Shown here one piece after another: positions 1 to 64,000 of a stretch of 64,000 nucleotides of DNA (position 1 is its first letter; each line of letters begins with the position of its first letter). This DNA is from Minisyncoccia bacterium (GTDB lineage Bacteria; Patescibacteriota; Minisyncoccia; Phycocordibacterales; UBA9973). The stretch is from positions 166,392 to 230,391 of the forward strand of contig JBBRTD010000001.1 of the NCBI GenBank assembly GCA_038244685.1. The letters are read 5' to 3'. The notes below the pieces were generated by a model. It made no database searches. It had not been told where the DNA came from and worked only from the letters and a program-made list of their open reading frames with translations. Position numbers and translations under genes: made by a program.

Positions 1-1254
1 ACGGTTGCTTATGCTGTTATTAAGAATAGACCTATAGGACAAAATTTCGGTAATTTACAGGTGGCTTATATGGCACCAACTGAAGTTCTAGCTACTCAAT
101 TGTTTGAAAATTTTATTAGTTACTTCGAACATACTGGAATATCCATTGCTCTTATGACGGGCTCAGGCTGCCGTAAATTCCCAAGTAAAAGTGCCCGATG
201 GGAAAATGGTTCACAAATTAAAACTTGGACCCCTATTGCTAAAAATCAGCTTTTAAAATGGATTAAAAATGGTGAAATACCGATAGTAATAGGAACTCAT
301 GCTTTGATATCCAAAACAGTAGAATTCGAAGATTTAGGATTAGTAATAATAGACGAGCAACATCGTTTTGGAACTAGCCAAAGAATGAAATTAGTAAAAA
401 AAGAAGGTCACGCTCCTCACTATCTTTCAATGACAGCAACACCAATACCTAGAACACTTGCTCTTACTATCTATGGAGACTTAGACTTAAGTATCATCGA
501 CCAAATGCCAGCTGGGAGAAAAGTTGTGATTACAGAAATTGTTGGTGAAAATAAAAGAGAAGAATCTTATAATAAAATTAAAAAAGAGCTAGAAGCTGGC
601 CACCAACTTTATGTAATCTGCCCTAAAATTGATGACGGAGATGACGATGAAGAAAAAGTAAAACTAGATGTGAAGTCTGTAACCACAGAAGCCAAGAGAC
701 TAAAGAAAGATATTTTCCAAAATTACAATATTGAAATAATGCATAGCAAAATGACTAAAGACAAAAAAGAAAAAGTTATGCGCGATTTCTCTGAACATAA
801 AATTGACATATTAGTCTCAACTTCAGTTATCGAAGTTGGAGTAAATGTGCCCAATGCCACAATCATTATAATAGAAGGGGCAGAGAGGTTTGGACTAGCT
901 CAGCTTCACCAATTACGAGGCCGAGTTATCCGCTCTAATTATCAGTCATATTGCTACTTATTTGCCGACGCCAAATCCGATAAAACAATAGACAGATTAA
1001 AGGCTATAACAAAAGCCGCCAATGGTTTTGAACTTGCTGAATTAGATTTATCTCTTCGTGGAGCAGGACTTCTCTCTGGAGACAAACAATGGGGTATTAC
1101 CGATATTGGTATGGAAGCTATTAAAAATATTAAAATGGTGGAAGCAGCCAGGAAGGAAGCTATAAAAATAATAGAGGTAGATGCTGATCTGAAAAACTCC
1201 CCTCTTTTATCAAGAACTCTAATCGCTAAAAATCTTAAATTACATTTTGAATAA
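1..1254 (+). CDS. recG: ATP-dependent DNA helicase RecG-like, 5'-truncated at window edge (reading frame open back to position 1)
   Basis: Superfamily-2 helicase motifs: VAYMAPTEVLA (motif Ia-like), IIDEQHRFG (DEQH Walker B variant typical of RecG/Mfd), C-terminal helicase domain GRVIRS. Frame is open upstream of the listed M to position 1. Confidence 0.7.
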   Translation, partial: TVAYAVIKNRPIGQNFGNLQVAYMAPTEVLATQLFENFISYFEHTGISIALMTGSGCRKFPSKSARWENGSQIKTWTPIAKNQLLKWIKNGEIPIVIGTHALISKTVEFEDLGLVIIDEQHRFGTSQRMKLVKKEGHAPHYLSMTATPIPRTLALTIYGDLDLSIIDQMPAGRKVVITEIVGENKREESYNKIKKELEAGHQLYVICPKIDDGDDDEEKVKLDVKSVTTEAKRLKKDIFQNYNIEIMHSKMTKDKKEKVMRDFSEHKIDILVSTSVIEVGVNVPNATIIIIEGAERFGLAQLHQLRGRVIRSNYQSYCYLFADAKSDKTIDRLKAITKAANGFELAELDLSLRGAGLLSGDKQWGITDIGMEAIKNIKMVEAARKEAIKIIEVDADLKNSPLLSRTLIAKNLKLHFE

Positions 1255-1284
1255 AAAAAACAGACGTTCAACGTCTGTTTTTTT
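1253..1284. terminator. Rho-independent bidirectional terminator hairpin CAGACGTTCAACGTCTG flanked by A-run and T-run
   Basis: Perfect 7-bp stem with flanking A8 and T7 between convergent genes at 1254 (+) and 1290 (-). Confidence 0.6.
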
Positions 1285-1289
1285 AAAAT

Positions 1290-4200
1290 TTAATTATTCT
1301 TTTCTAATGTTTTAGTAATTTTTATATTACCTTTTTCAAATTTATTTTCTAAATATTTTTTAGTGTAAGTAATAATAGTTTCCTTTCCTTTTTTATCTGT
1401 AGCTATAACCTCTACTTTTTGAGGAGAAAGCATATTCCAAATATTTCTAGATTTTGGTGCTTTTACTACAATATAACTATTCTCTTCACTTGTAAATTCT
1501 GTTCCAAATTTTAATAAATCAGCAGAAGTATATAATTTTTCTTTTTTAGAATTACTTTCTTTAATCTCTGATTTTATTGATTCAGACTCTTTTTTATCTT
1601 CGACTGCTGCTTCTTTTTGAACTACTTCCTTCTCAACAGTAGGACTAACTTTTTCATTTTTTGTTTCAACATTCAAAATCTTCTCTTTTTCTGTGTGAAT
1701 TATTTCTTTTTTACCATTAACAATTTCTTGAAAATTTGAAAGATATTTTCCCATTTCTTCTCCTATTATTTGTAACTCATTTCCGGTTTTATTAAAACCT
1801 TTACTCTTACCAAGAGGAATAGATTTAAGACTTCTATACTTTTCTTTTCCAAAATCAGATTTGAAATCAGACTCTTCTAGGGTAATTATTCCCTTTGAAT
1901 CTCTGATATTTTTATTTAGCATTTCTAAATCTGCCTTAAGATTACTTTCCATAATTTTAGCCTTATTCTCTCTCTCTAACTTTTCGGCCATTTCTTTTTT
2001 TGAAACTATTTTGGCGCGAGATAATAAACCTTCTATTTCATCCCCAATCTTTTGCAATTCATTTTCGGTTTTATTGAAGCCCTTACTTCTGCTTTCTTGT
2101 ATTGATTTTAAATCCATGTATCTCTTTCTGCCGTATTCCGATTTGAAATCAGAATTTTCTAGCGTGATGATACCCTTTGATTCTAGAATCCTTTTATTAA
2201 GCATTTTCAGGTCATCGTACATACCATCATATTCCTCTTTACTAATTTCGAAGGCAGCATCTTTCTCTTTTGTTTTCTCTGAGTCATTTTCCTTATCCCC
2301 CTTTTCTTCTTCGCTTGACTCTATTTCAACAATTCCTACTTTCTTATCTAAAGTTTTTTCTATTAATTTTTCTTTATTCTTATCCCCACCTTCTTCTTTG
2401 GTTTTTTTATTTGCAATAAGTTTCTCCAAAGGATTACCTGGGACTACAGCTATAAACGGAGGCAACTCTCCATCATATATCCCTTGTGTATTTAGAATTG
2501 TTTCTTCTGTATGAATTTTTACTTTATCGATGATATCATCAAGTCCTTTGCCTTCAAGCGTTCCAAGTATTCTATAACTATCATTGCCCATGTCTTGTGC
2601 TACTTCACCAAACCTTCCATGGAAAAGAGCGTGGCCATTTATATTACCGAAAAGGATTTTACCGGCCTCACTACCTTGTGGAATGACAATTTCACCATTT
2701 GGATTAACAGTAATTTCGAATGCCTGATTCTGAGTTTCTTTTGATAATGAAAATAGCATTTTTAATTTACCAGACTTCATTAACTCTTCTGCATTTGCAT
2801 TTAAGTCACCATGGAAAGAACCATCGGCTGTCATATGCCCAACATTCAAAATATAATTTCCTTTTGCATCTATTCCACTGCCATTCAATCCTCCCCATTG
2901 TGTTTTTAATTCATTTAAATCAAAATCTTTTGTATTATTATCAAACCATCCGAGGCGATGAAACTTTTTCATTTCAGTTAAATGATTTTTTATATATTCT
3001 CCTACCCCTACAGTCTTTACTGTTGTTCCATCTACCAAATGATTCTCAATACCAACTCCACTGTGAGATAAAATATTTTTGGCTTCTTCGGTAAGACTAC
3101 CTTCGGGGGTAACAGTTAAATGTTCCGCTATCATTCTACTTCCATTCGTAAGATTATAAGTTCCATCTGGATTCTTAATCATATTTACTCCCTCTGGAAG
3201 TTTAATATGATTTTCGCCAATTAAAGATTCGTGAACATTACCCATACTCATCTTCGGCATATCGCCTTCAATCAAATGTTTTAAATATGAAATAGAAGTT
3301 AAGTGTTCAACTCCTGCGCCTGCGACTAAAGTATGCCCGCCTTTAATATCATGCATTATATCTTCAACAACACTAACCCTTTCTCCTCCCCATAATCCGT
3401 CTACACCAGCAAGAGCTTCTTGGAATGTAGCACCAATAACGATACCTGTTTTAAATGCTGTCCAAGCCGCCTTATTCCCCTTCTCACTTTTAAATTTATT
3501 AAAATTTCTATCTTGTGCATCAATACCAATATTCTCCGCACTTATTAGCCGATTCTCTTCTGTTGTTGCAAGAGAATTAAAATATTCCTCAAATTTTTGT
3601 CCATTAGGAATTGCATGATTACCACTATTGTATGCTTTCTCTAAAGCATCTTTTATTTGTCTCTTTTTTATATCAAGAGTAAGTCTTTCTTCAACTACTT
3701 TTGTAGAATCTGAATATGTAACGAGATCTATTTTCCTACGATCAGAAAGGCGAATTAAGGCTTCAAGGGAAGCCAGATCAGCAAAGACAGAATTGAGCTC
3801 CTGCTCTGTTATATTTGCGGCATTTGTTTCAAGTAGGTTTAGATTTGTATCTATATTTTTAATTAAATTACTGGCTGATTCAGTTTGATATTTAAACTTG
3901 TCCATCTCTACTCTATTTGGCATAGTTTTTGAATCAAAGCTTTCCCCTTTGGCTAATTGTCTTGAGTGTAATACGCGTTTATTTTCCTGTTCTGTTTGTT
4001 CTCTTTGTTTCGCAAACCACGAAGAGATAGCAGCCGTTCCTATTATGGGAACTATTTTACCAGGAAGACTTACCGCAGAACGAGCAACCATAGAAGCCAC
4101 GAAAGATAAAGCTATAGAGATAGAAGTCTCATTGGCAAATTGCCCAACTTTCGTATGGAGCATTTTATTTATAATACTTTCTGTTTTGGAATAGTTAGCT

Positions 4201-4925
4201 TCAGTGCGAACATTTGCTTTTGATTTACCATAAATCAAATCAACATCTAAATCTTCATTATCTAAAAATTCTTTATTCTCTATCGCTAGTTTTACTTGTT
4301 CAGCAATTTCAAATAAATTTGAAGCGTACATCGTATTACCTTTTATTTTTTTATCATCAATGTTTCCTTTTAAATTATGGAAAATTCTTTTCTCCTGTTC
4401 AATAAAAGATTCTTTGCTAATTTTACCAGTCGCCCAATCCATTATTAATTGCTTTACGGATTCTTTGTCTCCTGTTGCTTCTTCTTCGAGCTCATCTTTT
4501 CCTATTTCTACTTTTTTCTCCCCTGCCTCTTTGTGGATAGCTTCATCATAACCTGAAGTAAATTGATTAAGAATATCAGACATAACCTTATCGTGAGAAG
4601 CTTTCTCTTTACCTTCCCCTGCAAAAACATTATCAGTCTTCAAAATTTCTTGTGAAGCTTTATATATCTCTTTATTTAAATTATAGTCACGCTTTAGTCC
4701 ATACTTCCAAACCTTCTGCCCGAGACGAGACCAATATTCTCCTTTTCCTAATTTTTCCCACTTACTAAGCTTGGCAAGCTCGGAACTTTCAGCTTCTATT
4801 GTCATCTTCTCTTTACCAGCATCCTCGGCTTGGCTTCTCATTAAATCCGTAGTATCAACAATAGCAACTTTAAATTTTTTCTTTTGCTCTATGGTTTTTA
4901 TATTAGAGGTAGGTGTTTTTTCCAT
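1290..4925 (-). CDS. Giant hypothetical protein (1211 aa), no recognised catalytic domain. Charged N-terminal region, internal hydrophobic segment (SISIALSFVASMVARSAVSLPGKIVPIIGTAAISSWF), C-terminal tandem roughly 60-aa repeats.
   Basis: Long uninterrupted ORF. Internal repeat KGIITLE(N/E)SDFKS(E/D)(Y/F)G...KSKGFNKT(E/G)NELQ(K/I)IG(D/E)E present twice. Antisense ORFs within are shorter and low-complexity. Confidence 0.75.
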   Translation of the reverse strand: MEKTPTSNIKTIEQKKKFKVAIVDTTDLMRSQAEDAGKEKMTIEAESSELAKLSKWEKLGKGEYWSRLGQKVWKYGLKRDYNLNKEIYKASQEILKTDNVFAGEGKEKASHDKVMSDILNQFTSGYDEAIHKEAGEKKVEIGKDELEEEATGDKESVKQLIMDWATGKISKESFIEQEKRIFHNLKGNIDDKKIKGNTMYASNLFEIAEQVKLAIENKEFLDNEDLDVDLIYGKSKANVRTEANYSKTESIINKMLHTKVGQFANETSISIALSFVASMVARSAVSLPGKIVPIIGTAAISSWFAKQREQTEQENKRVLHSRQLAKGESFDSKTMPNRVEMDKFKYQTESASNLIKNIDTNLNLLETNAANITEQELNSVFADLASLEALIRLSDRRKIDLVTYSDSTKVVEERLTLDIKKRQIKDALEKAYNSGNHAIPNGQKFEEYFNSLATTEENRLISAENIGIDAQDRNFNKFKSEKGNKAAWTAFKTGIVIGATFQEALAGVDGLWGGERVSVVEDIMHDIKGGHTLVAGAGVEHLTSISYLKHLIEGDMPKMSMGNVHESLIGENHIKLPEGVNMIKNPDGTYNLTNGSRMIAEHLTVTPEGSLTEEAKNILSHSGVGIENHLVDGTTVKTVGVGEYIKNHLTEMKKFHRLGWFDNNTKDFDLNELKTQWGGLNGSGIDAKGNYILNVGHMTADGSFHGDLNANAEELMKSGKLKMLFSLSKETQNQAFEITVNPNGEIVIPQGSEAGKILFGNINGHALFHGRFGEVAQDMGNDSYRILGTLEGKGLDDIIDKVKIHTEETILNTQGIYDGELPPFIAVVPGNPLEKLIANKKTKEEGGDKNKEKLIEKTLDKKVGIVEIESSEEEKGDKENDSEKTKEKDAAFEISKEEYDGMYDDLKMLNKRILESKGIITLENSDFKSEYGRKRYMDLKSIQESRSKGFNKTENELQKIGDEIEGLLSRAKIVSKKEMAEKLERENKAKIMESNLKADLEMLNKNIRDSKGIITLEESDFKSDFGKEKYRSLKSIPLGKSKGFNKTGNELQIIGEEMGKYLSNFQEIVNGKKEIIHTEKEKILNVETKNEKVSPTVEKEVVQKEAAVEDKKESESIKSEIKESNSKKEKLYTSADLLKFGTEFTSEENSYIVVKAPKSRNIWNMLSPQKVEVIATDKKGKETIITYTKKYLENKFEKGNIKITKTLEKNN

Positions 4926-4946
4926 ATTTGTATTATTAATTACTAA

Positions 4947-5270
4947 TTAAGCAATATATCTATTTCTAAAATTCAAAAATTCTGCTGCTAATAATTCAGG
5001 GAAGTTAGCAATATTCTCATTACAAAATTTTTGAGTAAGAGTTGCATCACCAGAATCAATAAGTTTTTCGAATTCACCTAATTTATCTTCAATAACTTGT
5101 GAAAGAATCATAGCTTTAATTCTATTTTCAAGTCTTTCAGTAAGATCTTTCTTAAGTCCTATCAAAGTGCTTTCTTCTAGCTTTTTATCCATCCCTGTTT
5201 CTTTTACAAGATTATCAATAAATTGATTCATCATCTGATCGGCACTTAGATTTTGTGTTTCTTTTGACAT
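4947..5270 (-). CDS. Small acidic helical hypothetical protein (107 aa), immediately upstream and co-oriented with the giant protein
   Basis: ORF with 22-nt spacing to downstream gene. No recognisable motifs. Confidence 0.5.
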   Translation of the reverse strand: MSKETQNLSADQMMNQFIDNLVKETGMDKKLEESTLIGLKKDLTERLENRIKAMILSQVIEDKLGEFEKLIDSGDATLTQKFCNENIANFPELLAAEFLNFRNRYIA

Positions 5271-5478
5271 AAATTTATACTTAAATTCATTAAATTAATA
5301 AATGATAATATTTTTCTACAATTAATTCAATTATATACTTTATAATTAAAGATATTAAACAATAGTCATATTATACAATGAATAATACCTATGTGTCAAC
5401 GTATACTATGATGGCAAATTAGATAGATAAAAAGCCATTAGAATAAATTCTAATGGCTCTCTACATTCATTTAAAGAC

Positions 5479-6246
5479 TTAGGATTTTTCCTTGTCTTCA
5501 TTTTTAGGAACACCTCGGGAGAGATGTTTTCTGTAATTGGCGGCTACACGGAAAAGGTCATCACTTTTCTCAACTTCAAAACTGGTTAAACGACCATTTT
5601 TCCTGGAATCTCTTTTGATAATATCCAAAGCACGATTCTCAAAATCTTGATTTTTAGCAATTATTGCCGCTCTGGTTGCAATATCTATATCACAACCATT
5701 ACTAGCGTCTACATGAATAGCAGAACTGCTACTACTGCTTGAAGACGAGCGATAATTGTACAAATTAATAAAAATCAAAATGGCGATTGCCAATAAAATC
5801 ATCCATCCCCACCAAGGCATATCAGACACGATAGATGCATTTATCTGAGCCGGCTCGGTTGTGGTTGTGGTAATAGTTCTTTCGTAAGAAACTGAAGGAT
5901 ATACCTTCTGTCCTCCTATATTAAGAACTTCTCCCGGATAAATCCGGACGATCCACATCTTCCGATCTTGATTATAGTACAACCGGTCAGGTGAACTAAG
6001 AAATGGATTTAATGCAACGATTTCTCTCCATTGCATTCCAGTTCCGTAAACCTTCTGTGAGATACCCCATACAGTATTCCCGCTGACAACAATCTGTTGC
6101 TCAACGTAGAAACCCTGGTCAGAATACGTGAACTTTTCATTGGTTACAGTAGTTGTAACCTTAGGTGCAGATGGCTGCCGTTGTATACATGATGACAACA
6201 ACGAAACGAATAAAATTACGAAGAGCGAAAATAATACCTTTTTCAT
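5479..6246 (-). CDS. LysM-domain lipoprotein with a transmembrane segment and poly-Ser linker
   Basis: Lipobox-like signal MKKVLFSLFVILFVSLLSSC. LysM-like segment NTVWGISQKVYGTGMQWREIVALNP...IYPGEVLNIGG. TM WWGWMILLAIAILIFINLY. S9 run. Confidence 0.65.
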   Translation of the reverse strand: MKKVLFSLFVILFVSLLSSCIQRQPSAPKVTTTVTNEKFTYSDQGFYVEQQIVVSGNTVWGISQKVYGTGMQWREIVALNPFLSSPDRLYYNQDRKMWIVRIYPGEVLNIGGQKVYPSVSYERTITTTTTEPAQINASIVSDMPWWGWMILLAIAILIFINLYNYRSSSSSSSSSAIHVDASNGCDIDIATRAAIIAKNQDFENRALDIIKRDSRKNGRLTSFEVEKSDDLFRVAANYRKHLSRGVPKNEDKEKS

Positions 6247-6435
6247 GATAGTATATTTTTTGTTTTTTCAGCATCCCTACATCTTTTCTGCTTTTCAGAT
6301 TGAACAGATTGTATTTGTCTGATTTGTTTCAAGTATAGCACAATATAGGGTCTTTGTCAATAACAATATAAATTGCTATTATTCCTTATATTTTGAAATA
6401 TTCAAAATATAAGGTAATATATTCATATCCAACAT

Positions 6436-6509
6436 CCGCCCTTAGCTCAGTTGGTTAGAGCACAGAGCTTATACCTCTGGGGTCCTAGGTTCGAATCCTA
6501 GAGGGCGGA
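6436..6509 (+). tRNA. tRNA with anticodon UAU (reads AUA; tRNA-Ile(UAU)-type), 73 nt plus discriminator, CCA not encoded
   Basis: Hand-folded cloverleaf. Acceptor CCGCCCU/AGGGCGG, D-arm GCUC-AGUUGGUUA-GAGC, anticodon stem CAGAG/CUCUG with loop CUUAUAC (U33, anticodon UAU, A37), variable loop GGGUC, T-arm CUAGG-UUCGAAU-CCUAG. Confidence 0.8.
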
Positions 6510-6556
6510 CAATACAAATAACCTTACCGTCGTAAGGTTATTTGTATTGTCCGCCC
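6503..6556. terminator. Long (24-bp stem) hairpin that incorporates the tRNA 3' acceptor strand; bidirectional terminator between tRNA (+) and ftsH (-)
   Basis: GGGCGGACAATACAAATAACCTTA / CCGTCG / TAAGGTTATTTGTATTGTCCGCCC is a perfect inverted repeat. Confidence 0.55.
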
Positions 6557-8443
6557 TTATTTCTCTTCTACTTCCTTCTTCTTTGGAGTTATTCCATTAG
6601 CAATTATAATGTCATTATATTCTTTCTGTTCTAAGGTCTCTACATCTATAAGTTTATTCGCAATCGCATCTAAGACCTTACGCTTTTCGAGAAGAACAGC
6701 TCTGGCCACAGAAAATGCATTATTCATAATTTTAGAAACTTCTCCATCGATAACAGCGCTCATCTTTTCTGAATATTCTCTATCATTAACACCTTGACCA
6801 AACATTGTTCGCCCACCGTCACTCTCGAGTGCTATTGGACCTATTTCTTCACTCATTCCCCAACGTGTAACCATAGCGCGAGCTAAGCTTGTCGCAACTT
6901 GTAAATCGTTCGATGGTCCAGTTGTAATATCTCCAAAAACCATTTCTTCGGCAACGTAGCCACCGAGCGACATTGCTATATCATCTAAGAATTCTTTTTT
7001 ACTCTGAAGACGTCTTTCTTCTAATGGAAGCTTCAAGGTGTAACCACCAGCATTACCACGAGAAACAATTGAGACTTTATGGACAGGATCAGCGTGAGGG
7101 AGCATTGAGGCAACAAGAGCATGACCTGCTTCGTGATATGCTGTAATTTCTTTCTCTTTCTTTGAGAGTAAATGACTCTTTCTTTCAGGACCCATCATAA
7201 CCTTTTCAATTGAACGGATTAAATCAAACTGTGCAATCTTTTTCCTATCTTCACGCGCTGCTAAAATTGCTCCTTCGTTCATTATAGAAAACAAGTCAGC
7301 ACCAGAAAATCCCGGAGTACGTTCTGCAATAACTTTCAAATTTACATCTTCACCAAAAGGCTTTTTACGAGAGTGGATTATAAGTATTTCCTCGCGATCA
7401 AGACGATCAGGTAAATCAAGCATGACTCTTCTGTCAAATCTTCCTGGACGAAGAAGAGCTGGGTCTAAGACATCTCCTCTGTTTGTTGCGGCCATAACTA
7501 TCACCTTTTCATTCGGTTCAAAACCATCCATCTCAACAAGAATTTGGTTTAAGGTCTGTTCACGTTCATCATTTCCACCACCAACCCCTGTGCCACGAAC
7601 TCGTCCAACTGCATCTATCTCATCGATAAAAACAATAGAAGGAGCAGCCTTTTTGGCCATTTTAAATAAATCTCGAACTCGAGATGCTCCGACACCGACG
7701 AACATTTCAACGAACTCTGAACCCGACAAATGAAAGAACGGAACGGCTGCTTCTCCGGCAACAGCCCGAGCCAGCAATGTCTTCCCTGTTCCTGGAGCTC
7801 CAGTAAGTAAAACTCCTTTTGGAATTCTTGCTCCAATATCTAGAAATTTTTTAGGATTTTTTAAGAAGTCTACAATTTCTTTTAATTCTTCTTTCGCTTC
7901 CTTGGCACCAGCGACATCTTTAAAGGTAACTTTATTATTCTTATCATCTGGGTCAGTAATTCTAGCTTTGGATTGTCCGAAAGTAAAAGCTTGCATACCC
8001 TGCCCTTTTACTTGACGAGTCAACATCCAAATAAAAAATATAATTATAAAGACGGGAAGTAAAAATGGAAGTATGTTCAATAACCAATAAGTAAAACCTG
8101 ATTCTGTTTTAATTTCAATCGGAGTAGCAGATAGCTCAACAGGAGTTACACCATAATTATACAAAGTAGTAGAAAGTGAACTTTCTAATTCTTTCTTGGC
8201 TACACCTTTAGTCTGATCTTTAAAAGTAACATTAATATCACCACCCGAAACGATAATTTTCTCAACAGAGCCATCTACTACACTTTTGGCCACTTCTGAA
8301 ATAGTCATCTTCTTTATATCCTCTGGCTTCTTAGAAACAAGCGTATAGACAAGCGTAATACTAATAAAAATGAACACAGCAATGATTATCTGGTTGGCAA
8401 TATTGGGTATTTTTGGTTGAATTGGTTTTTTGTTTTTATCCAT
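6557..8443 (-). CDS. ftsH: ATP-dependent zinc metalloprotease FtsH (start probably at MDKNKK, ORF track extends to 8494)
   Basis: N-terminal TM helices, AAA+ Walker A GAPGTGKT, Walker [12 protein letters not shown], zinc-binding HEAGHAL. Confidence 0.93.
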
Positions 8444-8708
8444 AATACTTAATAGTATACACAAATATGGCAAATAAAAAAACGTCTGATGCAAGCAACA
8501 GACGTTTTAATGTAGACAAAACTCAAAAAAAACTTAACTAAAGTAAAAACAAAACTGCAAAATAGTTCAGGAGACTAATGAGTGCTTATAAAGCGCACAT
8601 TAACCCTTAACAATTAAATTGAATTAATTATGTTAATTTCAATAGTATTAAATCAAAATATAAGAAAAAGGTCAAGGGGGTAAATAGATTTTGTATTATT
8701 AGCTATTA

Positions 8709-9173
8709 TTGGTACCATATAAATATATGGCAACATATATAGACAATAGAAAGGCACACTTTAATTACAGCATAGAGGAAACTTTCGAAGCCGGAATAGA
8801 ACTTTCAGGTTTTGAAGTTAAGGCTATTAAAAATGGCTCAGGAAACTTGAACTCGGCCTTTTGTGTGATTCGAGGTGGTGAAGCTTATATATTGAATATG
8901 CATATTCCACCATATCAGCCTCATAATATTGATCCAGGATATGACCCGGACATGACGAGACGACTTCTCTTAACCAAAAAAGAGATAAAGAAATTAGCAG
9001 ATAAGGATGATATGAAAGGATTGACTCTCATCCCCTTATCGCTGTATAGTAAAGGGCGTTATATTAAAGTATCTATAGCTGTGGCTCGAGGCAAGAAAGT
9101 TTTTGATAAAAGAGAAACTATTAAGAAACGAGAAACCGATAGAGAAATAAGAAGAGAGTATAAGGTTCGTTAA
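8709..9173 (+). CDS. smpB: SsrA-binding protein SmpB (alternative start at 8727 MATYID)
   Basis: Conserved SmpB N-terminal region NRKAHFNYSIEETFEAGIELSGFEVKAI and basic C-terminal tail. Immediately upstream of tmRNA. Confidence 0.88.
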   Translation: MVPYKYMATYIDNRKAHFNYSIEETFEAGIELSGFEVKAIKNGSGNLNSAFCVIRGGEAYILNMHIPPYQPHNIDPGYDPDMTRRLLLTKKEIKKLADKDDMKGLTLIPLSLYSKGRYIKVSIAVARGKKVFDKRETIKKRETDREIRREYKVR

Positions 9174-9178
9174 AAATT

Positions 9179-9570
9179 GGGGATGATCGGCTTCGACAAG
9201 AGGAATCATCTTATATATGCATGTAAAGTACTCAGGAATCTTTTAAAACTTCTTGGAAAAGACTAAGTGCAAACAAAGTCGCTTCAGTAAAATCACCTTA
9301 CTCTTTTGGGTTTGCTGGTTTTGCTCCCGCTTTCGCCTAAATTTAGGCCTGGTGGGTGTCCGCTCTTTTGACATCCGATATAAAGAGTGGGCATCATTTA
9401 TCGGGTTACGAAATTACAACCGCTTGATGTAATCTCCGACAATTAAAAGCTCGCTATTTATCTTTCTTGTATGTTCTCTAGGATAAACATCTAAACGAAA
9501 TGGACATACTAAACATGTAGACTTCTATAAGATTTCTTTTTGCACGCGGGTTCGATTCCCGCCATCTCCA
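9179..9570 (+). ncRNA. ssrA: tmRNA (ssrA), standard one-piece
   Basis: 5' GGGGAUGAUCGGCUUCGACA pairs with 3' ...CAUCUCC-A. 3' tRNA-like domain GCACGCGGGUUCGAUUCCCGCCAUCUCCA with T-loop GGUUCGAUUCC. Candidate tag reading frame ends ...GCU CCC GCU UUC GCC UAA AUU UAG (peptide ending ...FAPAFA, double stop). Confidence 0.85.
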
Positions 9571-9576
9571 CATATT

Positions 9577-9605
9577 AAAAAACCCTTATTCTATAAGGGT
9601 TTTTT
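9577..9605. terminator. Terminator hairpin AAAAAACCCTTA-TTCTA-TAAGGGTTTTTT. The palindrome extends outward to 9563-9620 and includes the tmRNA 3' end.
   Basis: Perfect stem with A6/T6 flanks. The wider inverted repeat CATCTCCACATATT...AATATTGTGGAGATG. Confidence 0.6.
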
Positions 9606-9820
9606 AATATTGTGGAGATGAGCTTTGTCCCTGCGGACAAAGCGTGCTAGAAGCGAAGACATTTTCCGTGTGAGCTCGCGAACGGAAAAGGTATACTGAC
9701 CCTGTAAGGGTTGATAAGGCTACTGCCGGTCCCGCCAATTTTAGTTATTCAGTATTTTGTTTATTTAATAACCATCTTTTTTTAAAAATGATTTAATTAG
9801 TAATAAGGTTATTAAAAATA

Positions 9821-9863
9821 CAAAATAAGGACATTTATCACTATGGTAAATGTCCTTATTTTG
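9821..9863. terminator. Hairpin CAAAATAAGGACATTTA-loop-TAAATGTCCTTATTTTG downstream of the minus-strand MTase-ATPase operon
   Basis: 17-bp perfect stem located 3' of the gene ending at 9910 (minus strand). Confidence 0.5.
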
Positions 9864-9909
9864 TATACATATTGTTTTATCCCCAAAGTGCGTAAAAAGT
9901 ATGTTATGA

Positions 9910-29876: not shown

Positions 29877-32612
29877 TTAGCTTTTATACTTTTCCATTAT
29901 TTCGGCTTCTACCTCTTCACGAGCGCGACCATATTTTAAGTAAGATAACTGTTTAATTTTTTCTACAATCTCAGGATCATTTCCTTTGGGGGTTAAGCTC
30001 CAATGAGAGGTCATACTAAAAGGTTTTACTGGCGTTCCACTCACAAGCATGCTTACATATGAATTAAAATTGTCTAGTTTAGTAATATCTGAAGCAGTAA
30101 AGGCTGGTTTAAATTTCTGTTCTACAAAGTTTGCATCTTCTGTACTGATACGATATATAGCCATCGAGCCAACGTTTCCAAAAACAGCATTTTTTATCCC
30201 CTCTTCTAATTGCGATATGTATTGATGAGCAATAGTTAAAGACAATCTATATTTACGTGCCTCAGAAAGAATTGATGAAATAGAGTCTGTCGTTACATTT
30301 TGAAACTCGTCTATATATAAATAAAAATCATTCATTTTTTTCCCATACATATCTACCCTAGAGAGTGCAGCCATTTGAATTTTACCAACAATAAGTAGGC
30401 CTATAAGATTGGCATTCACTTCTCCAAGTCTACCTTTCGAAAGATTTACAAGAAGAATTTTTTTATTATCCATTATGTCTCGGAAATTAAAAACAGATTT
30501 TTCCTGAAGAACAACTGGACGCATAATATCGTTTGAGATAAAGTTATCAAATTTAGAGGTAATGTAAGGAACAAAGTTGGCAATAGATTGATCGCCAGTT
30601 GTCTGCTCTGCGCTTTTCCAGAATTGAGTAATTATCGGATTTTTACAATGACTTAACTTCATATCACGAAATGCTTTGTCAGACAAAACTCTCCCGATTT
30701 CTAAAAGAGTTGCTCCACTTTCAGGATGTTCCATAACAAGAAAGGCCGAGTTTTTAAAATACTGTTCAAACATCGGACCTCCTGAAGTTTTCATGTCAAA
30801 AAGTTTATTGAAGATACCCATCAATTCATTTACAACGAAAGTTTTTTGTTCAGGATAATTTGGATCATATTCGAGCATATTAAGTCCCATTGGGCGAGCT
30901 GTATAAGCTGGATCAAAATAAATAACATCATCAATGCGCTCTTTGGGGACGTAACTTAAAATATCCTGAATATCACTTCCGTGTGGATCGATAAAACAAC
31001 AACCTTCACCATTTTTAATATCCTGGGCAATCATATTTTTCAAAATAGTTGTTTTACCTGTTCCAGTCTGACCTATGACATACATGTGACGCATTCTATC
31101 CTCTCGAGACATGCGAATCTCTGTATCTTTTCCGCGATAGCTATTTATACCAAGCAATATACCCTCATTCCCCATTTCCATCGGAGCAGGAGCAATCCCT
31201 GCTTTAGCAAGTTTAAGCTGAGAAGAGACGACTCCATAAGGAAAGTGAAAAATAGTTGCGAGTTCTTTTAAATTAAGAGGCATCTTATATTCATCAGAAA
31301 ATGTTCGATAAGAAAAATCATGAATAAGGTTCATTAAATCTCCACCCTTTGGATGATTAAAATTAAATCCATTTCTATCTGATTCTGTAAACTGATTAAA
31401 TGATGATTCTATTTCTGAAAGTATTTGCTCTGATCTTATTCTTGATTCAGCTGAAGCAATGATACGAATGTTTGTTGCCATAATAGTACTCTTCAATTTT
31501 TCTCCAATATATTCAACTGCTTTATCATTAACTTTCTTGTCTTCTTTCTTTTTAGAAGCACCAAAAAATAATTCAGAAGCTAAACTCTTGAATTCTTTTG
31601 TAACCTGGCGAGTCACACTTGAAGCTGTTCGAACAGACATGCCATCTTTTACATCAGCTAAAATAATATGAAATTTTCTAATTATTTCTTCATCTTCCGG
31701 ACAAATTGTAAGCTGGATTGAAGCTCCTTCTCCTGTCTTTTTAAGCTTAGTCAGAACATTAAGAATTATATTTAAAGGGTCGTGATCAATTGCATCATAA
31801 AGTTTAATAGGATAAACCTCGTGGTGAGCAAGCGTTGCGTAAGAGGCACTAATAAAACCATTCTCGGAGAAAACATTATAGTCATCTGGGACTTCTGTAA
31901 CTTTAGCATTTAAATGTACTCCCAATAATTGCTTCTCAAAAAGCTCAGCTTTGTGAACGGGCACTGCAACATAAAAAATAAAACTATCTGTTCCTTCTGC
32001 AAGTGCAATTTCCAAAGTAAAATGATTCCGGTTAAAATTTTCTCTACCTTCCCCTACTGAATGCATACCTGCATAGAATTGCTCCATTGCAGAAAGTAAT
32101 TCTTTTAATCCTTTTTTATTAGCATCATTGTCAGTAGCATCAGGCAAGGCAATTTCAAAAAGCTTCATATTGAGTGATTTGAAAAGTGGCGTACCTTCTT
32201 TAAGTCCAGGAACTTTATGTGTTGTATATAAATATTGAACAAGGAAACGATGGAAGTCGTCATCTAAATGAGGATTATTCATTTTAGCAACAACAGAAAG
32301 AGCATTTGAAATTCCTTTATCTAATAGGACTCCCAATAATTCTTCCATTTTACTGTCATGTGTTTCTGGCTGTAATCTTAAAACAAAATTTTCAATGTCA
32401 CTTTTCTTCATAACGGCATTTTTATGCAAAACACTTTCTGGTTCATATTTACGATATTCAGAGATCACATTATGAGCAAGGTCTTCTTTGTTTACCTCCC
32501 TACCTTGTTCATTCAAAGCTTTTTCTCTCTCGGCAATATGAGCACGCAAAAAAGTTAACTCCTCTTCTGGAGTTTTAAATTTAGGTGCATTATTTAGATT
32601 AAATCCTTCCAT
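29877..32612 (-). CDS. FtsK/HerA-superfamily P-loop NTPase, TraD/VirD4 (type IV coupling protein)-like or HerA-like; 911 aa, no obvious N-terminal TM anchor
   Basis: Walker A IGQTGTGKTT, FIDPHGSD (DPxG motif of TraG/HerA families), Walker B FYLYIDEFQNV, TIAHQ. About 450-aa N-terminal region of unknown function. Confidence 0.55.
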   Translation of the reverse strand: MEGFNLNNAPKFKTPEEELTFLRAHIAEREKALNEQGREVNKEDLAHNVISEYRKYEPESVLHKNAVMKKSDIENFVLRLQPETHDSKMEELLGVLLDKGISNALSVVAKMNNPHLDDDFHRFLVQYLYTTHKVPGLKEGTPLFKSLNMKLFEIALPDATDNDANKKGLKELLSAMEQFYAGMHSVGEGRENFNRNHFTLEIALAEGTDSFIFYVAVPVHKAELFEKQLLGVHLNAKVTEVPDDYNVFSENGFISASYATLAHHEVYPIKLYDAIDHDPLNIILNVLTKLKKTGEGASIQLTICPEDEEIIRKFHIILADVKDGMSVRTASSVTRQVTKEFKSLASELFFGASKKKEDKKVNDKAVEYIGEKLKSTIMATNIRIIASAESRIRSEQILSEIESSFNQFTESDRNGFNFNHPKGGDLMNLIHDFSYRTFSDEYKMPLNLKELATIFHFPYGVVSSQLKLAKAGIAPAPMEMGNEGILLGINSYRGKDTEIRMSREDRMRHMYVIGQTGTGKTTILKNMIAQDIKNGEGCCFIDPHGSDIQDILSYVPKERIDDVIYFDPAYTARPMGLNMLEYDPNYPEQKTFVVNELMGIFNKLFDMKTSGGPMFEQYFKNSAFLVMEHPESGATLLEIGRVLSDKAFRDMKLSHCKNPIITQFWKSAEQTTGDQSIANFVPYITSKFDNFISNDIMRPVVLQEKSVFNFRDIMDNKKILLVNLSKGRLGEVNANLIGLLIVGKIQMAALSRVDMYGKKMNDFYLYIDEFQNVTTDSISSILSEARKYRLSLTIAHQYISQLEEGIKNAVFGNVGSMAIYRISTEDANFVEQKFKPAFTASDITKLDNFNSYVSMLVSGTPVKPFSMTSHWSLTPKGNDPEIVEKIKQLSYLKYGRAREEVEAEIMEKYKS

Positions 32613-32667
32613 AAGAATTATTATATCACACTACAATACTAAAACAGAAAATACGGGCGTCCATAAA

Positions 32668-33432
32668 CTATATTGTTAAAATTTCAGCATCACCTTCTGT
32701 GATGAGAATTGAGTGCTCAAAGTGAGCAGAGCGAGAACCATCGGCTGTTTTTATTGTCCAATTATCATTAGCGCTCACAATATACTGTTTACCAATATTT
32801 AACATTGGCTCAATTGCAATAATCATTCCTGGTATCAGTTTCTGCCCTTTTCCAGCTTTTCCATAATTTGGAACATAAGGATCTTCATGTATTTTTACTC
32901 CAACCCCATGTCCAGCTAGTTCTCTTACTATTCCATATTTTCTATTTACGAATGACTCAATAGCATGCCCTATATCCCCGACAGTAGCCCCTCCACGAGC
33001 GGCCCAAATGCCTATTTCCAGCGCTTTTTTAGTATCATCGAGTAGTTTTTGGTCATTCTTTGTTATCTTGCCTACAGGGACAGTAACGGCATGATCAGTA
33101 AATAGACCCTTGTATTTAATCCCTAAATCAAGAGAAACAATGTCACCTTCTTTTAATATCTTTGTTTTAAGGGGAATTCCATGAACAATCTCATTGTTAA
33201 CGGAAATACAGATAGAAGCTGGAAATGCTTTTGGGGCACCTTCTGGTCTATAGTTTAAAAAGGCAGGAGTAGCACCTTCTTCTTTAATAAAATCAAAAGC
33301 AAACTTGTCTAGGTCGTAAGTCGAAATACCTGGAGCTACCTTTTTAGCAACTTTTCTTAAAACCTTTGCTAAAATCTTGCCTCCTTCTCTAATAATCTCT
33401 ATTTGTTCTTTTGTTTTTATTATTACTGACAT
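32668..33432 (-). CDS. map: Methionine aminopeptidase type I
   Basis: Pita-bread metal ligands (D...D...H...E...E pattern: FTDHAV, GHGVG, IEPM). Confidence 0.9.
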   Translation of the reverse strand: MSVIIKTKEQIEIIREGGKILAKVLRKVAKKVAPGISTYDLDKFAFDFIKEEGATPAFLNYRPEGAPKAFPASICISVNNEIVHGIPLKTKILKEGDIVSLDLGIKYKGLFTDHAVTVPVGKITKNDQKLLDDTKKALEIGIWAARGGATVGDIGHAIESFVNRKYGIVRELAGHGVGVKIHEDPYVPNYGKAGKGQKLIPGMIIAIEPMLNIGKQYIVSANDNWTIKTADGSRSAHFEHSILITEGDAEILTI

Positions 33433-33475
33433 ATATACTTATACTAGTCCAAAAAATCAATATAATCAAATCGAC

Positions 33476-33506
33476 CCCCAGATAGCGGCAAGGCCGCTAT
33501 CTGGGG
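33476..33506. terminator. GC-rich hairpin CCCCAGATAGCGGC-AAG-GCCGCTATCTGGGG
   Basis: 14-bp perfect stem between the map start and the upstream kinase gene end. Confidence 0.45.
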
Positions 33507-33540
33507 AAAATTGTTTATATTCTTAAATTTTTATCAGGAA

Positions 33541-34230
33541 TTAGTCTTTTATCGTTGTTCCCTTAAAAGGAATACCATTCAAATAATTTTCAAGACTCTC
33601 TAGGTTGTGACCTGACATAAAGGCAACTTCCATTCCTTCCCTCTCGGCTTTTTCCGAAGCTACTGGATCAAACGGAGTGCTTAAGCCTGGTCTCCACTCT
33701 GTAGAAATATAAGTTCTGTAATCTTTCCAAGTAACATTTTCGAATTTTTTAGCATTGGGATTTTCTTTTGGATCACTATCATAAACATAATCAATATTTG
33801 AAATATTAATTATCTTTTTAGCATTTAATTGTTCAGCAATAAGGACAGCACACATATCAGTAGAAAATCCTGGTTTATATCCAGCTCCAATAATAATACT
33901 ACTATCTACTTCTTTGACCATTTTAGGATCAATAATTATATCTCCATGAGCAAAACCACCAAAAGATAATCTTACAAGTTGTGCATTTAAACGAGTTGTA
34001 TATATTCCCATCCAGTCTAATTCATCATGAGTCGCACTTATAATTTTATCTAAAGCTGCATTGTATCTTCGGCAGGTTTTACCACCACCTACTACAATTA
34101 CAAACTTTTTATTTTTCCCTGCCCAATATAAAATTATATTTTTAAAAAGTACAATAAACTCAGGACTGGGAACGTCCGGAACGACGATAGCCCCACCTAA
34201 TGATATAATTATTGTTTCTTTTTTGGGCAT
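33541..34230 (-). CDS. Amino-acid-kinase-family protein, UMP kinase (PyrH, archaeal-type)-like. Start taken at MPKKETIII; ORF track extends to 34293.
   Basis: IIISLGGAIV, VVGGGKTCRRY, YDSDPKENPNAKKF resemble UMP kinase nucleotide-binding motifs. Confidence 0.55.
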   Translation of the reverse strand: MPKKETIIISLGGAIVVPDVPSPEFIVLFKNIILYWAGKNKKFVIVVGGGKTCRRYNAALDKIISATHDELDWMGIYTTRLNAQLVRLSFGGFAHGDIIIDPKMVKEVDSSIIIGAGYKPGFSTDMCAVLIAEQLNAKKIINISNIDYVYDSDPKENPNAKKFENVTWKDYRTYISTEWRPGLSTPFDPVASEKAEREGMEVAFMSGHNLESLENYLNGIPFKGTTIKD

Positions 34231-34231
34231 A

Positions 34232-34831
34232 TTATAGATATTTTTTAATATTATTGATAATATCTGTGTGAATTTCTTCGATTTTCCCTTCACCCTTTAT
34301 CTCAATATATTTATAGAAAGAATCTGATTTAATTTCCTCAATCATCGGTAATATATATTTATCATATTCATTTAGTCTACTTTCTATGGCTCCTTCATTG
34401 TCATCCCCCCTTCCGCGAGCAACCATACGACTTGTCACACTTTCTCTTGAAACATCAATATTAATTACTACAGCTTCTTCTCTTTTAACATAGTTTAGTA
34501 ATTCTTTAATTAACTTTAATTGATCGCTAGTTCGAGGGTATCCATCAAAAAGCAAAACTGATTCTTCGTCTAAAATATCGATTGTACTTCGAACAAATAA
34601 AGCATTAGTTAAAAAATCCGGCTGAAATTTACCCTGCTTCATACTCACATCACGAGCTATATCTTTTACATAACCTGGCTCTTTAAAAAAAGAACGAAAA
34701 ATATCTCCCATGACAATAGATTTAAAGGGAGTATTTAATTTTGATAGATATTGTTTTACAAGTTCAATCTGTGTCCCCTTACCAGAACCTGATCTTCCAA
34801 TAAATATAAATGTTTGTGGTTTATTTATCAT
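34232..34831 (-). CDS. adk: Adenylate kinase
   Basis: P-loop GRSGSGKGTQ, operon position after secY. Confidence 0.9.
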   Translation of the reverse strand: MINKPQTFIFIGRSGSGKGTQIELVKQYLSKLNTPFKSIVMGDIFRSFFKEPGYVKDIARDVSMKQGKFQPDFLTNALFVRSTIDILDEESVLLFDGYPRTSDQLKLIKELLNYVKREEAVVINIDVSRESVTSRMVARGRGDDNEGAIESRLNEYDKYILPMIEEIKSDSFYKYIEIKGEGKIEEIHTDIINNIKKYL

Positions 34832-34890
34832 AATTCTATTATATACTAAAAACGTTCAGACATAAAAAAAGACCCAATAACAGGTCTTTT

Positions 34891-36162
34891 TTAATACTCT
34901 CTCATCGACAGTTGTGCTTCAATCTTTTTAATTAAATCCAAAACAACAGAAACGACAATGAGCAGAGCGGTACCTCCGATTGCAAATGCAGTAATTCCGG
35001 TAATAGCTCTCATAATAAGAGGTAAGACAGCAATGATTCCAAGGAAGACAGCTCCGATGGTTGTAATGCGATTCAAAATTTTCTCTATGTAGTCACGAGT
35101 TGCAGGTCCTGGACGAATACCGGGAATAAAAGCACCATTCTTTTGCAAATTTGTAGCAAGCTGATCTGGATCGAAAGTAACAGCTGTATAAAAATATGTA
35201 AATAGGAAAACAAAGATGAAATAGAATAATGAGTATAACCAAGTATTGGCAACAAACCATAGTAAACCTCTTGAAATAGAAAGAAGAATAGTATTACTCA
35301 TTCCAGCTAAAGCATTACCGATAAGTTGAGGGAAAAGTAAAATAGAAAGTGCAAAAATAATCGGAATAACACCAGCCTGATTAACACGAAGTGGTAAGTA
35401 GGTTTGAGTTCCACCAGCGATATGATCCCCTCTAACTTGTTTAGCATAGGTAACAGGAATTGGGCGTTCAGCCTCAGTCATAACAACAACTCCAGCAACA
35501 ATCAAAACTCCTACAGCCAAGAATAACAAGTATAATGGCATATTTCCAACATTGAAAGTGAAAAGGAATTGAGAAATTTCTTTTGGTATATTCGCAACAA
35601 TTCCAGCGAAAATAATAAGAGATATACCGTTACCAATACCAAATTCAGACATCAACTCACCTATCCACATAATAAGCATTGAACCAGCAACGATCACAGA
35701 AAGATTAGCAAACATATTAAACATTGTTATATCACCCAATATTCCTTGTTTTTTTAATAAGAAAAGAAGTGCTAATCCTTGAACAATAGCCAAAGGAACA
35801 GTAATCATTCTACTGAATTGTGTAAACTTTTTACGCCCAATTTCTCCATCCTCTTGATACATTGCTTTCAAACGAGGAGACATGATTGTCAAAAGCTGCA
35901 TAATAATAGAAGCAGTAATATAAGGACCAACACCTAACATCATAATTGAAAGAGTTGAAAGCCCTCCACCTGAAAACATATTAAGAACTCCTAAAAATTG
36001 ATTATTATTTATGAAAGTCTGAAGTTTTATTGCATCAATACCTGGAATTGGAATTGCAGAAAGAAGTCTGAATAAAACTAGAGCTCCAAGCACAAATAAG
36101 ACACGGGATCGAAGTGTCTTATCAGTAAATATCATTCTTATTTTGTTCCAAACAGTTTCCAT
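34891..36162 (-). CDS. secY: Preprotein translocase subunit SecY
   Basis: 10-TM topology, conserved plug/TM2-TM7 motifs, position after rplO. Confidence 0.95.
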   Translation of the reverse strand: METVWNKIRMIFTDKTLRSRVLFVLGALVLFRLLSAIPIPGIDAIKLQTFINNNQFLGVLNMFSGGGLSTLSIMMLGVGPYITASIIMQLLTIMSPRLKAMYQEDGEIGRKKFTQFSRMITVPLAIVQGLALLFLLKKQGILGDITMFNMFANLSVIVAGSMLIMWIGELMSEFGIGNGISLIIFAGIVANIPKEISQFLFTFNVGNMPLYLLFLAVGVLIVAGVVVMTEAERPIPVTYAKQVRGDHIAGGTQTYLPLRVNQAGVIPIIFALSILLFPQLIGNALAGMSNTILLSISRGLLWFVANTWLYSLFYFIFVFLFTYFYTAVTFDPDQLATNLQKNGAFIPGIRPGPATRDYIEKILNRITTIGAVFLGIIAVLPLIMRAITGITAFAIGGTALLIVVSVVLDLIKKIEAQLSMREY

Positions 36163-36164
36163 TT

Positions 36165-36593
36165 TTATTTAATAGTTCCAAGAGCCTTTTCAATCTTCTC
36201 TTTGGCTGTCTTAGAAAGAATACAATTTTCAACTGAAATTTTTACAGTTATTTCACCATTTCCAAGAATTTTGACAACAGGTAGCTTACCGGCAACTCGG
36301 CGAATAAGGTTTTTCTCAAATAATGTAGCTGGACTTACAATTGAACCTGGAGTAAATACATTTAAAGCTCCTACGTTTATTGGTGCTGGCTTTGTATCAA
36401 AAGATGCAAAACGGTAACCACGAAGTTTTGGAATTTTCTTGATGATATCACGCATTTGTGGGCGGCGCTTATTACCAGCACGGGCTGTCTGTCCCTTGCC
36501 TCCACGTCCGGAAGTCTTACCACGTGTACCTCCACGGCCTACGAGTCTAGCTTTTTTATTTGGGTGTTCTCTTTTTAATGTATGTAATTCCAT
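36165..36593 (-). CDS. rplO: 50S ribosomal protein L15
   Basis: Gly/Arg-rich N-terminus RGGTRGKTSGRGGKGQ. Confidence 0.9.
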   Translation of the reverse strand: MELHTLKREHPNKKARLVGRGGTRGKTSGRGGKGQTARAGNKRRPQMRDIIKKIPKLRGYRFASFDTKPAPINVGALNVFTPGSIVSPATLFEKNLIRRVAGKLPVVKILGNGEITVKISVENCILSKTAKEKIEKALGTIK

Positions 36594-36602
36594 ATAATTT
36601 TA

Positions 36603-37274
36603 TTATTTAACTTCTGCTGATGATTCTTTATTTTCAACCTTAGCAAGAACTTCTGATTCTGCTATGAAGGCAGATACTTTTGGAAGTGAGGCAACGGCTT
36701 TTAATTGGTAAAGAGTCTTGTAAGCAACTCTTGCATTGTTTAATTTATTCTTACTTCCAGAATGAAGTTTTGCAGTAATATTCTTAAGTCCAGCTAATAT
36801 TAACATATCGCGAACAGTACTTCCTGCTACTAATCCTTTTCCACGGTTTGGCATCATTTCTAGTTTTGAACTTGAGAACTTAGATGAAACAGCATGAGTG
36901 ATAGACATTTCTTTTGTAGTCTTAATCTTAAACATGTTCTTCTTTGCTTGACGAAGTGCTTTCGCAATAGCCATAGCTGTATCTCCTCCTTTTCCAGTAC
37001 CAAGTCCAATTGAACCCTTTTTATCTCCAATAGCAAGTGCTACAGCAAATGTCATACGGCGTCCACCGGCAACGACACGAGTAACTCTTCTGATTGAAAC
37101 CATTTTCTGGTCAAATTCTGGTTTTGGTTTTTCAAAAAATGTTCTTGGCTTACGATCTCCCCCTTCACGCTTAGGTCCACGATTATTACTATTAGCCCCA
37201 TAACTTCTGTTGTTATTAAAAGGGGTACTGTTAGTATTGGTAGGTGTATTTTGTTTTGGTTTAGTTGTATCCAT
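36603..37274 (-). CDS. rpsE: 30S ribosomal protein S5 with about 60-aa N/T/P-rich N-terminal extension
   Basis: Conserved S5 dsRBD and C-domain (RVTRVVAGGRRMTF...GSGN). rplO follows directly, so no rpmD (L30). Confidence 0.9.
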   Translation of the reverse strand: MDTTKPKQNTPTNTNSTPFNNNRSYGANSNNRGPKREGGDRKPRTFFEKPKPEFDQKMVSIRRVTRVVAGGRRMTFAVALAIGDKKGSIGLGTGKGGDTAMAIAKALRQAKKNMFKIKTTKEMSITHAVSSKFSSSKLEMMPNRGKGLVAGSTVRDMLILAGLKNITAKLHSGSKNKLNNARVAYKTLYQLKAVASLPKVSAFIAESEVLAKVENKESSAEVK

Positions 37275-37283
37275 ATATTTATA

Positions 37284-37625
37284 TTAAAACTTTAAACCGC
37301 CAGCACGTGCACTATCAGCAAGGGCCTTAATGCGTCCTGTATATTTAAATCCATTACGATCAAAAACACAAGATTTAATTCCTTTGGCAATTGAAGCTTT
37401 CGCAATATTTGTACCTGTTAAAATAGAACGTTCTGTTTTTGTACCTGTTTTAATATCCATGTCAGAAGCAGAAGCAACAGTAATACTCTTTGAGTCATCA
37501 ATCATCTGAACATAAATAAAAGTATTGGAACGGAAAACAGAAAGACGAGGGCATTCCGAAGTACCAAAAACTTTTGTACGAATCTTTTTCTTTAATCTTA
37601 ATCTTTTTTCTAATTTCTTGTTCAT
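37284..37625 (-). CDS. rplR: 50S ribosomal protein L18
   Basis: Operon position and conserved basic N-terminus. Confidence 0.85.
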   Translation of the reverse strand: MNKKLEKRLRLKKKIRTKVFGTSECPRLSVFRSNTFIYVQMIDDSKSITVASASDMDIKTGTKTERSILTGTNIAKASIAKGIKSCVFDRNGFKYTGRIKALADSARAGGLKF

Positions 37626-37653
37626 AATTTTATTTATTAGTTGCTAGTTATAA

Positions 37654-38190
37654 CTATGCAGCCTTCTTTCCTTGCTTACGGCGAATAACTTCATCATTGT
37701 AACGGAAACCTTTACCTTTATAAGGCTCTGGCTTTTTCATTGATCGAACTGAAGCTGTAAATGAACCAACAAGTTCTTTATCGATACCTGTAATAGTAAC
37801 ATTGTTCTTCTCAGCAGTAACAGTCAAACCTTCAGGTATTATTATCTTAACAGGATGAGAGAACCCAAGTGCAAGATTAAGATTTTTTCCAACAACTTCT
37901 GATTTGAATCCAACTCCTTCTAATATAAGCTTTTTTGAATAACCTTCATTTACTCCAAGAACCATATTCTTCACATGAGAAGCATATGTACCCCAAAGTG
38001 CATTAACTGAACGGTCACCTACTTTATTTGGAGTGAAAGTAATTTCAGAACCATTGATGTGGATTGTAACAGGTCCAGGAAAAACTCTAACTAGAGAGCC
38101 TTTTGGTCCTTTAACGGAAAGAGTTACGCCAGAAAGGCTAACTTCTGTACCTGCGGGAACTATAACTGTTTGTTTTCCTATACGTGACAT
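37654..38190 (-). CDS. rplF: 50S ribosomal protein L6
   Basis: MSRIGKQTVIVPAGTEV... two-domain L6 pattern. Confidence 0.9.
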   Translation of the reverse strand: MSRIGKQTVIVPAGTEVSLSGVTLSVKGPKGSLVRVFPGPVTIHINGSEITFTPNKVGDRSVNALWGTYASHVKNMVLGVNEGYSKKLILEGVGFKSEVVGKNLNLALGFSHPVKIIIPEGLTVTAEKNNVTITGIDKELVGSFTASVRSMKKPEPYKGKGFRYNDEVIRRKQGKKAA

Positions 38191-38202
38191 ATATTTATTT
38201 GA

Positions 38203-38589
38203 TTACCACATTCTAAACAATACTTCTCCTCCGACCATTTCTTTACGTGCTTGTTTGTCTGTTAAAATTCCTTTTGGTGTTGAATAAACAGTAATAACTG
38301 AACCACCCTTTGAATATCGAATTTCTTTTGTACCTTTGTATACGCGGCATGATGATTTGGAAACGCGTTCTGCGCCTGTAACTTTTGGAGCACCGTCTAC
38401 ATAGACAATACCTAACTCAAGAACAGGAAAGCCTTTTAGCATTTTCTTTGAAACAGAAGATAAATAACCTTCTTTTTGTAGACATTCTGCTATTGCTAAT
38501 TTTACTTTAGAAAATGACACAGTAACTAGCTCGTGCTCTGCACGTCCAGCATTCTTTATCATATTTACCATGTTTGCTATTTGATCCAT
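38203..38589 (-). CDS. rpsH: 30S ribosomal protein S8
   Basis: MDQIANMVNMIKNAG start typical of S8. Confidence 0.9.
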   Translation of the reverse strand: MDQIANMVNMIKNAGRAEHELVTVSFSKVKLAIAECLQKEGYLSSVSKKMLKGFPVLELGIVYVDGAPKVTGAERVSKSSCRVYKGTKEIRYSKGGSVITVYSTPKGILTDKQARKEMVGGEVLFRMW

Positions 38590-38630
38590 ATATTTGATTT
38601 AATTTAACGAGCTTTATAAAAAGCTAAAGA

Positions 38631-38816
38631 CTACCAACTTGATTTACGAACTCCAGGAAGCATACCTTCATTGGCTAGCTCACGGAAGCAAATACGACAT
38701 AGACCGAAGTCTCTCATATATGCATGTCCACGTGAACAGCGAAAACAACGATTTGTTTCTCGTGTACTAAATTTTGACTTTTTTAAATGTCTTACTGTTA
38801 CTGATGTTTTTGCCAT
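38631..38816 (-). CDS. rpsN: 30S ribosomal protein S14 type Z (zinc-binding, 61 aa)
   Basis: CxxC...CxxC zinc ribbon (CFRCSRG...CRIC). Confidence 0.9.
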
Positions 38817-39069
38817 AAATAATTAACTTAAGAGTTAAACTCCCACATGGATTTCGATATCTCGTTTATTTTCTTAAACGTTTCGGTAAACCGAACCACT
38901 TAAGGAGACAAACGGATCTAAAACTCATGTCTGCTTATACTAGCAAATGAATGAATGGTTGTCAAATTAAATCGCGAGATAACAATATCCCTGACTAAAT
39001 CATATAATTAATTACATCTAAATTAAACAAAAAAGCCCATCAACGACAGGCTTTCTGTCGCTAATGAGC

Positions 39070-39624
39070 TTACTTAATTGGGTAAAGCACTTCACCAAGA
39101 TTGAATGAATTTGAATACAAAAAACGAATAATAAATATAATCATCCAAATAATAAGACCAAGAATCCACAATAGTAGATTAATCCAACCAAGAAACAAAC
39201 TAATTCCATAACCAAAGACAAGAGATTCTCTTATTGATTTTTTCTCATCACCAGGACAACAAAGATAGTATTCTTCCCCGTTAAGAGCCGCTTGATTTAA
39301 TCGATTTTTATCAATATTATCATTGTCTTCGCCACTAAATGATACTGGTATTATGGGCATTATTGCGTTCGTTATTTTCTTATTAACATTTTTTGAATCT
39401 GTTAAGACTGAATCAACAAACCAAAATAATGATTGCCCAGGCCAAATCAAACAAATTGGCAGATAAATGCGCTTTGGAGTCAAATTAAAATCCGGATAAT
39501 CAATTGCCACGCGTTTTCCTATTAAAACTTTTCTCCAATAAAATGTTCGCACCGATACAAACAGATACCCAACTGGTATCCATAGAATAATAAATCCCAA
39601 AATCAACATAGTTATTGTTTCCAT
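39070..39624 (-). CDS. Hypothetical polytopic membrane protein inserted between rplE and rpsN
   Basis: Four predicted TM segments, no known motif. Confidence 0.5.
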   Translation of the reverse strand: METITMLILGFIILWIPVGYLFVSVRTFYWRKVLIGKRVAIDYPDFNLTPKRIYLPICLIWPGQSLFWFVDSVLTDSKNVNKKITNAIMPIIPVSFSGEDNDNIDKNRLNQAALNGEEYYLCCPGDEKKSIRESLVFGYGISLFLGWINLLLWILGLIIWMIIFIIRFLYSNSFNLGEVLYPIK

Positions 39625-39694
39625 TTTTTCAAGTATTAGTTATACATTTTCCGGTATATTAAATTATATGTAGTTAATTGTCAATGACAAAAAT

Positions 39695-39720
39695 AAAAAC
39701 CCTTATCTCTAAGGGTTTTT
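39695..39720. terminator. Terminator AAAAACCCTTA-TCTC-TAAGGGTTTTT (near-identical to the hairpin after tmRNA)
   Basis: Perfect stem with A5/T5 flanks downstream of rplE. Confidence 0.6.
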
Positions 39721-39730
39721 ATTTTAATAT

Positions 39731-40270
39731 TTATTTCTTAAATGGAACACCGATTAATTCAAAGAATTCTGTTGCTTCTGCCTTTGTCTTAGCAGATGTG
39801 ACTAAAGTAATCCCTAGTCCAAAAACATCTTTTAATTCTTCGTCACCAGTCTCAGGGAAAATTGTATGCTCTTTAATACTCATTGTAAGATTTCCGATAT
39901 TATCAACAATCTTTCTTTCAATACCACGGAAGTCCTTTGTGCGGGGAATAGCAACGTTTATAAGCTTATCTAGGAATCCATACATTCGAGCTCCACGTAG
40001 TGTTACCATAACTCCTACAGGGTCTCCAATACGAATCTTAAAACTAGCAATGGACTTCTTTGCACTTCGAGTTGCAGGCTTTTGACCTGTAATCTTCGCT
40101 AATCTCTCCATCACAAGCTTATTGTGATCTTTATTACGCTTTACACCAGAACCAGTACCTGAAGCTACTATCACCTTTACAAGGCGAGGGGCAGCCATAA
40201 CGTTCTTGTATCCGTATTTGGTCTTAAGTGTTGCGTATGCTTTTTTCTCTTTTTGTTTTACTGTTTCCAT
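39731..40270 (-). CDS. rplE: 50S ribosomal protein L5
   Basis: Conserved L5 motifs, operon position. Confidence 0.9.
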   Translation of the reverse strand: METVKQKEKKAYATLKTKYGYKNVMAAPRLVKVIVASGTGSGVKRNKDHNKLVMERLAKITGQKPATRSAKKSIASFKIRIGDPVGVMVTLRGARMYGFLDKLINVAIPRTKDFRGIERKIVDNIGNLTMSIKEHTIFPETGDEELKDVFGLGITLVTSAKTKAEATEFFELIGVPFKK

Positions 40271-40275
40271 ATAAT

Positions 40276-40497
40276 TTATTTATCTAGTTTAGACACATTC
40301 GATACATGTATTGGCATAGCAATTTCTAATATCTGACTTTGTTCACCTTTACTCTTTGCCTTATGAGCCTTCTTTCTTAAATTGACACCTTCAACAACAA
40401 CCTTATTCTCGGCTGGAATTGCTTTTATAACTTTGCCTTTCTTGCCTTTATTTGAACCGGCAATAACTATTACATTGTCTCCTTTCTTTATTTTCAT
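40276..40497 (-). CDS. rplX: 50S ribosomal protein L24 (short, 73 aa)
   Basis: KOW motif MKIKKGDNVIVIAGSNKGKKGKV. Confidence 0.85.
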   Translation of the reverse strand: MKIKKGDNVIVIAGSNKGKKGKVIKAIPAENKVVVEGVNLRKKAHKAKSKGEQSQILEIAMPIHVSNVSKLDK

Positions 40498-40526
40498 ATA
40501 TTTAAATTCGAATTAGTAATCAGTGA

Positions 40527-40898
40527 TTATACAACCTCTTGTGATAATGAAATAATTTTCTGATAACCTCTTTCTGCTAACTCACGTGGTATAGGTCCGA
40601 AAACACGTCCACCTTTTGGATCCTGTTTATCTTTTTCCAAGATTACAACAGCATTGTCATCGAATCGAATATAAGATCCATCTTTTCTTCTGAATGTCTT
40701 CACAGTACGAACAACAACAGCTTGGCAGACATCCTTTTTCTTTACAGACTTACGAGGTTCCGCAACTTTAACAGAGATAATAACTTTATCTCCTATACAT
40801 GCATAACGTTTACGTGAGGAACCAAGGACTTTGAAAACCTTGCCCACTTTACCGCCGGCATTATCTGTTATATTTACTACTGTTCCGTCTTGAATCAT
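40527..40898 (-). CDS. rplN: 50S ribosomal protein L14
   Basis: MIQDGTVVNITDNAGGK signature. Confidence 0.9.
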   Translation of the reverse strand: MIQDGTVVNITDNAGGKVGKVFKVLGSSRKRYACIGDKVIISVKVAEPRKSVKKKDVCQAVVVRTVKTFRRKDGSYIRFDDNAVVILEKDKQDPKGGRVFGPIPRELAERGYQKIISLSQEVV

Positions 40899-40905
40899 AT
40901 ATTAT

Positions 40906-41148
40906 TTAAATTACTTTAAAATGCTTATCTTTAGACATTGGCTTTGTCTCTTCGATTTCGACTTGATCTCCTACTTTCTTTTCATTGTTCTCATCATGAG
41001 CTTTGTAGTTTTTTGTTTTCTTGATACGCTTTCCGTATTTCTTGTGTTCAACGTAGCGAGTAACTTCAACAACGACAGTTTTATCCATCTTGTCTGAAAC
41101 GACAACCCCTTTTAGAACTTTATTTGTTTTTTTGATTTGTGTTTCCAT
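40906..41148 (-). CDS. rpsQ: 30S ribosomal protein S17
   Basis: [24 protein letters not shown]-fold signature. Located directly after rplP (no rpmC between). Confidence 0.85.
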
Positions 41149-41161
41149 GTTGTTGTTTTAA

Positions 41162-41578
41162 TTATCTTGCTACTATACGAGTTGATACTGGTAGTTTTGT
41201 TCCAGCCTTGCGAAGAGCTTCTTTAGCAACTGCAGGTGTAACTCCATCTACTTCAAATAATACTCTTCCTGGGCGAACATCCAAACAGTAACCTTGTGGG
41301 TCTCCTTTTCCTTTTCCCATTCCTACTTCTGCAGGTTTAGCTGTAAAAGGTCTGTCAGGAAAAATTCTTGTCCACATACGTCCTGTCTTACCAATTGTTC
41401 TTGATGTTACCTTACGAGCTGATTCTATCTGATTAGCACGAACACGTCCACCTGAAATAGCTTTGAGTCCGAATGATCCAAAAGCAACAGTAATACCACG
41501 AGTGTCCGGTGTGACTTTCGTCATATCAGTTCTACTTGTCTGCCATTTTCTATATTTTACTTTTTTTGGTGTTAACAT
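41162..41578 (-). CDS. rplP: 50S ribosomal protein L16
   Basis: MLTPKKVKYRKWQ start, conserved core. Confidence 0.9.
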   Translation of the reverse strand: MLTPKKVKYRKWQTSRTDMTKVTPDTRGITVAFGSFGLKAISGGRVRANQIESARKVTSRTIGKTGRMWTRIFPDRPFTAKPAEVGMGKGKGDPQGYCLDVRPGRVLFEVDGVTPAVAKEALRKAGTKLPVSTRIVAR

Positions 41579-41587
41579 AAAATTTTC

Positions 41588-42250
41588 TTATTTTTTAACC
41601 TCGTTAAAAACTTCTCCACGGTAAATCCAAACTTTAATACCGATATCGCCATAACTCATATGAGCTTTCTCACGAGCAAAGTCAACGTCAGCACGGAAAG
41701 TCTGTAAAGGAATAGAACCACGCTTTATCTGCTCACTACGAGCAATTTCAGCTCCACCTAATCTTCCTCCTAGATAAATACGAGCTCCTTTAACTCCGCG
41801 AGCTGTCATCACCTTCTCAATAGTCTGTTTCATTACGCGACGGAAAGGAAGACGCTTCTCTAATCCTTCAGCTATCATACATCCAACAATTGCAGCATCT
41901 GCATCTGGATTTGTAACTTCAACTATATCAAATTTAAATTCTTCAGGAATAGTAACTCCTTTTCTTAGCATCATTTTTACTAATTCTGCTTTAAGTTTAG
42001 TAGCTCCTTCACCAGAACGGCCAATGATCATACCAGGACGTGAAGTGAAAACCATAACCTTCGTAGCTTTAGCACTTCTATCAATTTCAATTCTTGAAAT
42101 ATAGAAACCGCGTAACTTCTTCATTAAAAACTCACGAATAACAACATCACTCTTAAGTAAATCTTTGTATTTCTTGTCAGCAAACCAACGTGATTTCCAA
42201 TCACGAAGCGTTACTAATCTATGTGCATATGGATGGACAACTTTTGACAT
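41588..42250 (-). CDS. rpsC: 30S ribosomal protein S3
   Basis: KH domain and C-terminal domain conserved. Confidence 0.9.
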   Translation of the reverse strand: MSKVVHPYAHRLVTLRDWKSRWFADKKYKDLLKSDVVIREFLMKKLRGFYISRIEIDRSAKATKVMVFTSRPGMIIGRSGEGATKLKAELVKMMLRKGVTIPEEFKFDIVEVTNPDADAAIVGCMIAEGLEKRLPFRRVMKQTIEKVMTARGVKGARIYLGGRLGGAEIARSEQIKRGSIPLQTFRADVDFAREKAHMSYGDIGIKVWIYRGEVFNEVKK

Positions 42251-42256
42251 ATAAAA

Positions 42257-42691
42257 TTAGGCTTTAGCCTCTGGCTTCTTAGTTGATTTCGACTTCTTTT
42301 CTTTTACTACTTTAACTTCTTTTTCTTCTTTAACTATTTTTGATACTTTCTTATCTTTCTTTTCAGTTGGCTTTTCTATAAGAGTAAGCATGATGTGACT
42401 TGTACGCTTGTTAATACGAGAAGCACTACCGCGAGCACGAGGCATTGAACGCTTCATGACGATACCTTCATTAACTGTAACGTTTTGGACATATAAATCC
42501 TTATCTGAAATTCCAGCCTGCTTTGCATTAGAAACTGCTGAAGCTAATAGCTTCTCGATTGGTTCTGCTGCTCTTTTTGCTAGACTTTTTAACTCAGTAA
42601 AAGCGTCAACAATCCTTTTGTTTTTGATTAAGTCTGCGACAAGGCGAACCTTGCGGGGAGACTGTCTGTAATTTTTTAAAAATGCTTTCAT
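42257..42691 (-). CDS. rplV: 50S ribosomal protein L22 with Lys-rich C-terminal extension
   Basis: Conserved L22 core, operon position. Confidence 0.9.
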   Translation of the reverse strand: MKAFLKNYRQSPRKVRLVADLIKNKRIVDAFTELKSLAKRAAEPIEKLLASAVSNAKQAGISDKDLYVQNVTVNEGIVMKRSMPRARGSASRINKRTSHIMLTLIEKPTEKKDKKVSKIVKEEKEVKVVKEKKSKSTKKPEAKA

Positions 42692-42701
42692 ATAAGGTTA
42701 A

Positions 42702-43049
42702 TTATTTTTTCTTGGTAGTGGTGGTAGTTGCTTTTGCGGCCTTTGATGCGGTAATTTCAGATTCTTTCTTTTTGGCTTCTAGTTCTTTCTGCATCTTTCC
42801 TCCGTGTCTGACGAACTTTCTTGTTAGAGAGAATTCACCAAGTCTGTGTCCTACCATATCTTCACTTACTAATACTTCTACATGGACTTTACCATTATGA
42901 ACTCCAAATACGAAACCTACCATTTCTGGAGAGATAACGCATGCACGTGACCAGGTTTTAATTACACCTGTCTCAAGTGGCTTCTTGCCGGCAATTTTTT
43001 TCAAAAGCCTTTCGTCTACATATGGTCCTTTTTTAAGTGATCGTGTCAT
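42702..43049 (-). CDS. rpsS: 30S ribosomal protein S19 with Lys/Thr-rich C-terminal tail
   Basis: [12 protein letters not shown]...[18 protein letters not shown]. Confidence 0.9.
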
Positions 43050-43273
43050 ATAAATATAAATAAGCTCAACAGAGCCTGTGTGCCTATACTAGCAAATATA
43101 AAATAAATGTCAACCAAATAATAAAGATACTGCTAATGTGAACAATTGAGGTCCAACAGGGGTTCCAATATCTGGCTAAAGTATTGGACATCTATTGCAT
43201 AATTTATTGACAAAACTAAGCCAAAAGGTAATATGAGTAAAAAATTCATTTAAATTTAACAAATTGATTTATT

Positions 43274-44014
43274 ATGGCAGATTCAAGAGTAAATGAAATC
43301 AGCGAAGCGATAGCTTTGGCTGGATTGAGAATTGGGGCTATTAAAATAAGGCCAGCTAACCCATTTCTATGGGCATCGGGGACTTACAATCCCATATATA
43401 ATGACAATAGAATGTTCTTATATCATCCCTAATTACGCAGGATGATTATAGAAGGTTTTATTGAAATATTGGCTGGTGTTAAAAGCAGTCTTTATTACGG
43501 ACGGAAACAAACAATGGTTGCTGGCACTTCAACAGCTGGAATCCCCCATGGATATGGATTCGCAGATGCGCTTAAAGTTCCATTCGTTTACGTGAGAGAT
43601 AAGCCGAAAGATCACGGGATGAAAAACCAGATTGAGGGCATTGATGCCGAAAAAGACCTAACCGATGAAGTATTAATTCTAATTGAGGACTTGATTTCAA
43701 CAGGCGGAAGTAGTGTAGCAGCTGTTGATGCCATAAGAAAGGCTAAGGGGAAATGCAAGCTTTGCATCTCAATTTTTAACTATGGATTGCCAAATCCTCC
43801 AAAAATGTTTGCAGGGGAAATACCTTACAGCAAAAATGGAGAGAAGTTACTCGAACCATGTGCCTTAGAATCATTACTTTATTATCCCAAATTACTTGAA
43901 GTTGGAGTAAATAACGGATTTATTAAAAAAGAAGAGGAAGCCATCTTGCTTGGGTGGATGGACGACCAACCAAACTGGGGAGAGAAGAACGGATTCCCTC
44001 CGGTTTTAAAATAA
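43274..44014 (+). pseudogene. pyrE: Orotate phosphoribosyltransferase (pyrE) interrupted by an in-frame TAA at 43430-43432
   Basis: The N-terminal ORF (43274-43429, ...IRPANPFLWASGTYNPIYNDNRMFLYHP*) and the downstream ORF (43442-44014, ...TSTAGIPHG...VLILIEDLISTGGS PRTase motif) are in the same frame. Together they match the full Bacillus-type PyrE architecture, with the stop falling where a Glu is expected (PEVR -> P*LR). Confidence 0.6.
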
Positions 44015-44086
44015 AATGCATTAATATAAATAGAGCATGAAGAAATTTTCTTCATGCTCTATTTTTGTGATGTCTAAATTAAATAT

Positions 44087-44476
44087 TTATATTAAAGGAA
44101 TTATCTTCGGTAAAAAAATTATAAGTCCAATAAGACCAGAGACAATAACAGAAAGTGCCACAGCTCCAGCTGCCACATCTTTTGTATCGCGAGCATATGG
44201 GTGATAATTCGGACTTGTCAGGTCAATATCAATTTCAATAGCAGTATTAAAAGCTTCAGCTATTATCACTAAACCAATAGCGAAAACTATAATTGCCCAT
44301 TCAATAGAGGAAATTCCTAATTCAAAACCTAGATAAATAGCCAAAACTGCAAAAAAAAGATGGACCCAAAAGTTATGTGTTGATCTTATAAAAACACCAA
44401 GCCCCCTCAAAGCATGAGTCGTACTTTTAATGCGAGCCACCAGAGAAAACCTTTTTTTTTCAGTAAGTTTTTCCAT
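44087..44476 (-). CDS. dgkA: Diacylglycerol/undecaprenol kinase (DgkA family)
   Basis: Three TM helices with conserved NTAIE and AKDxxAGAV motifs. Confidence 0.75.
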   Translation of the reverse strand: MEKLTEKKRFSLVARIKSTTHALRGLGVFIRSTHNFWVHLFFAVLAIYLGFELGISSIEWAIIVFAIGLVIIAEAFNTAIEIDIDLTSPNYHPYARDTKDVAAGAVALSVIVSGLIGLIIFLPKIIPLI

Positions 44477-44490
44477 GATATTAAAAAATA

Positions 44491-44940
44491 TTATTCAATA
44501 ACAACGTACTTTTTTTGAATATAATATATACCGTAAGTGCAAATCGCTATCAAGGCCAACATAACAACATAAAACTGCAAAGTTGTATGATGATTATAAA
44601 AATAAACACTTATCTGTAGCAATAACTGACATGATAAAATTATACTAACAACATAATATGGAACTAATGCAATAGCATACTGCTTTTTATTTTCAGAAAG
44701 AGATACATTGATAGTTAAAGCTAAAACAAGGAAAGCAATAATTACAACGGCATGCATTATGATGACATTAATATTACCAAAGTAATCAAGAGGAGGGGCA
44801 ATTAACAAACGGCCTGTATCATATAATATACGCTCAGCTAAGGCCAAAAGGGCAAGACCCAAAAGAGTTATTATAAAACTTCCTGAACCAGTAAACTTTG
44901 TTTTAAAAACATTATTATTTTCTTCAAGTATTAATGACAT
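44491..44940 (-). CDS. Hypothetical polytopic membrane protein
   Basis: 4 predicted TM helices. No known motif. Confidence 0.45.
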   Translation of the reverse strand: MSLILEENNNVFKTKFTGSGSFIITLLGLALLALAERILYDTGRLLIAPPLDYFGNINVIIMHAVVIIAFLVLALTINVSLSENKKQYAIALVPYYVVSIILSCQLLLQISVYFYNHHTTLQFYVVMLALIAICTYGIYYIQKKYVVIE

Positions 44941-44945
44941 ATAAT

Positions 44946-45578
44946 TTAATTTTTAATATATTTTTGAATAAAAATAACTATACCTGTTAAGACGGCAATA
45001 ACAAGTATAAGCACGACGTAAACACCATAGGTTGCATTTGTATTTAAAATATAAGCACTCGTATCCCAAAGTAATCTAACTAAAAGCCAGGCTGATGTAA
45101 TAAAATATGGTTGAGAAATTATTAAATATCTTTTATTATCTTCGGAAAATGATCCATGTAGAATAAAAGCAACAACAAGAAATGGCAAAATAATCATTGC
45201 ATCAAAAATTAATTTGGCATTTGCATTAACTGTAGAGATGGCACTATCATCAATTACTTTATTAACCAAGATAAGCAGTGCTCCAAATAAGATAATTGCG
45301 AGTCCAATACTAAAAGGAGAGTTATATTCTATAACAGCTTTTTCTAAAATACTTTTTTCTTGTGAAACAGCAATCACCGGTTGTCCAACCAAGACAGGAA
45401 CAGGTGCCATGGGGGCATCTTTTTGTAAAATATCTTCTATTCTTTTTATTTCTAAGTAAGCTTCATTAATATCCACCGGCTGCCATCCATTTTTATTTAA
45501 AACTTCTCGAATGGTAACCTCTGGAAAACCTTGTAATTGAACTTTTTTAATATACTCAACTAGTTGTTGATTAGCCAT
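44946..45578 (-). CDS. Hypothetical membrane protein with soluble N-terminal domain, inserted between rplB and rpsS
   Basis: About 60-aa soluble N-terminus then 4 TM helices. Paralogous to 44491-44940 in its TM region (shared ...Y..V....I......L). No known motif. Confidence 0.45.
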   Translation of the reverse strand: MANQQLVEYIKKVQLQGFPEVTIREVLNKNGWQPVDINEAYLEIKRIEDILQKDAPMAPVPVLVGQPVIAVSQEKSILEKAVIEYNSPFSIGLAIILFGALLILVNKVIDDSAISTVNANAKLIFDAMIILPFLVVAFILHGSFSEDNKRYLIISQPYFITSAWLLVRLLWDTSAYILNTNATYGVYVVLILVIAVLTGIVIFIQKYIKN

Positions 45579-45661
45579 ATGTAAATAATTATACTACCCC
45601 ATATAGCTTTAAGCAATAAAAAATACCCTTGCGGGTATTTTTTATGATAGAGATTTTAATA

Positions 45662-46513
45662 TTATTTTGAATTCTTTGTTTTACCAACTTTACGTCTGGA
45701 TACAATCCACATGTTTGAGTATTTCTTTGGTGTACGAGTCTTCTGGCCCTTTCCTGATGGCTTTCCCCACATAGTCTTGGCTCTTCTTAGTCCTCGTCCC
45801 TGACGTCCTTCTCCTCCTCCGTGTGGATGATCCACTGGGTTCATGGCAGTTCCTCGAACTGTAGGACGAATACCTAACCATCTTGAACGCCCAGCTTTAC
45901 CAATATTTTGAAGTATGTATTCAGAATTTGAAACTTCACCAATTGAGGCCCAAGCATTTTCTGAGACCTTACGGATTTCAGTTGATGGCATTTTGATATT
46001 GGTATAACCATTATCATTAGCCACGACTTGTCCGAATGTTCCAGCACTACGTGCAAGCTTTCCTCCATTCCCTGGTTTGATTTCTACGTTATAAACGAGA
46101 GTACCAACTGGAATCATTTTAAGAGGTAAACGGTTTGCAACTGTTAGTGGAGCTTTTTCTCCAACAGTGAACTTGTCTCCAACTTTAACTGACTTTGGAA
46201 TAATCACATATCGCTTTTCTCCATCTGCATAGCAAGCTAAACCAATGAATGCATTACGATTTGGATCATATTCAATAGAAGTTATTTTAGCAGGAATATC
46301 ACGCTTGTTATACATGAAATCGATTTCTCGGTAAAGTCTTTTATGTCCTCCACCTTTATGTCGCATAGTTATACGTCCTTGATTATTACGTCCAACAGAT
46401 CTCTTAAAACCATGAGTTAAAGCTTTTAGGGGCTCGCTCTTAGTTAAGACGTTACGATATGTAACTGTTGTCTGGTGACGTTTCGATGGTGTTGTAGGTT
46501 TATATGTTTTCAT
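45662..46513 (-). CDS. rplB: 50S ribosomal protein L2 (start taken at MKTYKPTT)
   Basis: KPTTPSKRH start, GGGHKRLYR, conserved C-terminal HPHGGGEG. Confidence 0.92.
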   Translation of the reverse strand: MKTYKPTTPSKRHQTTVTYRNVLTKSEPLKALTHGFKRSVGRNNQGRITMRHKGGGHKRLYREIDFMYNKRDIPAKITSIEYDPNRNAFIGLACYADGEKRYVIIPKSVKVGDKFTVGEKAPLTVANRLPLKMIPVGTLVYNVEIKPGNGGKLARSAGTFGQVVANDNGYTNIKMPSTEIRKVSENAWASIGEVSNSEYILQNIGKAGRSRWLGIRPTVRGTAMNPVDHPHGGGEGRQGRGLRRAKTMWGKPSGKGQKTRTPKKYSNMWIVSRRKVGKTKNSK

Positions 46514-46514
46514 A

Positions 46515-46853
46515 TTATACAAATGCTATCTTATCGCCTTTTTTCATATATACGACCGCTTTTTTCCCTCCTTTTTTTGTACCCTTTTTTCCACGACGAA
46601 TGATTGCCTTTTCTTTAATTTGAATAATGGCAACTCTTGCTGGAGTTAATCCATAAATCAATTTAATAGCTTTCTTTATCTCATTCTTATTAGCATTGTC
46701 TGCTACGTTGAAAGTGTAGTTTCCCTTTTCAGCTCCTAAGGCTGCCTTTTCTGTAATACGTGCACCTTTAATTAAAGGATGAGTTTTTACTTTTTTTGTA
46801 TCTTCTACTGCTACTACTTCTTTAGTATTCTTTTTTGTTTTTGTTGTAGCCAT
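46515..46853 (-). CDS. rplW: 50S ribosomal protein L23
   Basis: Operon position, conserved core. Confidence 0.85.
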   Translation of the reverse strand: MATTKTKKNTKEVVAVEDTKKVKTHPLIKGARITEKAALGAEKGNYTFNVADNANKNEIKKAIKLIYGLTPARVAIIQIKEKAIIRRGKKGTKKGGKKAVVYMKKGDKIAFV

Positions 46854-46854
46854 A

Positions 46855-47523
46855 TTATTTCTTTTCTATCTTACCACCCAAGAAAGCAATACTTTCAGTT
46901 GGCTGTGAGATAATAATATATCGGAAAGCAAGCAAATCCACTGGATTCATGTTGCGAACTTCATCGACTTCGACTGTTTTTATATTTGCGAAACTCTTCT
47001 TAATAACATCTCCTTTTGCGGGAACTGAAATATATATGTTTGGATTTTTACCTCCAGTCATTTTTTCAAATCCTTTCAAAGCACTTAAATCTTTAATAAC
47101 AGAAACTGCATCTTTAGTCTTAATATCTTTAAGATTTAATTCTTCAAGGAAAATTATTTGTCCTTTTCTTAACTTCTCAGACAAAACTGTATAAAGAGCC
47201 TTTGCCTTCATTTTCTTGTTTATTTTCTGGTCGTAACTTTTTTCATTACGTGGTCCATGAGTAACTCCTCCACCTACCCAAATAGGTGAGCGAGAAGAAC
47301 CATGACGAGCACGTCCTGTACCTTTCTGTTTCCAAGGCTTTCTACCTCCTCCACGAACATCGGATCGGTCCTTTGTATGAGCAACTGGTGTACGAGCATT
47401 CGCTTGCATAGCAGTTACAACTTGGTGAACTAAGTCACCATTCCAAGGCACACCGAAGATTGATTCTGGTAGTTCGAATTTACCAACAGACTTACCTTTT
47501 TGATTGTATATTTGTGTTTCCAT
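46855..47523 (-). CDS. rplD: 50S ribosomal protein L4
   Basis: Conserved L4 loop (RGGGRKPWKQKGTGRAR). Confidence 0.9.
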   Translation of the reverse strand: METQIYNQKGKSVGKFELPESIFGVPWNGDLVHQVVTAMQANARTPVAHTKDRSDVRGGGRKPWKQKGTGRARHGSSRSPIWVGGGVTHGPRNEKSYDQKINKKMKAKALYTVLSEKLRKGQIIFLEELNLKDIKTKDAVSVIKDLSALKGFEKMTGGKNPNIYISVPAKGDVIKKSFANIKTVEVDEVRNMNPVDLLAFRYIIISQPTESIAFLGGKIEKK

Positions 47524-47524
47524 A

Positions 47525-48124
47525 TTATCCGATTATTTCTACGAGCGTTCCGCGTCTTCCTGGAATCGCGCCCTTAATAAGTAATTGGTTATTTTCGACA
47601 TCAACACCAACAATTTCCAAATTTCTAACAGTAATACGATCGCTACCTGTACGGCCGCCCATGCGCATTCCCTTTGGAACTTTGTTACGAAGACCTCCAC
47701 CAATAGAACCTGGTTCACGTTCGGAATGTTTCTGTCCGTGACTTCTTGGTCCTCCATGGAAACCATGACGTTTAACAACGCCCTGGAAACCTTTTCCTTT
47801 TGATATACCAGTAACTGTAATTATATCCCCTTTTGCAAAGGCTGATACCGTTATCTTGTCACCAACTACCATCTCTTCTATATCTCGAAATTCTCGAAGA
47901 TGCTTATAAGCTCCTTCTTTGACATGTCCAAGATGCGCCTTTGTTGCGCGACTTTCTTTTTGTTCTTCAAAAGCTACCTGCACTGCAGTGTAACCATCTT
48001 TATCAGGGCTTTTCATTTGAGTGACGATAAGTGGGCCAGCTGAAATAACAGTAGTTGGCACTACACGTCCATCTTCTTCAAAGCACTGCATCATATGCTG
48101 TTTTTTACCAAGGATAAATTTCAT
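47525..48124 (-). CDS. rplC: 50S ribosomal protein L3
   Basis: MKFILGKK start, conserved core. Confidence 0.9.
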   Translation of the reverse strand: MKFILGKKQHMMQCFEEDGRVVPTTVISAGPLIVTQMKSPDKDGYTAVQVAFEEQKESRATKAHLGHVKEGAYKHLREFRDIEEMVVGDKITVSAFAKGDIITVTGISKGKGFQGVVKRHGFHGGPRSHGQKHSEREPGSIGGGLRNKVPKGMRMGGRTGSDRITVRNLEIVGVDVENNQLLIKGAIPGRRGTLVEIIG

Positions 48125-48138
48125 ATAATTAATATCTA

Positions 48139-48507
48139 TTACATCATCTTCACATCGATATCAACACCGGACGGTAGTGACAAACTTGTGAGCGCTTCAA
48201 TAGTTTTTGGATTAGGATTTAGGATATCGATAACGCGTTTATGAATTCTGATTTCAAACTGTTCACGAGCATTTTTGAATACAAACGATGCTCTGTTTAC
48301 AGTGTATTTTTTAATTTCGGTAGGAAGTGGAATTGGTCCAACAATCTTAGCATCATAACGAAGAGCAGTATCAATAATTTGCTTGACGGATGCGTCAAGA
48401 ATCTTATTCTCGTAAGCTCTTACTCGAATGCGAAGTTGTACAACCGCATCTTCTTTCCCTTTTTTTGGTTTTATTCCACCTATTGGTGGAGTGATCTTTG
48501 TTGTCAT
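48139..48507 (-). CDS. rpsJ: 30S ribosomal protein S10
   Basis: RIRVRAYENKILD...GPIPLPT signature. Confidence 0.9.
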   Translation of the reverse strand: MTTKITPPIGGIKPKKGKEDAVVQLRIRVRAYENKILDASVKQIIDTALRYDAKIVGPIPLPTEIKKYTVNRASFVFKNAREQFEIRIHKRVIDILNPNPKTIEALTSLSLPSGVDIDVKMM

Positions 48508-48538
48508 ACGTTTGTAATTAAAAAGAACGGAGTAATAC

Positions 48539-49738
48539 TTATTTGATGATCTTTGTTACAACACCAGCACCAACTGTTTTACCACCCTCACGGATAGCAA
48601 AGTGCATAGCTTCTTCAAGAGCAACTGGAGTTACAAGCTTAACTGTAAGTTTAACTGTATCACCTGGCATAACCATTTCTACTCCTGCTGGTAATGTTGA
48701 TTCACCTGTAACGTCAGTTGTACGGATGTAAAACTGAGGTTTGTAACCTGTGAAGAATGGTGTGTGACGACCTCCTTCTTCCTTTTTCAATACGTAAATT
48801 TCACACTCGAATTCTGCATGAGGAGTAACAGTTCCTGGTTTAACTAAAACTTGACCACGTGTTACATCTTCTTTTTTGATTCCACGGATAAGGATACCAG
48901 CATTGTCGCCAGCCATACCTTCTTTTAAGTTCTTGTTGAACATTTCAATACCAGTAACAGTTGTCTTTGCTGTATCTTTAATACCAACAATTTCAACATC
49001 TTCACCAACTTTGATAACTCCACGTTCAATTTTACCAGTAACAACTGTTCCACGTCCTTCAATTGAGAATATATCTTCAATAGGCATAAGGAATGGCTTT
49101 GTAATATCACGTTCTGGAACTGGAATATAAGTATCAAGGGCAGTTACTAATTCTAGTATTTTCTTTGCCCAATCATCATTATTGTCTGCTGATTCAAGAG
49201 CCTTCAAAGCTGAACCACGGATAACTGGAGCATTTGCGCCATCAAATCCTTGTTTTGTAAGAAGTTCACGAACTTCTTCTTCAACTAATTCAAGCATATC
49301 TGGATCATCAACCATGTCGCATTTGTTTAAGAATACAACAATTTTAGGAACGTTAACTTGCTTAGCAAGTAAGATATGTTCACGTGTCTGAGGCATAACT
49401 CCGTCTGTAGCAGCAACAACGATAACTGCACCGTCCATTTGAGCGGCACCTGTAATCATATTCTTAATATAGTCGGCGTGACCTGGAGCATCTATGTGAG
49501 CATAGTGACGTGTAGGTGTCCAATATTCATTATGTGACAATGCAATAGTAATACCACGAGCCTTTTCTTCAGGAGCTGAGTCGATTTGATCAACACCCTT
49601 AATTTTAGCACCGTATTCACCACCTTGTCTTGCCAATACCTGCAAAATAGCCGCGGTTAATGTAGTTTTCCCGTGATCGACGTGACCAATAGTACCTACG
49701 TTAACGTGAGGCTTATCTCTTTTAAATTCTTCTGCCAT
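48539..49738 (-). CDS. tuf: Elongation factor Tu (start at [11 protein letters not shown])
   Basis: [21 protein letters not shown] GTPase motifs, domains 2 and 3. Confidence 0.95.
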
Positions 49739-49925
49739 ATGTTTTATTGGTTGATATATATAACAGAGCATACGAGAACCTTACTCTATTCTAGCTACCA
49801 ACATAAATTAATAATAAATAATTCACCTCGTCATAGACGAAGTAGACGCAAATTGCGATTGACTTTCATACTATCAAATTTGACGGGAATGTCAACCTAA
49901 GTATAAATTCCAATATATATTTAAA

Positions 49926-49960
49926 TAAAATACCCCAAAACTATGTTTTGGGGTATTTTA
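49926..49960. terminator. Terminator AAATACCCCAAAAC-TATG-TTTTGGGGTATTTT 3' of the giant surface-protein gene
   Basis: 14-bp stem with T-run. Confidence 0.6.
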
Positions 49961-49970
49961 CAATTAATAT

Positions 49971-52900
49971 TTATATTTCTTTTATTACAGGCTTAAGTTT
50001 GCCCACCGTCACCGTAACACTCTTTGAATCATTTCCTCCTGGTCCATTACAGGTCAAAGTATAAATGGTGGTCTTTAGTGGTTTAAAGGTTTTATTATTA
50101 TTACCAATAGGAGTTACACCAACAATGCTGACCGATGGACTAGGAACAGAAACCATGGAACAAGTTGTGGCTCCGGTTGAAGTCCAAGCTACGTTAACGG
50201 CTTCGCCAAATTCAATTTTGTTAGTATTAACTGAGAATGACGATATAGATGCTGGTACTGGTGGATTTGTAACCGTTACAGTAAATAGTGATGACCAAGC
50301 AGAATTTGCTCCTTTAATATCTTGAGTTAGAGCCTTAAGTGAATATACTCCGGGTGTTGGCCATGAATTTGCTGGAACCATTGATGTACCAGAAGCAACA
50401 AAACCAGTCCAAACATCAGCAACTCCATCGTTATTCCAATCAACACCATAGCGAACTTGGTCGAGGTCTGGATCAGTTCCTGTGACTATGAAGTTTTGAA
50501 GTACATCTTTGTAGAAAGTTGCATTTCCAGAAATAGTAGGAGCTAATGGTGCATTATTATCTGAAATACACGTTGCTCCGCCCCAATGGGTTCCGGCTGT
50601 ACAAGAAGCAGTTGCTGTAGCTGTAGAAAGCAAAGTTCCATTATTATATAGGAAGAAATTTCTAGTACCATTTGAAACAGCATAAGAAGTTCCAGCACTT
50701 GAATTGGCATTAGCTACAACAATACTTGTAGGAGTTGTTACTTGAGAAGTTCCTATTGGATATGTTGTACTCCAAATTAAATTCGTATTACATGAACTTG
50801 CCCCGAGTGCTATAGAACAGTTCGTTGCAGTTATTGGTCCACTTGCAGGAGGATTACAAGTAAAATCTGGTAAGGTTTTAATATTACTCCAGGCTCCATT
50901 ACTTGCTCTAGTATGAACATAAAGACCGCTGTATGTCTGACCGGGAGTAATCGCTACACTTGTTGTTGTACCACTTGCAACATCCACATAGAAAGGAGCA
51001 GTTGGTCTTACGTAGCCACCAGTATAAGGAGCTGGAACAGCCCAGTTAAGAGTCACAAGATTTCCAGCAGCATTACATGAACTTGTAAATGAAGTTGGTG
51101 GTGGTGGAATAGTAACTGTTACAGCATCAGAGGCTGACTGACCAGTTGCATTTGTACATGCGAGTGTATATGTTTGAGAAAGCGCACTTGCAGCACCGGC
51201 TTGTGATCCTCCTGATACAGAGACAGCAGAACCATTGATTGTACAACTTGTAGCGTTAGCAACTGCAGCCCAAGAAAGAGTAACAGGAGAACCAACATAA
51301 GTTTCAACTGAACCATCGGCATTATTTGATCCCCAGGCTGTGACTTTTAAGTCAGGAGTTGGAACAGCGGCATTGTTAACGTTAAAAGAAACTGATGTCC
51401 AACTATTCGCTGATGGAACCCAGTCAGAATTGTAACAATATGCTGACATGGTATGAGATCCTACAGAAGTTAAAGCTGGAGTATTATATGTTCCTGAATT
51501 ATAAACACTTGAATAATCCCACCCCCCACCAGAAGTCCAATTCCAATCTAATAATAAGTGACTGTAATATCCATTACTACAAGAATATGAAATAGTTGCT
51601 GGTGATCCGTAGGGAACATTTGGTGTAACAGACAGAGAAGTTATATTTGAAGCACAAGCTGGAACATTGTATGTCTGAGTGCTTGGTCCTGAACAAGCAG
51701 CTCCACCATAAGCAGGTGTTGGGCTATTACATGAGCGAGTTTGAGTTTTCGTCTGAGCGCTATAGGCACAAGTATTATCTTGGGCGCTCCATCCAGACCA
51801 TCCTCCATTTATAGGACAAGGAGCATTTGTATATGCTTGAGTGCTTGAACCAGAACAAGCAGCTCCACCACCTGAAGGTGCTGGACTATCACAAGAACGA
51901 GTTTGAGTTCCGGAATATCCACAGGCAGGATTTTGTGCACTCCAACCTGACCAACCTCCGTTTATAATAGGTGGACTAACAGTGAAAGTTCCTATTCTAC
52001 TCCAACTATTAGCAGAAGGAACCCAGTCAGAATTGTAACAATATGCCATTATATAATGAGTACCAGGAGTTGTAAGAGACCCAGTTGTAGAAGGAGATCG
52101 TGAGCCATAGTATCCACTATCATTTACTGGAGACCACACATCATCCATTATAAGATGACTATAATATCCATTTGTACAAGCATAATAAATATTTGCACTT
52201 CCTCCATATGGAATTACATTCGGAGAAACATAAAGAGATGTAATATTCGAGGCACATGCTGGAACTGTATATGTTTGAGTGCTTGGTCCTGAACAACCAG
52301 CTCCACCATAAGCAGGTGTTGGGCTATTACATGAACGAGTTTGAGTTTTCGTCTGAGCGCTATAGGCACAAGTATTATCTTGGGCACTCCATCCAGACCA
52401 ACCTCCATCAACAGGAGCATTAATAACACTATAATCACATGCAACCCATGGACTACTTACTCCACCTGCATTCATACATGAAACTTTTGCTTGGTGAGAT
52501 CCAACAGAGGCTCCGATTGCTCCTCTGGTTAAAGAAAGTGTCCCACTAGTATTATAATTTGACCAATAAGTATATTCATCAACTTTAAGTGAACACCAAC
52601 TTGCATTCGAAGAACCTACGGTAATATTGACAATATTACCAGAAGAATCTACTCCAGGATTTGGTGAAACAGAACATGAGGAAACGGGGGGTGGTGTAAT
52701 ATAAAAAGGAAGATCCCAATAATTATCACCATATAAACTTATATTTAAACTTACATTGTGATTACCAGGTGTTGCAACATTAAACGAAGTTGCTCCTGAA
52801 GGATAATAAGAAACATCTGTATAGCCGATAACCCATTGATATGTTGGATTTGTGTCAGTATTAGCTAATACATACATCGTTCCACCATAACTGGTATAGT

Positions 52901-53096
52901 CTACTGAAGTGGAAACTGTGACCGTATTTCCTGAAACATTTACGGCTGCAGTAAAGTACGTGTAATCTTCACCATTAGGATGAACGAGAGGCAGAAAAAA
53001 ACTATCTGCATCAACCTTATTAATTGGAATTAATGACAGTCCAAACAGAAAAACAAATATTATGAATAAATTATTAATTACTTTTTTCATTTTCAT
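49971..53096 (-). CDS. Giant secreted surface protein (1041 aa) with three thrombospondin type-1-like repeats, Ig-like repeat modules and a conserved C-terminal region shared with the paralog at 54560-57826
   Basis: Signal peptide MKMKKVINNLFIIFVFLFGLSLIP. TSR-like modules GGWSGWSAQ..C...TQTRSC.SP.P..GGA.CSG.STQ....PAC occur 3 times. Repeated beta-sandwich-like modules (ITSL.V.PNV...YSHL..D..W). C-terminal DPDLDQVRYGVDWNNDGVADVW Ca-binding-like loop. Confidence 0.8.
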   Translation of the reverse strand: MKMKKVINNLFIIFVFLFGLSLIPINKVDADSFFLPLVHPNGEDYTYFTAAVNVSGNTVTVSTSVDYTSYGGTMYVLANTDTNPTYQWVIGYTDVSYYPSGATSFNVATPGNHNVSLNISLYGDNYWDLPFYITPPPVSSCSVSPNPGVDSSGNIVNITVGSSNASWCSLKVDEYTYWSNYNTSGTLSLTRGAIGASVGSHQAKVSCMNAGGVSSPWVACDYSVINAPVDGGWSGWSAQDNTCAYSAQTKTQTRSCNSPTPAYGGAGCSGPSTQTYTVPACASNITSLYVSPNVIPYGGSANIYYACTNGYYSHLIMDDVWSPVNDSGYYGSRSPSTTGSLTTPGTHYIMAYCYNSDWVPSANSWSRIGTFTVSPPIINGGWSGWSAQNPACGYSGTQTRSCDSPAPSGGGAACSGSSTQAYTNAPCPINGGWSGWSAQDNTCAYSAQTKTQTRSCNSPTPAYGGAACSGPSTQTYNVPACASNITSLSVTPNVPYGSPATISYSCSNGYYSHLLLDWNWTSGGGWDYSSVYNSGTYNTPALTSVGSHTMSAYCYNSDWVPSANSWTSVSFNVNNAAVPTPDLKVTAWGSNNADGSVETYVGSPVTLSWAAVANATSCTINGSAVSVSGGSQAGAASALSQTYTLACTNATGQSASDAVTVTIPPPPTSFTSSCNAAGNLVTLNWAVPAPYTGGYVRPTAPFYVDVASGTTTSVAITPGQTYSGLYVHTRASNGAWSNIKTLPDFTCNPPASGPITATNCSIALGASSCNTNLIWSTTYPIGTSQVTTPTSIVVANANSSAGTSYAVSNGTRNFFLYNNGTLLSTATATASCTAGTHWGGATCISDNNAPLAPTISGNATFYKDVLQNFIVTGTDPDLDQVRYGVDWNNDGVADVWTGFVASGTSMVPANSWPTPGVYSLKALTQDIKGANSAWSSLFTVTVTNPPVPASISSFSVNTNKIEFGEAVNVAWTSTGATTCSMVSVPSPSVSIVGVTPIGNNNKTFKPLKTTIYTLTCNGPGGNDSKSVTVTVGKLKPVIKEI

Positions 53097-54408
53097 TCTT
53101 TTTTAGATTTCTAAAATATACAGCAACTCCTGCGACGACAAGAATTCCAATTGCCAAAATTATTAGGCTCTTATTTGCATTAGATTTTTTTTCTTCTGCC
53201 GAAAGAGGAGAAATGGGTAGTAAATTTATTCCAAAATTTTTTTGATCTAAGATATTTCCTTTATCATCTAATAAAGTGATGGAGGTACTGGGATTAAGAC
53301 ATTCTGTTTTTACAACAGCAGATAAATCTGTGATGGGATTTTTTATATTATTAATTAGAGGAATATTTATTGGATTAATGCATTCTTGCCCTTTATCATT
53401 TAACATTGTAGCTTTAATATTTAAATTTAAGGGTGTATTTTCTATTTTTGATTTATTACTACTTGAATTATAAAGCAAAGATAAGATAGCTGTGTCTCCT
53501 TTTTGATAATTATCTTTATTTAAAGTTAGATTTACAATTGAAGCACGAGTACCATTTAAAACATATGAGACATCAATCTTATTTGAAGAAACATCACCTT
53601 CAACCAGACTAACCTTCATATTATAAACCTGAGGGGTATTACCAATCGGAAGATTAATCGAAAATATTTTCTTTTCTTTTGATTTAAAAATTATTATTTC
53701 ATTGTTAATAATATTTTGTGGAACTATTGCCCCGTAAGATGAACCATTAAAAGTTTCAATTAAGGGTAAAACCGATAGATTTTTATCTATTTGATTAGTT
53801 GCTTCACAAAGGAGCTTTAGTGTTTCCCCTTTATTAATAGTAACTTTTTGTGAAATATTGTGATGAGGACTATCTTTTTCTTCTAATACCTGTGTGAAAC
53901 AAGTTGGTTCTGAAATAAGCAAACCCGCTTCTGAGGCCTTCAGGGTAACCTTACCTAATGAAACCTTAGCAAAAGGAAATCCATTTTCATTTTTAGCATT
54001 TATAAATAAATTATATTCACCCGAAAGTATTTTAGGGTAAGTGTAACTAATTTCTTTATTTAAAGTTTTATTTTCAAGAAGAACTAGAGATTCTTCGTAA
54101 ATTTTTTCATCAATAAGGTATGGAGTTTTTGAATCAGTGTCATACAGCTCAACTCCATATTTAATTCCAGTTTGAATTCCTGTACGATTTGATAAGATAA
54201 AAGAAATATTTATTATATTATCTTTTTGGGAAACTATTTTAGCATCTATTATATTTACGGTTGCTAAAACTACAGCTTTATTTATCGTATTATTAATAGC
54301 GGGTGGAACATTTGGCAGTTTTTGTGTTTCGTCTGCAAGGATAGGGGTTGCTAAAATAAAAGAAAGAAAAATAAACAAACTCACCGTTGGAATTTTTAAT
54401 AAATACAT
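53074..54408 (-). CDS. Signal-peptide protein with C-terminal TM anchor (444 aa), translationally coupled to the downstream giant gene
   Basis: N-terminal signal, beta-rich body, C-terminal LIILAIGILVVAGVAVYF then basic tail. 23-nt overlap with the start of 49971-53096. Confidence 0.6.
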   Translation of the reverse strand: MYLLKIPTVSLFIFLSFILATPILADETQKLPNVPPAINNTINKAVVLATVNIIDAKIVSQKDNIINISFILSNRTGIQTGIKYGVELYDTDSKTPYLIDEKIYEESLVLLENKTLNKEISYTYPKILSGEYNLFINAKNENGFPFAKVSLGKVTLKASEAGLLISEPTCFTQVLEEKDSPHHNISQKVTINKGETLKLLCEATNQIDKNLSVLPLIETFNGSSYGAIVPQNIINNEIIIFKSKEKKIFSINLPIGNTPQVYNMKVSLVEGDVSSNKIDVSYVLNGTRASIVNLTLNKDNYQKGDTAILSLLYNSSSNKSKIENTPLNLNIKATMLNDKGQECINPINIPLINNIKNPITDLSAVVKTECLNPSTSITLLDDKGNILDQKNFGINLLPISPLSAEEKKSNANKSLIILAIGILVVAGVAVYFRNLKKNENEKSN

Positions 54409-54508
54409 TTTATAAATTCTATTTTAAATAATAAATAATTGCCATAAGTATAACATTAGATATAGATATCAATGTCTAGTTTATTTGTTTAAATGTTTTG
54501 TAATATAG

Positions 54509-54543
54509 AAACACCCTAGGAACCTTTGTTCCTAGGGTGTTTA
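54509..54543. terminator. Terminator AACACCCTAGGAAC-CTTTG-TTCCTAGGGTGTT
   Basis: 14-bp stem 3' of the giant paralog. Confidence 0.55.
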
Positions 54544-54559
54544 AAACTATTTTATTTTA

Positions 54560-57500
54560 TTAAATTTCTTTAATTGTCGGTTTAATTTTCCCCACCGTCA
54601 CAGTAACACTCTTTGAATCATTTCCTCCTGGTCCATTACAGGTCAAAGTATAAATGGTGGTCTTTAATGGTTTAAAAGTTTTATTATTATTACCAATAGG
54701 AGTTACGCCAACAATACTGACGGATGGACTAGGAACAGAAACCATAGAACAGGTTGTGGCTCCGGTTGAAGTCCAAGCTAGGTTAACGGCTTCGCCGAAT
54801 TCAATTTTATTTTTATCTATAGTAAAGGATGTAATTGAGGCTGGTACTGGTGGATTTGTAACAACAACCGTGAACAATGATGACCAAGCAGAATTGGCTC
54901 CTTTAATATCTTGAGTTAAAGCCTTTATGTTGTAAGTACCAATAGTCGGCCACGAATTTGTTGGAACCATTGATGTGCCAGAAGCAACAAAGCCAGTCCA
55001 AACATCTGCAACTCCATCGTTATTCCAATCAACACCATAGCGAACTTGGTCGAGGTCTGGATCAGTTCCTGTGACTATGAAGTTTTGAAGTACATCTTTG
55101 TAGAAAGTTGCATTTCCAGAAATAGTTGGTGCTAATGGTGCATTATTATCTGAGATACATGTTGCTCCACTCCAATGAGTTCCGGCTGTACAAGAAGCAG
55201 TCGCTGTAGCTGTAGAAAGCAAAGTCCCATTATTATATAAGAAGAAATTTCTAGCACCATTTGATATAGCATAAGAAGTTCCAGCACTTGAGTTAGCGTT
55301 AGCTACAACAATACTTGTGGGGGTTGTTACTTGAGAAGTTCCTATTGGATATGAAGTACTCCAAATTAAATTCGTATTACATGAACTCCCGTTTAGAGGA
55401 ATTGTACAATTTGTAGCTGTAAGTGGTCCTGAAGCAGGGGGATTACATGTAATGTCTGCTATTGGTAAGGTATTACTCCAGGCTCCATTTGAACTTCTGG
55501 TGTGTAAATAAACTCCACTATAAGTTTGACCGGGAGTAACAGTAACATTAGTACTAAAACCACTTACAATGTCTTGATGAAAAGGTAATGTACCCCAGGG
55601 CGTACTTCTTAAATAGGCACCTGTATATCCAGGCTGAAGAGTCCAATTAAGTGTAGCTAAATTCCCAGCGGCATTACATGATCTTGTAAATGAAGTTGGT
55701 GGTGGTGGAACAGTAACGGTTACAGCATCAGAAGCAGATTGACCGGTTGCATTTGTACATGAAAGTGTATGAGATTTTGTTATTAAACTTGCCGTTCTTG
55801 TTTGAGACCCTCCTGAAACAGCAACAGCTGATCCATCGAGAGTACAACTTGTAGCGTTAGGAACTGCTGCCCAAGAAAGAGTATAAATATCACCTATATA
55901 AGTTTCTAATGGTCCATTAGAATTTGAACCTGACCACGCAGTAACTCTTAAATCAGGAACTGGGGCAGCGGCATTACTAACACTGAATGATACAGAATAC
56001 CAACTATTTGCAGATGGCACCATATCTGTATTGTAACAATATGCTGACATTGTATGAGATCCTACAGAAGTTAAAGCTGGAGTATTATATGTTCCTGAAT
56101 TGTAAACACCTGAATAATCCCATCCCCCACCTGAAGTCCAATTCCAATCTAATAATAAGTGACTGTAATAACCACTACTGCAAGAATATGAGATTGTTGC
56201 AGGTGTTCCATATGGGACAACATTATTTGTTATTGATAATGAGGTTATATTTGAACGTAAAGCAAAGTTAGCTGTACAGGTTTTTGATGAATCCATTGTT
56301 ACCTGTCCACTTGCATTACAACTTCCAGTCCATCCTGAAAATGTTGAATTGGCACTTGGAGAGGCAGTTGCTGTTACAAAAGTTCCTGGAGCATAACTTC
56401 CACTACCCCCCACAGAGCCAGAACCGGTCCCTGCTGTATTTACGGTAAGATTATAATTTACACAGTTAATAGCAACATTGGCTTGAATACTCCATGCTCC
56501 ATTTGAAGGATTTCTTGTGTGAACCCAGGCACTATAACCAGTATTTGGGGAAATTGAGAAGCCATCTGAAGTTCCAACAGAACCATCATTATAAAGAACA
56601 GTCGCTCCGTCTGAATTTCTAGAAGCTCTTGTATAAAAAGTATTATAACCAGCAGGTGCAGCCCAATTTATGGTTGCATACGTCGCACTAGCATTACAAG
56701 AATAACTTAGACTTGTAGGCATCGGTGGAGTAGTGATAGTAACTGAATCAGAAGCTGACTGACCTGTTGCATTTGTACATGAAAGAGTATGAGATTCCGA
56801 ACGAGCATTTGCAGTCCCAGCTTGTGAACCACCTGAAACAGAAACAGCGGAACCATCTAGAGTACAACTTGTAGCATTTGGTACGGCGTTCCAGTATAGA
56901 GTAAATGGAGAGCCTGTATAAGTTTCTATTGAACCATCGGCATGATCATAACCCCAAGCTGTGACTTTTAAGTCAGGAGTTGGTGTTGGAGCATTACTAA
57001 CAGTAAAAGATCCTATTCTAGTCCAACTATTAGCTGAAGGTACCCAATCTGAGTTATAACAATATGCCATGGCATAGTGAGATCCAGGAACTGTAAGTGC
57101 CCCTGTCGTCGTTGGAGATCTTGAACCATAATAGTTTGAATCTTGCCAAGCCCAAGTATCATCTAAAATAATATGACTATAATATCCATTCGTACAAGCA
57201 TAATATATATTAGCAGAACCTCCATACGGGACAACATTCGGTGAAACATACAAAGAAGTTATATTTGAAGCACAAGCTGGAACATTATATGTCTGAGTGC
57301 TTGGTCCTGAACAATCTGCTCCGCCATAAGCTGGTGTTGGATTATTACATGAACGAGTTTGAGTTTTAGTTTGAGCACTATATGCACAAGTATAATCTTG
57401 AGCACTCCAACCAGACCAACCTCCATTTACATTTACACCAAAATTTACGGTATACCAACCGGTCCAAACCCAATCATTGTTATAACAAGTTACAGAAGCA

Positions 57501-57826
57501 GTATGACCTCCAGGAGCCAAAACCGGTGTTGTCCATGAGCCAGAACTAGAATAAATAACACCTAAGGCATCTCCTCCCCAATCAAGATAAACATCACAGA
57601 AATCTGTACCACTATTCGCTGTATATGATATTGTTCCAGTTCCTCCGACAGGAATATTACCTGGAGTGACAGTTACAGAAATAATAGCAGGAAGCGGTCT
57701 GACTGTAACAGTAGTACTTCCTCCCCCAGTATCAGCATTTGCAAATGTAGGCCCTAATATAGACAAAACGAGAATGAATAAAAATATTTTTATTGTTTTC
57801 ATAATTTTAGATAAGATACGACTCAT
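54560..57826 (-). CDS. Giant secreted surface protein paralog (1088 aa) with one TSR-like repeat, Ig-like modules and the same C-terminal region as 49971-53096
   Basis: Signal peptide. NGGWSGWSAQDYTCAYSAQTKTQTRSCNNPTPAYGGADCSGPSTQTYNVPAC. C-terminal roughly 330 aa nearly identical to the paralog at protein and DNA level. Confidence 0.8.
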   Translation of the reverse strand: MSRILSKIMKTIKIFLFILVLSILGPTFANADTGGGSTTVTVRPLPAIISVTVTPGNIPVGGTGTISYTANSGTDFCDVYLDWGGDALGVIYSSSGSWTTPVLAPGGHTASVTCYNNDWVWTGWYTVNFGVNVNGGWSGWSAQDYTCAYSAQTKTQTRSCNNPTPAYGGADCSGPSTQTYNVPACASNITSLYVSPNVVPYGGSANIYYACTNGYYSHIILDDTWAWQDSNYYGSRSPTTTGALTVPGSHYAMAYCYNSDWVPSANSWTRIGSFTVSNAPTPTPDLKVTAWGYDHADGSIETYTGSPFTLYWNAVPNATSCTLDGSAVSVSGGSQAGTANARSESHTLSCTNATGQSASDSVTITTPPMPTSLSYSCNASATYATINWAAPAGYNTFYTRASRNSDGATVLYNDGSVGTSDGFSISPNTGYSAWVHTRNPSNGAWSIQANVAINCVNYNLTVNTAGTGSGSVGGSGSYAPGTFVTATASPSANSTFSGWTGSCNASGQVTMDSSKTCTANFALRSNITSLSITNNVVPYGTPATISYSCSSGYYSHLLLDWNWTSGGGWDYSGVYNSGTYNTPALTSVGSHTMSAYCYNTDMVPSANSWYSVSFSVSNAAAPVPDLRVTAWSGSNSNGPLETYIGDIYTLSWAAVPNATSCTLDGSAVAVSGGSQTRTASLITKSHTLSCTNATGQSASDAVTVTVPPPPTSFTRSCNAAGNLATLNWTLQPGYTGAYLRSTPWGTLPFHQDIVSGFSTNVTVTPGQTYSGVYLHTRSSNGAWSNTLPIADITCNPPASGPLTATNCTIPLNGSSCNTNLIWSTSYPIGTSQVTTPTSIVVANANSSAGTSYAISNGARNFFLYNNGTLLSTATATASCTAGTHWSGATCISDNNAPLAPTISGNATFYKDVLQNFIVTGTDPDLDQVRYGVDWNNDGVADVWTGFVASGTSMVPTNSWPTIGTYNIKALTQDIKGANSAWSSLFTVVVTNPPVPASITSFTIDKNKIEFGEAVNLAWTSTGATTCSMVSVPSPSVSIVGVTPIGNNNKTFKPLKTTIYTLTCNGPGGNDSKSVTVTVGKIKPTIKEI

Positions 57827-57908
57827 TAGATTTCTATTTGATTCTAATTTAGAAACAATAAATTTAAGTTTCTAACTCTAGAGTAAACCATTAATATAAA
57901 ACTACATA

Positions 57909-58412
57909 TTAATGTATAGGACGACACATATAACCACCAGTTCTGGAAGTCATAATATTGGAAAGGCCGAATGAAGTAGGAGAAGAATCAACAACTCTAT
58001 AGTCATAAGCACCATTATCAAGAGCACCTGCTAAAACTTCACCAGTACCATAGGTACCACTAACGAAAGGCCCTGTTTCAAACACATTACTACTGGTACA
58101 ATGCTGTAATTTATAATAATAGTAAGTTGGTGATGAGGCCCCTGAACAAGTAACAGAAAAAGTAGTAGTTGCGTATAAATTACTTACATAAAAAGACCCA
58201 GTTGGGCCACTACCTCCTCTTCCCCCTGCTTCAAAACAAGTAGAAGCACCTGAAGATGTCCAACTTATTTGAGTACCTCCCCCATAAGAAACAGCAGAAG
58301 GGTATGCAGTTACAGTAACGGCAACAGCGGCGCTACAAATATTTGCTGATATAAAAGCTATCCCAAAAACAAATAAAATTTTAACTAAAGATTTATTAAA
58401 TATTTTTTTCAT
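57909..58412 (-). CDS. Secreted protein (167 aa) carrying the YYKLQHC...SRTGG.C C-terminal domain
   Basis: Signal peptide. Shares ...YYYKLQHCT..NVF(E/Q)TGPF.SGTY.TGEVLAGALDNG.YDYRVVDSS with the C-terminus of 62933-64000. Confidence 0.6.
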   Translation of the reverse strand: MKKIFNKSLVKILFVFGIAFISANICSAAVAVTVTAYPSAVSYGGGTQISWTSSGASTCFEAGGRGGSGPTGSFYVSNLYATTTFSVTCSGASSPTYYYYKLQHCTSSNVFETGPFVSGTYGTGEVLAGALDNGAYDYRVVDSSPTSFGLSNIMTSRTGGYMCRPIH

Positions 58413-58539
58413 GTTATTTTAATAAGATATTATGATATTGCCTTAAATTATATCATATATAGATAAATATTTACAATTAAACAAAAAAAAGACCACTCAA
58501 ATTATATAAAATAATTGAGTGGCTTTTTTATTTAGTCTA

Positions 58540-59250
58540 CTATTTGACCTTCTTGTATACGTCTTTAAAGTTATCCTTAAAGATTCTAAAGGATTCCGAA
58601 GATATATTTTCAACCTTCCAAGCCCCACCCCAATTTAATGTTGGTGGTTTTGTTGTTTCATCGACAGACCAAGGTCCATCGCCTTTAAAACTTCCAACCA
58701 TTACATCAAACCTACCATTCGGAAGAAAAGTAACAACATCTGCCTCTGCTCGTGGAATAGAATAATATTTCCAAACCAGAGTTGGATCTTCGGGGGTTTT
58801 TGGTTCGTAAATATAAACCGAATCCTTAACCCATGAACCTTGAAGAAAGATCCAGGATAATGTTTTTTCAAAAGTTACTTTTACCTCATAATTTGTGGAG
58901 GCGTTAGTAGATATAACATAATTTTTACTTGTCATTGGAGTAGCAACCCCATTAACAGTTATAGTTTTTTGGGTGTAGCCAGGATCGGCTTCCGTCAAAA
59001 TTTCAACTACTGCACCACTTACCGCTTCATTTGGGCAAATGATTTTACCACCTATTCCGTTAACAACGGAAGCGGTAATCGTGAATTTCTGTGCAGGAGG
59101 ATCAAGAGGTCCTTCTTTACAAGAAACAATAAACATAAGTCCTACAACTAGCAGGACAACAAGAAAAAATAGTTTTTTCATATCCTTTATTTTTAGTGTA
59201 AATTTTCCTAATTTCATATATAGTATAGTACTTTTTAAGCATTTTGTCAA
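58540..59250 (-). CDS. Lipoprotein (236 aa)
   Basis: Lipobox LVVGLMFIVSC. Confidence 0.55.
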   Translation of the reverse strand: MTKCLKSTILYMKLGKFTLKIKDMKKLFFLVVLLVVGLMFIVSCKEGPLDPPAQKFTITASVVNGIGGKIICPNEAVSGAVVEILTEADPGYTQKTITVNGVATPMTSKNYVISTNASTNYEVKVTFEKTLSWIFLQGSWVKDSVYIYEPKTPEDPTLVWKYYSIPRAEADVVTFLPNGRFDVMVGSFKGDGPWSVDETTKPPTLNWGGAWKVENISSESFRIFKDNFKDVYKKVK

Positions 59251-59451
59251 GTTTCAATGCTCTTATATCGTATGCCTAATCTAAAGACTTTTTTGCTAAA
59301 TAAAATTAAATCAAAAAATAATAATTTCATATTTCATTTATATAAGTGTATAATAATATATTATTAATTAAATAGATATGCTTTGTTTCAATCAATAAAA
59401 TCGTTATAAATGAATTAATAGATTCGAAGCTTAGCAATTCTGTAAAATCGT

Positions 59452-60129
59452 ATGCAAAGAAATAAAATAATTTTAGCCTTGGCCATAGGAACAATATTTT
59501 CACCTGTAATAACAATACAAGCAGTGGAAAAAACAAACACAATAAAAGCAACTACAACAACGCAATCTCAAAATATTACAAAAATTCCTACAATCGATAA
59601 AGCAAAGATTGAAGAAATGAGAGCAAAACTAATGATTGAGACTAAAACCATAAAAGGTAATCTTGATATTCAAAAAGCTGAAATTGAAAAATTATTAGCA
59701 GAAAAAAAAGGTGAGACCAAAACAAAGCTTGTAGCAAAATCTCAAGAAAAAGTTCGAACTATTTTAGATAATATTTTTAATAAATTTAATGCTCAATTAG
59801 GAAAACTTTCAGGAGTTGACGCTAAGGTATCAATAAAAATCAATACTTTAGAAAAAACTGGGGTAAATGTAAGCGAGGCAAAGACACAATATACTATAGC
59901 TAAAGCCTCATTAGACAAGACAACAGCAGAAGTTCTAGCCATAAGAATGGTTTTAATGGAACAAATTACAGTAGATACATCAAGAGGAACATTTAGAGAT
60001 CTTGTAAAGAAAGCAGAAGAAAGTATGAAGGCTACAGGAAAAGAATATAACAAAATTATACCTCTTATCGTTAGTAGAAATAATAATGTCGAAGCAAAAG
60101 TTAATACAAATATTATAAATCAACAATAA
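59452..60129 (+). CDS. Secreted coiled-coil protein (225 aa)
   Basis: Signal peptide MQRNKIILALAIGTIFSPVITIQA, heptad-rich K/E composition. Confidence 0.55.
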   Translation: MQRNKIILALAIGTIFSPVITIQAVEKTNTIKATTTTQSQNITKIPTIDKAKIEEMRAKLMIETKTIKGNLDIQKAEIEKLLAEKKGETKTKLVAKSQEKVRTILDNIFNKFNAQLGKLSGVDAKVSIKINTLEKTGVNVSEAKTQYTIAKASLDKTTAEVLAIRMVLMEQITVDTSRGTFRDLVKKAEESMKATGKEYNKIIPLIVSRNNNVEAKVNTNIINQQ

Positions 60130-60135
60130 TCACAT

Positions 60136-60402
60136 ATGGAACCAACAACACCAACAGTAGCAGTAGCAAATAATAAATCAAAAATGGCTATCATTGTAAT
60201 TATAGTATTAATCATAATCGCTGGAGCGATAGCTGTAATATCACGTAGAGGAAAAACAGAAGTAAATCCTGCAAATAATGGGGAGGTTCAAAATGGTACA
60301 GTCTCCGAGTCGGATGATTCTCAAATCTTAACACAAGAGATTACTGCAGCCACAACATTTGATAATGAAAAAGATTTAAGTGAAATAGATAGCGCCTTCT
60401 AA
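60136..60402 (+). CDS. Small single-pass membrane protein (88 aa)
   Basis: TM IIVIIVLIIIAGAIAVI, acidic C-terminus. Confidence 0.45.
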   Translation: MEPTTPTVAVANNKSKMAIIVIIVLIIIAGAIAVISRRGKTEVNPANNGEVQNGTVSESDDSQILTQEITAATTFDNEKDLSEIDSAF

Positions 60403-60415
60403 TAATAGAATAAAT

Positions 60416-60445
60416 AAAAACCCTCGGAATATTCCGAGGGTTTTT
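60416..60445. terminator. Bidirectional terminator AAAAACCCTCGGAAT-ATTCCGAGGGTTTTT
   Basis: Perfect palindrome between convergent genes. Confidence 0.6.
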
Positions 60446-60455
60446 ATTTATTCTA

Positions 60456-61928
60456 TTATTGTTCTATATAAGTTGTATTCATCTTATCTACTGGAATCGT
60501 TACAGAGTCTGAGATAGAAGCTCCGTAGAATCCTAGACATGAAATAGTATATTTTGTATCTCTCTTTAGGGCTGGAGTTACATAAGGACTATTTTCATTT
60601 CCTCCACAACTGCCGCTTACTCCTGCTTTATCAGAATATTCACAAGAACAAGAATCAACATTTTCGGAAGTCCAAATTACTTTTGCTTTTCCGTTATAAG
60701 TAATTTTTTGACCAGTAGGAAGTGGTTTGTCTTTCCAAGTAAATGAAACATTCAAAGCTGGACATAGATTATTTGTATAGTCTCTACTTGTTGCCATACC
60801 ATCAGCATCAGGCGCACAAGGAGCACCTCCATTTAAAGGTTCAATACAAGATCTTGTTTGAGTACCACTACCTGGACAAGTACTTGATCGAGATGTCCAT
60901 GCCGTCCAAGCACCATCTACTTTTGGACCTGCAGGTGGAGTAGCAATACAAACTGAACCATTCCAAGTACAATTATTTAACTGTGCATCAACATATTTAC
61001 TTGCTAATTCTTTTCCAGTGTTATAAAGGAATAATGTCGTTGATTCACCATAAGATAGAGTTAAAGATTTATTTCCAACATCCCCTGTGGCGAGAGTCTT
61101 ACCACCAGTACTTTCGGTTACAGCAGAAGCTCCAACTGTTTCTGGATTAGTAACCTTCCAAGAATAAGGAACAGCACATGAACTTTCGCCAATACTTATA
61201 AGACAACTAGTTGCATCCAAATTACCAGACATCGGACCGGCAGGATATTTACAATTATCACTTACATAAGTTGAATTTGAATTAGTAACCGGTGTTTCAA
61301 AAATACATCCAGGAAAATCACTTTTTGTTTGCTTTCTTATTACTGAACCAGAGATAGCAGCATCACCATTCCCGTTTAAGTCACAAGCAACAGTAACGTT
61401 CTTAGTTAGAGGAGCAGGGCAAACTGTTCCGCAGGCTTTGGTATCATTATCTGCTGCGGGACAAGCAATTCCACCATTTGATGCTGGAGTAGTTATATTG
61501 TAAGTTTCAGTTCCGTTTACACAAGAACTCCAACTACCAACACAATTTGTTCCACAGGTACGAGTCGCATTATCGGCAAAAGAACATACCGCCCCGCCTC
61601 CTGATGCAGGCGAAGTAATATTATAAGTCTGAGTTCCGTTTGAACATGAACTCCAACTACCAACACAGCTTGTTCCACAATTTTGAGTTGCTCCATTAAC
61701 TGCCGAGCAGACAGCGCCACCGTTTTCGGCTGGAGTGGTAATGTTGTAAGTTTGAGAACCATTAATACAAGTGCTGTAACTTCCCGAACAATCAACAACC
61801 CCAGCTCCTGCTCCTACGACTTGGACAGTTGCGGTTCCAGAAATAGAAGCCGCATTGGCAGAAATAAATCCTAATATAAAAAATGAGAAAACGAATAAAA
61901 TAATTTTTGAAATTTTCATTGCGTTCAT
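60456..61928 (-). CDS. Secreted Cys-rich protein (490 aa) with three short TSR-like modules and one fuller TSR-like module
   Basis: Signal peptide. Three repeated modules C(G/I)(T/N)(S/G)...W(S)SC.NGT.TYNIT.PA..GG..C. C-terminal DGAWTAWTSRSSTCPGSGTQTRSCIEPLNGGAPC. Confidence 0.7.
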   Translation of the reverse strand: MNAMKISKIILFVFSFFILGFISANAASISGTATVQVVGAGAGVVDCSGSYSTCINGSQTYNITTPAENGGAVCSAVNGATQNCGTSCVGSWSSCSNGTQTYNITSPASGGGAVCSFADNATRTCGTNCVGSWSSCVNGTETYNITTPASNGGIACPAADNDTKACGTVCPAPLTKNVTVACDLNGNGDAAISGSVIRKQTKSDFPGCIFETPVTNSNSTYVSDNCKYPAGPMSGNLDATSCLISIGESSCAVPYSWKVTNPETVGASAVTESTGGKTLATGDVGNKSLTLSYGESTTLFLYNTGKELASKYVDAQLNNCTWNGSVCIATPPAGPKVDGAWTAWTSRSSTCPGSGTQTRSCIEPLNGGAPCAPDADGMATSRDYTNNLCPALNVSFTWKDKPLPTGQKITYNGKAKVIWTSENVDSCSCEYSDKAGVSGSCGGNENSPYVTPALKRDTKYTISCLGFYGASISDSVTIPVDKMNTTYIEQ

Positions 61929-62074
61929 AAAATTGCTTGATAATTGATAAATAATAAATAGAAACTATTGTTTTTATTATACCAATAAATGAATAGCATT
62001 AGCAAATAAATTTATGTCTATTTAATGACAATCTAAGTGTTATTAAATAATTATAAAAGTACCCCAATATACAA

Positions 62075-62106
62075 AAAACCCTTTTCTTGAAAAAGAAAAG
62101 GGTTTT
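62075..62106. terminator. Terminator AAAACCCTTTTCTT-GAAA-AAGAAAAGGGTTTT
   Basis: 14-bp perfect stem. Confidence 0.55.
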
Positions 62107-62125
62107 CGTATATTTATACATACAC

Positions 62126-62782
62126 CTATATTGGTGTGTAGGTTTCCTCGAATAAGTTTGTATTAGTAGCCACAGATGATATCAATACTAAATGATTAGC
62201 ATCAACGGTAACTAATTCCCAAGTAGAACTTCCTATTTTTATAATCTTATTAGACCAGGTCCATTTATATGAAGCAGTATATACTCCATCTAAAAAGAAA
62301 TCTTGAGTCCAATCGTCTTTAAAAAAAAGTGATTCTTTGGCTCCATCAAAAGTCATGTCTCTGATGAATTCTCTTTTGGAATTTAACAAACGATATTTTC
62401 CATTACCCCACTTAAAGTGAGTAAGAATCCCGAATTGGGAAGTAGTCCAGTTGCCCACGTGAGTGGTAACTGTTTTATTAGCACTAACACTTCCGTTAAT
62501 AGCGTTAATCGTAACCGTTGTCTCCCTTATTAAAGTTGGAAGGGCAACATTGATTACATCTGCTTTTTCGTTGTTGATTAAAAGTGAAGTAAAGTCCTTC
62601 ACAGTTCCTACAATATTAATAGTGTCCCCAAATACTACTGTTGTATCTGAAAAATTAGTTAATATTGTTGGAGTTTTAGCTACAACAACTGGAGGATTTA
62701 TTGGCTCAAGACCCCCCGATCCTGTCGAACAACTAATTAATAAGCTGCTCAAAATAACAACCATCAAAATTCTGCTCATCAT
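62126..62782 (-). CDS. Lipoprotein (218 aa)
   Basis: Lipobox SSLLISCSTG. Confidence 0.55.
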   Translation of the reverse strand: MMSRILMVVILSSLLISCSTGSGGLEPINPPVVVAKTPTILTNFSDTTVVFGDTINIVGTVKDFTSLLINNEKADVINVALPTLIRETTVTINAINGSVSANKTVTTHVGNWTTSQFGILTHFKWGNGKYRLLNSKREFIRDMTFDGAKESLFFKDDWTQDFFLDGVYTASYKWTWSNKIIKIGSSTWELVTVDANHLVLISSVATNTNLFEETYTPI

Positions 62783-62862
62783 ATGTTAAGGTATTTGTTT
62801 CTTCCTTTAAATAATGATATATAAATGGGAATTAGTCAAATTTTAACAGTGGATAACTTTTT

Positions 62863-62914
62863 AAGTATATACAAAATAAAACCCTATATTTAGGGTTTTA
62901 TTTTGTATATACTT
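62863..62914. terminator. 52-bp perfect palindrome AAGTATATACAAAATAAAACCCTA-TATT-TAGGGTTTTATTTTGTATATACTT
   Basis: Exact reverse-complement arms centred at about 62888. Confidence 0.55.
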
Positions 62915-62932
62915 AAATTTATTTAAGAGATA

Positions 62933-64000
62933 TTAATTTGAAATTGTACGGCAAACACTTCCTCCAGTTCTAGAAGTTCCAGAGATGAAACCGATACCTG
63001 AGAATGGAGTAGTCGAAGAATCAACAACTCTATAGTCATATGTACCATTATCAAGGGCTCCAGCTAATACTTCACCGGTACTATATGTTCCACTTGGGAA
63101 AGGGCCAGTTTGGAATACATTTGGACCAGTACAATGCTGTAATTTATAGTAATAACTACCCTTATTAGTAGTTACTGAATTTGTATCATCAGTACAAACT
63201 ACTTCAAATTTCTCATCACAAGTTTGTTTTGTAGGACAAGTCAAAGCTCCGGTTGCTGCCTTGCCTACTGGATAACCATAATGAGTGCCATTAGGGTCAC
63301 CCTTCACATAACAATAGGCCTTACTTTCATCTAGACCCCAAGCACGCCACACTAAATTAGTTCCCTCTTTGTCATTTACTGTTGAGTTTTCAACTGTCAC
63401 ATCAATGCCTGGGGCTACATATGGCTTTTTGTAGAAACAAGATTTGAGTACATTTGGAACAGGGTCACCACCGAAGGTACTTGTGTCACATTTAATACTA
63501 TCTGTTGCATCTTTAAAGATACATAATCCTCCTAATGTACCAAAGGCGACACTAGTAGTACCAGAAACGGTACAGTCTCCTCCTTCATCACTACATTTAG
63601 AAAATCCTGTAAGGTCACAACCAACAATGTAAGGAACATTTGTTTCGAAATATACAACAGGAGTTGTATCCATGAAAGGGTTTGCAAGACCTTGAGCTAA
63701 GAAATTTGGATTAAAGAAATAACCTTCATGTTTATAATAAGCCTTTATATTCATACTATAATTACCAGGAACACTCGGAGCTTGGAATGGGGGAGTAAAG
63801 ATCCCTGCACCATAGATTGCATATCCTCCAGTGACGTTCTCATTGATAATAGTGTAGTGATTGGGTTGACCACTAATCTGACCTTCCATAATAATATTTA
63901 TGGTTGAATTTCCACATGTTGGAAATTCAACACCAGCTAATATTGTGACAGGCTCACCAGGGGCATAAACTTTTTTACTAAAATTTAAAATAAAAACTAA
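62933..64000 (-). CDS. Secreted protein with YYKLQHC C-terminal domain, 5'-truncated by window edge (frame open beyond 64000)
   Basis: Reading frame continues without a stop upstream of the listed M to the window end. C-terminal roughly 90 aa homologous to 57909-58412. Confidence 0.6.
   Translation of the reverse strand, partial: LVFILNFSKKVYAPGEPVTILAGVEFPTCGNSTINIIMEGQISGQPNHYTIINENVTGGYAIYGAGIFTPPFQAPSVPGNYSMNIKAYYKHEGYFFNPNFLAQGLANPFMDTTPVVYFETNVPYIVGCDLTGFSKCSDEGGDCTVSGTTSVAFGTLGGLCIFKDATDSIKCDTSTFGGDPVPNVLKSCFYKKPYVAPGIDVTVENSTVNDKEGTNLVWRAWGLDESKAYCYVKGDPNGTHYGYPVGKAATGALTCPTKQTCDEKFEVVCTDDTNSVTTNKGSYYYKLQHCTGPNVFQTGPFPSGTYSTGEVLAGALDNGTYDYRVVDSSTTPFSGIGFISGTSRTGGSVCRTISN

Follow-up and report, generated by a model that had tools for sequence, protein, structure and literature searches.

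How is the AUA codon read by a bacterium whose tRNA-Ile gene directly encodes a UAU anticodon, and why is the 3' end of this gene built into a long perfect inverted repeat? Both questions are raised by the 64,000-nucleotide stretch of Minisyncoccia DNA that was analyzed here as a whole (hereafter, the window; all positions are given in its coordinates). For comparison, we used 80 related loci obtained by an FtsH search of one-per-species genomes, with FtsH identities of 66%–91%; all of these loci belong to Nomurabacteria, Paceibacteria, or other Patescibacteria. The bacterium itself is assigned to the Paceibacteria/Nomurabacteria (CPR). Individual loci and metagenome contigs are referred to by numbers with the prefix L where they must be told apart.

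The tRNA-Ile(UAU) gene and AUA decoding

The region of the tRNA gene is laid out as follows.

6393–6420, plus strand: promoter-like site (TTGAAA, 16 nt, TAATAT), a consensus match only, about 15 nt upstream of the tRNA
6436–6509, plus strand: tRNA-Ile(UAU), called by ARAGORN and matched by Rfam RF00005 (70.5 bits); conserved in 73 of 80 related loci
6502–6557, no strand assigned: perfect 26-bp palindrome with its loop at 6528–6531, from repeat search, terminator scan, and folding energies
6557–8494, minus strand: ftsH (TIGR01241, 779 bits), convergent with the tRNA, stop codon at 6557–6559

The UAU anticodon of the original prediction is real. When ARAGORN was run on the whole window, 6436–6510 was reported as a tRNA-Ile with the anticodon TAT at 6470–6472, and the Rfam tRNA model describes an ordinary tRNA over 6436–6509. 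This is the only tRNA gene that ARAGORN finds in the window, and together with the tmRNA it makes up the two RNA genes present. The acceptor stem is CCGCCCU/AGGGCGG, with C1-G72 as the first pair and A6509 (A73) as the discriminator; CCA is not encoded, because the discriminator is followed by CAA. Among the relatives, tRNA-Ile(TAT) lies next to ftsH at 73 of the 80 loci, or at 74 of 81 if the window is counted. AUA itself proved to be a regular isoleucine codon, accounting for 389 of the 1191 isoleucine codons in 34 window CDSs (32.7%, or 27 per 1000 codons) and for 28.5% of those in ribosomal-protein and RNA-polymerase (rpo) genes. Since the tRNA is conserved beside ftsH and AUA is a major codon, the gene should be regarded as a working AUA decoder and not as an oddity. 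Judged by its sequence, it is a functional tRNA-Ile(UAU) that is vertically conserved in this CPR lineage and is predicted to decode the abundant AUA codon.

No tilS gene and no IleRS gene were seen among the subset of window ORFs that was scanned. Similarly, no TilS-like PP-loop ORF was found within 6 kb of ftsH in the 80 relatives, where the single match was GuaA-like, and a literature search for lysidine or tilS in CPR bacteria returned nothing relevant. A tRNA-Ile2 with an unmodified UAU anticodon has been described in Mycoplasma mobile (Taniguchi et al. 2013, PMC3575796), and Bifidobacterium and Neorickettsia have a UAU-type tRNA-Ile without tilS (PMC3575796). As in these bacteria, UAU is encoded here on an otherwise canonical tRNA-Ile and AUA is a normal isoleucine codon. 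Unlike them, the present host is a member of the Patescibacteria (CPR), and its acceptor stem opens with C1-G72.

A predicted terminator shared by tRNA-Ile and ftsH

The two arms of the palindrome (6502–6527 and 6532–6557) are 26 nt each and 100% complementary around the 4-nt loop CGTC, and the hairpin has a calculated energy of −44.2 kcal/mol. The left arm consists of all 7 nt of the 3' acceptor strand, the discriminator, and an A-rich trailer, and the right arm consists of a U-rich stretch and a terminal exact copy of the 5' acceptor strand, CCGCCCT. A hairpin of 24 bp that incorporates the acceptor 3' strand had been proposed for this site; the hairpin and the inclusion of the acceptor strand hold, while its length has to be corrected upward by 2 bp. 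Because the ftsH stop codon overlaps the last base of the palindrome, the hairpin exactly fills the gap between the two convergent genes. A second or degenerate tRNA gene after the hairpin was also considered and rejected, as the match covers 10 nt only and the sequence in question belongs to the 3' end of ftsH.

Bidirectional intrinsic (Rho-independent) terminators occur between convergent genes. The inner part of the palindrome (A-rich arm, CCUUAC stem, U-rich arm) is shaped like such a terminator and sits exactly between two convergent genes. On the plus strand, a consensus scan finds a terminator-like signal with 20 counted pairs and a T-rich tail (at least 5 T in 8). On the minus strand, which is the ftsH side, the full stem is followed by CUAGGAUU with no U tract, and the U-rich segment is the inner 3' arm only. 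In contrast to known bidirectional terminators, the arms form 26 perfect base pairs, and the acceptor strand of the mature tRNA itself forms the base of the stem. We speak of a predicted terminator, and reading the hairpin as one that is shared by tRNA-Ile and ftsH appears to describe it best. Transcription would then start about 10–15 nt upstream of tRNA-Ile, the hairpin would nucleate at its inner stem and zip outward, and RNA polymerase would come to a halt within the U-rich 3' arm or, once past the full stem, at the UUAUUUCU tract. The trailer would be cut off, and CCA would be added enzymatically.

Terminators that form very long perfect palindromes are generally characteristic of this genome. 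Other perfect palindromes at gene ends in the window lie at 60401–60460 (30-nt arms) and 62860–62917 (27-nt arms), in addition to several with arms of 16–18 nt. Thus, palindrome extension alone could make the tRNA hairpin, without any link to the elements described below. Stated in full, this explanation holds that the genome perfects and extends its terminator palindromes, for instance when replication switches templates at hairpins; the invariant tRNA end would turn the distal arm into a copy of the 5' acceptor strand, the only function would be termination, and the hairpin would be a neutral by-product with no real link to any structured core. The 30- and 27-nt arms at unrelated gene ends speak for such a process. 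So does the observation that the arms are usually perfect, beyond mere stability, both in the window and in about ten different trailers of the relatives. We nonetheless rate it as rather unlikely in view of the complementarity and module data given below, and we keep to the predicted shared terminator for the inner part of the hairpin.

The tmRNA tail and complementarity to gene ends

The second RNA gene of the window stands in the following context.

8709–9173, plus strand: smpB (NF003843/TIGR00086), immediately upstream of the tmRNA
9179–9573, plus strand: standard one-piece tmRNA with the tag ANKVASVKSPYSFGFAGFAPAFA (ARAGORN, 9179–9571; RF00023, 129.5 bits)
9563–9620, no strand assigned: tmRNA tail palindrome, one bulge, −35.6 kcal/mol
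9612–9737, plus strand: class A element on the tmRNA (match to model R2 at 9646–9736, 78 bits, E = 6e-15; alignment, covariation, and homologues)

An inner classical terminator with 18-bp perfect arms, AAAAAACCCTTAT-tct-ATAAGGGTTTTTT, is located at 9572–9610. It is extended outward by the acceptor 3' strand CATCTCCACA, which pairs with TGTGGAGATG (the anti-acceptor, about 9611–9620). As the acceptor strand in this way extends the terminator over 9563–9620 with one bulge, the earlier statement that the same architecture recurs at the tmRNA 3' end is correct. The tmRNA gene also has no encoded CCA. Unlike intrinsic terminators in general, its hairpin runs past its own U tract, a continuation that is not needed for termination.

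Circularly permuted two-piece tmRNA genes are represented in Rfam by RF04321. The tmRNA tail shares with them the order T-arm, acceptor 3' strand, loop, and acceptor 5' strand, and this local strand order accounts for a weak partial match to RF04321. A permuted gene was rejected, since the match reaches 29.8 bits against a gathering score of 47 and the standard tmRNA is complete at 129.5 bits.

In what follows, X denotes the 3' end of a tRNA-like gene, T a terminator, and antiX the exact complement of X. Under a strict criterion (each arm 12 nt or longer, one mismatch allowed, bulges excluded), 7 of the 135 tRNA and tmRNA genes in the window and the 80 related loci have palindromes that reach at least 4 nt into the gene, and 4 have palindromes that reach at least 8 nt. 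When the last 10 gene bases were shuffled, the corresponding values were 0.19% and 0%. The reach of palindromes into these genes is non-random and is not due to chance.

The complement also tracks changes in the gene. In L018 the distal arm follows the gene (AGGACGG with CCGTCCT), and at the tmRNA of L077 and L079 pairing is kept between CGTCTCC and GAGACG; several T-arm variants in the relatives are likewise matched by their complement, and the pair CAA...TTG in the window and L003 appears as CCA...TGG in other relatives. Among the 13 genes for which an anti-acceptor was found, 12 have an exact 8-mer, and the anti-T 12-mer has at most 2 mismatches in 16 of 18 flagged genes. A downstream direct copy is recognizable in only 5 of those genes. 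The complement is therefore kept while the copy decays, which is not what a neutral by-product of palindrome extension would lead one to expect. We infer that complementarity to the gene end is actively maintained, either by selection or by a palindrome-perfecting process at the DNA level. A literature search for tRNA-tail palindromes returned nothing relevant.

Complementarity that is maintained across lineages would also suit an RNA switch, in which competition between the distal arm and the 5' acceptor strand regulates or times the maturation of tRNA and tmRNA (RNase P, 3' trimming, CCA addition). When the full-length precursor of tRNA-Ile is folded, opening the acceptor stem to form all 26 bp of the hairpin gives −60.3 kcal/mol and the cloverleaf with a 19-bp hairpin gives −53.9 kcal/mol, a difference of 6.4 kcal/mol in favor of the open form; transcripts that include the distal arm could refold, with the acceptor stem open. 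That CCA is encoded by neither gene also speaks for a switch. However, the cloverleaf is the minimum-energy fold of a transcript that ends in the U-rich 3' arm. As such, the competition with acceptor-stem formation suggested in the original prediction is thermodynamically plausible if the distal CCGCCCU is transcribed, and it fails if transcription stops in the U-rich arm. At the tmRNA and in most relatives, antiX lies beyond a canonical terminator that has its own U tract, and therefore most transcripts should never include the competing strand. Moreover, no ligand or sensor element is evident, and the relatives L001, L002, and L013 manage with plain terminators. A switch of this kind seems very improbable to us, and termination remains the predicted role of the inner hairpin.

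An element family at the 3' ends of RNA genes

In the relatives, the hairpin is part of a longer series of modules. Their order is T, anti-acceptor, 9-bp junction hairpin, anti-T-arm, a class A or class B core, and a partial direct copy of X, with a core length of 70–130 nt. The junction hairpin comprises 25 nt, with a freely covarying 9-bp stem and a conserved CTNC loop (CTGC after tmRNA), and the same layout of junction hairpin and anti-T-arm is found at three RNA genes, namely tmRNA, tRNA-Ile, and tRNA-Ser. The tmRNA of the window and of at least 12 relatives is followed by the anti-acceptor, the junction hairpin, a segment complementary to the T-loop and the 3' strand of the T stem, and a core. 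The anti-T-arm follows the anti-acceptor at an offset that is always 33 nt after tmRNA (at least 12 loci) and also 33 nt after the tRNA-Ile of L018; the tRNA-Ser of L076 has both segments at an offset of 29 nt, and that of L066 has the anti-T-arm only. In the window, the tmRNA element runs from the anti-acceptor (9612–9620) through the junction hairpin GCTTTGTCC-CTGC-GGACAAAGC (9622–9643) and a degenerate anti-T-arm (9644–9659) to a structured core, and it closes at 9728–9736 with GGTCCCGCC, which directly repeats part of the T-stem 3' strand.

A direct copy of the T-loop-to-3'-end segment, 13–63 nt in length, closes the elements in L006, L010, L012, L018, and L074. In L018, this direct repeat extends over 63 nt, terminator included, which is what fold-back copying followed by template return would give and which favors the explanation by palindrome extension alone. 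The recurrence of the 25-nt junction hairpin, with its CTNC loop, and of the anti-T-arm layout at three different RNA genes stands against that explanation, as does the strand-specific covariation of the attached cores.

The class B core has the layout AAAG-NCGGAG-hairpin-GAG-NC-NGGGUCG-hairpin-GUGACC, with 20 predicted pairs, 13 of which show compensatory changes, and an invariant G·U pair on the tRNA strand. The class A core has 16 pairs, 11 with compensatory changes, and a conserved U·G pair. In about 1 Mb, the class B model (R1) gave 27 matches at E < 1e-4 and the class A covariance model (R2) gave 13. The fold of the tRNA strand is more stable than that of the opposite strand in 13 of 16 elements, which points to strand-specific folding, either as RNA or as single-stranded DNA. 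At the gathering threshold, Rfam matched only tRNA and tmRNA in the window and 11 related loci, and permissive Rfam scans of the tmRNA tail and the L018 element returned no known ribozyme, intron, or small RNA. Small self-cleaving ribozymes (hammerhead and similar) were rejected after a comparison by eye, in which the core motifs do not fit.

A metagenome scan that used the window's own tRNA 3' end followed by GTCCGCCCT as the query returned eight contigs (L176–L183), and in all eight an identical tRNA-Ile is followed by the full module series. One of them, L176, shares the convergent orientation of tRNA and ftsH seen in the window, with a class A core in between. The convergent loci can be arranged in a series from L176, with a full class A element, to L003, with a B-type remnant, to the window, with a full anti-acceptor only, and finally to L004, with only GGTCC. 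The window tRNA-Ile has no core and no anti-T-arm, and no direct repeat of its 3' end was found within 3 mismatches. From this series it follows that the window hairpin may be the core-less left end of an element, an X-T-antiX stub that could be a remnant or a precursor alike. Its outer part, AGGGCGGA / UCCGCCCU, would represent the conserved X-T-antiX left boundary of a non-coding element family.

A literature search for such elements at tRNA and tmRNA ends returned nothing relevant. The clade-wide element family behind both hairpins and the palindromic-terminator habit of the genome had been missed in the original prediction.

A probable island at the tmRNA and possible mobility

Downstream of the tmRNA element, two further features were identified.

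9738–14911, no strand assigned: island of about 5.2 kb, absent in L002, the closest syntenic relative (blastn synteny break between 9737 and 15058)
14912–15001, plus strand: degenerate second module with tmRNA-matched arms, namely GTGATGGCAGGAATCGAAAGAC, a B-like core, and GGTCCCGCCA (match to R1 at 14922–14981, 26.4 bits; sequence)

Gene-family matches identify a restriction enzyme (9910–11547) and a cytosine methylase (11537–12604) in the island. Relative to L002, it begins exactly after the terminal GGTCCCGCC of the tmRNA element, and it ends in the second, degenerate antiX-core-X' module. The direct repeats of the tmRNA end in the window are 9–10 nt only, GGTCCCGCC(A), at 9728–9736 and 14992–15001. 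The segment 9738–14911 is probably an island that was added at this repeat. No integrase or recombinase, transposase, or reverse transcriptase was found in the island or beside the elements of seven relatives. Genomic islands with att direct repeats are known from the 3' ends of tRNA and tmRNA genes, for example at ssrA of Dehalococcoides (PMC3146451). The present locus resembles them in its direct repeats of the gene 3' end, in tandem accretion, and in having a restriction-modification island at tmRNA. It differs from them in that the units are only 150–250 nt, have no integrase, contain a structured core, and repeat the att segment in inverted orientation.

Hairpin sites used in recombination are known from integron attC sites and the hairpin attP of the CTX phage. 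By analogy, the folded X-T-antiX hairpin might be a DNA recombination site that mimics the duplex 3' end of the gene and serves as the attachment site of small integrative elements, with a recombinase supplied in trans. Several observations would suit this explanation: T-loop-to-3'-end direct repeats flank the elements in the five loci named above (L006, L010, L012, L018, and L074), tandem element arrays are present in L007, L011, L079, and L180, and the tmRNA-end repeat coincides exactly with the site of the 5.2-kb restriction-modification island, whose far end carries another antiX-core-X' module. In addition, near-identical core subtypes occur on different RNA genes with their arms matched to the respective gene, as in the tmRNA of L003 and the tRNA-Ile of L177, or in L013 and L176. 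However, there is no integrase or recombinase in or near the elements or the island, as surveyed in the window island and seven relatives, and no free or phage-borne copy was found in scans of viral contigs. The conserved G·U pairs, moreover, point to RNA or at least to strand-specific folding. We consider an attachment site of this type distinctly unlikely, and we continue to read the outer part of the tRNA hairpin as the left boundary of an element. The elements themselves may be, or may have been, mobile.

A phage origin of the elements was rejected, as two patterns searched in viral contigs gave nothing real. The first pattern returned 95 matches, a number that fits chance by a rough estimate from the collection size, and none of them had the required hairpin; the second pattern returned zero matches.

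Copies in terminator loops and within genes

A shorter form of the class B core, termed B-lite, is found away from RNA genes at two places in the window.

23766–23829, plus strand: B-lite core in frame in glmM, translated as ...GSLAQAGEQSREIFQQENIRAD... (nhmmer, E = 1.4e-18)
28165–28279, plus strand: stand-alone B-lite core at the tip of a terminator-like hairpin with 26-bp arms (model and profile matches, sequence)

A solved homologue lacks the glmM insert, and orthologues of 75%–88% identity differ in whether they have it. An in-frame inserted peptide nearly the same as the glmM insert GSLAQAGEQSREIFQQENIRAD occurs in recG of L006. At the tips of terminator-like hairpins, B-lite cores with locus-specific arms are found at the stand-alone site of the window and in L010, L015, L070, and L080.

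This behavior recalls the Rickettsia palindromic elements (RPEs), which are repeats of 100–150 bp in intergenic and protein-coding sequences (PMC1779305). Like RPEs, the elements described here are short, multi-copy, and hairpin-forming with compensatory changes, and they occur both between genes and in frame in proteins (glmM, recG). Unlike RPEs, they reside in another host phylum and their closing arms are locus-specific, and in a subset that sits on tRNA and tmRNA genes, the arms exactly complement and copy the T-loop-to-3'-end segment of the gene; the likeness is one of behavior only.

Implications

For the locus that raised the question, we think it fairly probable that the gene is a functional and conserved tRNA-Ile(UAU), that its hairpin is a predicted terminator shared with ftsH, and that the outer part of the hairpin is the X-T-antiX boundary of an element family. 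A more far-reaching reading is offered tentatively, as a possibility that we hold to be less than even. Paceibacteria (CPR) might carry an apparently undescribed family of strand-specifically structured, multi-copy elements of about 70–250 nt, a subset of which docks on the 3' ends of tRNA-Ile(UAU), tRNA-Ser(GCU), and tmRNA genes. Their arms would be a base-for-base complement and a copy of the T-loop-to-3'-end segment and would together mimic the top half of a tRNA, that is, the acceptor and T stems, with one hairpin replacing the D and anticodon arms. Spread and re-targeting would be templated on base pairing or on the hairpin, without a recombinase encoded by the element, and copies would also occur in terminator loops and in frame in genes; the tRNA-Ile hairpin would be the minimal docking palindrome. 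The complementarity and the spread of the elements might be explained by an RNA that imitates the top half of a tRNA, by a DNA hairpin that serves as an attachment site, or by fold-back copying.

These elements carry copies and complements of the ends of essential RNA genes, form tandem arrays, and lie beside a restriction-modification island. As functional RNAs, they would add a new class to the known tRNA-like structures; as mobile elements, they would correspond in CPR bacteria to the Rickettsia palindromic elements, with an unusual architecture matched to the target. In CPR metagenome assemblies, they also carry a risk of mis-annotation through over-extended ORFs, pseudo-tRNA ends, and extra peptide segments.

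Finally, to our knowledge, lysidine-free AUA decoding has so far been confined to a few Mollicutes, Bifidobacterium, and Neorickettsia. CPR bacteria are a major branch of bacterial diversity, and AUA makes up one third of the isoleucine codons here. Thus, a UAU tRNA-Ile that is fixed across a large CPR clade would widen the known range of lysidine-free AUA decoding, if it is TilS-independent.

B-lite repeats in coding and intergenic positions

The B-lite repeat, a shorter form of the class B structured core that also occurs attached to tRNA and tmRNA genes, is found within protein-coding genes as well. In the window, a structured copy of approximately 64 nt (23766-23829) lies in frame within glmM (phosphoglucosamine mutase, 23342-24769), where it contributes approximately 22-25 extra residues (…GSLAQAGEQSREIFQQENIRAD…). 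Among glmM orthologues of 75-88% identity the insert is present in some and absent in others, and in one of them, P0004, it is translated in a different frame. The recG gene of a related genome, L006, likewise carries the repeat in frame (L006:5917-5980), and the peptide encoded there, SSSQADGPRKEIFQQKNIRAD, is near-identical to that of the glmM insert in the window.

Further hairpins and genes elsewhere in the window are as follows.

Window features
26746-28152, beta-CASP metallo-beta-lactamase ribonuclease (NCBIfam matches)
28137-28164, separate GC-rich hairpin, immediately ahead of the stand-alone B-lite hairpin
28165-28279, stand-alone B-lite core capping a hairpin whose arms are 26 nt long (AGAATTAAAATACTCCTACA…)
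29877-32612, 911-aa protein containing a TraD/VirD4-like coupling-protein segment
60401-60460, perfect palindrome at a gene end, 30-nt arms, zero loop
62860-62917, perfect palindrome at a gene end, 27-nt arms

Just as the perfect palindrome at the end of tRNA-Ile (6502-6557) overlaps the ftsH stop codon, the palindrome at 60401-60460 overlaps that of another convergent gene. In NCBIfam the ribonuclease best matches type VII Cas14 and archaeal aCPSF1, with both scores under the cut-off, and this enzyme may have a bearing on how the organism processes RNA 3' ends.

A probable island downstream of tmRNA

When compared with the syntenic relative L002, approximately 5.2 kb of the window (9738-15058) has no counterpart. 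Within this probable island lie genes for a restriction enzyme of the BbrUII/HgiDII type and a methylase of the Dcm type, along with a 216-aa ORF of no named family; a stretch of 1.4 kb (12605-14006) contains no ORF >75 aa, and no recombinase was found within 9738-15058. The mechanically listed ORF of a HAD-family hydrolase (14896-16053) is over-extended at its 5' end, where it crosses the degenerate element with tmRNA-matched arms at the island's end (14912-15001). Comparison with L002 places the true start probably at an ATG near 15043.

Probable rearrangement of the tRNA-Ile locus

6377-6421, imperfect hairpin, 21-nt arms, overlapping a promoter-like site directly upstream of tRNA-Ile
6436-6509 (+), tRNA-Ile (UAU anticodon)

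The upstream hairpin lies between divergent promoter-like sites, one for tRNA-Ile and the other for a LysM-domain gene. The UAU tRNA-Ile directly adjoins ftsH (6436-8494). In many bacteria, such as Bacillus subtilis, it is tilS that adjoins hprT-ftsH, and this parallel may be a coincidence.

When the window was compared with related loci (L001-L004 and L176-L181), tRNA-Ile and ftsH were co-directional in most relatives, but the two genes converge in L003, L004, and L176 as they do in the window. In L002, L003, and L004, degenerate duplicates of the 5' end of the tRNA also lie near the locus. These observations point to inversions and duplications at this locus. Downstream of the intact gene, L016, L020, L031, L039, L044, L048, L051, L054, L057, L059, and L076 carry incomplete copies of the 3' half of tRNA-Ile; these begin at the anticodon loop or T-arm, and their acceptor type sometimes differs (C1-G72 versus G1-C72). 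They resemble the scars that repeated integration, or replacement of the gene, would leave.

What the first reader, a model, noticed from the sequence alone, without database searches (positions are those of the whole stretch)
49977..55400. Near-identical DNA blocks of 0.8 kb or more shared by the two giant genes (recombination or variation cassette)
The 3' about 830 nt of the two genes (49977-50800 vs 54566-55400) are about 95 percent identical at the nucleotide level, e.g. ...CCACCGTCAC(C/A)GTAACACTCTTTGAATCATTTCCTCCTGGTCCATTACAGG.... Further internal blocks recur within and between the genes (about 51100-51330 vs 55700-55920; 51700-51960 vs 52260-52400 vs 57250-57420). Such long direct repeats 4.5 kb apart are substrates for gene conversion or deletion. 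They are typical of antigenic or adhesin variation loci, and also an assembly hazard.
Basis: seen in the sequence. Interest (0 to 1): 0.5.

Follow-up and report, generated by a model that had tools for sequence, protein, structure and literature searches.

The report
Gene conversion between tandem adhesin-like genes
Two neighbouring genes for long, secreted, adhesin-like proteins in an uncultured ultra-small (Paceibacteria) bacterium keep their last ~0.85 kb about 90% identical by copying sequence from one another, a known way for surface-protein families to evolve and not a programmed switching system.

Summary
Positions 49977-50800 and 54566-55389 are 89.8% identical without gaps, not ~95%. 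The longest exact run is 119 nt. The other internal repeats are 72-92% identical.

The repeats lie in two complete tandem genes on the minus strand, A (1041 aa) and B (1088 aa). A 444-aa membrane-protein gene separates them, and tuf and the S10 operon follow directly. Both proteins are secreted strings of all-beta domains, including true thrombospondin type-1 repeats and Ig/FN3/PKD-like domains. The shared 3' block encodes the last three domains.

A related metagenome contig has the same B-M-A order, so the duplication is old. Even so, in two genomes the 3' blocks of the paralogs group by genome (bootstrap 100%). Their identity at four-fold synonymous sites is 76-78%, against 41-61% between genomes. 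Upstream modules instead group across genomes. This pattern is concerted evolution by ectopic gene conversion, as in Helicobacter pylori babA/babB.

I found no silent cassettes, inverted repeats or DGR signature. No recombinase or reverse transcriptase turned up among the ORFs scanned. The "variation cassette" reading is therefore only partly supported. The assembly-hazard remark holds: relatives' contigs break inside these genes. Interest is modest.

The parts
49971..53096 (-). Gene A, 1041 aa. Secreted modular protein: signal peptide, NA1, NA2, TSR, X, TSR, TSR, X, Y, Z, V, PKD, W.
   Evidence: ORF and translation. Module map by blastp. Identical to database protein P0005.
53074..54408 (-). 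Gene M, 444 aa. It has a signal peptide and a C-terminal transmembrane anchor, and matches no known family. Its stop overlaps the start of A by 23 nt, so the two are probably co-transcribed.
   Evidence: An ortholog of 443 aa sits at the same place in L002 (81.7% nt). L003 has a truncated 78-aa remnant.
54560..57826 (-). Gene B, 1088 aa. Secreted modular protein: signal peptide, NB, TSR, X, Y, Z, InlB-type B-repeat, X, Y, Z, V, PKD, W.
   Evidence: Identical to database protein P0001.
49971..50855 (-). 3' homogenised block of A. It encodes the V, PKD-like and W domains (aa 748-1041) plus the stop codon.
   Evidence: 88.1% nt, 92.2% aa and 75.8% four-fold-site identity to the B block. The AlphaFold2 model shows three beta-sandwich domains, the middle one PKD-like.
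54560..55444 (-). 3' homogenised block of B (aa 795-1088 plus stop). It is the partner of 49971-50855 at an offset of 4589 nt.
50356..50802 (-). Best-conserved tract in A, 93.5% identical to 54945-55391. It contains the 119-nt exact run at 50419-50537.
49989..50227 (-). Second tract in A, 92.9% identical to 54578-54816. It contains the 64-nt exact run at 50014-50077.
51422..51599 (-). Separate high-identity tract inside the X domain of A, 92.1% identical to 56023-56200 in B at an offset of 4601 nt.
52254..52409 (-). TSP1 repeat 1 of A (aa 230-281).
   Evidence: Repeat family D5. Module map. TSP1 profile match.
51816..51962 (-). TSP1 repeat 2 of A (aa 379-427).
51654..51809 (-). TSP1 repeat 3 of A (aa 430-481).
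57272..57427 (-). TSP1 repeat of B (aa 134-185). Its DNA is 92% identical to the reference unit in A (repeat 3, 51645-51747).
49926..49959 (-). Hairpin plus T-run directly after the stop codon of A. It looks like an intrinsic terminator and is not shared with B.
   Evidence: Sequence read. Palindrome found. The scanner did not list it.
54508..54542 (-). Hairpin plus T-run after the stop codon of B. Its sequence differs from the one after A.
   Evidence: Sequence read. Palindrome found.
49868..49895 (-). Promoter-like site for tuf (TTGACA, 16 nt, TAGTAT). It marks the point where identity to relative L003 jumps from ~64-74% to 97%.
60456..61928 (-). Distant paralog of 490 aa (B-repeat-like, V, TSR and W modules) in the same gene cluster. 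It shares no nucleotide-level repeat with A or B.

Best explanation
A and B are tandem paralogs that encode secreted, beads-on-a-string, adhesin-like proteins of a Paceibacteria (CPR) bacterium. They sit directly upstream of tuf.

**Shown**
- The near-identical DNA is the coding sequence of their last three beta-sandwich domains.
- It is kept alike within a genome by non-reciprocal homologous recombination (ectopic gene conversion) between the direct repeats.
- The modules upstream follow separate, shuffled histories.
- The shorter recurring blocks are copies of domain-coding units (TSP1 repeats and the X and Y domains) within and between the genes.

**Inferred**
- The recombination is RecA-type strand exchange seeded on exact runs of up to 119 nt.
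- It happens occasionally over evolutionary time, not as a programmed switch.
- The conserved C-terminal module serves a role common to both proteins, such as export or attachment to the cell envelope. The variable N-terminal and central modules would then provide binding specificity, plausibly toward a host cell.
For: **The duplication is old**
- L002 carries a B-ortholog, an M-ortholog and an A-ortholog in the same order.
- Ortholog divergence is 75-88% nt, with 47-73% identity at four-fold sites.

**The 3' block is homogenised within genomes**
- Over the last 1002 nt, A-B is 85.7% identical. The L003 pair is 90.2%. All between-genome pairs are 64-79%.
- In the V-PKD-W region, four-fold-site identity is 75.8% for A-B and 77.6% for the L003 pair. 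It is 41-61% for all between-genome pairs.
- Sub-tracts reach 99% nt and 95% four-fold identity.

**The tree changes along the gene**
- NJ bootstrap for the 3' block gives [A,B] 100% and [P2,P8-like] 100%, also with third positions only.
- In the X-Y region, B groups with P7 of L001 (98%) and A with P4 (94%).

**Other support**
- Runs test on polymorphic sites: the longest concordant A-B run is 59 sites, against a permutation maximum of 31 (p<0.0005).
- Similarity ends at the stop codons, and each gene has its own terminator hairpin.
- Protein nature: signal peptides; TSP1 profile vs thrombospondin-1, E=1e-17; tandem beta-sandwich models with pLDDT 84 and 82, with PKD, FN3-array and giant-adhesin fold matches.
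- The same pattern is described for H. pylori babA/babB and homA/homB: 3' ends similar within a strain, 5' and middle parts similar between strains (PMC3960876).
Against: - The full A-ortholog of L002 is cut off by the contig end. The clean four-gene test (both paralogs in two genomes with matched orthology) rests on L003, whose downstream gene has a different N-terminus from A.
- Within the 3' block alone, the unevenness of synonymous differences is not clearly significant. My rough chi-square on the counts gives p of about 0.1. A single older copying event followed by divergence is therefore as compatible as repeated events.
- About 24% of four-fold sites differ between A and B, so the homogenisation is not recent.
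- No reads are available, so there is no evidence of ongoing exchange.
- The functional roles (adhesion; export or anchoring for the C-terminal module) are inferred from folds and signal peptides only.
Confidence: 0.8

Rival explanations
1. Independent, lineage-specific partial duplications. In each genome the 3' ~0.85 kb of one gene was copied once onto the other, or a whole gene was duplicated recently and its 5' part replaced. No recurrent conversion is involved.
For: The similarity could come from one event about 0.3 synonymous substitutions per site ago (from the four-fold-site identity). Heterogeneity inside the block is weak. Module shuffling is clearly common in the family: architectures range from 754 to 1879 aa.
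Against: Copying a segment onto an existing paralog is itself a gene-conversion event, so this differs only in number of events. There are several separate high-identity tracts (3' block, X-domain tract 51422-51599, Y tail) with low-identity DNA between them. The same outcome arose in a second genome. The B-M-A arrangement predates the split from L002.
Confidence: 0.12
2. Programmed antigenic or adhesin variation. One gene acts as an expression site and the other as a donor cassette, with frequent switching by gene conversion, as in pilE/pilS, vlsE or msp2.
For: The genes are tandem surface-protein paralogs that share flanking-type homology. Recombination between them is shown. Alleles of the locus are very divergent beside a nearly identical tuf region in L003.
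Against: Both genes are complete, with a start codon, signal peptide and terminator. There are no truncated or silent copies in 64 kb and no inverted repeats. The exchanged part is the conserved end, not the variable part. The copies differ at 10% of sites and the longest exact run is 119 nt, unlike the near-identity between donor and expression site in active systems.
Confidence: 0.04
3. Purifying selection alone on an ancient duplication. The C-terminal domains are so constrained that the paralogs stay alike without any exchange.
For: There are few amino-acid changes in the block (92% aa identity) and stretches with no non-synonymous change.
Against: Synonymous four-fold sites are also homogenised: 76% within genomes against 41-61% between genomes. 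The same block is only 57-79% identical in amino acids between genomes, so it is not under unusually strong constraint. The tree of third positions still groups the genes by genome at 100%.
Confidence: 0.02
4. Assembly artefact. Two strain variants of one gene were placed in tandem, or a repeat was mis-joined.
For: The sequence comes from a metagenome-type assembly. Relatives' contigs often break in these genes.
Against: The B-M-A order, with different N-termini and an intervening gene, is seen independently in L002. The copies differ at 10% of sites and have different flanks and terminators.
Confidence: 0.02

Closest known systems
Helicobacter pylori babA/babB and homA/homB outer-membrane adhesin paralogs (Pride & Blaser 2002, as summarised in PMC3960876)
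   Same: Paralogous adhesin-type genes whose 3' segments are more alike within a genome than between genomes (concerted evolution by gene conversion). Their 5' and middle segments keep between-genome relationships. This is the pattern measured here.
   Different: The bab and hom genes lie at dispersed loci, encode beta-barrel outer-membrane proteins of a Gram-negative pathogen, and also show phase variation and chimera formation during infection. Here the genes are tandem, encode multi-domain Ig/FN3/TSP1 proteins in a CPR bacterium, and no ongoing switching is shown.
Tandem emm-like genes (mrp-emm-enn) of Streptococcus pyogenes, and Leptospira ligA/ligB (from my own knowledge, not checked here)
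   Same: Adjacent or paralogous surface-protein genes that share one long, nearly identical block encoding a common structural or anchoring part, plus a variable part. Recombination between the paralogs yields chimeras.
   Different: Those proteins have defined anchors (LPXTG or a lipobox). A and B end in ...KPxIKEI, with no transmembrane segment and no LPXTG. In lig genes the shared block is at the 5' end.
Silent-cassette antigenic variation systems (Neisseria pilE/pilS, Borrelia vlsE, Anaplasma msp2; from my own knowledge)
   Same: Gene conversion between related sequences that encode surface proteins.
   Different: Those systems have one expressed gene and several promoterless partial cassettes, and they diversify the variable region at high frequency. 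Here there are two complete genes, no partial cassettes, and the conserved region is the one homogenised.
Eukaryotic thrombospondin type-1 repeats (thrombospondin-1, UNC5, properdin, ADAMTS)
   Same: The ~50-aa WSxWS...QTRxC...GG..C repeats match solved TSRs at E=1e-17 with a family profile. Relative P0009 has the canonical six-cysteine form.
   Different: The host is bacterial. The repeats in A and B score just below Pfam's own threshold (20.0 vs 21.6 bits) and lack one cysteine pair. Whether they bind ligands as animal TSRs do is unknown.

Membership tests
Concerted evolution by ectopic gene conversion between paralogous surface-protein genes (bab/hom type) | In one segment, paralogs within a genome are more alike than orthologs between genomes. 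| tested here: met
   For the last 1002 nt, within-genome pairs are 85.7% and 90.2% identical and between-genome pairs 64-79%. Bootstrap is 100% for both within-genome pairs.
Concerted evolution by ectopic gene conversion between paralogous surface-protein genes (bab/hom type) | Other segments of the same genes keep between-genome relationships, so the phylogeny changes along the gene. | tested here: met
   In the X-Y region, B groups with P7 of L001 (98%) and A with P4 of L004 (94%). The N-termini of A and B match the L002 orthologs at 87-89% nt.
Concerted evolution by ectopic gene conversion between paralogous surface-protein genes (bab/hom type) | Homogenisation includes synonymous sites, so it is not explained by protein constraint. 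| tested here: met
   Four-fold-site identity is 75.8% and 77.6% within genomes and 41-61% between genomes.
Concerted evolution by ectopic gene conversion between paralogous surface-protein genes (bab/hom type) | Dependence on the homologous recombination machinery (RecA). | not testable with these tools
   No genetics is possible. Among the recombination genes, only a RecG-like helicase fragment is seen in the window.
Silent-cassette antigenic variation locus (pilE/pilS, vlsE, msp2 type) | One expression site plus promoterless or truncated donor cassettes. | tested here: not met
   Both genes are complete ORFs with signal peptides and their own terminators. There are no further nucleotide-level copies in the window.
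Silent-cassette antigenic variation locus (pilE/pilS, vlsE, msp2 type) | Sequence variants of the locus coexist in one population. | not testable with these tools
   No reads or coverage are available.
Diversity-generating retroelement target (VR/TR pair) | Differences between the two repeats fall at adenines of the template. | tested here: not met
   The 132 mismatches are spread over all base pairs. The bases at mismatched positions in A are T43, A36, C30, G23.
Diversity-generating retroelement target (VR/TR pair) | A reverse transcriptase gene next to the repeats. | tested here: not met
   No RT domain in the neighbouring or large ORFs scanned. Not every small ORF was scanned.
Invertible or shufflon-type phase variation | Inverted repeats flanking the segment, plus a site-specific recombinase. 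| tested here: not met
   No inverted repeats of 40 nt or more in 48000-60000. No recombinase among the ORFs scanned.
Thrombospondin type-1 repeat (Pfam PF00090) | Sequence match to the TSP1 family, including the W-x-x-W, Q-x-R-x-C and GG-x-x-C elements. | tested here: met
   A profile of 13 repeats hits thrombospondin-1, UNC5, properdin and ADAMTS13 structures at E from 1e-17 to 1e-8. Single repeats of A score 20.0 and 16.3 bits against Pfam's 21.6 cut-off, so by Pfam's own threshold alone the result is borderline.
Sortase-anchored (LPXTG) adhesins | C-terminal LPXTG motif, hydrophobic segment and charged tail. | tested here: not met
   The C-termini read ...VTVGKLKPVIKEI and ...VTVGKIKPTIKEI, with no hydrophobic segment.

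The most novel reading that the evidence does not exclude
The slot directly upstream of tuf in this Paceibacteria clade may be a hypervariable adhesin island. It would exist as deeply divergent haplotypes that are swapped between otherwise nearly identical genomes. Each haplotype would be homogenised internally by gene conversion, and the island might set host specificity for an episymbiotic lifestyle.

The evidence so far:
- The slot holds one or two genes of 754-1879 aa with different module sets.
- Identity between the window and L003 steps from 64-74% to 97% exactly at the tuf promoter.
- The proteins carry true TSP1 repeats.
- Their C-termini share an unannotated end motif (hydrophobic residue, K or Q, E, then one more residue) that could be an unrecognised sorting tag.
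Probability: 0.2. Interest if true: 0.6.

Novelty: new member of a known kind. Interest (0 to 1): 0.35.

Why it matters
Concerted evolution of one end of paralogous adhesin genes is well known in pathogens. Finding it in an uncultured CPR/Paceibacteria genome suggests the same recombination dynamics shape the surface proteins of these ultra-small, probably host-attached bacteria. Cultivated relatives need multiple adhesins to grow on their hosts (PMC10633639).

In practice, the TSP1 and Ig-like repeat units explain why metagenome contigs of this clade break at this locus. Gene trees built from whole genes here would mislead. The unannotated protein family is a reasonable candidate for host-attachment studies. 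It combines true TSP1 repeats, a conserved three-domain C-terminus and a shared C-terminal end motif.

Tried and rejected
- **Exact-protein look-ups** for A, B, EF-Tu and S10 of the window found nothing. The source contig could not be retrieved and no strain-level relatives were obtained.
- **DNA pattern scan with the conserved tuf leader** returned only the L001 MAG from genome contigs and nothing from metagenome contigs.
- **Protein-pattern scan of metagenome contigs** gave just four close loci. Two of them have long flanks (L008, L010), and both carry a single large gene.
- **DGR hypothesis:** rejected on the mismatch spectrum.
- **Invertible element:** rejected, no inverted repeats.
- **Pfam and NCBIfam** gave no family for gene M, for the V, Z and W modules, or for the neighbouring small secreted proteins.
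- **Rfam** gave only sub-threshold chance hits on the terminator hairpin and the tuf leader.
- **Loss versus ancestral single copy in L001:** three flanking genes give an unresolved trichotomy, 56% vs 37% bootstrap.
- **Literature searches** for TSP1 repeats or gene conversion in Patescibacteria found nothing relevant.


Full report
**1. Observation**

The window carries three genes on the minus strand between 49971 and 57826:
- A: 49971-53096, 1041 aa
- M: 53074-54408, 444 aa
- B: 54560-57826, 1088 aa

The 3' ends of A and B align without gaps at an offset of 4589 nt. Identity over 49977-50800 vs 54566-55389 is 89.8%, not about 95%. Identity is uneven along the block:
- 49989-50227 is 92.9% identical.
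- 50356-50802 is 93.5% identical.
- A 76-84% patch lies between them.
- The longest exact runs are 119 and 64 nt.

Similarity ends at the stop codons and falls to 67-69% upstream of about 50800. The whole collinear match, 49971-51651 vs 54560-56255, is 82% identical. No further copy exists elsewhere in the window.

**2. Anatomy**

The window is ordinary bacterial chromosome of about 34% G+C. It carries tmRNA, a tRNA, FtsH, SecY and a P-type ATPase.

Directly downstream of A lie tuf (EF-Tu), S10, L3, L4, L23 and L2. The related locus L001 has the same order.

Each large gene is followed by its own hairpin and T-run, and the two hairpins differ in sequence. The stop codon of M overlaps the start of A by 23 nt. 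The likely transcription units are therefore B alone, M with A, and then tuf from its own promoter-like site at 49895-49868.

Upstream of B is a cluster of small secreted proteins and a 490-aa distant paralog.

**3. The proteins**

Both proteins start with a signal peptide and are built from about 50-100-aa modules:
- A: NA1, NA2, TSR, X, TSR, TSR, X, Y, Z, V, PKD, W
- B: NB, TSR, X, Y, Z, B-repeat (Pfam Flg_new_2, E=1e-9), X, Y, Z, V, PKD, W

The TSR units are true thrombospondin type-1 repeats. Single repeats fall just below Pfam's cut-off (20.0 vs 21.6 bits). A profile of 13 family repeats hits solved thrombospondin-1, UNC5, properdin and ADAMTS13 repeats at E from 1e-17 to 1e-8.

AlphaFold2 models gave two results:
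- V-PKD-W (pLDDT 84) forms three beta-sandwich domains. The middle one matches a PKD domain at TM 0.84.
- TSR-X-Y-Z (pLDDT 82) forms a tandem Ig/FN3-like array. Its best matches are FN3 arrays, the Aureispira grappling-hook protein and the giant adhesins SiiE and RTX.

There is no LPXTG motif and no C-terminal membrane segment. The proteins end in ...GK(I/L)KPxIKEI.

The near-identical 3' block is therefore the coding sequence of the last three domains: A 49971-50855 and B 54560-55444. The internal repeats are the TSR, X and Y coding units.

**4. Relatives**

A protein search named the lineage Paceibacteria/Paceibacterota (CPR) and found a small set of close relatives with different module sets, from 754 to 1879 aa. 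Their genomic contexts are:
- L002 has a B-ortholog (P0006), a 443-aa M-ortholog and an A-ortholog in the same order. The contig ends 268 codons into the A-ortholog, inside a TSP1 repeat.
- L003 reads large gene, 78-aa remnant of M, large gene P0002, tuf. Its first gene is identical over 691 aa to P0008 from another sample with the same layout.
- L001, L008 and L010 have a single large gene directly upstream of tuf.

The slot upstream of tuf is thus conserved, but its content varies. The B-M-A arrangement predates the split between the window organism and the L002 organism.

**5. Test for gene conversion**

Ortholog divergence between these genomes is 75-88% at the nucleotide level. Identity at four-fold degenerate sites is 47-73%. 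If A and B had simply diverged since the old duplication, their 3' ends should be no more alike than that. They are more alike:
- Over the last 1002 nt, A-B is 85.7% identical and the L003 pair 90.2%. Every between-genome pair is 64-79%.
- In the V-PKD-W region, four-fold-site identity is 75.8% (A-B) and 77.6% (L003 pair), against 41-61% for all between-genome pairs.
- Sub-tracts reach 99% nucleotide and 95% four-fold identity.
- Neighbour-joining trees of this region group A with B and the two L003 genes with each other, at 100% bootstrap. This holds with third positions only.
- In the X-Y region just upstream, B groups with the L001 gene (98%) and A with the L004 gene (94%).
- A runs test on polymorphic sites gives a longest concordant A-B run of 59 sites, against a permutation maximum of 31 (p<0.0005).

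Protein constraint cannot explain this. The same block is only 57-79% identical in amino acids between genomes. The result is the standard signature of partial concerted evolution by gene conversion, found in two independent genomes.

**6. What it is not**

- The mismatches between the copies are not adenine-specific, so this is not a DGR pair.
- There are no inverted repeats in 48-60 kb.
- None of the 24 window ORFs scanned against Pfam matched a recombinase or reverse transcriptase.
- No truncated or silent copies exist in the window.
- The tandem layout is not an assembly construct. It recurs in independent assemblies, with different flanks, N-termini and terminators.

About a quarter of four-fold sites differ between A and B, which corresponds to roughly 0.3 substitutions per synonymous site. 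Most of the homogenisation is therefore old. Only short tracts look recent. This fits occasional ectopic conversion and does not fit a high-frequency switch.

**7. Mechanism and function**

Two things are shown. Sequence has been exchanged between the two genes, and the exchange is limited to the 3' block and a few upstream tracts.

The rest is inferred:
- The exchange is RecA-type strand invasion between the direct repeats, seeded on exact runs of up to 119 nt, with non-reciprocal repair.
- The same repeats could also support deletion of M together with one gene. L001 has a single mosaic gene that is B-like in the X-Y region and A-like in part of the Z region. Flanking-gene trees cannot tell loss from an ancestral single copy.
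- The proteins are extended surface or secreted binding proteins. The shared C-terminal module would serve a role common to both, such as export or attachment to the envelope. The variable N-terminal modules would give binding specificity.

Cultivated Patescibacteria need several adhesins for growth on their hosts (PMC10633639). That makes host attachment a reasonable but untested role.

**8. Comparison with known systems**

The closest described case is H. pylori babA/babB and homA/homB. Their 3' segments show strong similarity within a strain, while the 5' and middle parts show similarity between strains. This is interpreted as concerted evolution (PMC3960876, citing Pride & Blaser 2002).

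The features that define that pattern were tested here and met. The features that define silent-cassette systems, DGRs and invertible elements were tested and not met (see the membership table). The finding is therefore a new example of a known process in a lineage where I found no report of it.

**9. Beyond the finding**

- The window and L003 are 97.0% identical over 331 nt from the tuf -35 box onward. They are only 73.7% identical in the last 300 nt of the adjacent large gene and 63.5% in the spacer between. If L003 is not a chimeric contig, the locus exists as old, divergent haplotypes next to nearly identical housekeeping DNA, as at other surface-structure loci under diversifying selection. 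This rests on one short contig.
- Many family members, including the 490-aa paralog in the window, end in a hydrophobic residue, then K or Q, then E, then one more residue. No Pfam or NCBIfam model covers this end.
- The V, PKD-like and W domain types are common as repeats in large proteins. The profile has 13,292 representatives at E<=1e-3 and 565 at E<=1e-30.

**10. Verdict**

Recombination between the genes and the assembly hazard hold, while a programmed variation cassette does not. Novelty: a new member of a known kind. Interest is modest at 0.35. The hypervariable-island reading is the most interesting possibility still open.

Noticed in passing
window 49971-50000 and 54560-54590 (C-termini of A and B); 60456-60480 (C-terminus of the 490-aa paralog): Family members end in a shared motif at the very C-terminus: a hydrophobic residue, K or Q, E, then one more residue (IKEI, IKEF, IQEY, IKEE, FKEI, YKEF, YQEF, YIEQ). 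None has a membrane segment or LPXTG, and no Pfam or NCBIfam model covers it. It may be an unrecognised sorting or secretion tag.
   Followed up: partly
window 49565-49895 vs L003 6040-6375: Identity to relative L003 jumps from 64-74% (end of the large gene and the spacer) to 97.0% over 331 nt, exactly at the tuf promoter. This suggests divergent alleles of the adhesin-like locus beside nearly identical housekeeping DNA, or else a chimeric contig.
   Followed up: partly
window 49740-49868: The leader of about 130 nt between the tuf promoter and the start codon is conserved with L001 and L003 and contains two hairpins. One of them was picked up as terminator-like at 49844-49824. It matches no Rfam family.
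   Followed up: partly
window 51654-52409 and 57272-57427: True thrombospondin type-1 repeats occur in a CPR bacterium (profile E=1e-17 to human thrombospondin-1). Relative P0009 carries the canonical six-cysteine form. I found no literature on this for Patescibacteria.
   Followed up: partly
L002 15069 (contig end); L003 1 (contig start); L004 7221 (contig end): Relatives' metagenome contigs end inside the large genes. For L002 and L003 the break is inside a TSP1 repeat. The short, roughly 150-nt domain repeats may be what breaks assemblies, more than the 0.85-kb block.
   Followed up: partly
window 53074-54408: Gene M lies between the paralogs. It has a signal peptide, an Asn/Ile/Lys-rich body, a C-terminal membrane anchor and lower G+C than its neighbours, and matches no known family. 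It is intact in L002, reduced to 78 aa in L003 and absent in L001, L008 and L010.
   Followed up: partly
window 57909-63889: Upstream of B is a cluster of small secreted proteins with no known family (167, 236, 225, 88, 218 and 318 aa), plus the 490-aa paralog. The cluster is syntenic in L001 and L002. The 167-aa and 318-aa proteins share a ...RTGG(Y/S)xCR(P/T)I... C-terminus.
   Followed up: no
window 29877-32612: A 911-aa protein matches the nucleotide-binding region of TrwB-type type IV secretion coupling proteins and HerA. It may belong to the patescibacterial type IV secretion system.
   Followed up: no
window 6436-6510 and 9179-9571: A tRNA-Ile with anticodon TAT, and a tmRNA whose tag peptide is ANKVASVKSPYSFGFAGFAPAFA.
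   Followed up: no

What the first reader, a model, noticed from the sequence alone, without database searches (positions are those of the whole stretch)
49971..64000. 14-kb accessory island of secreted, lipo- and membrane-anchored proteins with no enzymatic domains: candidate attachment or episymbiosis surface system
All ten ORFs between tuf and the window end carry signal peptides, lipoboxes or TM anchors. They comprise the TSR giants, a co-translated C-terminally anchored 444-aa protein, a Cys-rich TSR-like protein, two lipoproteins, a coiled-coil protein, and two proteins sharing a novel domain. Nearly every gene has its own palindromic terminator. This looks like a dedicated cell-surface module rather than housekeeping. 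It is the best candidate in this window for an undescribed system, e.g. a host-adhesion apparatus of a CPR episymbiont.
Basis: inference. Interest (0 to 1): 0.7.

Follow-up and report, generated by a model that had tools for sequence, protein, structure and literature searches.

The report
Paceibacteria surface-protein locus with anchor–passenger pairs
Next to the elongation-factor gene of an uncultured ultra-small (CPR, Paceibacteria) bacterium lies a conserved block of exported, non-enzymatic surface proteins: giant proteins with animal-type thrombospondin repeats, and a membrane-anchored stalk protein that in relatives is fused to its secreted neighbour, which makes it a good candidate cell-attachment apparatus whose function has not been tested.

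Summary
The observation largely holds. All nine complete ORFs in 49971-62782 have a signal peptide, lipobox or TM anchor, against 16 of 52 elsewhere in the window. The tenth ORF runs off the window end, but its ortholog has a signal peptide. No enzyme, defence or phage family matches any of them.

The giants carry true thrombospondin type-1 repeats (human TSP-1 structure 3r6b, E 1e-13). The domain shared by S167 and ORF9 is very rare: 13 representatives among 1.84 billion proteins, and no solved fold.

The locus is not "accessory". Its gene order is conserved in every relative recovered, all Paceibacteria. It lies between nusA and tuf, with no mobility genes and no GC break. Only five genes have a perfect terminator hairpin.

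The new result concerns the 444-aa protein. It is a stalk of three beta-sandwich domains with a C-terminal TM helix. In six split loci its last 20-44 nt overlap the start of a secreted "passenger" gene. In at least 17 more distant homologs the two are one ORF, joined by a TM hairpin whose second helix is an internal signal peptide with an AxA site.

This fusion/fission pattern ties anchor and passenger together functionally. Physical anchoring and host adhesion remain inferences. I rate it a new variant of a known kind, interest about 0.58.

The parts
49971..53096 (-). G1, a 1041-aa secreted giant. It has a signal peptide (cleavage ~VDA|DS), an N-terminal beta domain, 3 TSR repeats interleaved with Cys-containing Ig-like domains, FN3-like and PKD-like domains and a terminal Ig-like domain, and ends ...GKLKPVIKEI.
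   Evidence: It occupies the passenger position after P444.
51651..51962 (-). Tandem thrombospondin type-1 repeats TSR2-TSR3 of G1 (residues 379-482).
   Evidence: phmmer against PDB: 3r6b, 1lsl and 7yyk (human TSP-1 TSR2-3), E 1e-13; also UNC5, properdin and ADAMTS13. Pfam TSP_1 is sub-threshold.
52251..52412 (-). TSR1 of G1 (residues 229-282).
   Evidence: WSGWS...TQTRSC...PxPxxGGxxCxG motif. Matches the C8beta TSR, E 2e-6.
49926..49960 (.). Perfect 16-bp hairpin between the G1 stop and the tuf promoter region (terminator-like).
   Evidence: I4; sequence.
53074..54408 (-). P444, the anchor module. It has a signal peptide (ILA|DE), three beta-sandwich domains (51-156, 163-284, 288-393), a linker, a TM helix (411-439) and the cytoplasmic tail NLKKNENEKSN.
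53074..53096 (-). 23-nt overlap between the P444 stop and the G1 start (G1 in the +1 frame): aaaaagaATGaaaatgaaaaaagtaatTAA.
   Evidence: The same +1-frame overlap of 20-44 nt occurs in L003 (x3), L018, L031 and L043.
54560..57826 (-). G2, a 1088-aa secreted giant paralogous to G1. It has 1 TSR (57266-57427), a Flg_new_2 / InlB B-repeat-like domain (residues 461-523), two Ig+FN3-like blocks and the same C-terminal ~400 aa as G1.
54509..54542 (.). Perfect 15-bp hairpin after G2.
   Evidence: I6.
57909..58412 (-). S167: signal peptide, an Ig-like domain and a C-terminal 'YKLxHC' domain (57912-58136).
58540..59181 (-). Lpp236, a lipoprotein. The likely start is MKKLFF at 59181, with lipobox IVSC. 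It has a weak Flg_new_2-like domain and an unassigned C-terminal domain.
   Evidence: Orthologs in L003, L004 and L043.
59452..60129 (+). CC225, a signal peptide plus ~195-aa Lys/Glu-rich protein. Apart from TM88 it is the only gene on the + strand, and it is the best conserved gene of the locus (56-77% identity to relatives).
   Evidence: No family or PDB match.
60136..60402 (+). TM88, an 88-aa single-pass membrane protein with a conserved acidic C-terminal tail (...TTFDNExxLxxIDxAF). It always follows CC225.
60401..60460 (.). 32-bp perfect palindrome, a bidirectional terminator between TM88 (+) and C490 (-).
   Evidence: I1.
60456..61928 (-). C490, a secreted protein with 28 Cys. It has three 41-aa short TSR-like repeats (61420-61788), a domain shared with the giants, one TSR (about 60759-60911) and a terminal Ig-like domain, and ends ...TTYIEQ.
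62126..62782 (-). Lpp218, a lipoprotein (lipobox LISC). It is followed by a perfect hairpin at 62075-62106.
   Evidence: There are two paralogs in L003. It is not detectably related to Lpp236.
62933..64000 (-). ORF9, truncated at its 5' end by the window edge. It is an ORF9-type passenger: the conserved passenger N-domain, a Cys-rich block, an Ig-like domain and a C-terminal YKLxHC domain (62936-63166). A hairpin at 62860-62917 follows it.
   Evidence: The full-length ortholog is 428 aa with a signal peptide and is overlapped at its start by a P444 paralog.

Best explanation
The region is the tuf-proximal part of a conserved, lineage-specific cell-surface locus of a Paceibacteria (CPR) bacterium. 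In relatives the locus runs from nusA to tuf.

Export (shown). Every product is exported by Sec: as a lipoprotein, a single-pass membrane protein or a soluble secreted protein.

Anchor-passenger unit (functional link shown; roles inferred). The core unit is a two-part surface protein.
- The anchor module is P444: a cleavable signal peptide, a stalk of three beta-sandwich domains, one TM helix and a short basic cytoplasmic tail.
- It is made together with a passenger whose gene start overlaps the anchor's stop. Here the passenger is the TSR giant G1. Just past the window edge it is presumably a second pair, P0113 + ORF9.
- In more distant relatives the same two parts form one polypeptide: SP, stalk, TM1, a Lys/Arg loop, TM2 and then the passenger. 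TM2 is an internal signal peptide ending in AxA.
- Signal peptidase I is therefore predicted to release the passenger outside the cell, leaving the stalk in the membrane.

Proposed mechanism (inferred). The released passenger stays bound non-covalently to the stalk. It projects variable binding modules away from the cell to attach it to a partner cell or a polymer. These modules are thrombospondin repeats, Ig-like, FN3-like and PKD-like domains, Cys knots and the YKLxHC tip domain.

Other components (role inferred). The remaining secreted proteins (G2, C490, S167) are built from the same domain repertoire. Together with the two lipoproteins and the CC225/TM88 pair, they are taken to be further parts of the same surface layer.
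For: Export signals: 9/9 complete ORFs, plus the ortholog of the tenth.

No enzymatic, defence or phage family hits.

Conserved synteny:
- L003 has the order C495 | 88(-) 222(-) | Lpp229 | S168 | giant | P443 | giant.
- L004 and L005 have giant then tuf.
- L043-L045 have nusA | P435 then 426 aa | Lpp | C507 | 86(-) 226(-) | Lpp.

Anchor-passenger link:
- Six split junctions all have a +1-frame overlap of 20-44 nt.
- 17 fused homologs all show TM1, a K/R loop, a second hydrophobic segment and then the passenger, most with a recognisable AxA motif such as NKVSA|DT, EAKA|DT or GARA|DT. The loop charge obeys the positive-inside rule.
- P0136 joins the P444 module, the passenger N-domain and the YKLxHC domain in one 810-aa ORF.
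- Fused or paired passengers elsewhere carry TSR, FN3-like or PKD-like segments of the giants (L019, L027, L030).

P444 fold: three beta-sandwiches plus a TM helix, pLDDT 80.5, with only generic Ig-like neighbours.

Adhesive domain content: TSRs homologous to human TSP-1, UNC5 and properdin, and a PKD-like domain (4xed, E 3e-9); Flg_new_2.

Literature context: highly expressed signal-peptide proteins with Ig-like or PKD folds in Paceibacterales that attach to methanogens have been read as adhesion factors (PMC10936435).
Against: - No direct evidence of surface location, of a stalk-passenger complex, or of any ligand.
- An HMM of the conserved passenger N-domain detects ORF9 (E 1.7e-8) but not G1 (hhalign probability 0.9%). 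A common docking domain therefore cannot be claimed for the P444-G1 pair in this window.
- L004 and L005 have a giant next to tuf with no adjacent P444 gene. Giants can therefore exist without a neighbouring anchor.
- G2, S167 and C490 have no anchor gene and no recognisable wall- or membrane-attachment signal.
- SPase cleavage of the internal signal peptide is predicted only from sequence motifs.
- The relatives found are few and all come from metagenomes. Expression is unknown.
Confidence: 0.55

Rival explanations
1. Structural surface coat (S-layer-like) rather than adhesins. P444 would be the membrane stalk and the giant the outer canopy subunit, as with SlaB/SlaA in Sulfolobales. The position beside tuf would ensure very high expression.
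For: P444 has the SlaB-like plan: a Sec signal, beta-sandwich domains and a C-terminal TM. Anchor and giant are translationally coupled. The giant sits directly upstream of tuf in three genomes, and secreted-protein genes are embedded in the str/S10 operons of other Paceibacteria. That CPR cells have S-layers whose proteins are unidentified is my own recollection of cryo-EM studies; I did not check it here.
Against: The giants are Cys-rich (26-30 Cys) mosaics of small adhesion-type modules, which is unusual for lattice-forming S-layer proteins. Their domain order and length change quickly between close relatives (937-1283 aa). Passengers paired with P444 modules are extremely heterogeneous (226 to more than 2000 aa), which fits interchangeable cargo better than one lattice subunit. 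There is no sequence or family match to any S-layer protein.
Confidence: 0.2
2. P444 is not an anchor for the passenger. It would be a cis-acting export or folding helper: a membrane chaperone working at the translocon for large disulfide-rich cargo. The passenger is then released freely into the medium.
Confidence: 0.12
3. There is no system. It is a fortuitous or merely co-regulated cluster of unrelated secreted proteins that accumulates at a permissive insertion site near tuf.
For: Most genes have their own promoter-like and terminator-like signals. The two lipoproteins are unrelated to each other. Other Paceibacteria carry different secreted proteins at the same fusA-tuf or S10-operon positions.
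Against: Gene order is conserved from 77% down to 42-56% protein identity. The P444-passenger link is supported by at least 17 independent fusions. S167, ORF9, C490 and the giants share domains with one another.
Confidence: 0.1

Closest known systems
Thrombospondin type-1 repeat (TSR/TSP1) adhesion proteins of eukaryotes (thrombospondin-1, UNC5, properdin, ADAMTS, hemicentin/SCO-spondin; apicomplexan TRAP/CSP)
   Same: The WSxWS tryptophan ladder, the ...RxC...PxPxxGGxxCxG core, tandem arrangement and an extracellular location. Sequence similarity to solved TSRs is significant (3r6b, E 1e-13) and extends to cnidarian hemicentin (E 1e-123 summed over repeats).
   Different: The host is bacterial (CPR). 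The window copies have 4 rather than 6 Cys and lack the CSxTCG turn, although a canonical 6-Cys copy exists in the L005 giant. They fall below the Pfam gathering scores. They are interleaved with Ig-like, FN3-like and PKD-like bacterial modules. The ligand is unknown. No paper in the searchable library links TSRs to Parcubacteria or Patescibacteria.
Sulfolobales S-layer pair SlaB (membrane stalk) and SlaA (outer subunit); cited from my own knowledge
   Same: Adjacent, co-expressed genes. One product has a Sec signal, beta-sandwich domains and a C-terminal TM anchor. The other is a large secreted protein thought to be held non-covalently.
   Different: No sequence relationship. P444 has no predicted coiled-coil segment. 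The passengers are Cys-rich, mosaic and highly variable. The gene order is anchor first. Fused polyprotein forms with an internal signal peptide are not known for SlaAB.
Surface precursors cleaved into an anchored and an outer part: Clostridioides difficile SlpA (cleaved by Cwp84), Mycoplasma pneumoniae Mpn142 giving P40/P90 beside adhesin P1 (my own knowledge; PMC7156367 appeared in search but was not read)
   Same: One precursor or operon yields two surface polypeptides that act together. This occurs in a wall-less or reduced-genome parasite context, with an adhesion role.
   Different: Here the predicted cleavage is by signal peptidase I at an internal signal peptide within a TM hairpin, not by a dedicated protease. 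There is no homology.
Viral polyproteins processed by host signal peptidase at internal signal sequences (flavivirus and pestivirus envelope proteins; my own knowledge)
   Same: The topology logic is the same: TM, cytoplasmic loop, signal-like TM with an AxA site, then the next ectodomain.
   Different: This is a cellular bacterial protein with no homology. I found no bacterial precedent in the literature search.
Ig-like/PKD signal-peptide proteins highly expressed by Paceibacterales attached to methanogens (PMC10936435)
   Same: The same bacterial order-level group, the same kinds of fold and the same proposed role (host adhesion).
   Different: Those proteins were not shown to include TSRs, a P444-type anchor or this locus.

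Membership tests
Thrombospondin type-1 repeat (Pfam TSP_1 PF00090 / TSP1_spondin PF19028) | W-x-x-W (WSxWS) tryptophan ladder at the start of the repeat | tested here: met
   GGWSGWSAQ occurs 3 times in G1 and once in G2; DGAWTAWTS occurs in C490.
Thrombospondin type-1 repeat (Pfam TSP_1 PF00090 / TSP1_spondin PF19028) | Six conserved Cys forming three disulfides, including the CSxTCG turn | tested here: not met
   The window copies have 4 Cys and no CSxTCG. A canonical 6-Cys copy (WSAWSSFGACSLSCGGGTQSQSRTC...) is present in the related giant of L005.
Thrombospondin type-1 repeat (Pfam TSP_1 PF00090 / TSP1_spondin PF19028) | Score at or above the Pfam gathering threshold | tested here: not met
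   G1 16.9 and G2 17.0 bits against 21.6; C490 27.3 bits against 41. Close homologs P0003, P0004 and P0006 carry precomputed PF00090 hits.
Thrombospondin type-1 repeat (Pfam TSP_1 PF00090 / TSP1_spondin PF19028) | Significant sequence similarity to experimentally solved TSR domains | tested here: met
   3r6b E 1.1e-13, 1lsl 3.8e-13, UNC5B 8e-12, properdin 2e-4, ADAMTS13 6e-4.
Bacterial lipoproteins (Lgt/LspA substrates) | Signal peptide ending in a lipobox [LVI][ASTVI][GAS]C | tested here: met
   Lpp236 has ...GLMFIVSC|KEG and Lpp218 has ...SLLISC|STG. Lipid modification itself cannot be tested with these tools.
Sortase (LPXTG) or other C-terminal sorting-signal proteins | A C-terminal motif, then a hydrophobic stretch, then a basic tail | tested here: not met
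   The giants, C490, S167 and ORF9 end in soluble sequence with no LPXTG and no C-terminal hydrophobic segment. No NCBIfam sorting-domain hit passes its cut-off.
Two-component S-layer of the SlaA/SlaB type | A membrane stalk subunit with a Sec signal, beta-sandwich domains and a C-terminal TM, encoded next to the outer subunit | tested here: met
   P444 model; overlap with G1.
Two-component S-layer of the SlaA/SlaB type | Homology to known S-layer proteins, and a lattice-forming outer subunit | tested here: not met
   No Pfam, NCBIfam or PDB sequence match. Lattice formation cannot be tested here.
Autotransporter / two-partner secretion | An outer-membrane beta-barrel translocator domain or partner | tested here: not met
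   No such Pfam or NCBIfam hit. P444 is all beta-sandwich with one TM helix.
Mobile or accessory genomic island | Integrase or transposase, a tRNA or direct-repeat boundary, atypical composition, and patchy presence among close relatives | tested here: not met
   GC is 0.32-0.42, within the range of the window. The only tRNA and the tmRNA lie at 6-9 kb. No mobility gene is present. The locus is present in syntenic form in all related contigs recovered.
PKD domain | Sequence similarity to a solved PKD domain or to the Pfam PKD model | tested here: inconclusive
   G1 residues 847-938 match 4xed (PKD domain of an M14 peptidase) at E 3.4e-9, but there is no Pfam PKD hit at E <= 0.1.

The most novel reading that the evidence does not exclude
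Paceibacteria have an undescribed surface-display system. A dedicated beta-sandwich stalk protein is synthesised as a polyprotein with its cargo, or as a translationally coupled split version. The polyprotein is threaded as a TM hairpin and cut by signal peptidase I at an internal signal peptide, after which the stalk holds the released cargo on the cell surface. The cargo set includes giant adhesins built from eukaryote-type thrombospondin repeats and a lineage-specific tip domain (YKLxHC). Together these would determine which host cell the epibiont binds.
Probability: 0.3. Interest if true: 0.75.

Novelty: new variant of a known kind. Interest (0 to 1): 0.58.

Why it matters
Almost all Paceibacteria (Parcubacteria) are uncultured. 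How they recognise and hold on to host cells is unknown outside the type IV pili studied in Saccharibacteria.

This locus offers concrete, testable candidates:
- A conserved anchor-passenger unit whose two halves are tied together by at least 17 natural gene fusions.
- Giant proteins with true thrombospondin repeats. In animals and apicomplexan parasites this module mediates matrix and cell attachment, and I found no paper discussing it in CPR bacteria.
- A very rare terminal domain with no solved fold.

The predicted processing of a bacterial surface polyprotein at an internal signal peptide would, if confirmed, be an unusual biogenesis route. It could be tested directly in a heterologous host.

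If the proteins turn out to be structural, they would be candidates for the unidentified CPR surface layer. Either way they would be useful markers and antigens for enrichment, imaging and host-range studies.

Tried and rejected
- Programmed frameshift at the P444/G1 junction. The window has a dnaX-like A AAA AAG heptamer, but a -1 shift meets TGA at once, G1 is in the +1 frame, and the heptamer is absent from the other five junctions. Rejected in favour of overlap coupling.
- Split genes as homopolymer sequencing errors. Rejected, because the same +1-frame overlap recurs in independent assemblies at 42-81% protein identity.
- A shared docking domain in all passengers. An HMM trained without the window or L003 sequences finds ORF9 and giant P0005, but not G1, G2, S167 or C490. 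hhalign against the G1 N-terminus gives probability 0.9%. The hhalign hit between the passenger profile and the P444 alignment only reflects fused members inside that alignment.
- Defence-system, phage or enzyme reading. PADLOC, PHROGs, NCBIfam and Pfam give nothing.
- PDB sequence searches of CC225, C490 and the ORF9 ortholog found nothing.
- The two lipoproteins as paralogs: not detectable.
- The search for related loci with CC225 in genome contigs confirmed no locus, although a genome in that collection encodes a 77%-identical copy. I treat this as a tool miss.
- The source contig (NCBI, 327,635 bp) could not be retrieved through exact-protein look-ups, so the part of the locus beyond 64000 is inferred from L003 and L043.
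- Literature searches for TSRs in CPR, for a CPR C-terminal sorting signal and for bacterial internal-signal-peptide polyproteins found nothing relevant.

Full report
**1. What is there**

tuf lies at 48539-49771 on the minus strand, followed by rpsJ, rplC and rplD. Between tuf and the window end there are ten ORFs:
- G1: 49971-53096, 1041 aa.
- P444: 53074-54408.
- G2: 54560-57826, 1088 aa.
- S167: 57909-58412.
- Lpp236: 58540-59181, taking the MKKLFF start.
- CC225: 59452-60129, plus strand.
- TM88: 60136-60402, plus strand.
- C490: 60456-61928.
- Lpp218: 62126-62782.
- ORF9: from 62933 onward.

ORF9 is open all the way to base 63997, so its 5' end lies outside the window.

A crude hydrophobicity and charge census finds an N-terminal signal peptide, lipobox or TM anchor in 9 of the 9 complete ORFs. 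The figure for the other ORFs of the window is 16 of 52, and most of those are polytopic membrane proteins. The clustering is therefore far beyond chance.

None of the ten proteins matches an enzyme, defence or phage family in Pfam, NCBIfam, PADLOC or PHROGs. The only Pfam hits are Flg_new_2 in G2, which is above its cut-off, and sub-threshold TSP_1 and TSP1_spondin hits.

Five perfect hairpins follow G1, G2, TM88/C490, Lpp218 and ORF9. None follows S167, Lpp236 or P444. "Nearly every gene" is therefore an overstatement. The apparent transcription units are [ORF9], [Lpp218], [C490], [CC225-TM88], [Lpp236-S167-G2] and [P444-G1].

**2. The giants and their repeats**

G1 and G2 are paralogs. Their C-terminal ~400 residues are about 90% identical, and their N-terminal parts are shuffled.

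G1 residues 379-475 align to the crystal structure of human thrombospondin-1 TSR2-3 (3r6b, E 1.1e-13). They also align to UNC5, properdin, C8beta and ADAMTS13 repeats. In the protein database the best non-CPR hits are cnidarian hemicentin and SCO-spondin.

The window copies are a reduced form, with four Cys instead of six and no CSxTCG turn. They fall below Pfam's gathering scores. A canonical six-Cys copy occurs in the related giant of L005.

G1 residues 847-938 match a solved PKD domain (4xed, E 3.4e-9).

C490 is a smaller protein assembled from the same repertoire. It has three short TSR-like Cys repeats, a domain shared with the giants, one TSR and the same kind of terminal Ig-like domain.

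**3. Organism and conservation**

The closest genomes are titled Candidatus Paceibacteria bacterium La3_metabat2.146 and Candidatus Paceibacterota bacterium SO_2016_GW1_82. Their tuf genes are 93% and 96% identical to the window's. The window therefore comes from a CPR bacterium of the Paceibacteria.

The gene order is conserved across relatives:
- L003 has C495 | 88(-) 222(-) | Lpp229 | S168 | giant | P443 | giant. Upstream of this it has two more P444-type genes, each overlapping a secreted gene, and two Lpp218 paralogs.
- L004 has C-like | 84(-) 224(-) | Lpp227 | S172 | giant | tuf.
- The more distant L005 has a P444-type gene, Lpp, an inserted block of unrelated genes, C634 | 84(-) 221(-) | giant | tuf.
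- L043-L045 show the far boundary: nusA(-) | P435 then a 426-aa gene | Lpp221 | C507 | 86(-) 226(-) | Lpp219.

The block is thus a conserved locus between nusA and tuf in which the copy number of giants and anchor-passenger pairs varies.

Three further points argue against calling it an accessory island:
- GC content is unremarkable.
- The only tRNA and the tmRNA are 40 kb away.
- There are no mobility genes.

The lineage itself is sparsely sampled. The P444 family has only 21 clusters among 5.8 billion proteins.

**4. The anchor-passenger unit**

The last 23 nt of P444 overlap the ATG of G1. The same arrangement recurs in the three L003 pairs, in L018, in L031 and in L043. In each the passenger start is in the +1 frame and overlaps by 20-44 nt, at P444 identities from 42% to 77%.

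A scan of metagenome contigs found 25 loci encoding P444 relatives. Wherever the downstream sequence can be read, the module is either overlapped by an exported ORF or continues in frame into a much longer protein of 606 to 2506 aa.

All 17 fused homologs examined show the same junction:
- TM1, followed by a short Lys/Arg loop such as KKKKN or KKRKG.
- A second hydrophobic segment, in most cases followed by a recognisable signal-peptidase motif such as NKVSA|DT, EAKA|DT, GARA|DT or KALA|AT.
- A mature passenger that usually begins DT[FY].

The charged loop fits the positive-inside rule for a hairpin with both large domains outside the cell.

In this clade the gene has been split exactly in that loop. 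P444 ends with the basic tail NLKKNENEKSN, and G1 begins with its own n-region MKMKK. A programmed frameshift is unlikely: the only slippery heptamer is not conserved, and it leads to an immediate stop in the wrong frame.

This fusion/fission pattern is strong evidence that the anchor module and the downstream exported protein act together. Which protein does what is inference.

**5. Passenger types and the rare domain**

ORF9-type passengers share a conserved N-domain with the approximate motif tVNLdKs.Y.PGe.i...G......C.N...F.AP...G.Y. An HMM of this domain, built without the window or L003 sequences, gave these results:
- It detects ORF9 (E 1.7e-8), its orthologs and giant P0005.
- It does not detect G1, G2, S167 or C490.

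hhalign against the G1 N-terminus gives probability 0.9%. A universal docking domain therefore cannot be claimed.

S167 and ORF9 share a 75-aa C-terminal domain, Y[YF]KLxHC...TGP[FY]..G.Y..G.V..GA...G.Y[DN]Y.V....C, at 70% identity. An exhaustive HMMER search of 1.84 billion representatives found only 13 proteins with it.

One of those 13, P0136, is a single 810-aa ORF containing the P444 module, the TM hairpin, the passenger N-domain and this C-terminal domain. It links three of the locus's families in one chain.

The AF2 model of S167 (pLDDT 79.6) has an Ig-like domain and a beta-rich C-domain. The C-domain has no solved neighbour.

**6. Interpretation**

What is shown:
- The proteins carry export signals.
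- No catalytic family is detected.
- The locus is conserved.
- The TSRs are homologous to eukaryotic TSRs.
- P444 has a stalk-plus-TM architecture.
- P444 is linked to its passenger by gene fusions and translational coupling.

What is inferred:
- SPase I cuts at the internal signal peptide.
- The passenger is retained non-covalently on the stalk.
- The array has an adhesive role.

The domain content is that of adhesion proteins. Similar Ig-like and PKD signal-peptide proteins are highly expressed by Paceibacterales attached to methanogens, and have been interpreted as adhesion factors (PMC10936435).

The main rival is a structural coat of the SlaA/SlaB kind. The stalk architecture and the position next to tuf favour it. 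The Cys-rich mosaic giants and the great heterogeneity of passengers count against it. A helper or chaperone role for P444, and a "no system" reading, are less likely but not excluded.

**7. Novelty**

Multi-domain surface adhesins, lipoproteins and stalk-anchored surface proteins are known kinds.

These points appear new. I found nothing on them in the searchable literature:
- The P444 anchor family, with its fused and split polyprotein forms and its internal signal peptide.
- Thrombospondin-repeat giants as a conserved feature beside tuf in Paceibacteria.
- The YKLxHC domain.

I rate the finding a new variant of a known kind, with interest about 0.58. It would rise to about 0.75 if the display mechanism and a host-binding role were demonstrated.

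Noticed in passing
window 49974-50000 and 54563-54590 (C-termini of G1 and G2), weaker at 60459-60480 (C490); also L009, L011, L012: The giants end in ...GK[IL]KPx[IV]KE[I]-COOH. The same C-terminal signature, [K]KPx[FIV][KIQ]E[x]-COOH, ends 27 of about 35 prokaryotic giant homologs. It also ends otherwise unrelated signal-peptide proteins of other Paceibacteria (..PRFKEF..PNFRET..PQFQEI..PDWKEI..PVWKER..PSFDEI), and a variant ..[YW][RK]EVAP[W] exists. This may be an undescribed C-terminal sorting or attachment signal of CPR bacteria.
   Followed up: partly
L011 1571-12196; L021 3-9089; L012 3696-15151: In other Paceibacteria, genes for Cys-rich secreted proteins are inserted inside the str/S10 ribosomal operons. 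Examples are rpsG-fusA-[3 signal-peptide proteins]-tuf in a Kaiserbacteria MAG, and tuf-S10-L3-L4-L23-L2-[1228-aa fused P444 protein]-S19-L22 in L021. Surface-protein genes next to translation genes seem to be a recurrent habit of this group.
   Followed up: partly
P0140 and P0141 (relatives of window 57909-58412): In two homologs the S167-type signal peptide and Ig-like domain are followed by a Hint/intein-like N-terminus (CF[IV]A[ND]T..T...G..K.I.D[IV]K.GD.L.G) instead of the YKLxHC domain. This suggests an autoprocessing variant of the same small secreted protein.
   Followed up: no
window 63300-63560 (ORF9) and the N-terminus of P0012: A Cys-rich stretch, C.DEGG.C.....VAFG....C......I.C....FGGDP.P...K.CFY, occurs in ORF9 and its paralogs. 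It also opens the TSR giant P0012. It has no Pfam match.
   Followed up: no
window 6436-6510: A tRNA-Ile with anticodon TAT (UAU) lies next to ftsH and the tmRNA gene. This is an uncommon way for bacteria to read AUA.
   Followed up: no
window 1290-4925 (-): A 1211-aa ORF with no cysteine, no export signal and no Pfam match.
   Followed up: no
window 29877-32612 (-): A 911-aa ORF with weak TrwB/TraG/VirD4-type coupling-protein ATPase matches. It is embedded among housekeeping genes.
   Followed up: no
window 53100-53112: A dnaX-like slippery heptamer, A AAA AAG, lies in the zero frame just before the P444/G1 overlap. A -1 shift would stop at once at TGA, and the heptamer is not conserved in the other junctions, so it is probably fortuitous.
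   Followed up: yes
Genome-contig scan with alignment A1 (CC225): The scan confirmed no locus, although JBBRVK010000002.1 in the same collection encodes a 77%-identical CC225 containing both search patterns. This negative result should not be read as absence.
   Followed up: partly
window 43442-45578: A phosphoribosyltransferase gene, a diacylglycerol-kinase-like small membrane protein and two other small membrane proteins interrupt the S10 operon between rplB and rpsS. L004 and L005 have a DAGK gene at the same place.
   Followed up: no

Follow-up and report, generated by a model that had tools for sequence, protein, structure and literature searches.

TSRs (thrombospondin type 1 repeats) are adhesion modules of eukaryotic proteins: thrombospondin, properdin, ADAMTS, F-spondin, and the apicomplexan proteins TRAP and MIC2. 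The C-mannosylation and O-fucosylation of eukaryotic TSRs are not expected in a bacterial (CPR) host. In one evolutionary account, TSRs are viewed as animal-derived (PMC3417536). Loss of the bottom disulfide is known from the C-terminal TSRs of complement C6, C7, C8 alpha, C8 beta, and C9 (Tan et al. 2002, PMC2173040). The domains of midkine and pleiotrophin (HB-GAM) are small TSR-like beta-sheets, which possess group 2 disulfides and a reduced core (PMC2173040). In a literature search of incomplete coverage, no description of TSRs in Patescibacteria, Parcubacteria, or CPR was found.

The gene and its seven modules

We analyzed the gene at 60456..61928 (minus strand) of the window, which is the whole stretch of 64,000 nucleotides. 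Its open reading frame, read from the sequence, starts with ATG and encodes 490 amino acids, the stop codon being included in the coordinates. The first-pass annotation had called the product a Cys-rich secreted protein, and this description is accurate: the protein contains a Sec-type signal peptide and 28 Cys residues, all of them C-terminal to it. Each of the seven modules possesses exactly four Cys residues, which implies two disulfides per module. The features are as follows.

61976..62005, minus strand: promoter-like site TTGCTA-18-(TG)TATAAT upstream of the gene (consensus match only)
61851..61928, minus strand: Sec-type signal peptide, residues 1-26, MNAMKISKIILFVFSFFILGFISANA followed by AS (read from the sequence)
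61668..61790, minus strand: candidate mini-TSR module M1 with C47, C54, C74, and C84, Tyr in place of Trp; 67.1 bits with the mini HMM
61545..61667, minus strand: candidate mini-TSR module M2 with C88, C95, C115, and C125; 70.0 bits with the mini HMM
61422..61544, minus strand: candidate mini-TSR module M3 with C129, C136, C156, and C166; 71.9 bits with the mini HMM
61242..61421, minus strand: module B, residues 170-229, an uncharacterised 60-residue repeat with four Cys, CxAPLTKNVT..ISGSV..QTK..P.C.F..YVSDNCxYP
60921..61235, minus strand: module C, residues 232-336, a predicted beta-sandwich with four Cys, common to two neighbours of about 1,000 amino acids
60759..60920, minus strand: 4-Cys TSR, residues 337-390, with W341-x-x-W344, TQTR359, C351, C361, C371, and C389
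60459..60758, minus strand: predicted C-terminal Ig-like beta-sandwich, residues 391-490, with four Cys (AF2 strands, pLDDT about 70-87)
60408..60453, no strand assigned: bidirectional terminator-like hairpin with a 20-bp stem, directly 3' of the stop codon (terminator scan)

The promoter-like site has 10 of 12 matches and an extended -10 TG in the consensus scan, and it is preceded by the upstream gene's terminator-like hairpin (62074-62107). The hairpin at the 3' end is common to the gene and to a convergent gene at 60136-60402 (plus strand). The second ATG (M4) may be the true start. The N-terminus is common to the homologues P0002-P0005, all of which start with MKI.KI, and the codons of the signal peptide are nearly unchanged in comparison with the ortholog described below (dS 0.14, against 0.81 for the whole gene).

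NCBIfam holds no family for the protein or for its Cys-rich neighbours. When the whole protein was compared with PDB sequences, the sole match was a marginal one, between the C-terminal module 337-390 and the BAI1 TSR (7r84, E 0.19). The protein has 15 N-x-S/T sequons, about twice the comparison value of 8.0 +/- 2.4. N-glycosylation was set aside as a reading of this excess, which is mostly due to the repeated modules; the sequons are not strictly conserved in the orthologs.

The 41-residue mini modules and their relation to TSRs

The mini modules are M1 (residues 47-87, CSGSYSTCINGSQTYNITTPAENGGAVCSAVNGATQNCGTS), M2 (residues 88-128, CVGSWSSCSNGTQTYNITSPASGGGAVCSFADNATRTCGTN), and M3 (residues 129-169, CVGSWSSCVNGTETYNITTPASNGGIACPAADNDTKACGTV). 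The first-pass annotation had reported three consecutive modules of roughly 40 residues; each is exactly 41 residues long, and together they occupy residues 47-169. Pairwise identities are 24-29 of 41 amino acids, and 59-71% at the nucleotide level. At an offset of 41, 55 of 82 residues are identical, whereas the maximum in shuffled sequences was 19 and a value of 55 was reached in 0 of 20,000 shuffles. The pattern given in the first-pass annotation, C.G(T/S).CVGSWSSC, describes the same repeat in a register shifted by four residues, since the natural unit begins at CVGSW; M1 departs from it in having Tyr for Trp. The annotation also held that W(S/T)xW and TQTxxC were retained. This applies to the C-terminal module but not to the minis, which have one aromatic residue and QTY rather than QTR.

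Several hallmarks of TSRs are thus missing from the minis. The Trp ladder is absent, a single Trp being found in M2 and M3 (CVGSWSSC) and Tyr in M1. The Arg layers of strand B (RxR) are also absent, with QTYNIT or ETYNIT in their place. There are four Cys residues per module and not the six of TSRs. In an alignment of the Cys columns, these four (C0, one Cys of the A-B turn, C4, and C5) all belong to the group 2 pattern, of which the bottom pair is missing. The AF2 model of M2 (pLDDT 85.9) contains three strands, at positions 2-5, 12-19, and 34-37.

Pfam: None of the three modules reached a gathering threshold, which is 21.6 bits for TSP_1 (PF00090) and 41 bits for TSP1_spondin (PF19028). M1 matched both families weakly (14.0 and 13.9 bits, E 0.06-0.07), M3 matched TSP1_spondin with 17.7 bits against the cut-off of 41 (E 0.0043), and M2 had no match. 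In a scan of 33 minis, TSP1_spondin was matched by 22 and TSP_1 by 10, all below threshold, with best E-values of 6e-4 and 1e-3. The only matches outside the TSP1 families were one to PTN_MK_C (E 0.16) and one to Sublancin (E 0.76). Thus, among the Pfam matches of these 33 minis, there is no Cys-rich family that explains the modules better than TSRs do.

Profile-profile comparison: hhalign aligned the mini profile to an alignment of canonical TSRs (11 members, 10 of which are called TSP_1 by Pfam) with 92.9% probability (E 3.6e-7, score 32.6). For comparison, 300 column permutations scored 10.9 +/- 2.7 with a maximum of 20.8, and the reversed profile scored 8.2. These controls are far lower, and a compositional effect is therefore excluded. 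Module B of the same protein, which is also Cys-rich, gave only 4.3% against TSRs. Thus, the match is not a general effect of Cys-rich sequences. Against the two human TSP-1 repeats (TSR2/3) alone, the minis gave 4.4%, that is, no direct similarity. Hence the link between minis and TSRs is transitive, via bacterial TSRs. The mini profile had no match among PDB sequences. Fold searches with the mini gave weak matches that include MIC2 and properdin, and these are suggestive only, not being statistically significant.

Bridging modules: In homologues, the minis adjoin "hybrid" modules, which have six Cys residues and a single Trp. All seven hybrids tested matched the mini HMM (best-domain scores of 27-55 bits). 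Six of them passed the Pfam gathering score of TSP_1 (26.6-32.6 bits against 21.6), and the seventh, P0014b, was just under it (20.5 bits). The six plain 6-Cys hybrids differ from the minis by a single insertion of four residues, xCGx, whereas two insertions separate the P0008 hybrid from them. Among 55 mini-bearing proteins, 24 have arrays in which minis alternate with hybrids. Furthermore, WxxW and Arg persist in some 4-Cys forms (P0047, P0052, and P0081). In the architectural homologues P0005, P0007, and P0012, the N-terminal slot held here by the minis is filled by canonical TSRs. The number of minis varies among orthologs, being two in P0004 and three in the others. Together with the hhalign result and its controls, the bridging modules agree with the first-pass view of the minis as degenerate TSRs, and the origin of the minis from TSRs is well supported by these comparisons.

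Within the TSRs, the minis resemble group 2 (F-spondin/TRAP/MIC2) in several respects. A Cys precedes the Trp (C-x-G/S-x-W), in place of the one that follows the Arg of strand B. This N-terminal Cys implies the 'top' disulfide, which joins the A strand to the C strand. The minis also possess the GG-x-x-C motif and Q-x-C near the end, and TSP1_spondin is the commonest Pfam family among them (22 of 33). In contrast to group 2 TSRs, they have 41 residues rather than about 50-55 and four Cys rather than six (the last Cys is absent, as is one of those in the A-B turn). Moreover, they have one aromatic residue instead of the WxxW(xxW) ladder, and Tyr, Asn, and Ile at the Arg layers. The highest of their scores, 17.7 bits, is far from the 41 bits of the family cut-off. 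In sequence terms, the minis appear to be group 2 (F-spondin-type) TSRs that have a single Trp and Tyr in the place of Arg, and that lack the bottom disulfide.

The hybrids of bacterial and eukaryote-like proteins (P0008, P0018, P0021, P0011, and P0035) share with the minis QTY in place of QTR. Unlike the minis, they have kept xCGx and the final N-x-x-x-C, and they possess three disulfides. Their host proteins also differ: some start with a type IV prepilin-like N-terminus, others carry a Hint domain, and others possess a TM helix and tail of eukaryotic style. The complement C-terminal TSRs are like the minis in being without the bottom disulfide, but they are of the group 1 type, and the fold matches are not statistically significant. 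As for midkine and pleiotrophin, PTN_MK_C was matched by just 1 of the 33 minis, without significance. The Cys spacing and the basic, heparin-binding character of midkine are absent here, Arg making up 1.3% of the mature protein.

In the Cys-column alignment, Cys residues are gained or lost as disulfide pairs: C0 occurs only if C3 is absent, C1 and C5 disappear together, and an A-B turn Cys and C6 are also lost jointly. This behaviour matches the definitions of group 1 and group 2 and the loss of the bottom disulfide in the complement C-terminal TSRs (PMC2173040). The minis probably arose from an F-spondin/TRAP-type (group 2) TSR by loss of the four-residue xCGx of the A-B turn and, as a second change, of the C-terminal Cys; these two losses would remove the bottom disulfide. 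The Trp ladder would have been reduced to one aromatic residue, and the Arg of strand B replaced by Tyr. By homology to the group 2 pattern, the predicted disulfides are C47-C74 and C54-C84 in M1, C88-C115 and C95-C125 in M2, and C129-C156 and C136-C166 in M3.

The C-terminal TSR and the other modules

The C-terminal TSR-like module of the first-pass annotation was recovered at residues 337-390, and the string DGAWTAWTSRSSTCPGSGTQTRSCIEPLNGGAPC lies at residues 338-371 within it. W341-T-A-W344 and TQTR359 are kept; the module has two Trp and a single Arg, against a full set of three Trp and three Arg. It has four Cys and not six, the C1 and C5 columns being occupied by R347 and Y384. Gln, Arg, or Lys together with Tyr is found at C1/C5 in most aligned modules of this 4-Cys subtype, and the same swap is present in four of the four TSRs of the two large neighbours.

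The Pfam scores of the module were below threshold for both TSP1_spondin (24.4 bits, E 3.5e-5) and TSP_1 (18.1 bits, E 3e-3), and a canonical TSR HMM gave 26.3 bits. With hhalign, the alignment of the 4-Cys subtype matched canonical TSRs with 98.9% probability (E 3.5e-17); human TSP-1 TSR2/3 on their own gave 97.1% (E 6.7e-11). Thus, for the minis as for the C-terminal subtype, the profile-profile check against TSP_1 proposed in the first-pass annotation revealed similarity. Module 337-390 is a TSR minus one disulfide. In our model, it would be a group-1-type TSR in which the middle disulfide, C1-C5, was lost (R347/Y384), and in which C351-C389 and C361-C371 were kept.

Module B: This repeat occurs in 19 copies in homologues, with up to six in tandem (P0007). 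No Pfam match was found, and a profile search of the PDB gave chance matches only, with no relative.

Module C: BLASTP showed 32-33% identity over 111 amino acids with the proteins at 54560-57826 and 49971-53096. In the AF2 model, the module is all-beta, with a pLDDT of about 70-86 over most of its length and below 50 at residues 320-336.

C-terminal Ig-like module: Residues 391-490 end in the conserved tail VDKMNTTYIEQ. The module is kept in P0002-5, P0007, P0010, and P0012.

The full-length AF2 model, built on an alignment of 8 sequences, is of moderate confidence (pLDDT 68). Foldseek with this model returned generic Ig-like strings (adhesins, S-layer proteins, the Aureispira grappling-hook protein GhpA, and PTP-delta) and was uninformative on the small modules.

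Genome context and possible function

SecY from this DNA is 93% identical to that of a Paceibacterota MAG and 89-90% identical to those of Ca. Nomurabacteria MAGs; the host is a Nomurabacteria-like Patescibacterium (CPR). Eukaryotic contamination was considered and rejected, given the bacterial housekeeping genes on either side of the gene (EF-Tu, SecY, and FtsH) and the synteny in a related MAG. The syntenic cluster of that MAG contains an ortholog with 70% identity. In comparison with it, dN/dS is 0.23 over the whole gene (0.26 for the minis alone), and the gene is under purifying selection.

The gene lies within a conserved island of paralogous genes for secreted, lipoprotein, and membrane-anchored products. 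The two neighbours of about 1,000 amino acids share with the 490-residue protein the 4-Cys TSR subtype (40% over 58 amino acids), the beta-sandwich module C (33% over 111 amino acids), and the C-terminal tail. The first-pass annotation had placed the protein in one family expansion with giant TSR proteins. This is borne out only as a sharing of domains: minis are absent from the two neighbours, one of which has a single TSR and the other three. A protein of 444 amino acids at 53074-54408 is a C-terminally membrane-anchored neighbour, and a lipoprotein is encoded at 62126-62782. A search of the window for oxidative folding revealed no thiol-disulfide oxidoreductase devoted to exported proteins. 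It turned up just one DsbD_2-HMA protein, which belongs to a copper-resistance-like cluster and is uninformative on oxidative folding.

We consider that the gene probably encodes a Sec-exported surface protein with reduced group 2 TSRs, likely a disulfide-stapled adhesin or stalk. The protein would be monocistronic and extracellular, with its modules arranged as beads on a string. The N-terminal mini-TSR rod, stapled by disulfides, and the later modules would project from the cell surface. By analogy to the TSR arrays of eukaryotic adhesins, they may bind a surface structure of a host or partner cell. The constant cassette of TSR, Ig-like module, and tail at the C-terminus would tether the protein to the cell or to an assembly. 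In other bacteria, arrays of minis and hybrids are found on a prepilin-like protein (P0008) or beside pilin genes (P0014), and these pilin-associated arrays fit an extracellular stalk or adhesion role.

A possible but unlikely alternative is that the protein has a passive, structural place in the cell envelope, for example within an S-layer-like coat or as a spacer of a pilus or fibre; the minis would then be rigid disulfide-stapled spacers with no ligand of their own. The Trp-Arg groove, which is the ligand-binding face of classical TSRs, is gone from the minis, and the full-length model is no closer to adhesins than to S-layer proteins and fibre shafts. The arrays of other bacteria have a pilin-like head on one side and a C-terminal Cys-rich knob on the other, as a spacer would, and the island of paralogous exported genes would also suit an envelope component. 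However, the minis of this protein are N-terminal, presumably distal, and not between two globular parts. Both the module number (2 or 3) and the sequence (dN/dS 0.26) vary, as is expected of an exposed, interacting part, and Pfam and NCBIfam revealed no S-layer or pilin signature.

It is improbable that the protein is released as a soluble factor, acting as a decoy, as a binder of phage or host polymers, or as a carrier of another effector. Such a role would agree with the type I signal peptide and with the lack of known anchoring signals: no lipobox, LPXTG, TM helix, or hydrophobic C-terminal stretch was read in the sequence, and an NCBIfam scan for sorting domains (PEP-CTERM and T9SS CTD type) gave no match. 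The mini-bearing homologue P0011 possesses a Hint domain, which is typical of self-processing or toxin-delivery proteins. On the other hand, Pfam and NCBIfam detected no catalytic or toxin domain, and the C-terminal cassette and tail are kept across differing architectures, which suggests a function in attachment or assembly. The nearby lipoproteins and C-terminally membrane-anchored proteins could be docking partners.

Slightly less probable still is an independent Cys-rich fold of the minis, with a TSR likeness by convergence or by a composition rich in Cys, Gly, Ser, and Thr: they pass no Pfam threshold, have no PDB profile match, reach 4.4% with human TSRs, score without significance in fold searches, and are missing WxxW, RxR, and two of six Cys, but permutation and reversal exclude a compositional effect, Cys-rich module B has no TSR match, the hybrids align to the minis over the full length bar the four-residue insertion (with 6 of 7 passing TSP_1) and alternate with them in 24 of 55 proteins, 4-Cys forms with WxxW and Arg are known, and minis are swapped for canonical TSRs in the same architecture.

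Our preferred reading, that of a surface protein with reduced group 2 TSRs, has several consequences. A CPR episymbiont lineage has several TSR variants in one conserved island of secreted proteins. TSRs would be trimmable to 41 residues and two disulfides, without the Trp-Arg core regarded as the hallmark of the fold. Pfam and NCBIfam annotation misses this trimmed variant, despite the 1,141 protein clusters matched by the mini profile, which include pilin-like bacterial and eukaryote-like proteins. A pattern scan of genome contigs with a family alignment gave no confirmed relative. A dedicated mini profile would annotate many 'hypothetical' surface proteins and would nominate candidate host-attachment proteins of CPR, a group with a poorly understood adhesion machinery. 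In protein engineering, the minis point to a minimal rod module stapled by disulfides. The finding is incremental: the family is known, Pfam already flags its bacterial members automatically, and the function is proposed by analogy only.

A broader reading, which we regard as doubtful, is that the two-disulfide, single-Trp module of 41 residues represents a distinct minimal TSR fold outside all family databases, widespread in bacterial surface proteins (CPR and type IV pilin-like) and protist membrane proteins. CPR would build a host-binding adhesive surface from it and a lineage-specific tail (...K-x-N/P-x-x-Y-I-E-Q or ...K-P-x-I-K-E-I), the tail serving as a novel tag for attachment or sorting. 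If a minimal TSR is indeed so widespread, the bacterial pool of TSRs could inform the origin of the 'animal/apicomplexan' TSR.

Gene and modules of the target protein

A single ORF on the minus strand fills window positions 60456..61928 exactly and encodes the target, a 490-aa Cys-rich protein with a typical Sec signal peptide (…FISANA/AS). All of its 28 Cys residues lie in the mature part, and each of the seven modules contains exactly four. The gene looks monocistronic. The features are as follows.

Features of the target gene (window positions) and protein (residues)
62074-62107: terminator-like hairpin of the upstream gene
61976-62005: promoter-like site of the target gene, TTGCTA-18-TG-TATAAT
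residues 47-87: M1, 41-aa unit
residues 88-128: M2, 41-aa unit
residues 129-169: M3, 41-aa unit
residues 170-229 (61242-61421, minus strand): module B, 60-aa
residues about 232-336: module C, beta-sandwich-like
residues 337-390: W-x-x-W / TQTR module
residues 391-490: Ig-like C-terminal domain, ending …VDKMNTTYIEQ
60408-60453: bidirectional 20-bp hairpin directly 3' of the target stop codon

The three tandem modules described in the first-pass annotation were confirmed (M1-M3, hereafter the minis), except that the natural unit begins at CVGSW. At an offset of 41, 55 of 82 positions were identical, and 20,000 shuffles never gave more than 19. Pairwise identities were 24-29 of 41 aa and 59-71% in nucleotides; this divergence indicates an old duplication and excludes an assembly artefact. 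The W(S/T)xW and TQTxxC motifs, described in the first-pass annotation as retained, are confined to the C-terminal module; WxxW and TQTR are absent from the minis. The Trp is present in M2 and M3, but M1 carries Tyr instead.

The mature target contains 15 N-x-S/T sequons against 8.0 +/- 2.4 in shuffles (about two-fold, P about 0.004), an enrichment partly due to the repeat and not strictly conserved in orthologs. Each mini has two to three (NGS/NGT, NIT, NAT/NDT).

Homologues carry 19 copies of module B (consensus CxAPLTKNVT…ISGSV..QTK..P.C.F…YVSDNCxYP), and P0007 has tandem runs of up to six. The module is not TSR-like (TSR, thrombospondin type 1 repeat), and neither Pfam nor the PDB offers a relative. 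It looks like an extracellular repeat domain that has yet to be described.

TSR relationship of the C-terminal module and the minis

Residues 337-390 matched TSP1_spondin (E 3.5e-5) and TSP_1 (E 3e-3) in Pfam, both under the gathering scores, and gave a marginal BAI1 TSR match in the PDB search. An alignment was built from this segment, the equivalent modules of homologues and the four TSRs present in two large neighbours, ~1,000-aa proteins encoded at 49971-53096 (-) (three TSRs) and 54560-57826 (-) (one TSR). In hhalign, this 4-Cys alignment matched canonical TSRs at 98.9% (E 3.5e-17) and human TSP-1 TSR2/3 alone at 97.1%, which bears out the earlier proposal of a TSR-like C-terminal module. 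In the canonical register, C351, C361, C371 and C389 correspond to C2, C3, C4 and C6, and R347 and Y384 fill the C1 and C5 columns. The same paired swap (Gln/Arg/Lys with Tyr) was observed in 4/4 neighbour TSRs and in most homologue modules of this 4-Cys subtype. Thus, the middle disulfide was lost as a pair, and such paired loss fits what would be predicted of a genuine TSR fold.

For the minis, the direct Pfam evidence is weak but one-sided. M1 and M3 gave TSP1 matches below threshold, and M2 gave none. In an alignment of 33 minis from the target and its homologues (A1), 22 matched TSP1_spondin and 10 matched TSP_1; no rival family appeared except for two noise-level matches. We then have the profile similarity to TSP_1 expected by the first-pass annotation: A1 matched an alignment of 11 canonical TSRs (A2; Pfam TSP_1 in 10) at 92.9% (E 3.6e-7, score 32.6), beyond 300 column permutations of A2 (10.9 +/- 2.7, maximum 20.8) and the reversed profile (8.2). 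Module B, also 4-Cys and from the same proteins, reached 4.3% against TSRs. The minis showed no direct similarity to two human repeats alone (4.4%), and neither the WxxW ladder nor the Arg layers that define the TSR core are present in them. Therefore, we file them as derived TSR homologues and not as members by family criteria.

The strongest evidence for a TSR origin of the minis is the continuity through hybrids, which are 6-Cys, single-Trp modules in homologues (e.g. CVGSWGNCSQSCGTGTQTYGISLPATGGGANCPFANGTTQSCNTEAC). Six of the seven hybrids tested reached the TSP_1 gathering score of 21.6 (26.6-32.6 bits; the seventh, P0014b, had 20.5), and all seven matched the mini HMM (best domain, 27-55 bits). 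The six plain 6-Cys hybrids are one xCGx insertion apart from the minis, and the P0008 hybrid needs two insertions; P0008 also contains a chimera, CVGSWGAYGACSASCGGGTQTRTYTVTTPASGGGIACP…. Moreover, P0005, P0007 and P0012, which have modules B, TSR and Ig plus tail in common with the target, carry canonical TSRs in the N-terminal slot held by its minis.

The joint alignment of TSRs, hybrids and minis has seven Cys columns: C1-C6 in canonical repeats; C0, C1, C2, C4, C5 and C6 in hybrids; and C0, one A-B turn Cys, C4 and C5 in minis. Which CSxxC cysteine survives in the minis is indistinguishable, because either 4-residue deletion yields the identical string. The hybrid columns equal the group 2 pattern of F-spondin, in which an A-strand Cys substitutes the B-strand Cys in the top disulfide (Tan et al. 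2002, PMC2173040). The mini columns mean that the bottom disulfide is gone, which complement C6-C9 have likewise lost from their C-terminal TSRs (Tan et al. 2002, PMC2173040). By this pattern, M1-M3 are group 2 TSRs in reduced form.

An AF2 model of one mini had three strands (pLDDT 85.9). Foldseek gave nothing at E below 1; among 18 weak matches were seven that we take to be TSR-bearing chains (C8 alpha, C8 beta, three membrane-attack-complex chains, MIC2 and properdin). The predicted structure agrees with a TSR origin without proving it. The minis very probably derive from the TSR, and resemblance by convergence instead of homology, to which the missing WxxW and Arg layers might be referred, is highly improbable.

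Distribution, neighbouring genes and host

The mini profile was run exhaustively with HMMER over 1.84 billion cluster representatives and matched 1,141 proteins at E <= 1e-3, of which 373 reached E <= 1e-10. The 162 classifiable proteins among the matches contained 275 hybrids and 112 complete 4-Cys single-Trp minis; the latter were spread over 55 proteins, with at least three in 16 of these. Both types occurred together in 24 proteins, and a few 4-Cys modules keep WxxW and Arg. Among the carriers are proteins whose N-termini resemble type IV prepilins (P0008, P0018, P0021, P0022, P0027 and P0032, among others), one Hint-domain protein (P0011), and long eukaryote-like proteins that combine EGF domains with TM helices and cytoplasmic tails. 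The mostly-mini proteins P0002, P0004 and P0006 had no precomputed Pfam annotation, and NCBIfam has no model. Thus, the mini variant is widespread, unannotated and not peculiar to the window.

In P0006, P0008 and P0011, homologues in other bacteria, the mini/hybrid arrays sit on pilin-like or Hint-domain proteins and end in a common Cys-rich knob at the C-terminus (P0006 and P0008, …CYNNP(A/D)C(S/G)H; P0011, …CTGMSTNCH). Mini-bearing P0014 directly adjoins three type IV pilin genes and a T2SS-F gene.

Both large neighbours (1,041 and 1,088 aa) resemble the target in four respects: their TSRs are of the 4-Cys subtype (40% identical over 58 aa), they carry module C (33% over 111 aa), their Ig-like domain is weakly similar, and they have a similar signal peptide and C-terminal tail. 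The suggested single family expansion with these giant TSR proteins holds only at the level of common domains; the neighbours contain no minis and only three and one TSRs. This distribution points to domain shuffling in one lineage-specific surface-protein repertoire, rather than simple paralogue expansion.

The extreme tail (60459-60500 (-) and the 3' ends of both neighbour genes) reads …VTIPVDKMNTTYIEQ in the target and …VTVTVGKLKPVIKEI and …VTVTVGKIKPTIKEI in the neighbours; no TM helix or known sorting motif was found in it. Patescibacteria-like homologues with other domain content end in …YIEQ, …YIEN, …VIEQ, …KSKEI, …SVEEN and …VYQEK. The pattern was matched by 11/166 collected proteins, all 11 among the first-search homologues P0001-P0015, and by none of the 146 mini-profile matches P0021-P0166. 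The tail may be a tag specific to this lineage, for attachment or sorting. A 444-aa protein with a signal peptide and a C-terminal TM anchor (53074-54408 (-)) may be a membrane docking partner of the tail-bearing proteins. The 3' end of its gene overlaps the start of the large TSR-bearing gene 49971-53096 (-) by ~20 nt, and the same arrangement occurs on the related metagenomic contig L082 (17030-18361 with 18345-19148).

The window (GC ~34%) also encodes EF-Tu, FtsH, SecY, ribosomal proteins and a VirD4-like ATPase. SecY was 93% identical to that of a Candidatus Paceibacterota MAG and 89-90% to those of Candidatus Nomurabacteria MAGs, which places the host in Nomurabacteria-like Patescibacteria (CPR). 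The target gene lies in an island (~49971-64000) whose products are secreted proteins, lipoproteins or proteins anchored to the membrane by the C-terminus. L082 keeps the gene order: lipoprotein, target ortholog (70% identity), 88-aa and 222-aa genes on the opposite strand, then genes for 229-aa, 168-aa, ~940-aa TSR-bearing and 443-aa anchored proteins. Since dN/dS against this ortholog was 0.23 for the whole gene and 0.26 over the minis, the target is a real gene under purifying selection.

The signal-peptide codons (61851-61928 (-); L082 10001-10078) had a dS of 0.14 against 0.81 for the whole gene, with 25/26 residues identical in a sample of only 26 codons; recombination, a conserved 5' cassette or regulatory constraint could explain this. 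A second secreted Cys-rich family (57909-58412 (-) and 62933-63889 (-); L082 4250-5389, 7695-8981 and 13465-13971) shares the C-terminal motif …(G)(I/F)(S/T)…TSRTGG(Y/S)(M/V)CR(P/T)… and gave no match in family searches. In L082, its genes form repeated triplets with those of a ~220-aa lipoprotein and a ~440-aa C-terminally membrane-anchored protein. Elsewhere, a metal/redox cluster (16726-23259) encodes DUF305, an HMA-DsbD_2 fusion, a cupredoxin-like protein, a secreted double cytochrome b5 protein, a ferric-reductase-like flavoprotein and, at 17289-19589, a putative copper P-type ATPase, so named from its N-terminal MxCxxC motif. This redox gene load is unusual for a small CPR genome.

Likely function

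The target combines a signal peptide with seven small, all-beta modules, and two disulfides presumably staple each of them. No enzyme domain was found in it, and its full-length model resembles Ig-like domain strings of adhesins, S-layers and the Aureispira grappling-hook protein. The target is probably an extracellular stalk or adhesin for host or partner-cell contact; for adhesion proper, the chances are about even. CPR bacteria live as episymbionts, and other bacteria mount the same arrays on pilin-like proteins, both of which favor this reading. It is also favored because TSRs are adhesion modules in eukaryotes (PMC2173040, PMC3417536). The main rival, a purely structural spacer or coat, is made plausible by the missing Trp-Arg face of the minis; we consider it rather unlikely beside a stalk or adhesin. 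The target sequence has no TM helix, lipobox or LPXTG, and the best candidate for an attachment part is the TSR-Ig-tail cassette, which is constant across otherwise differing N-terminal architectures; there is only a slim chance that the target is a released soluble factor.

The TSR family is already known, and bacterial TSRs are flagged automatically by Pfam; our literature search found no account of TSRs in CPR, Patescibacteria or Parcubacteria. The novelty lies in recognising two reduced TSR variants that each fall short of the thresholds of current models: the 41-aa two-disulfide mini and the 4-Cys repeat with a cystine replaced by Arg and Tyr. The breadth of both variants and their occurrence in a conserved CPR surface-protein island are also new.
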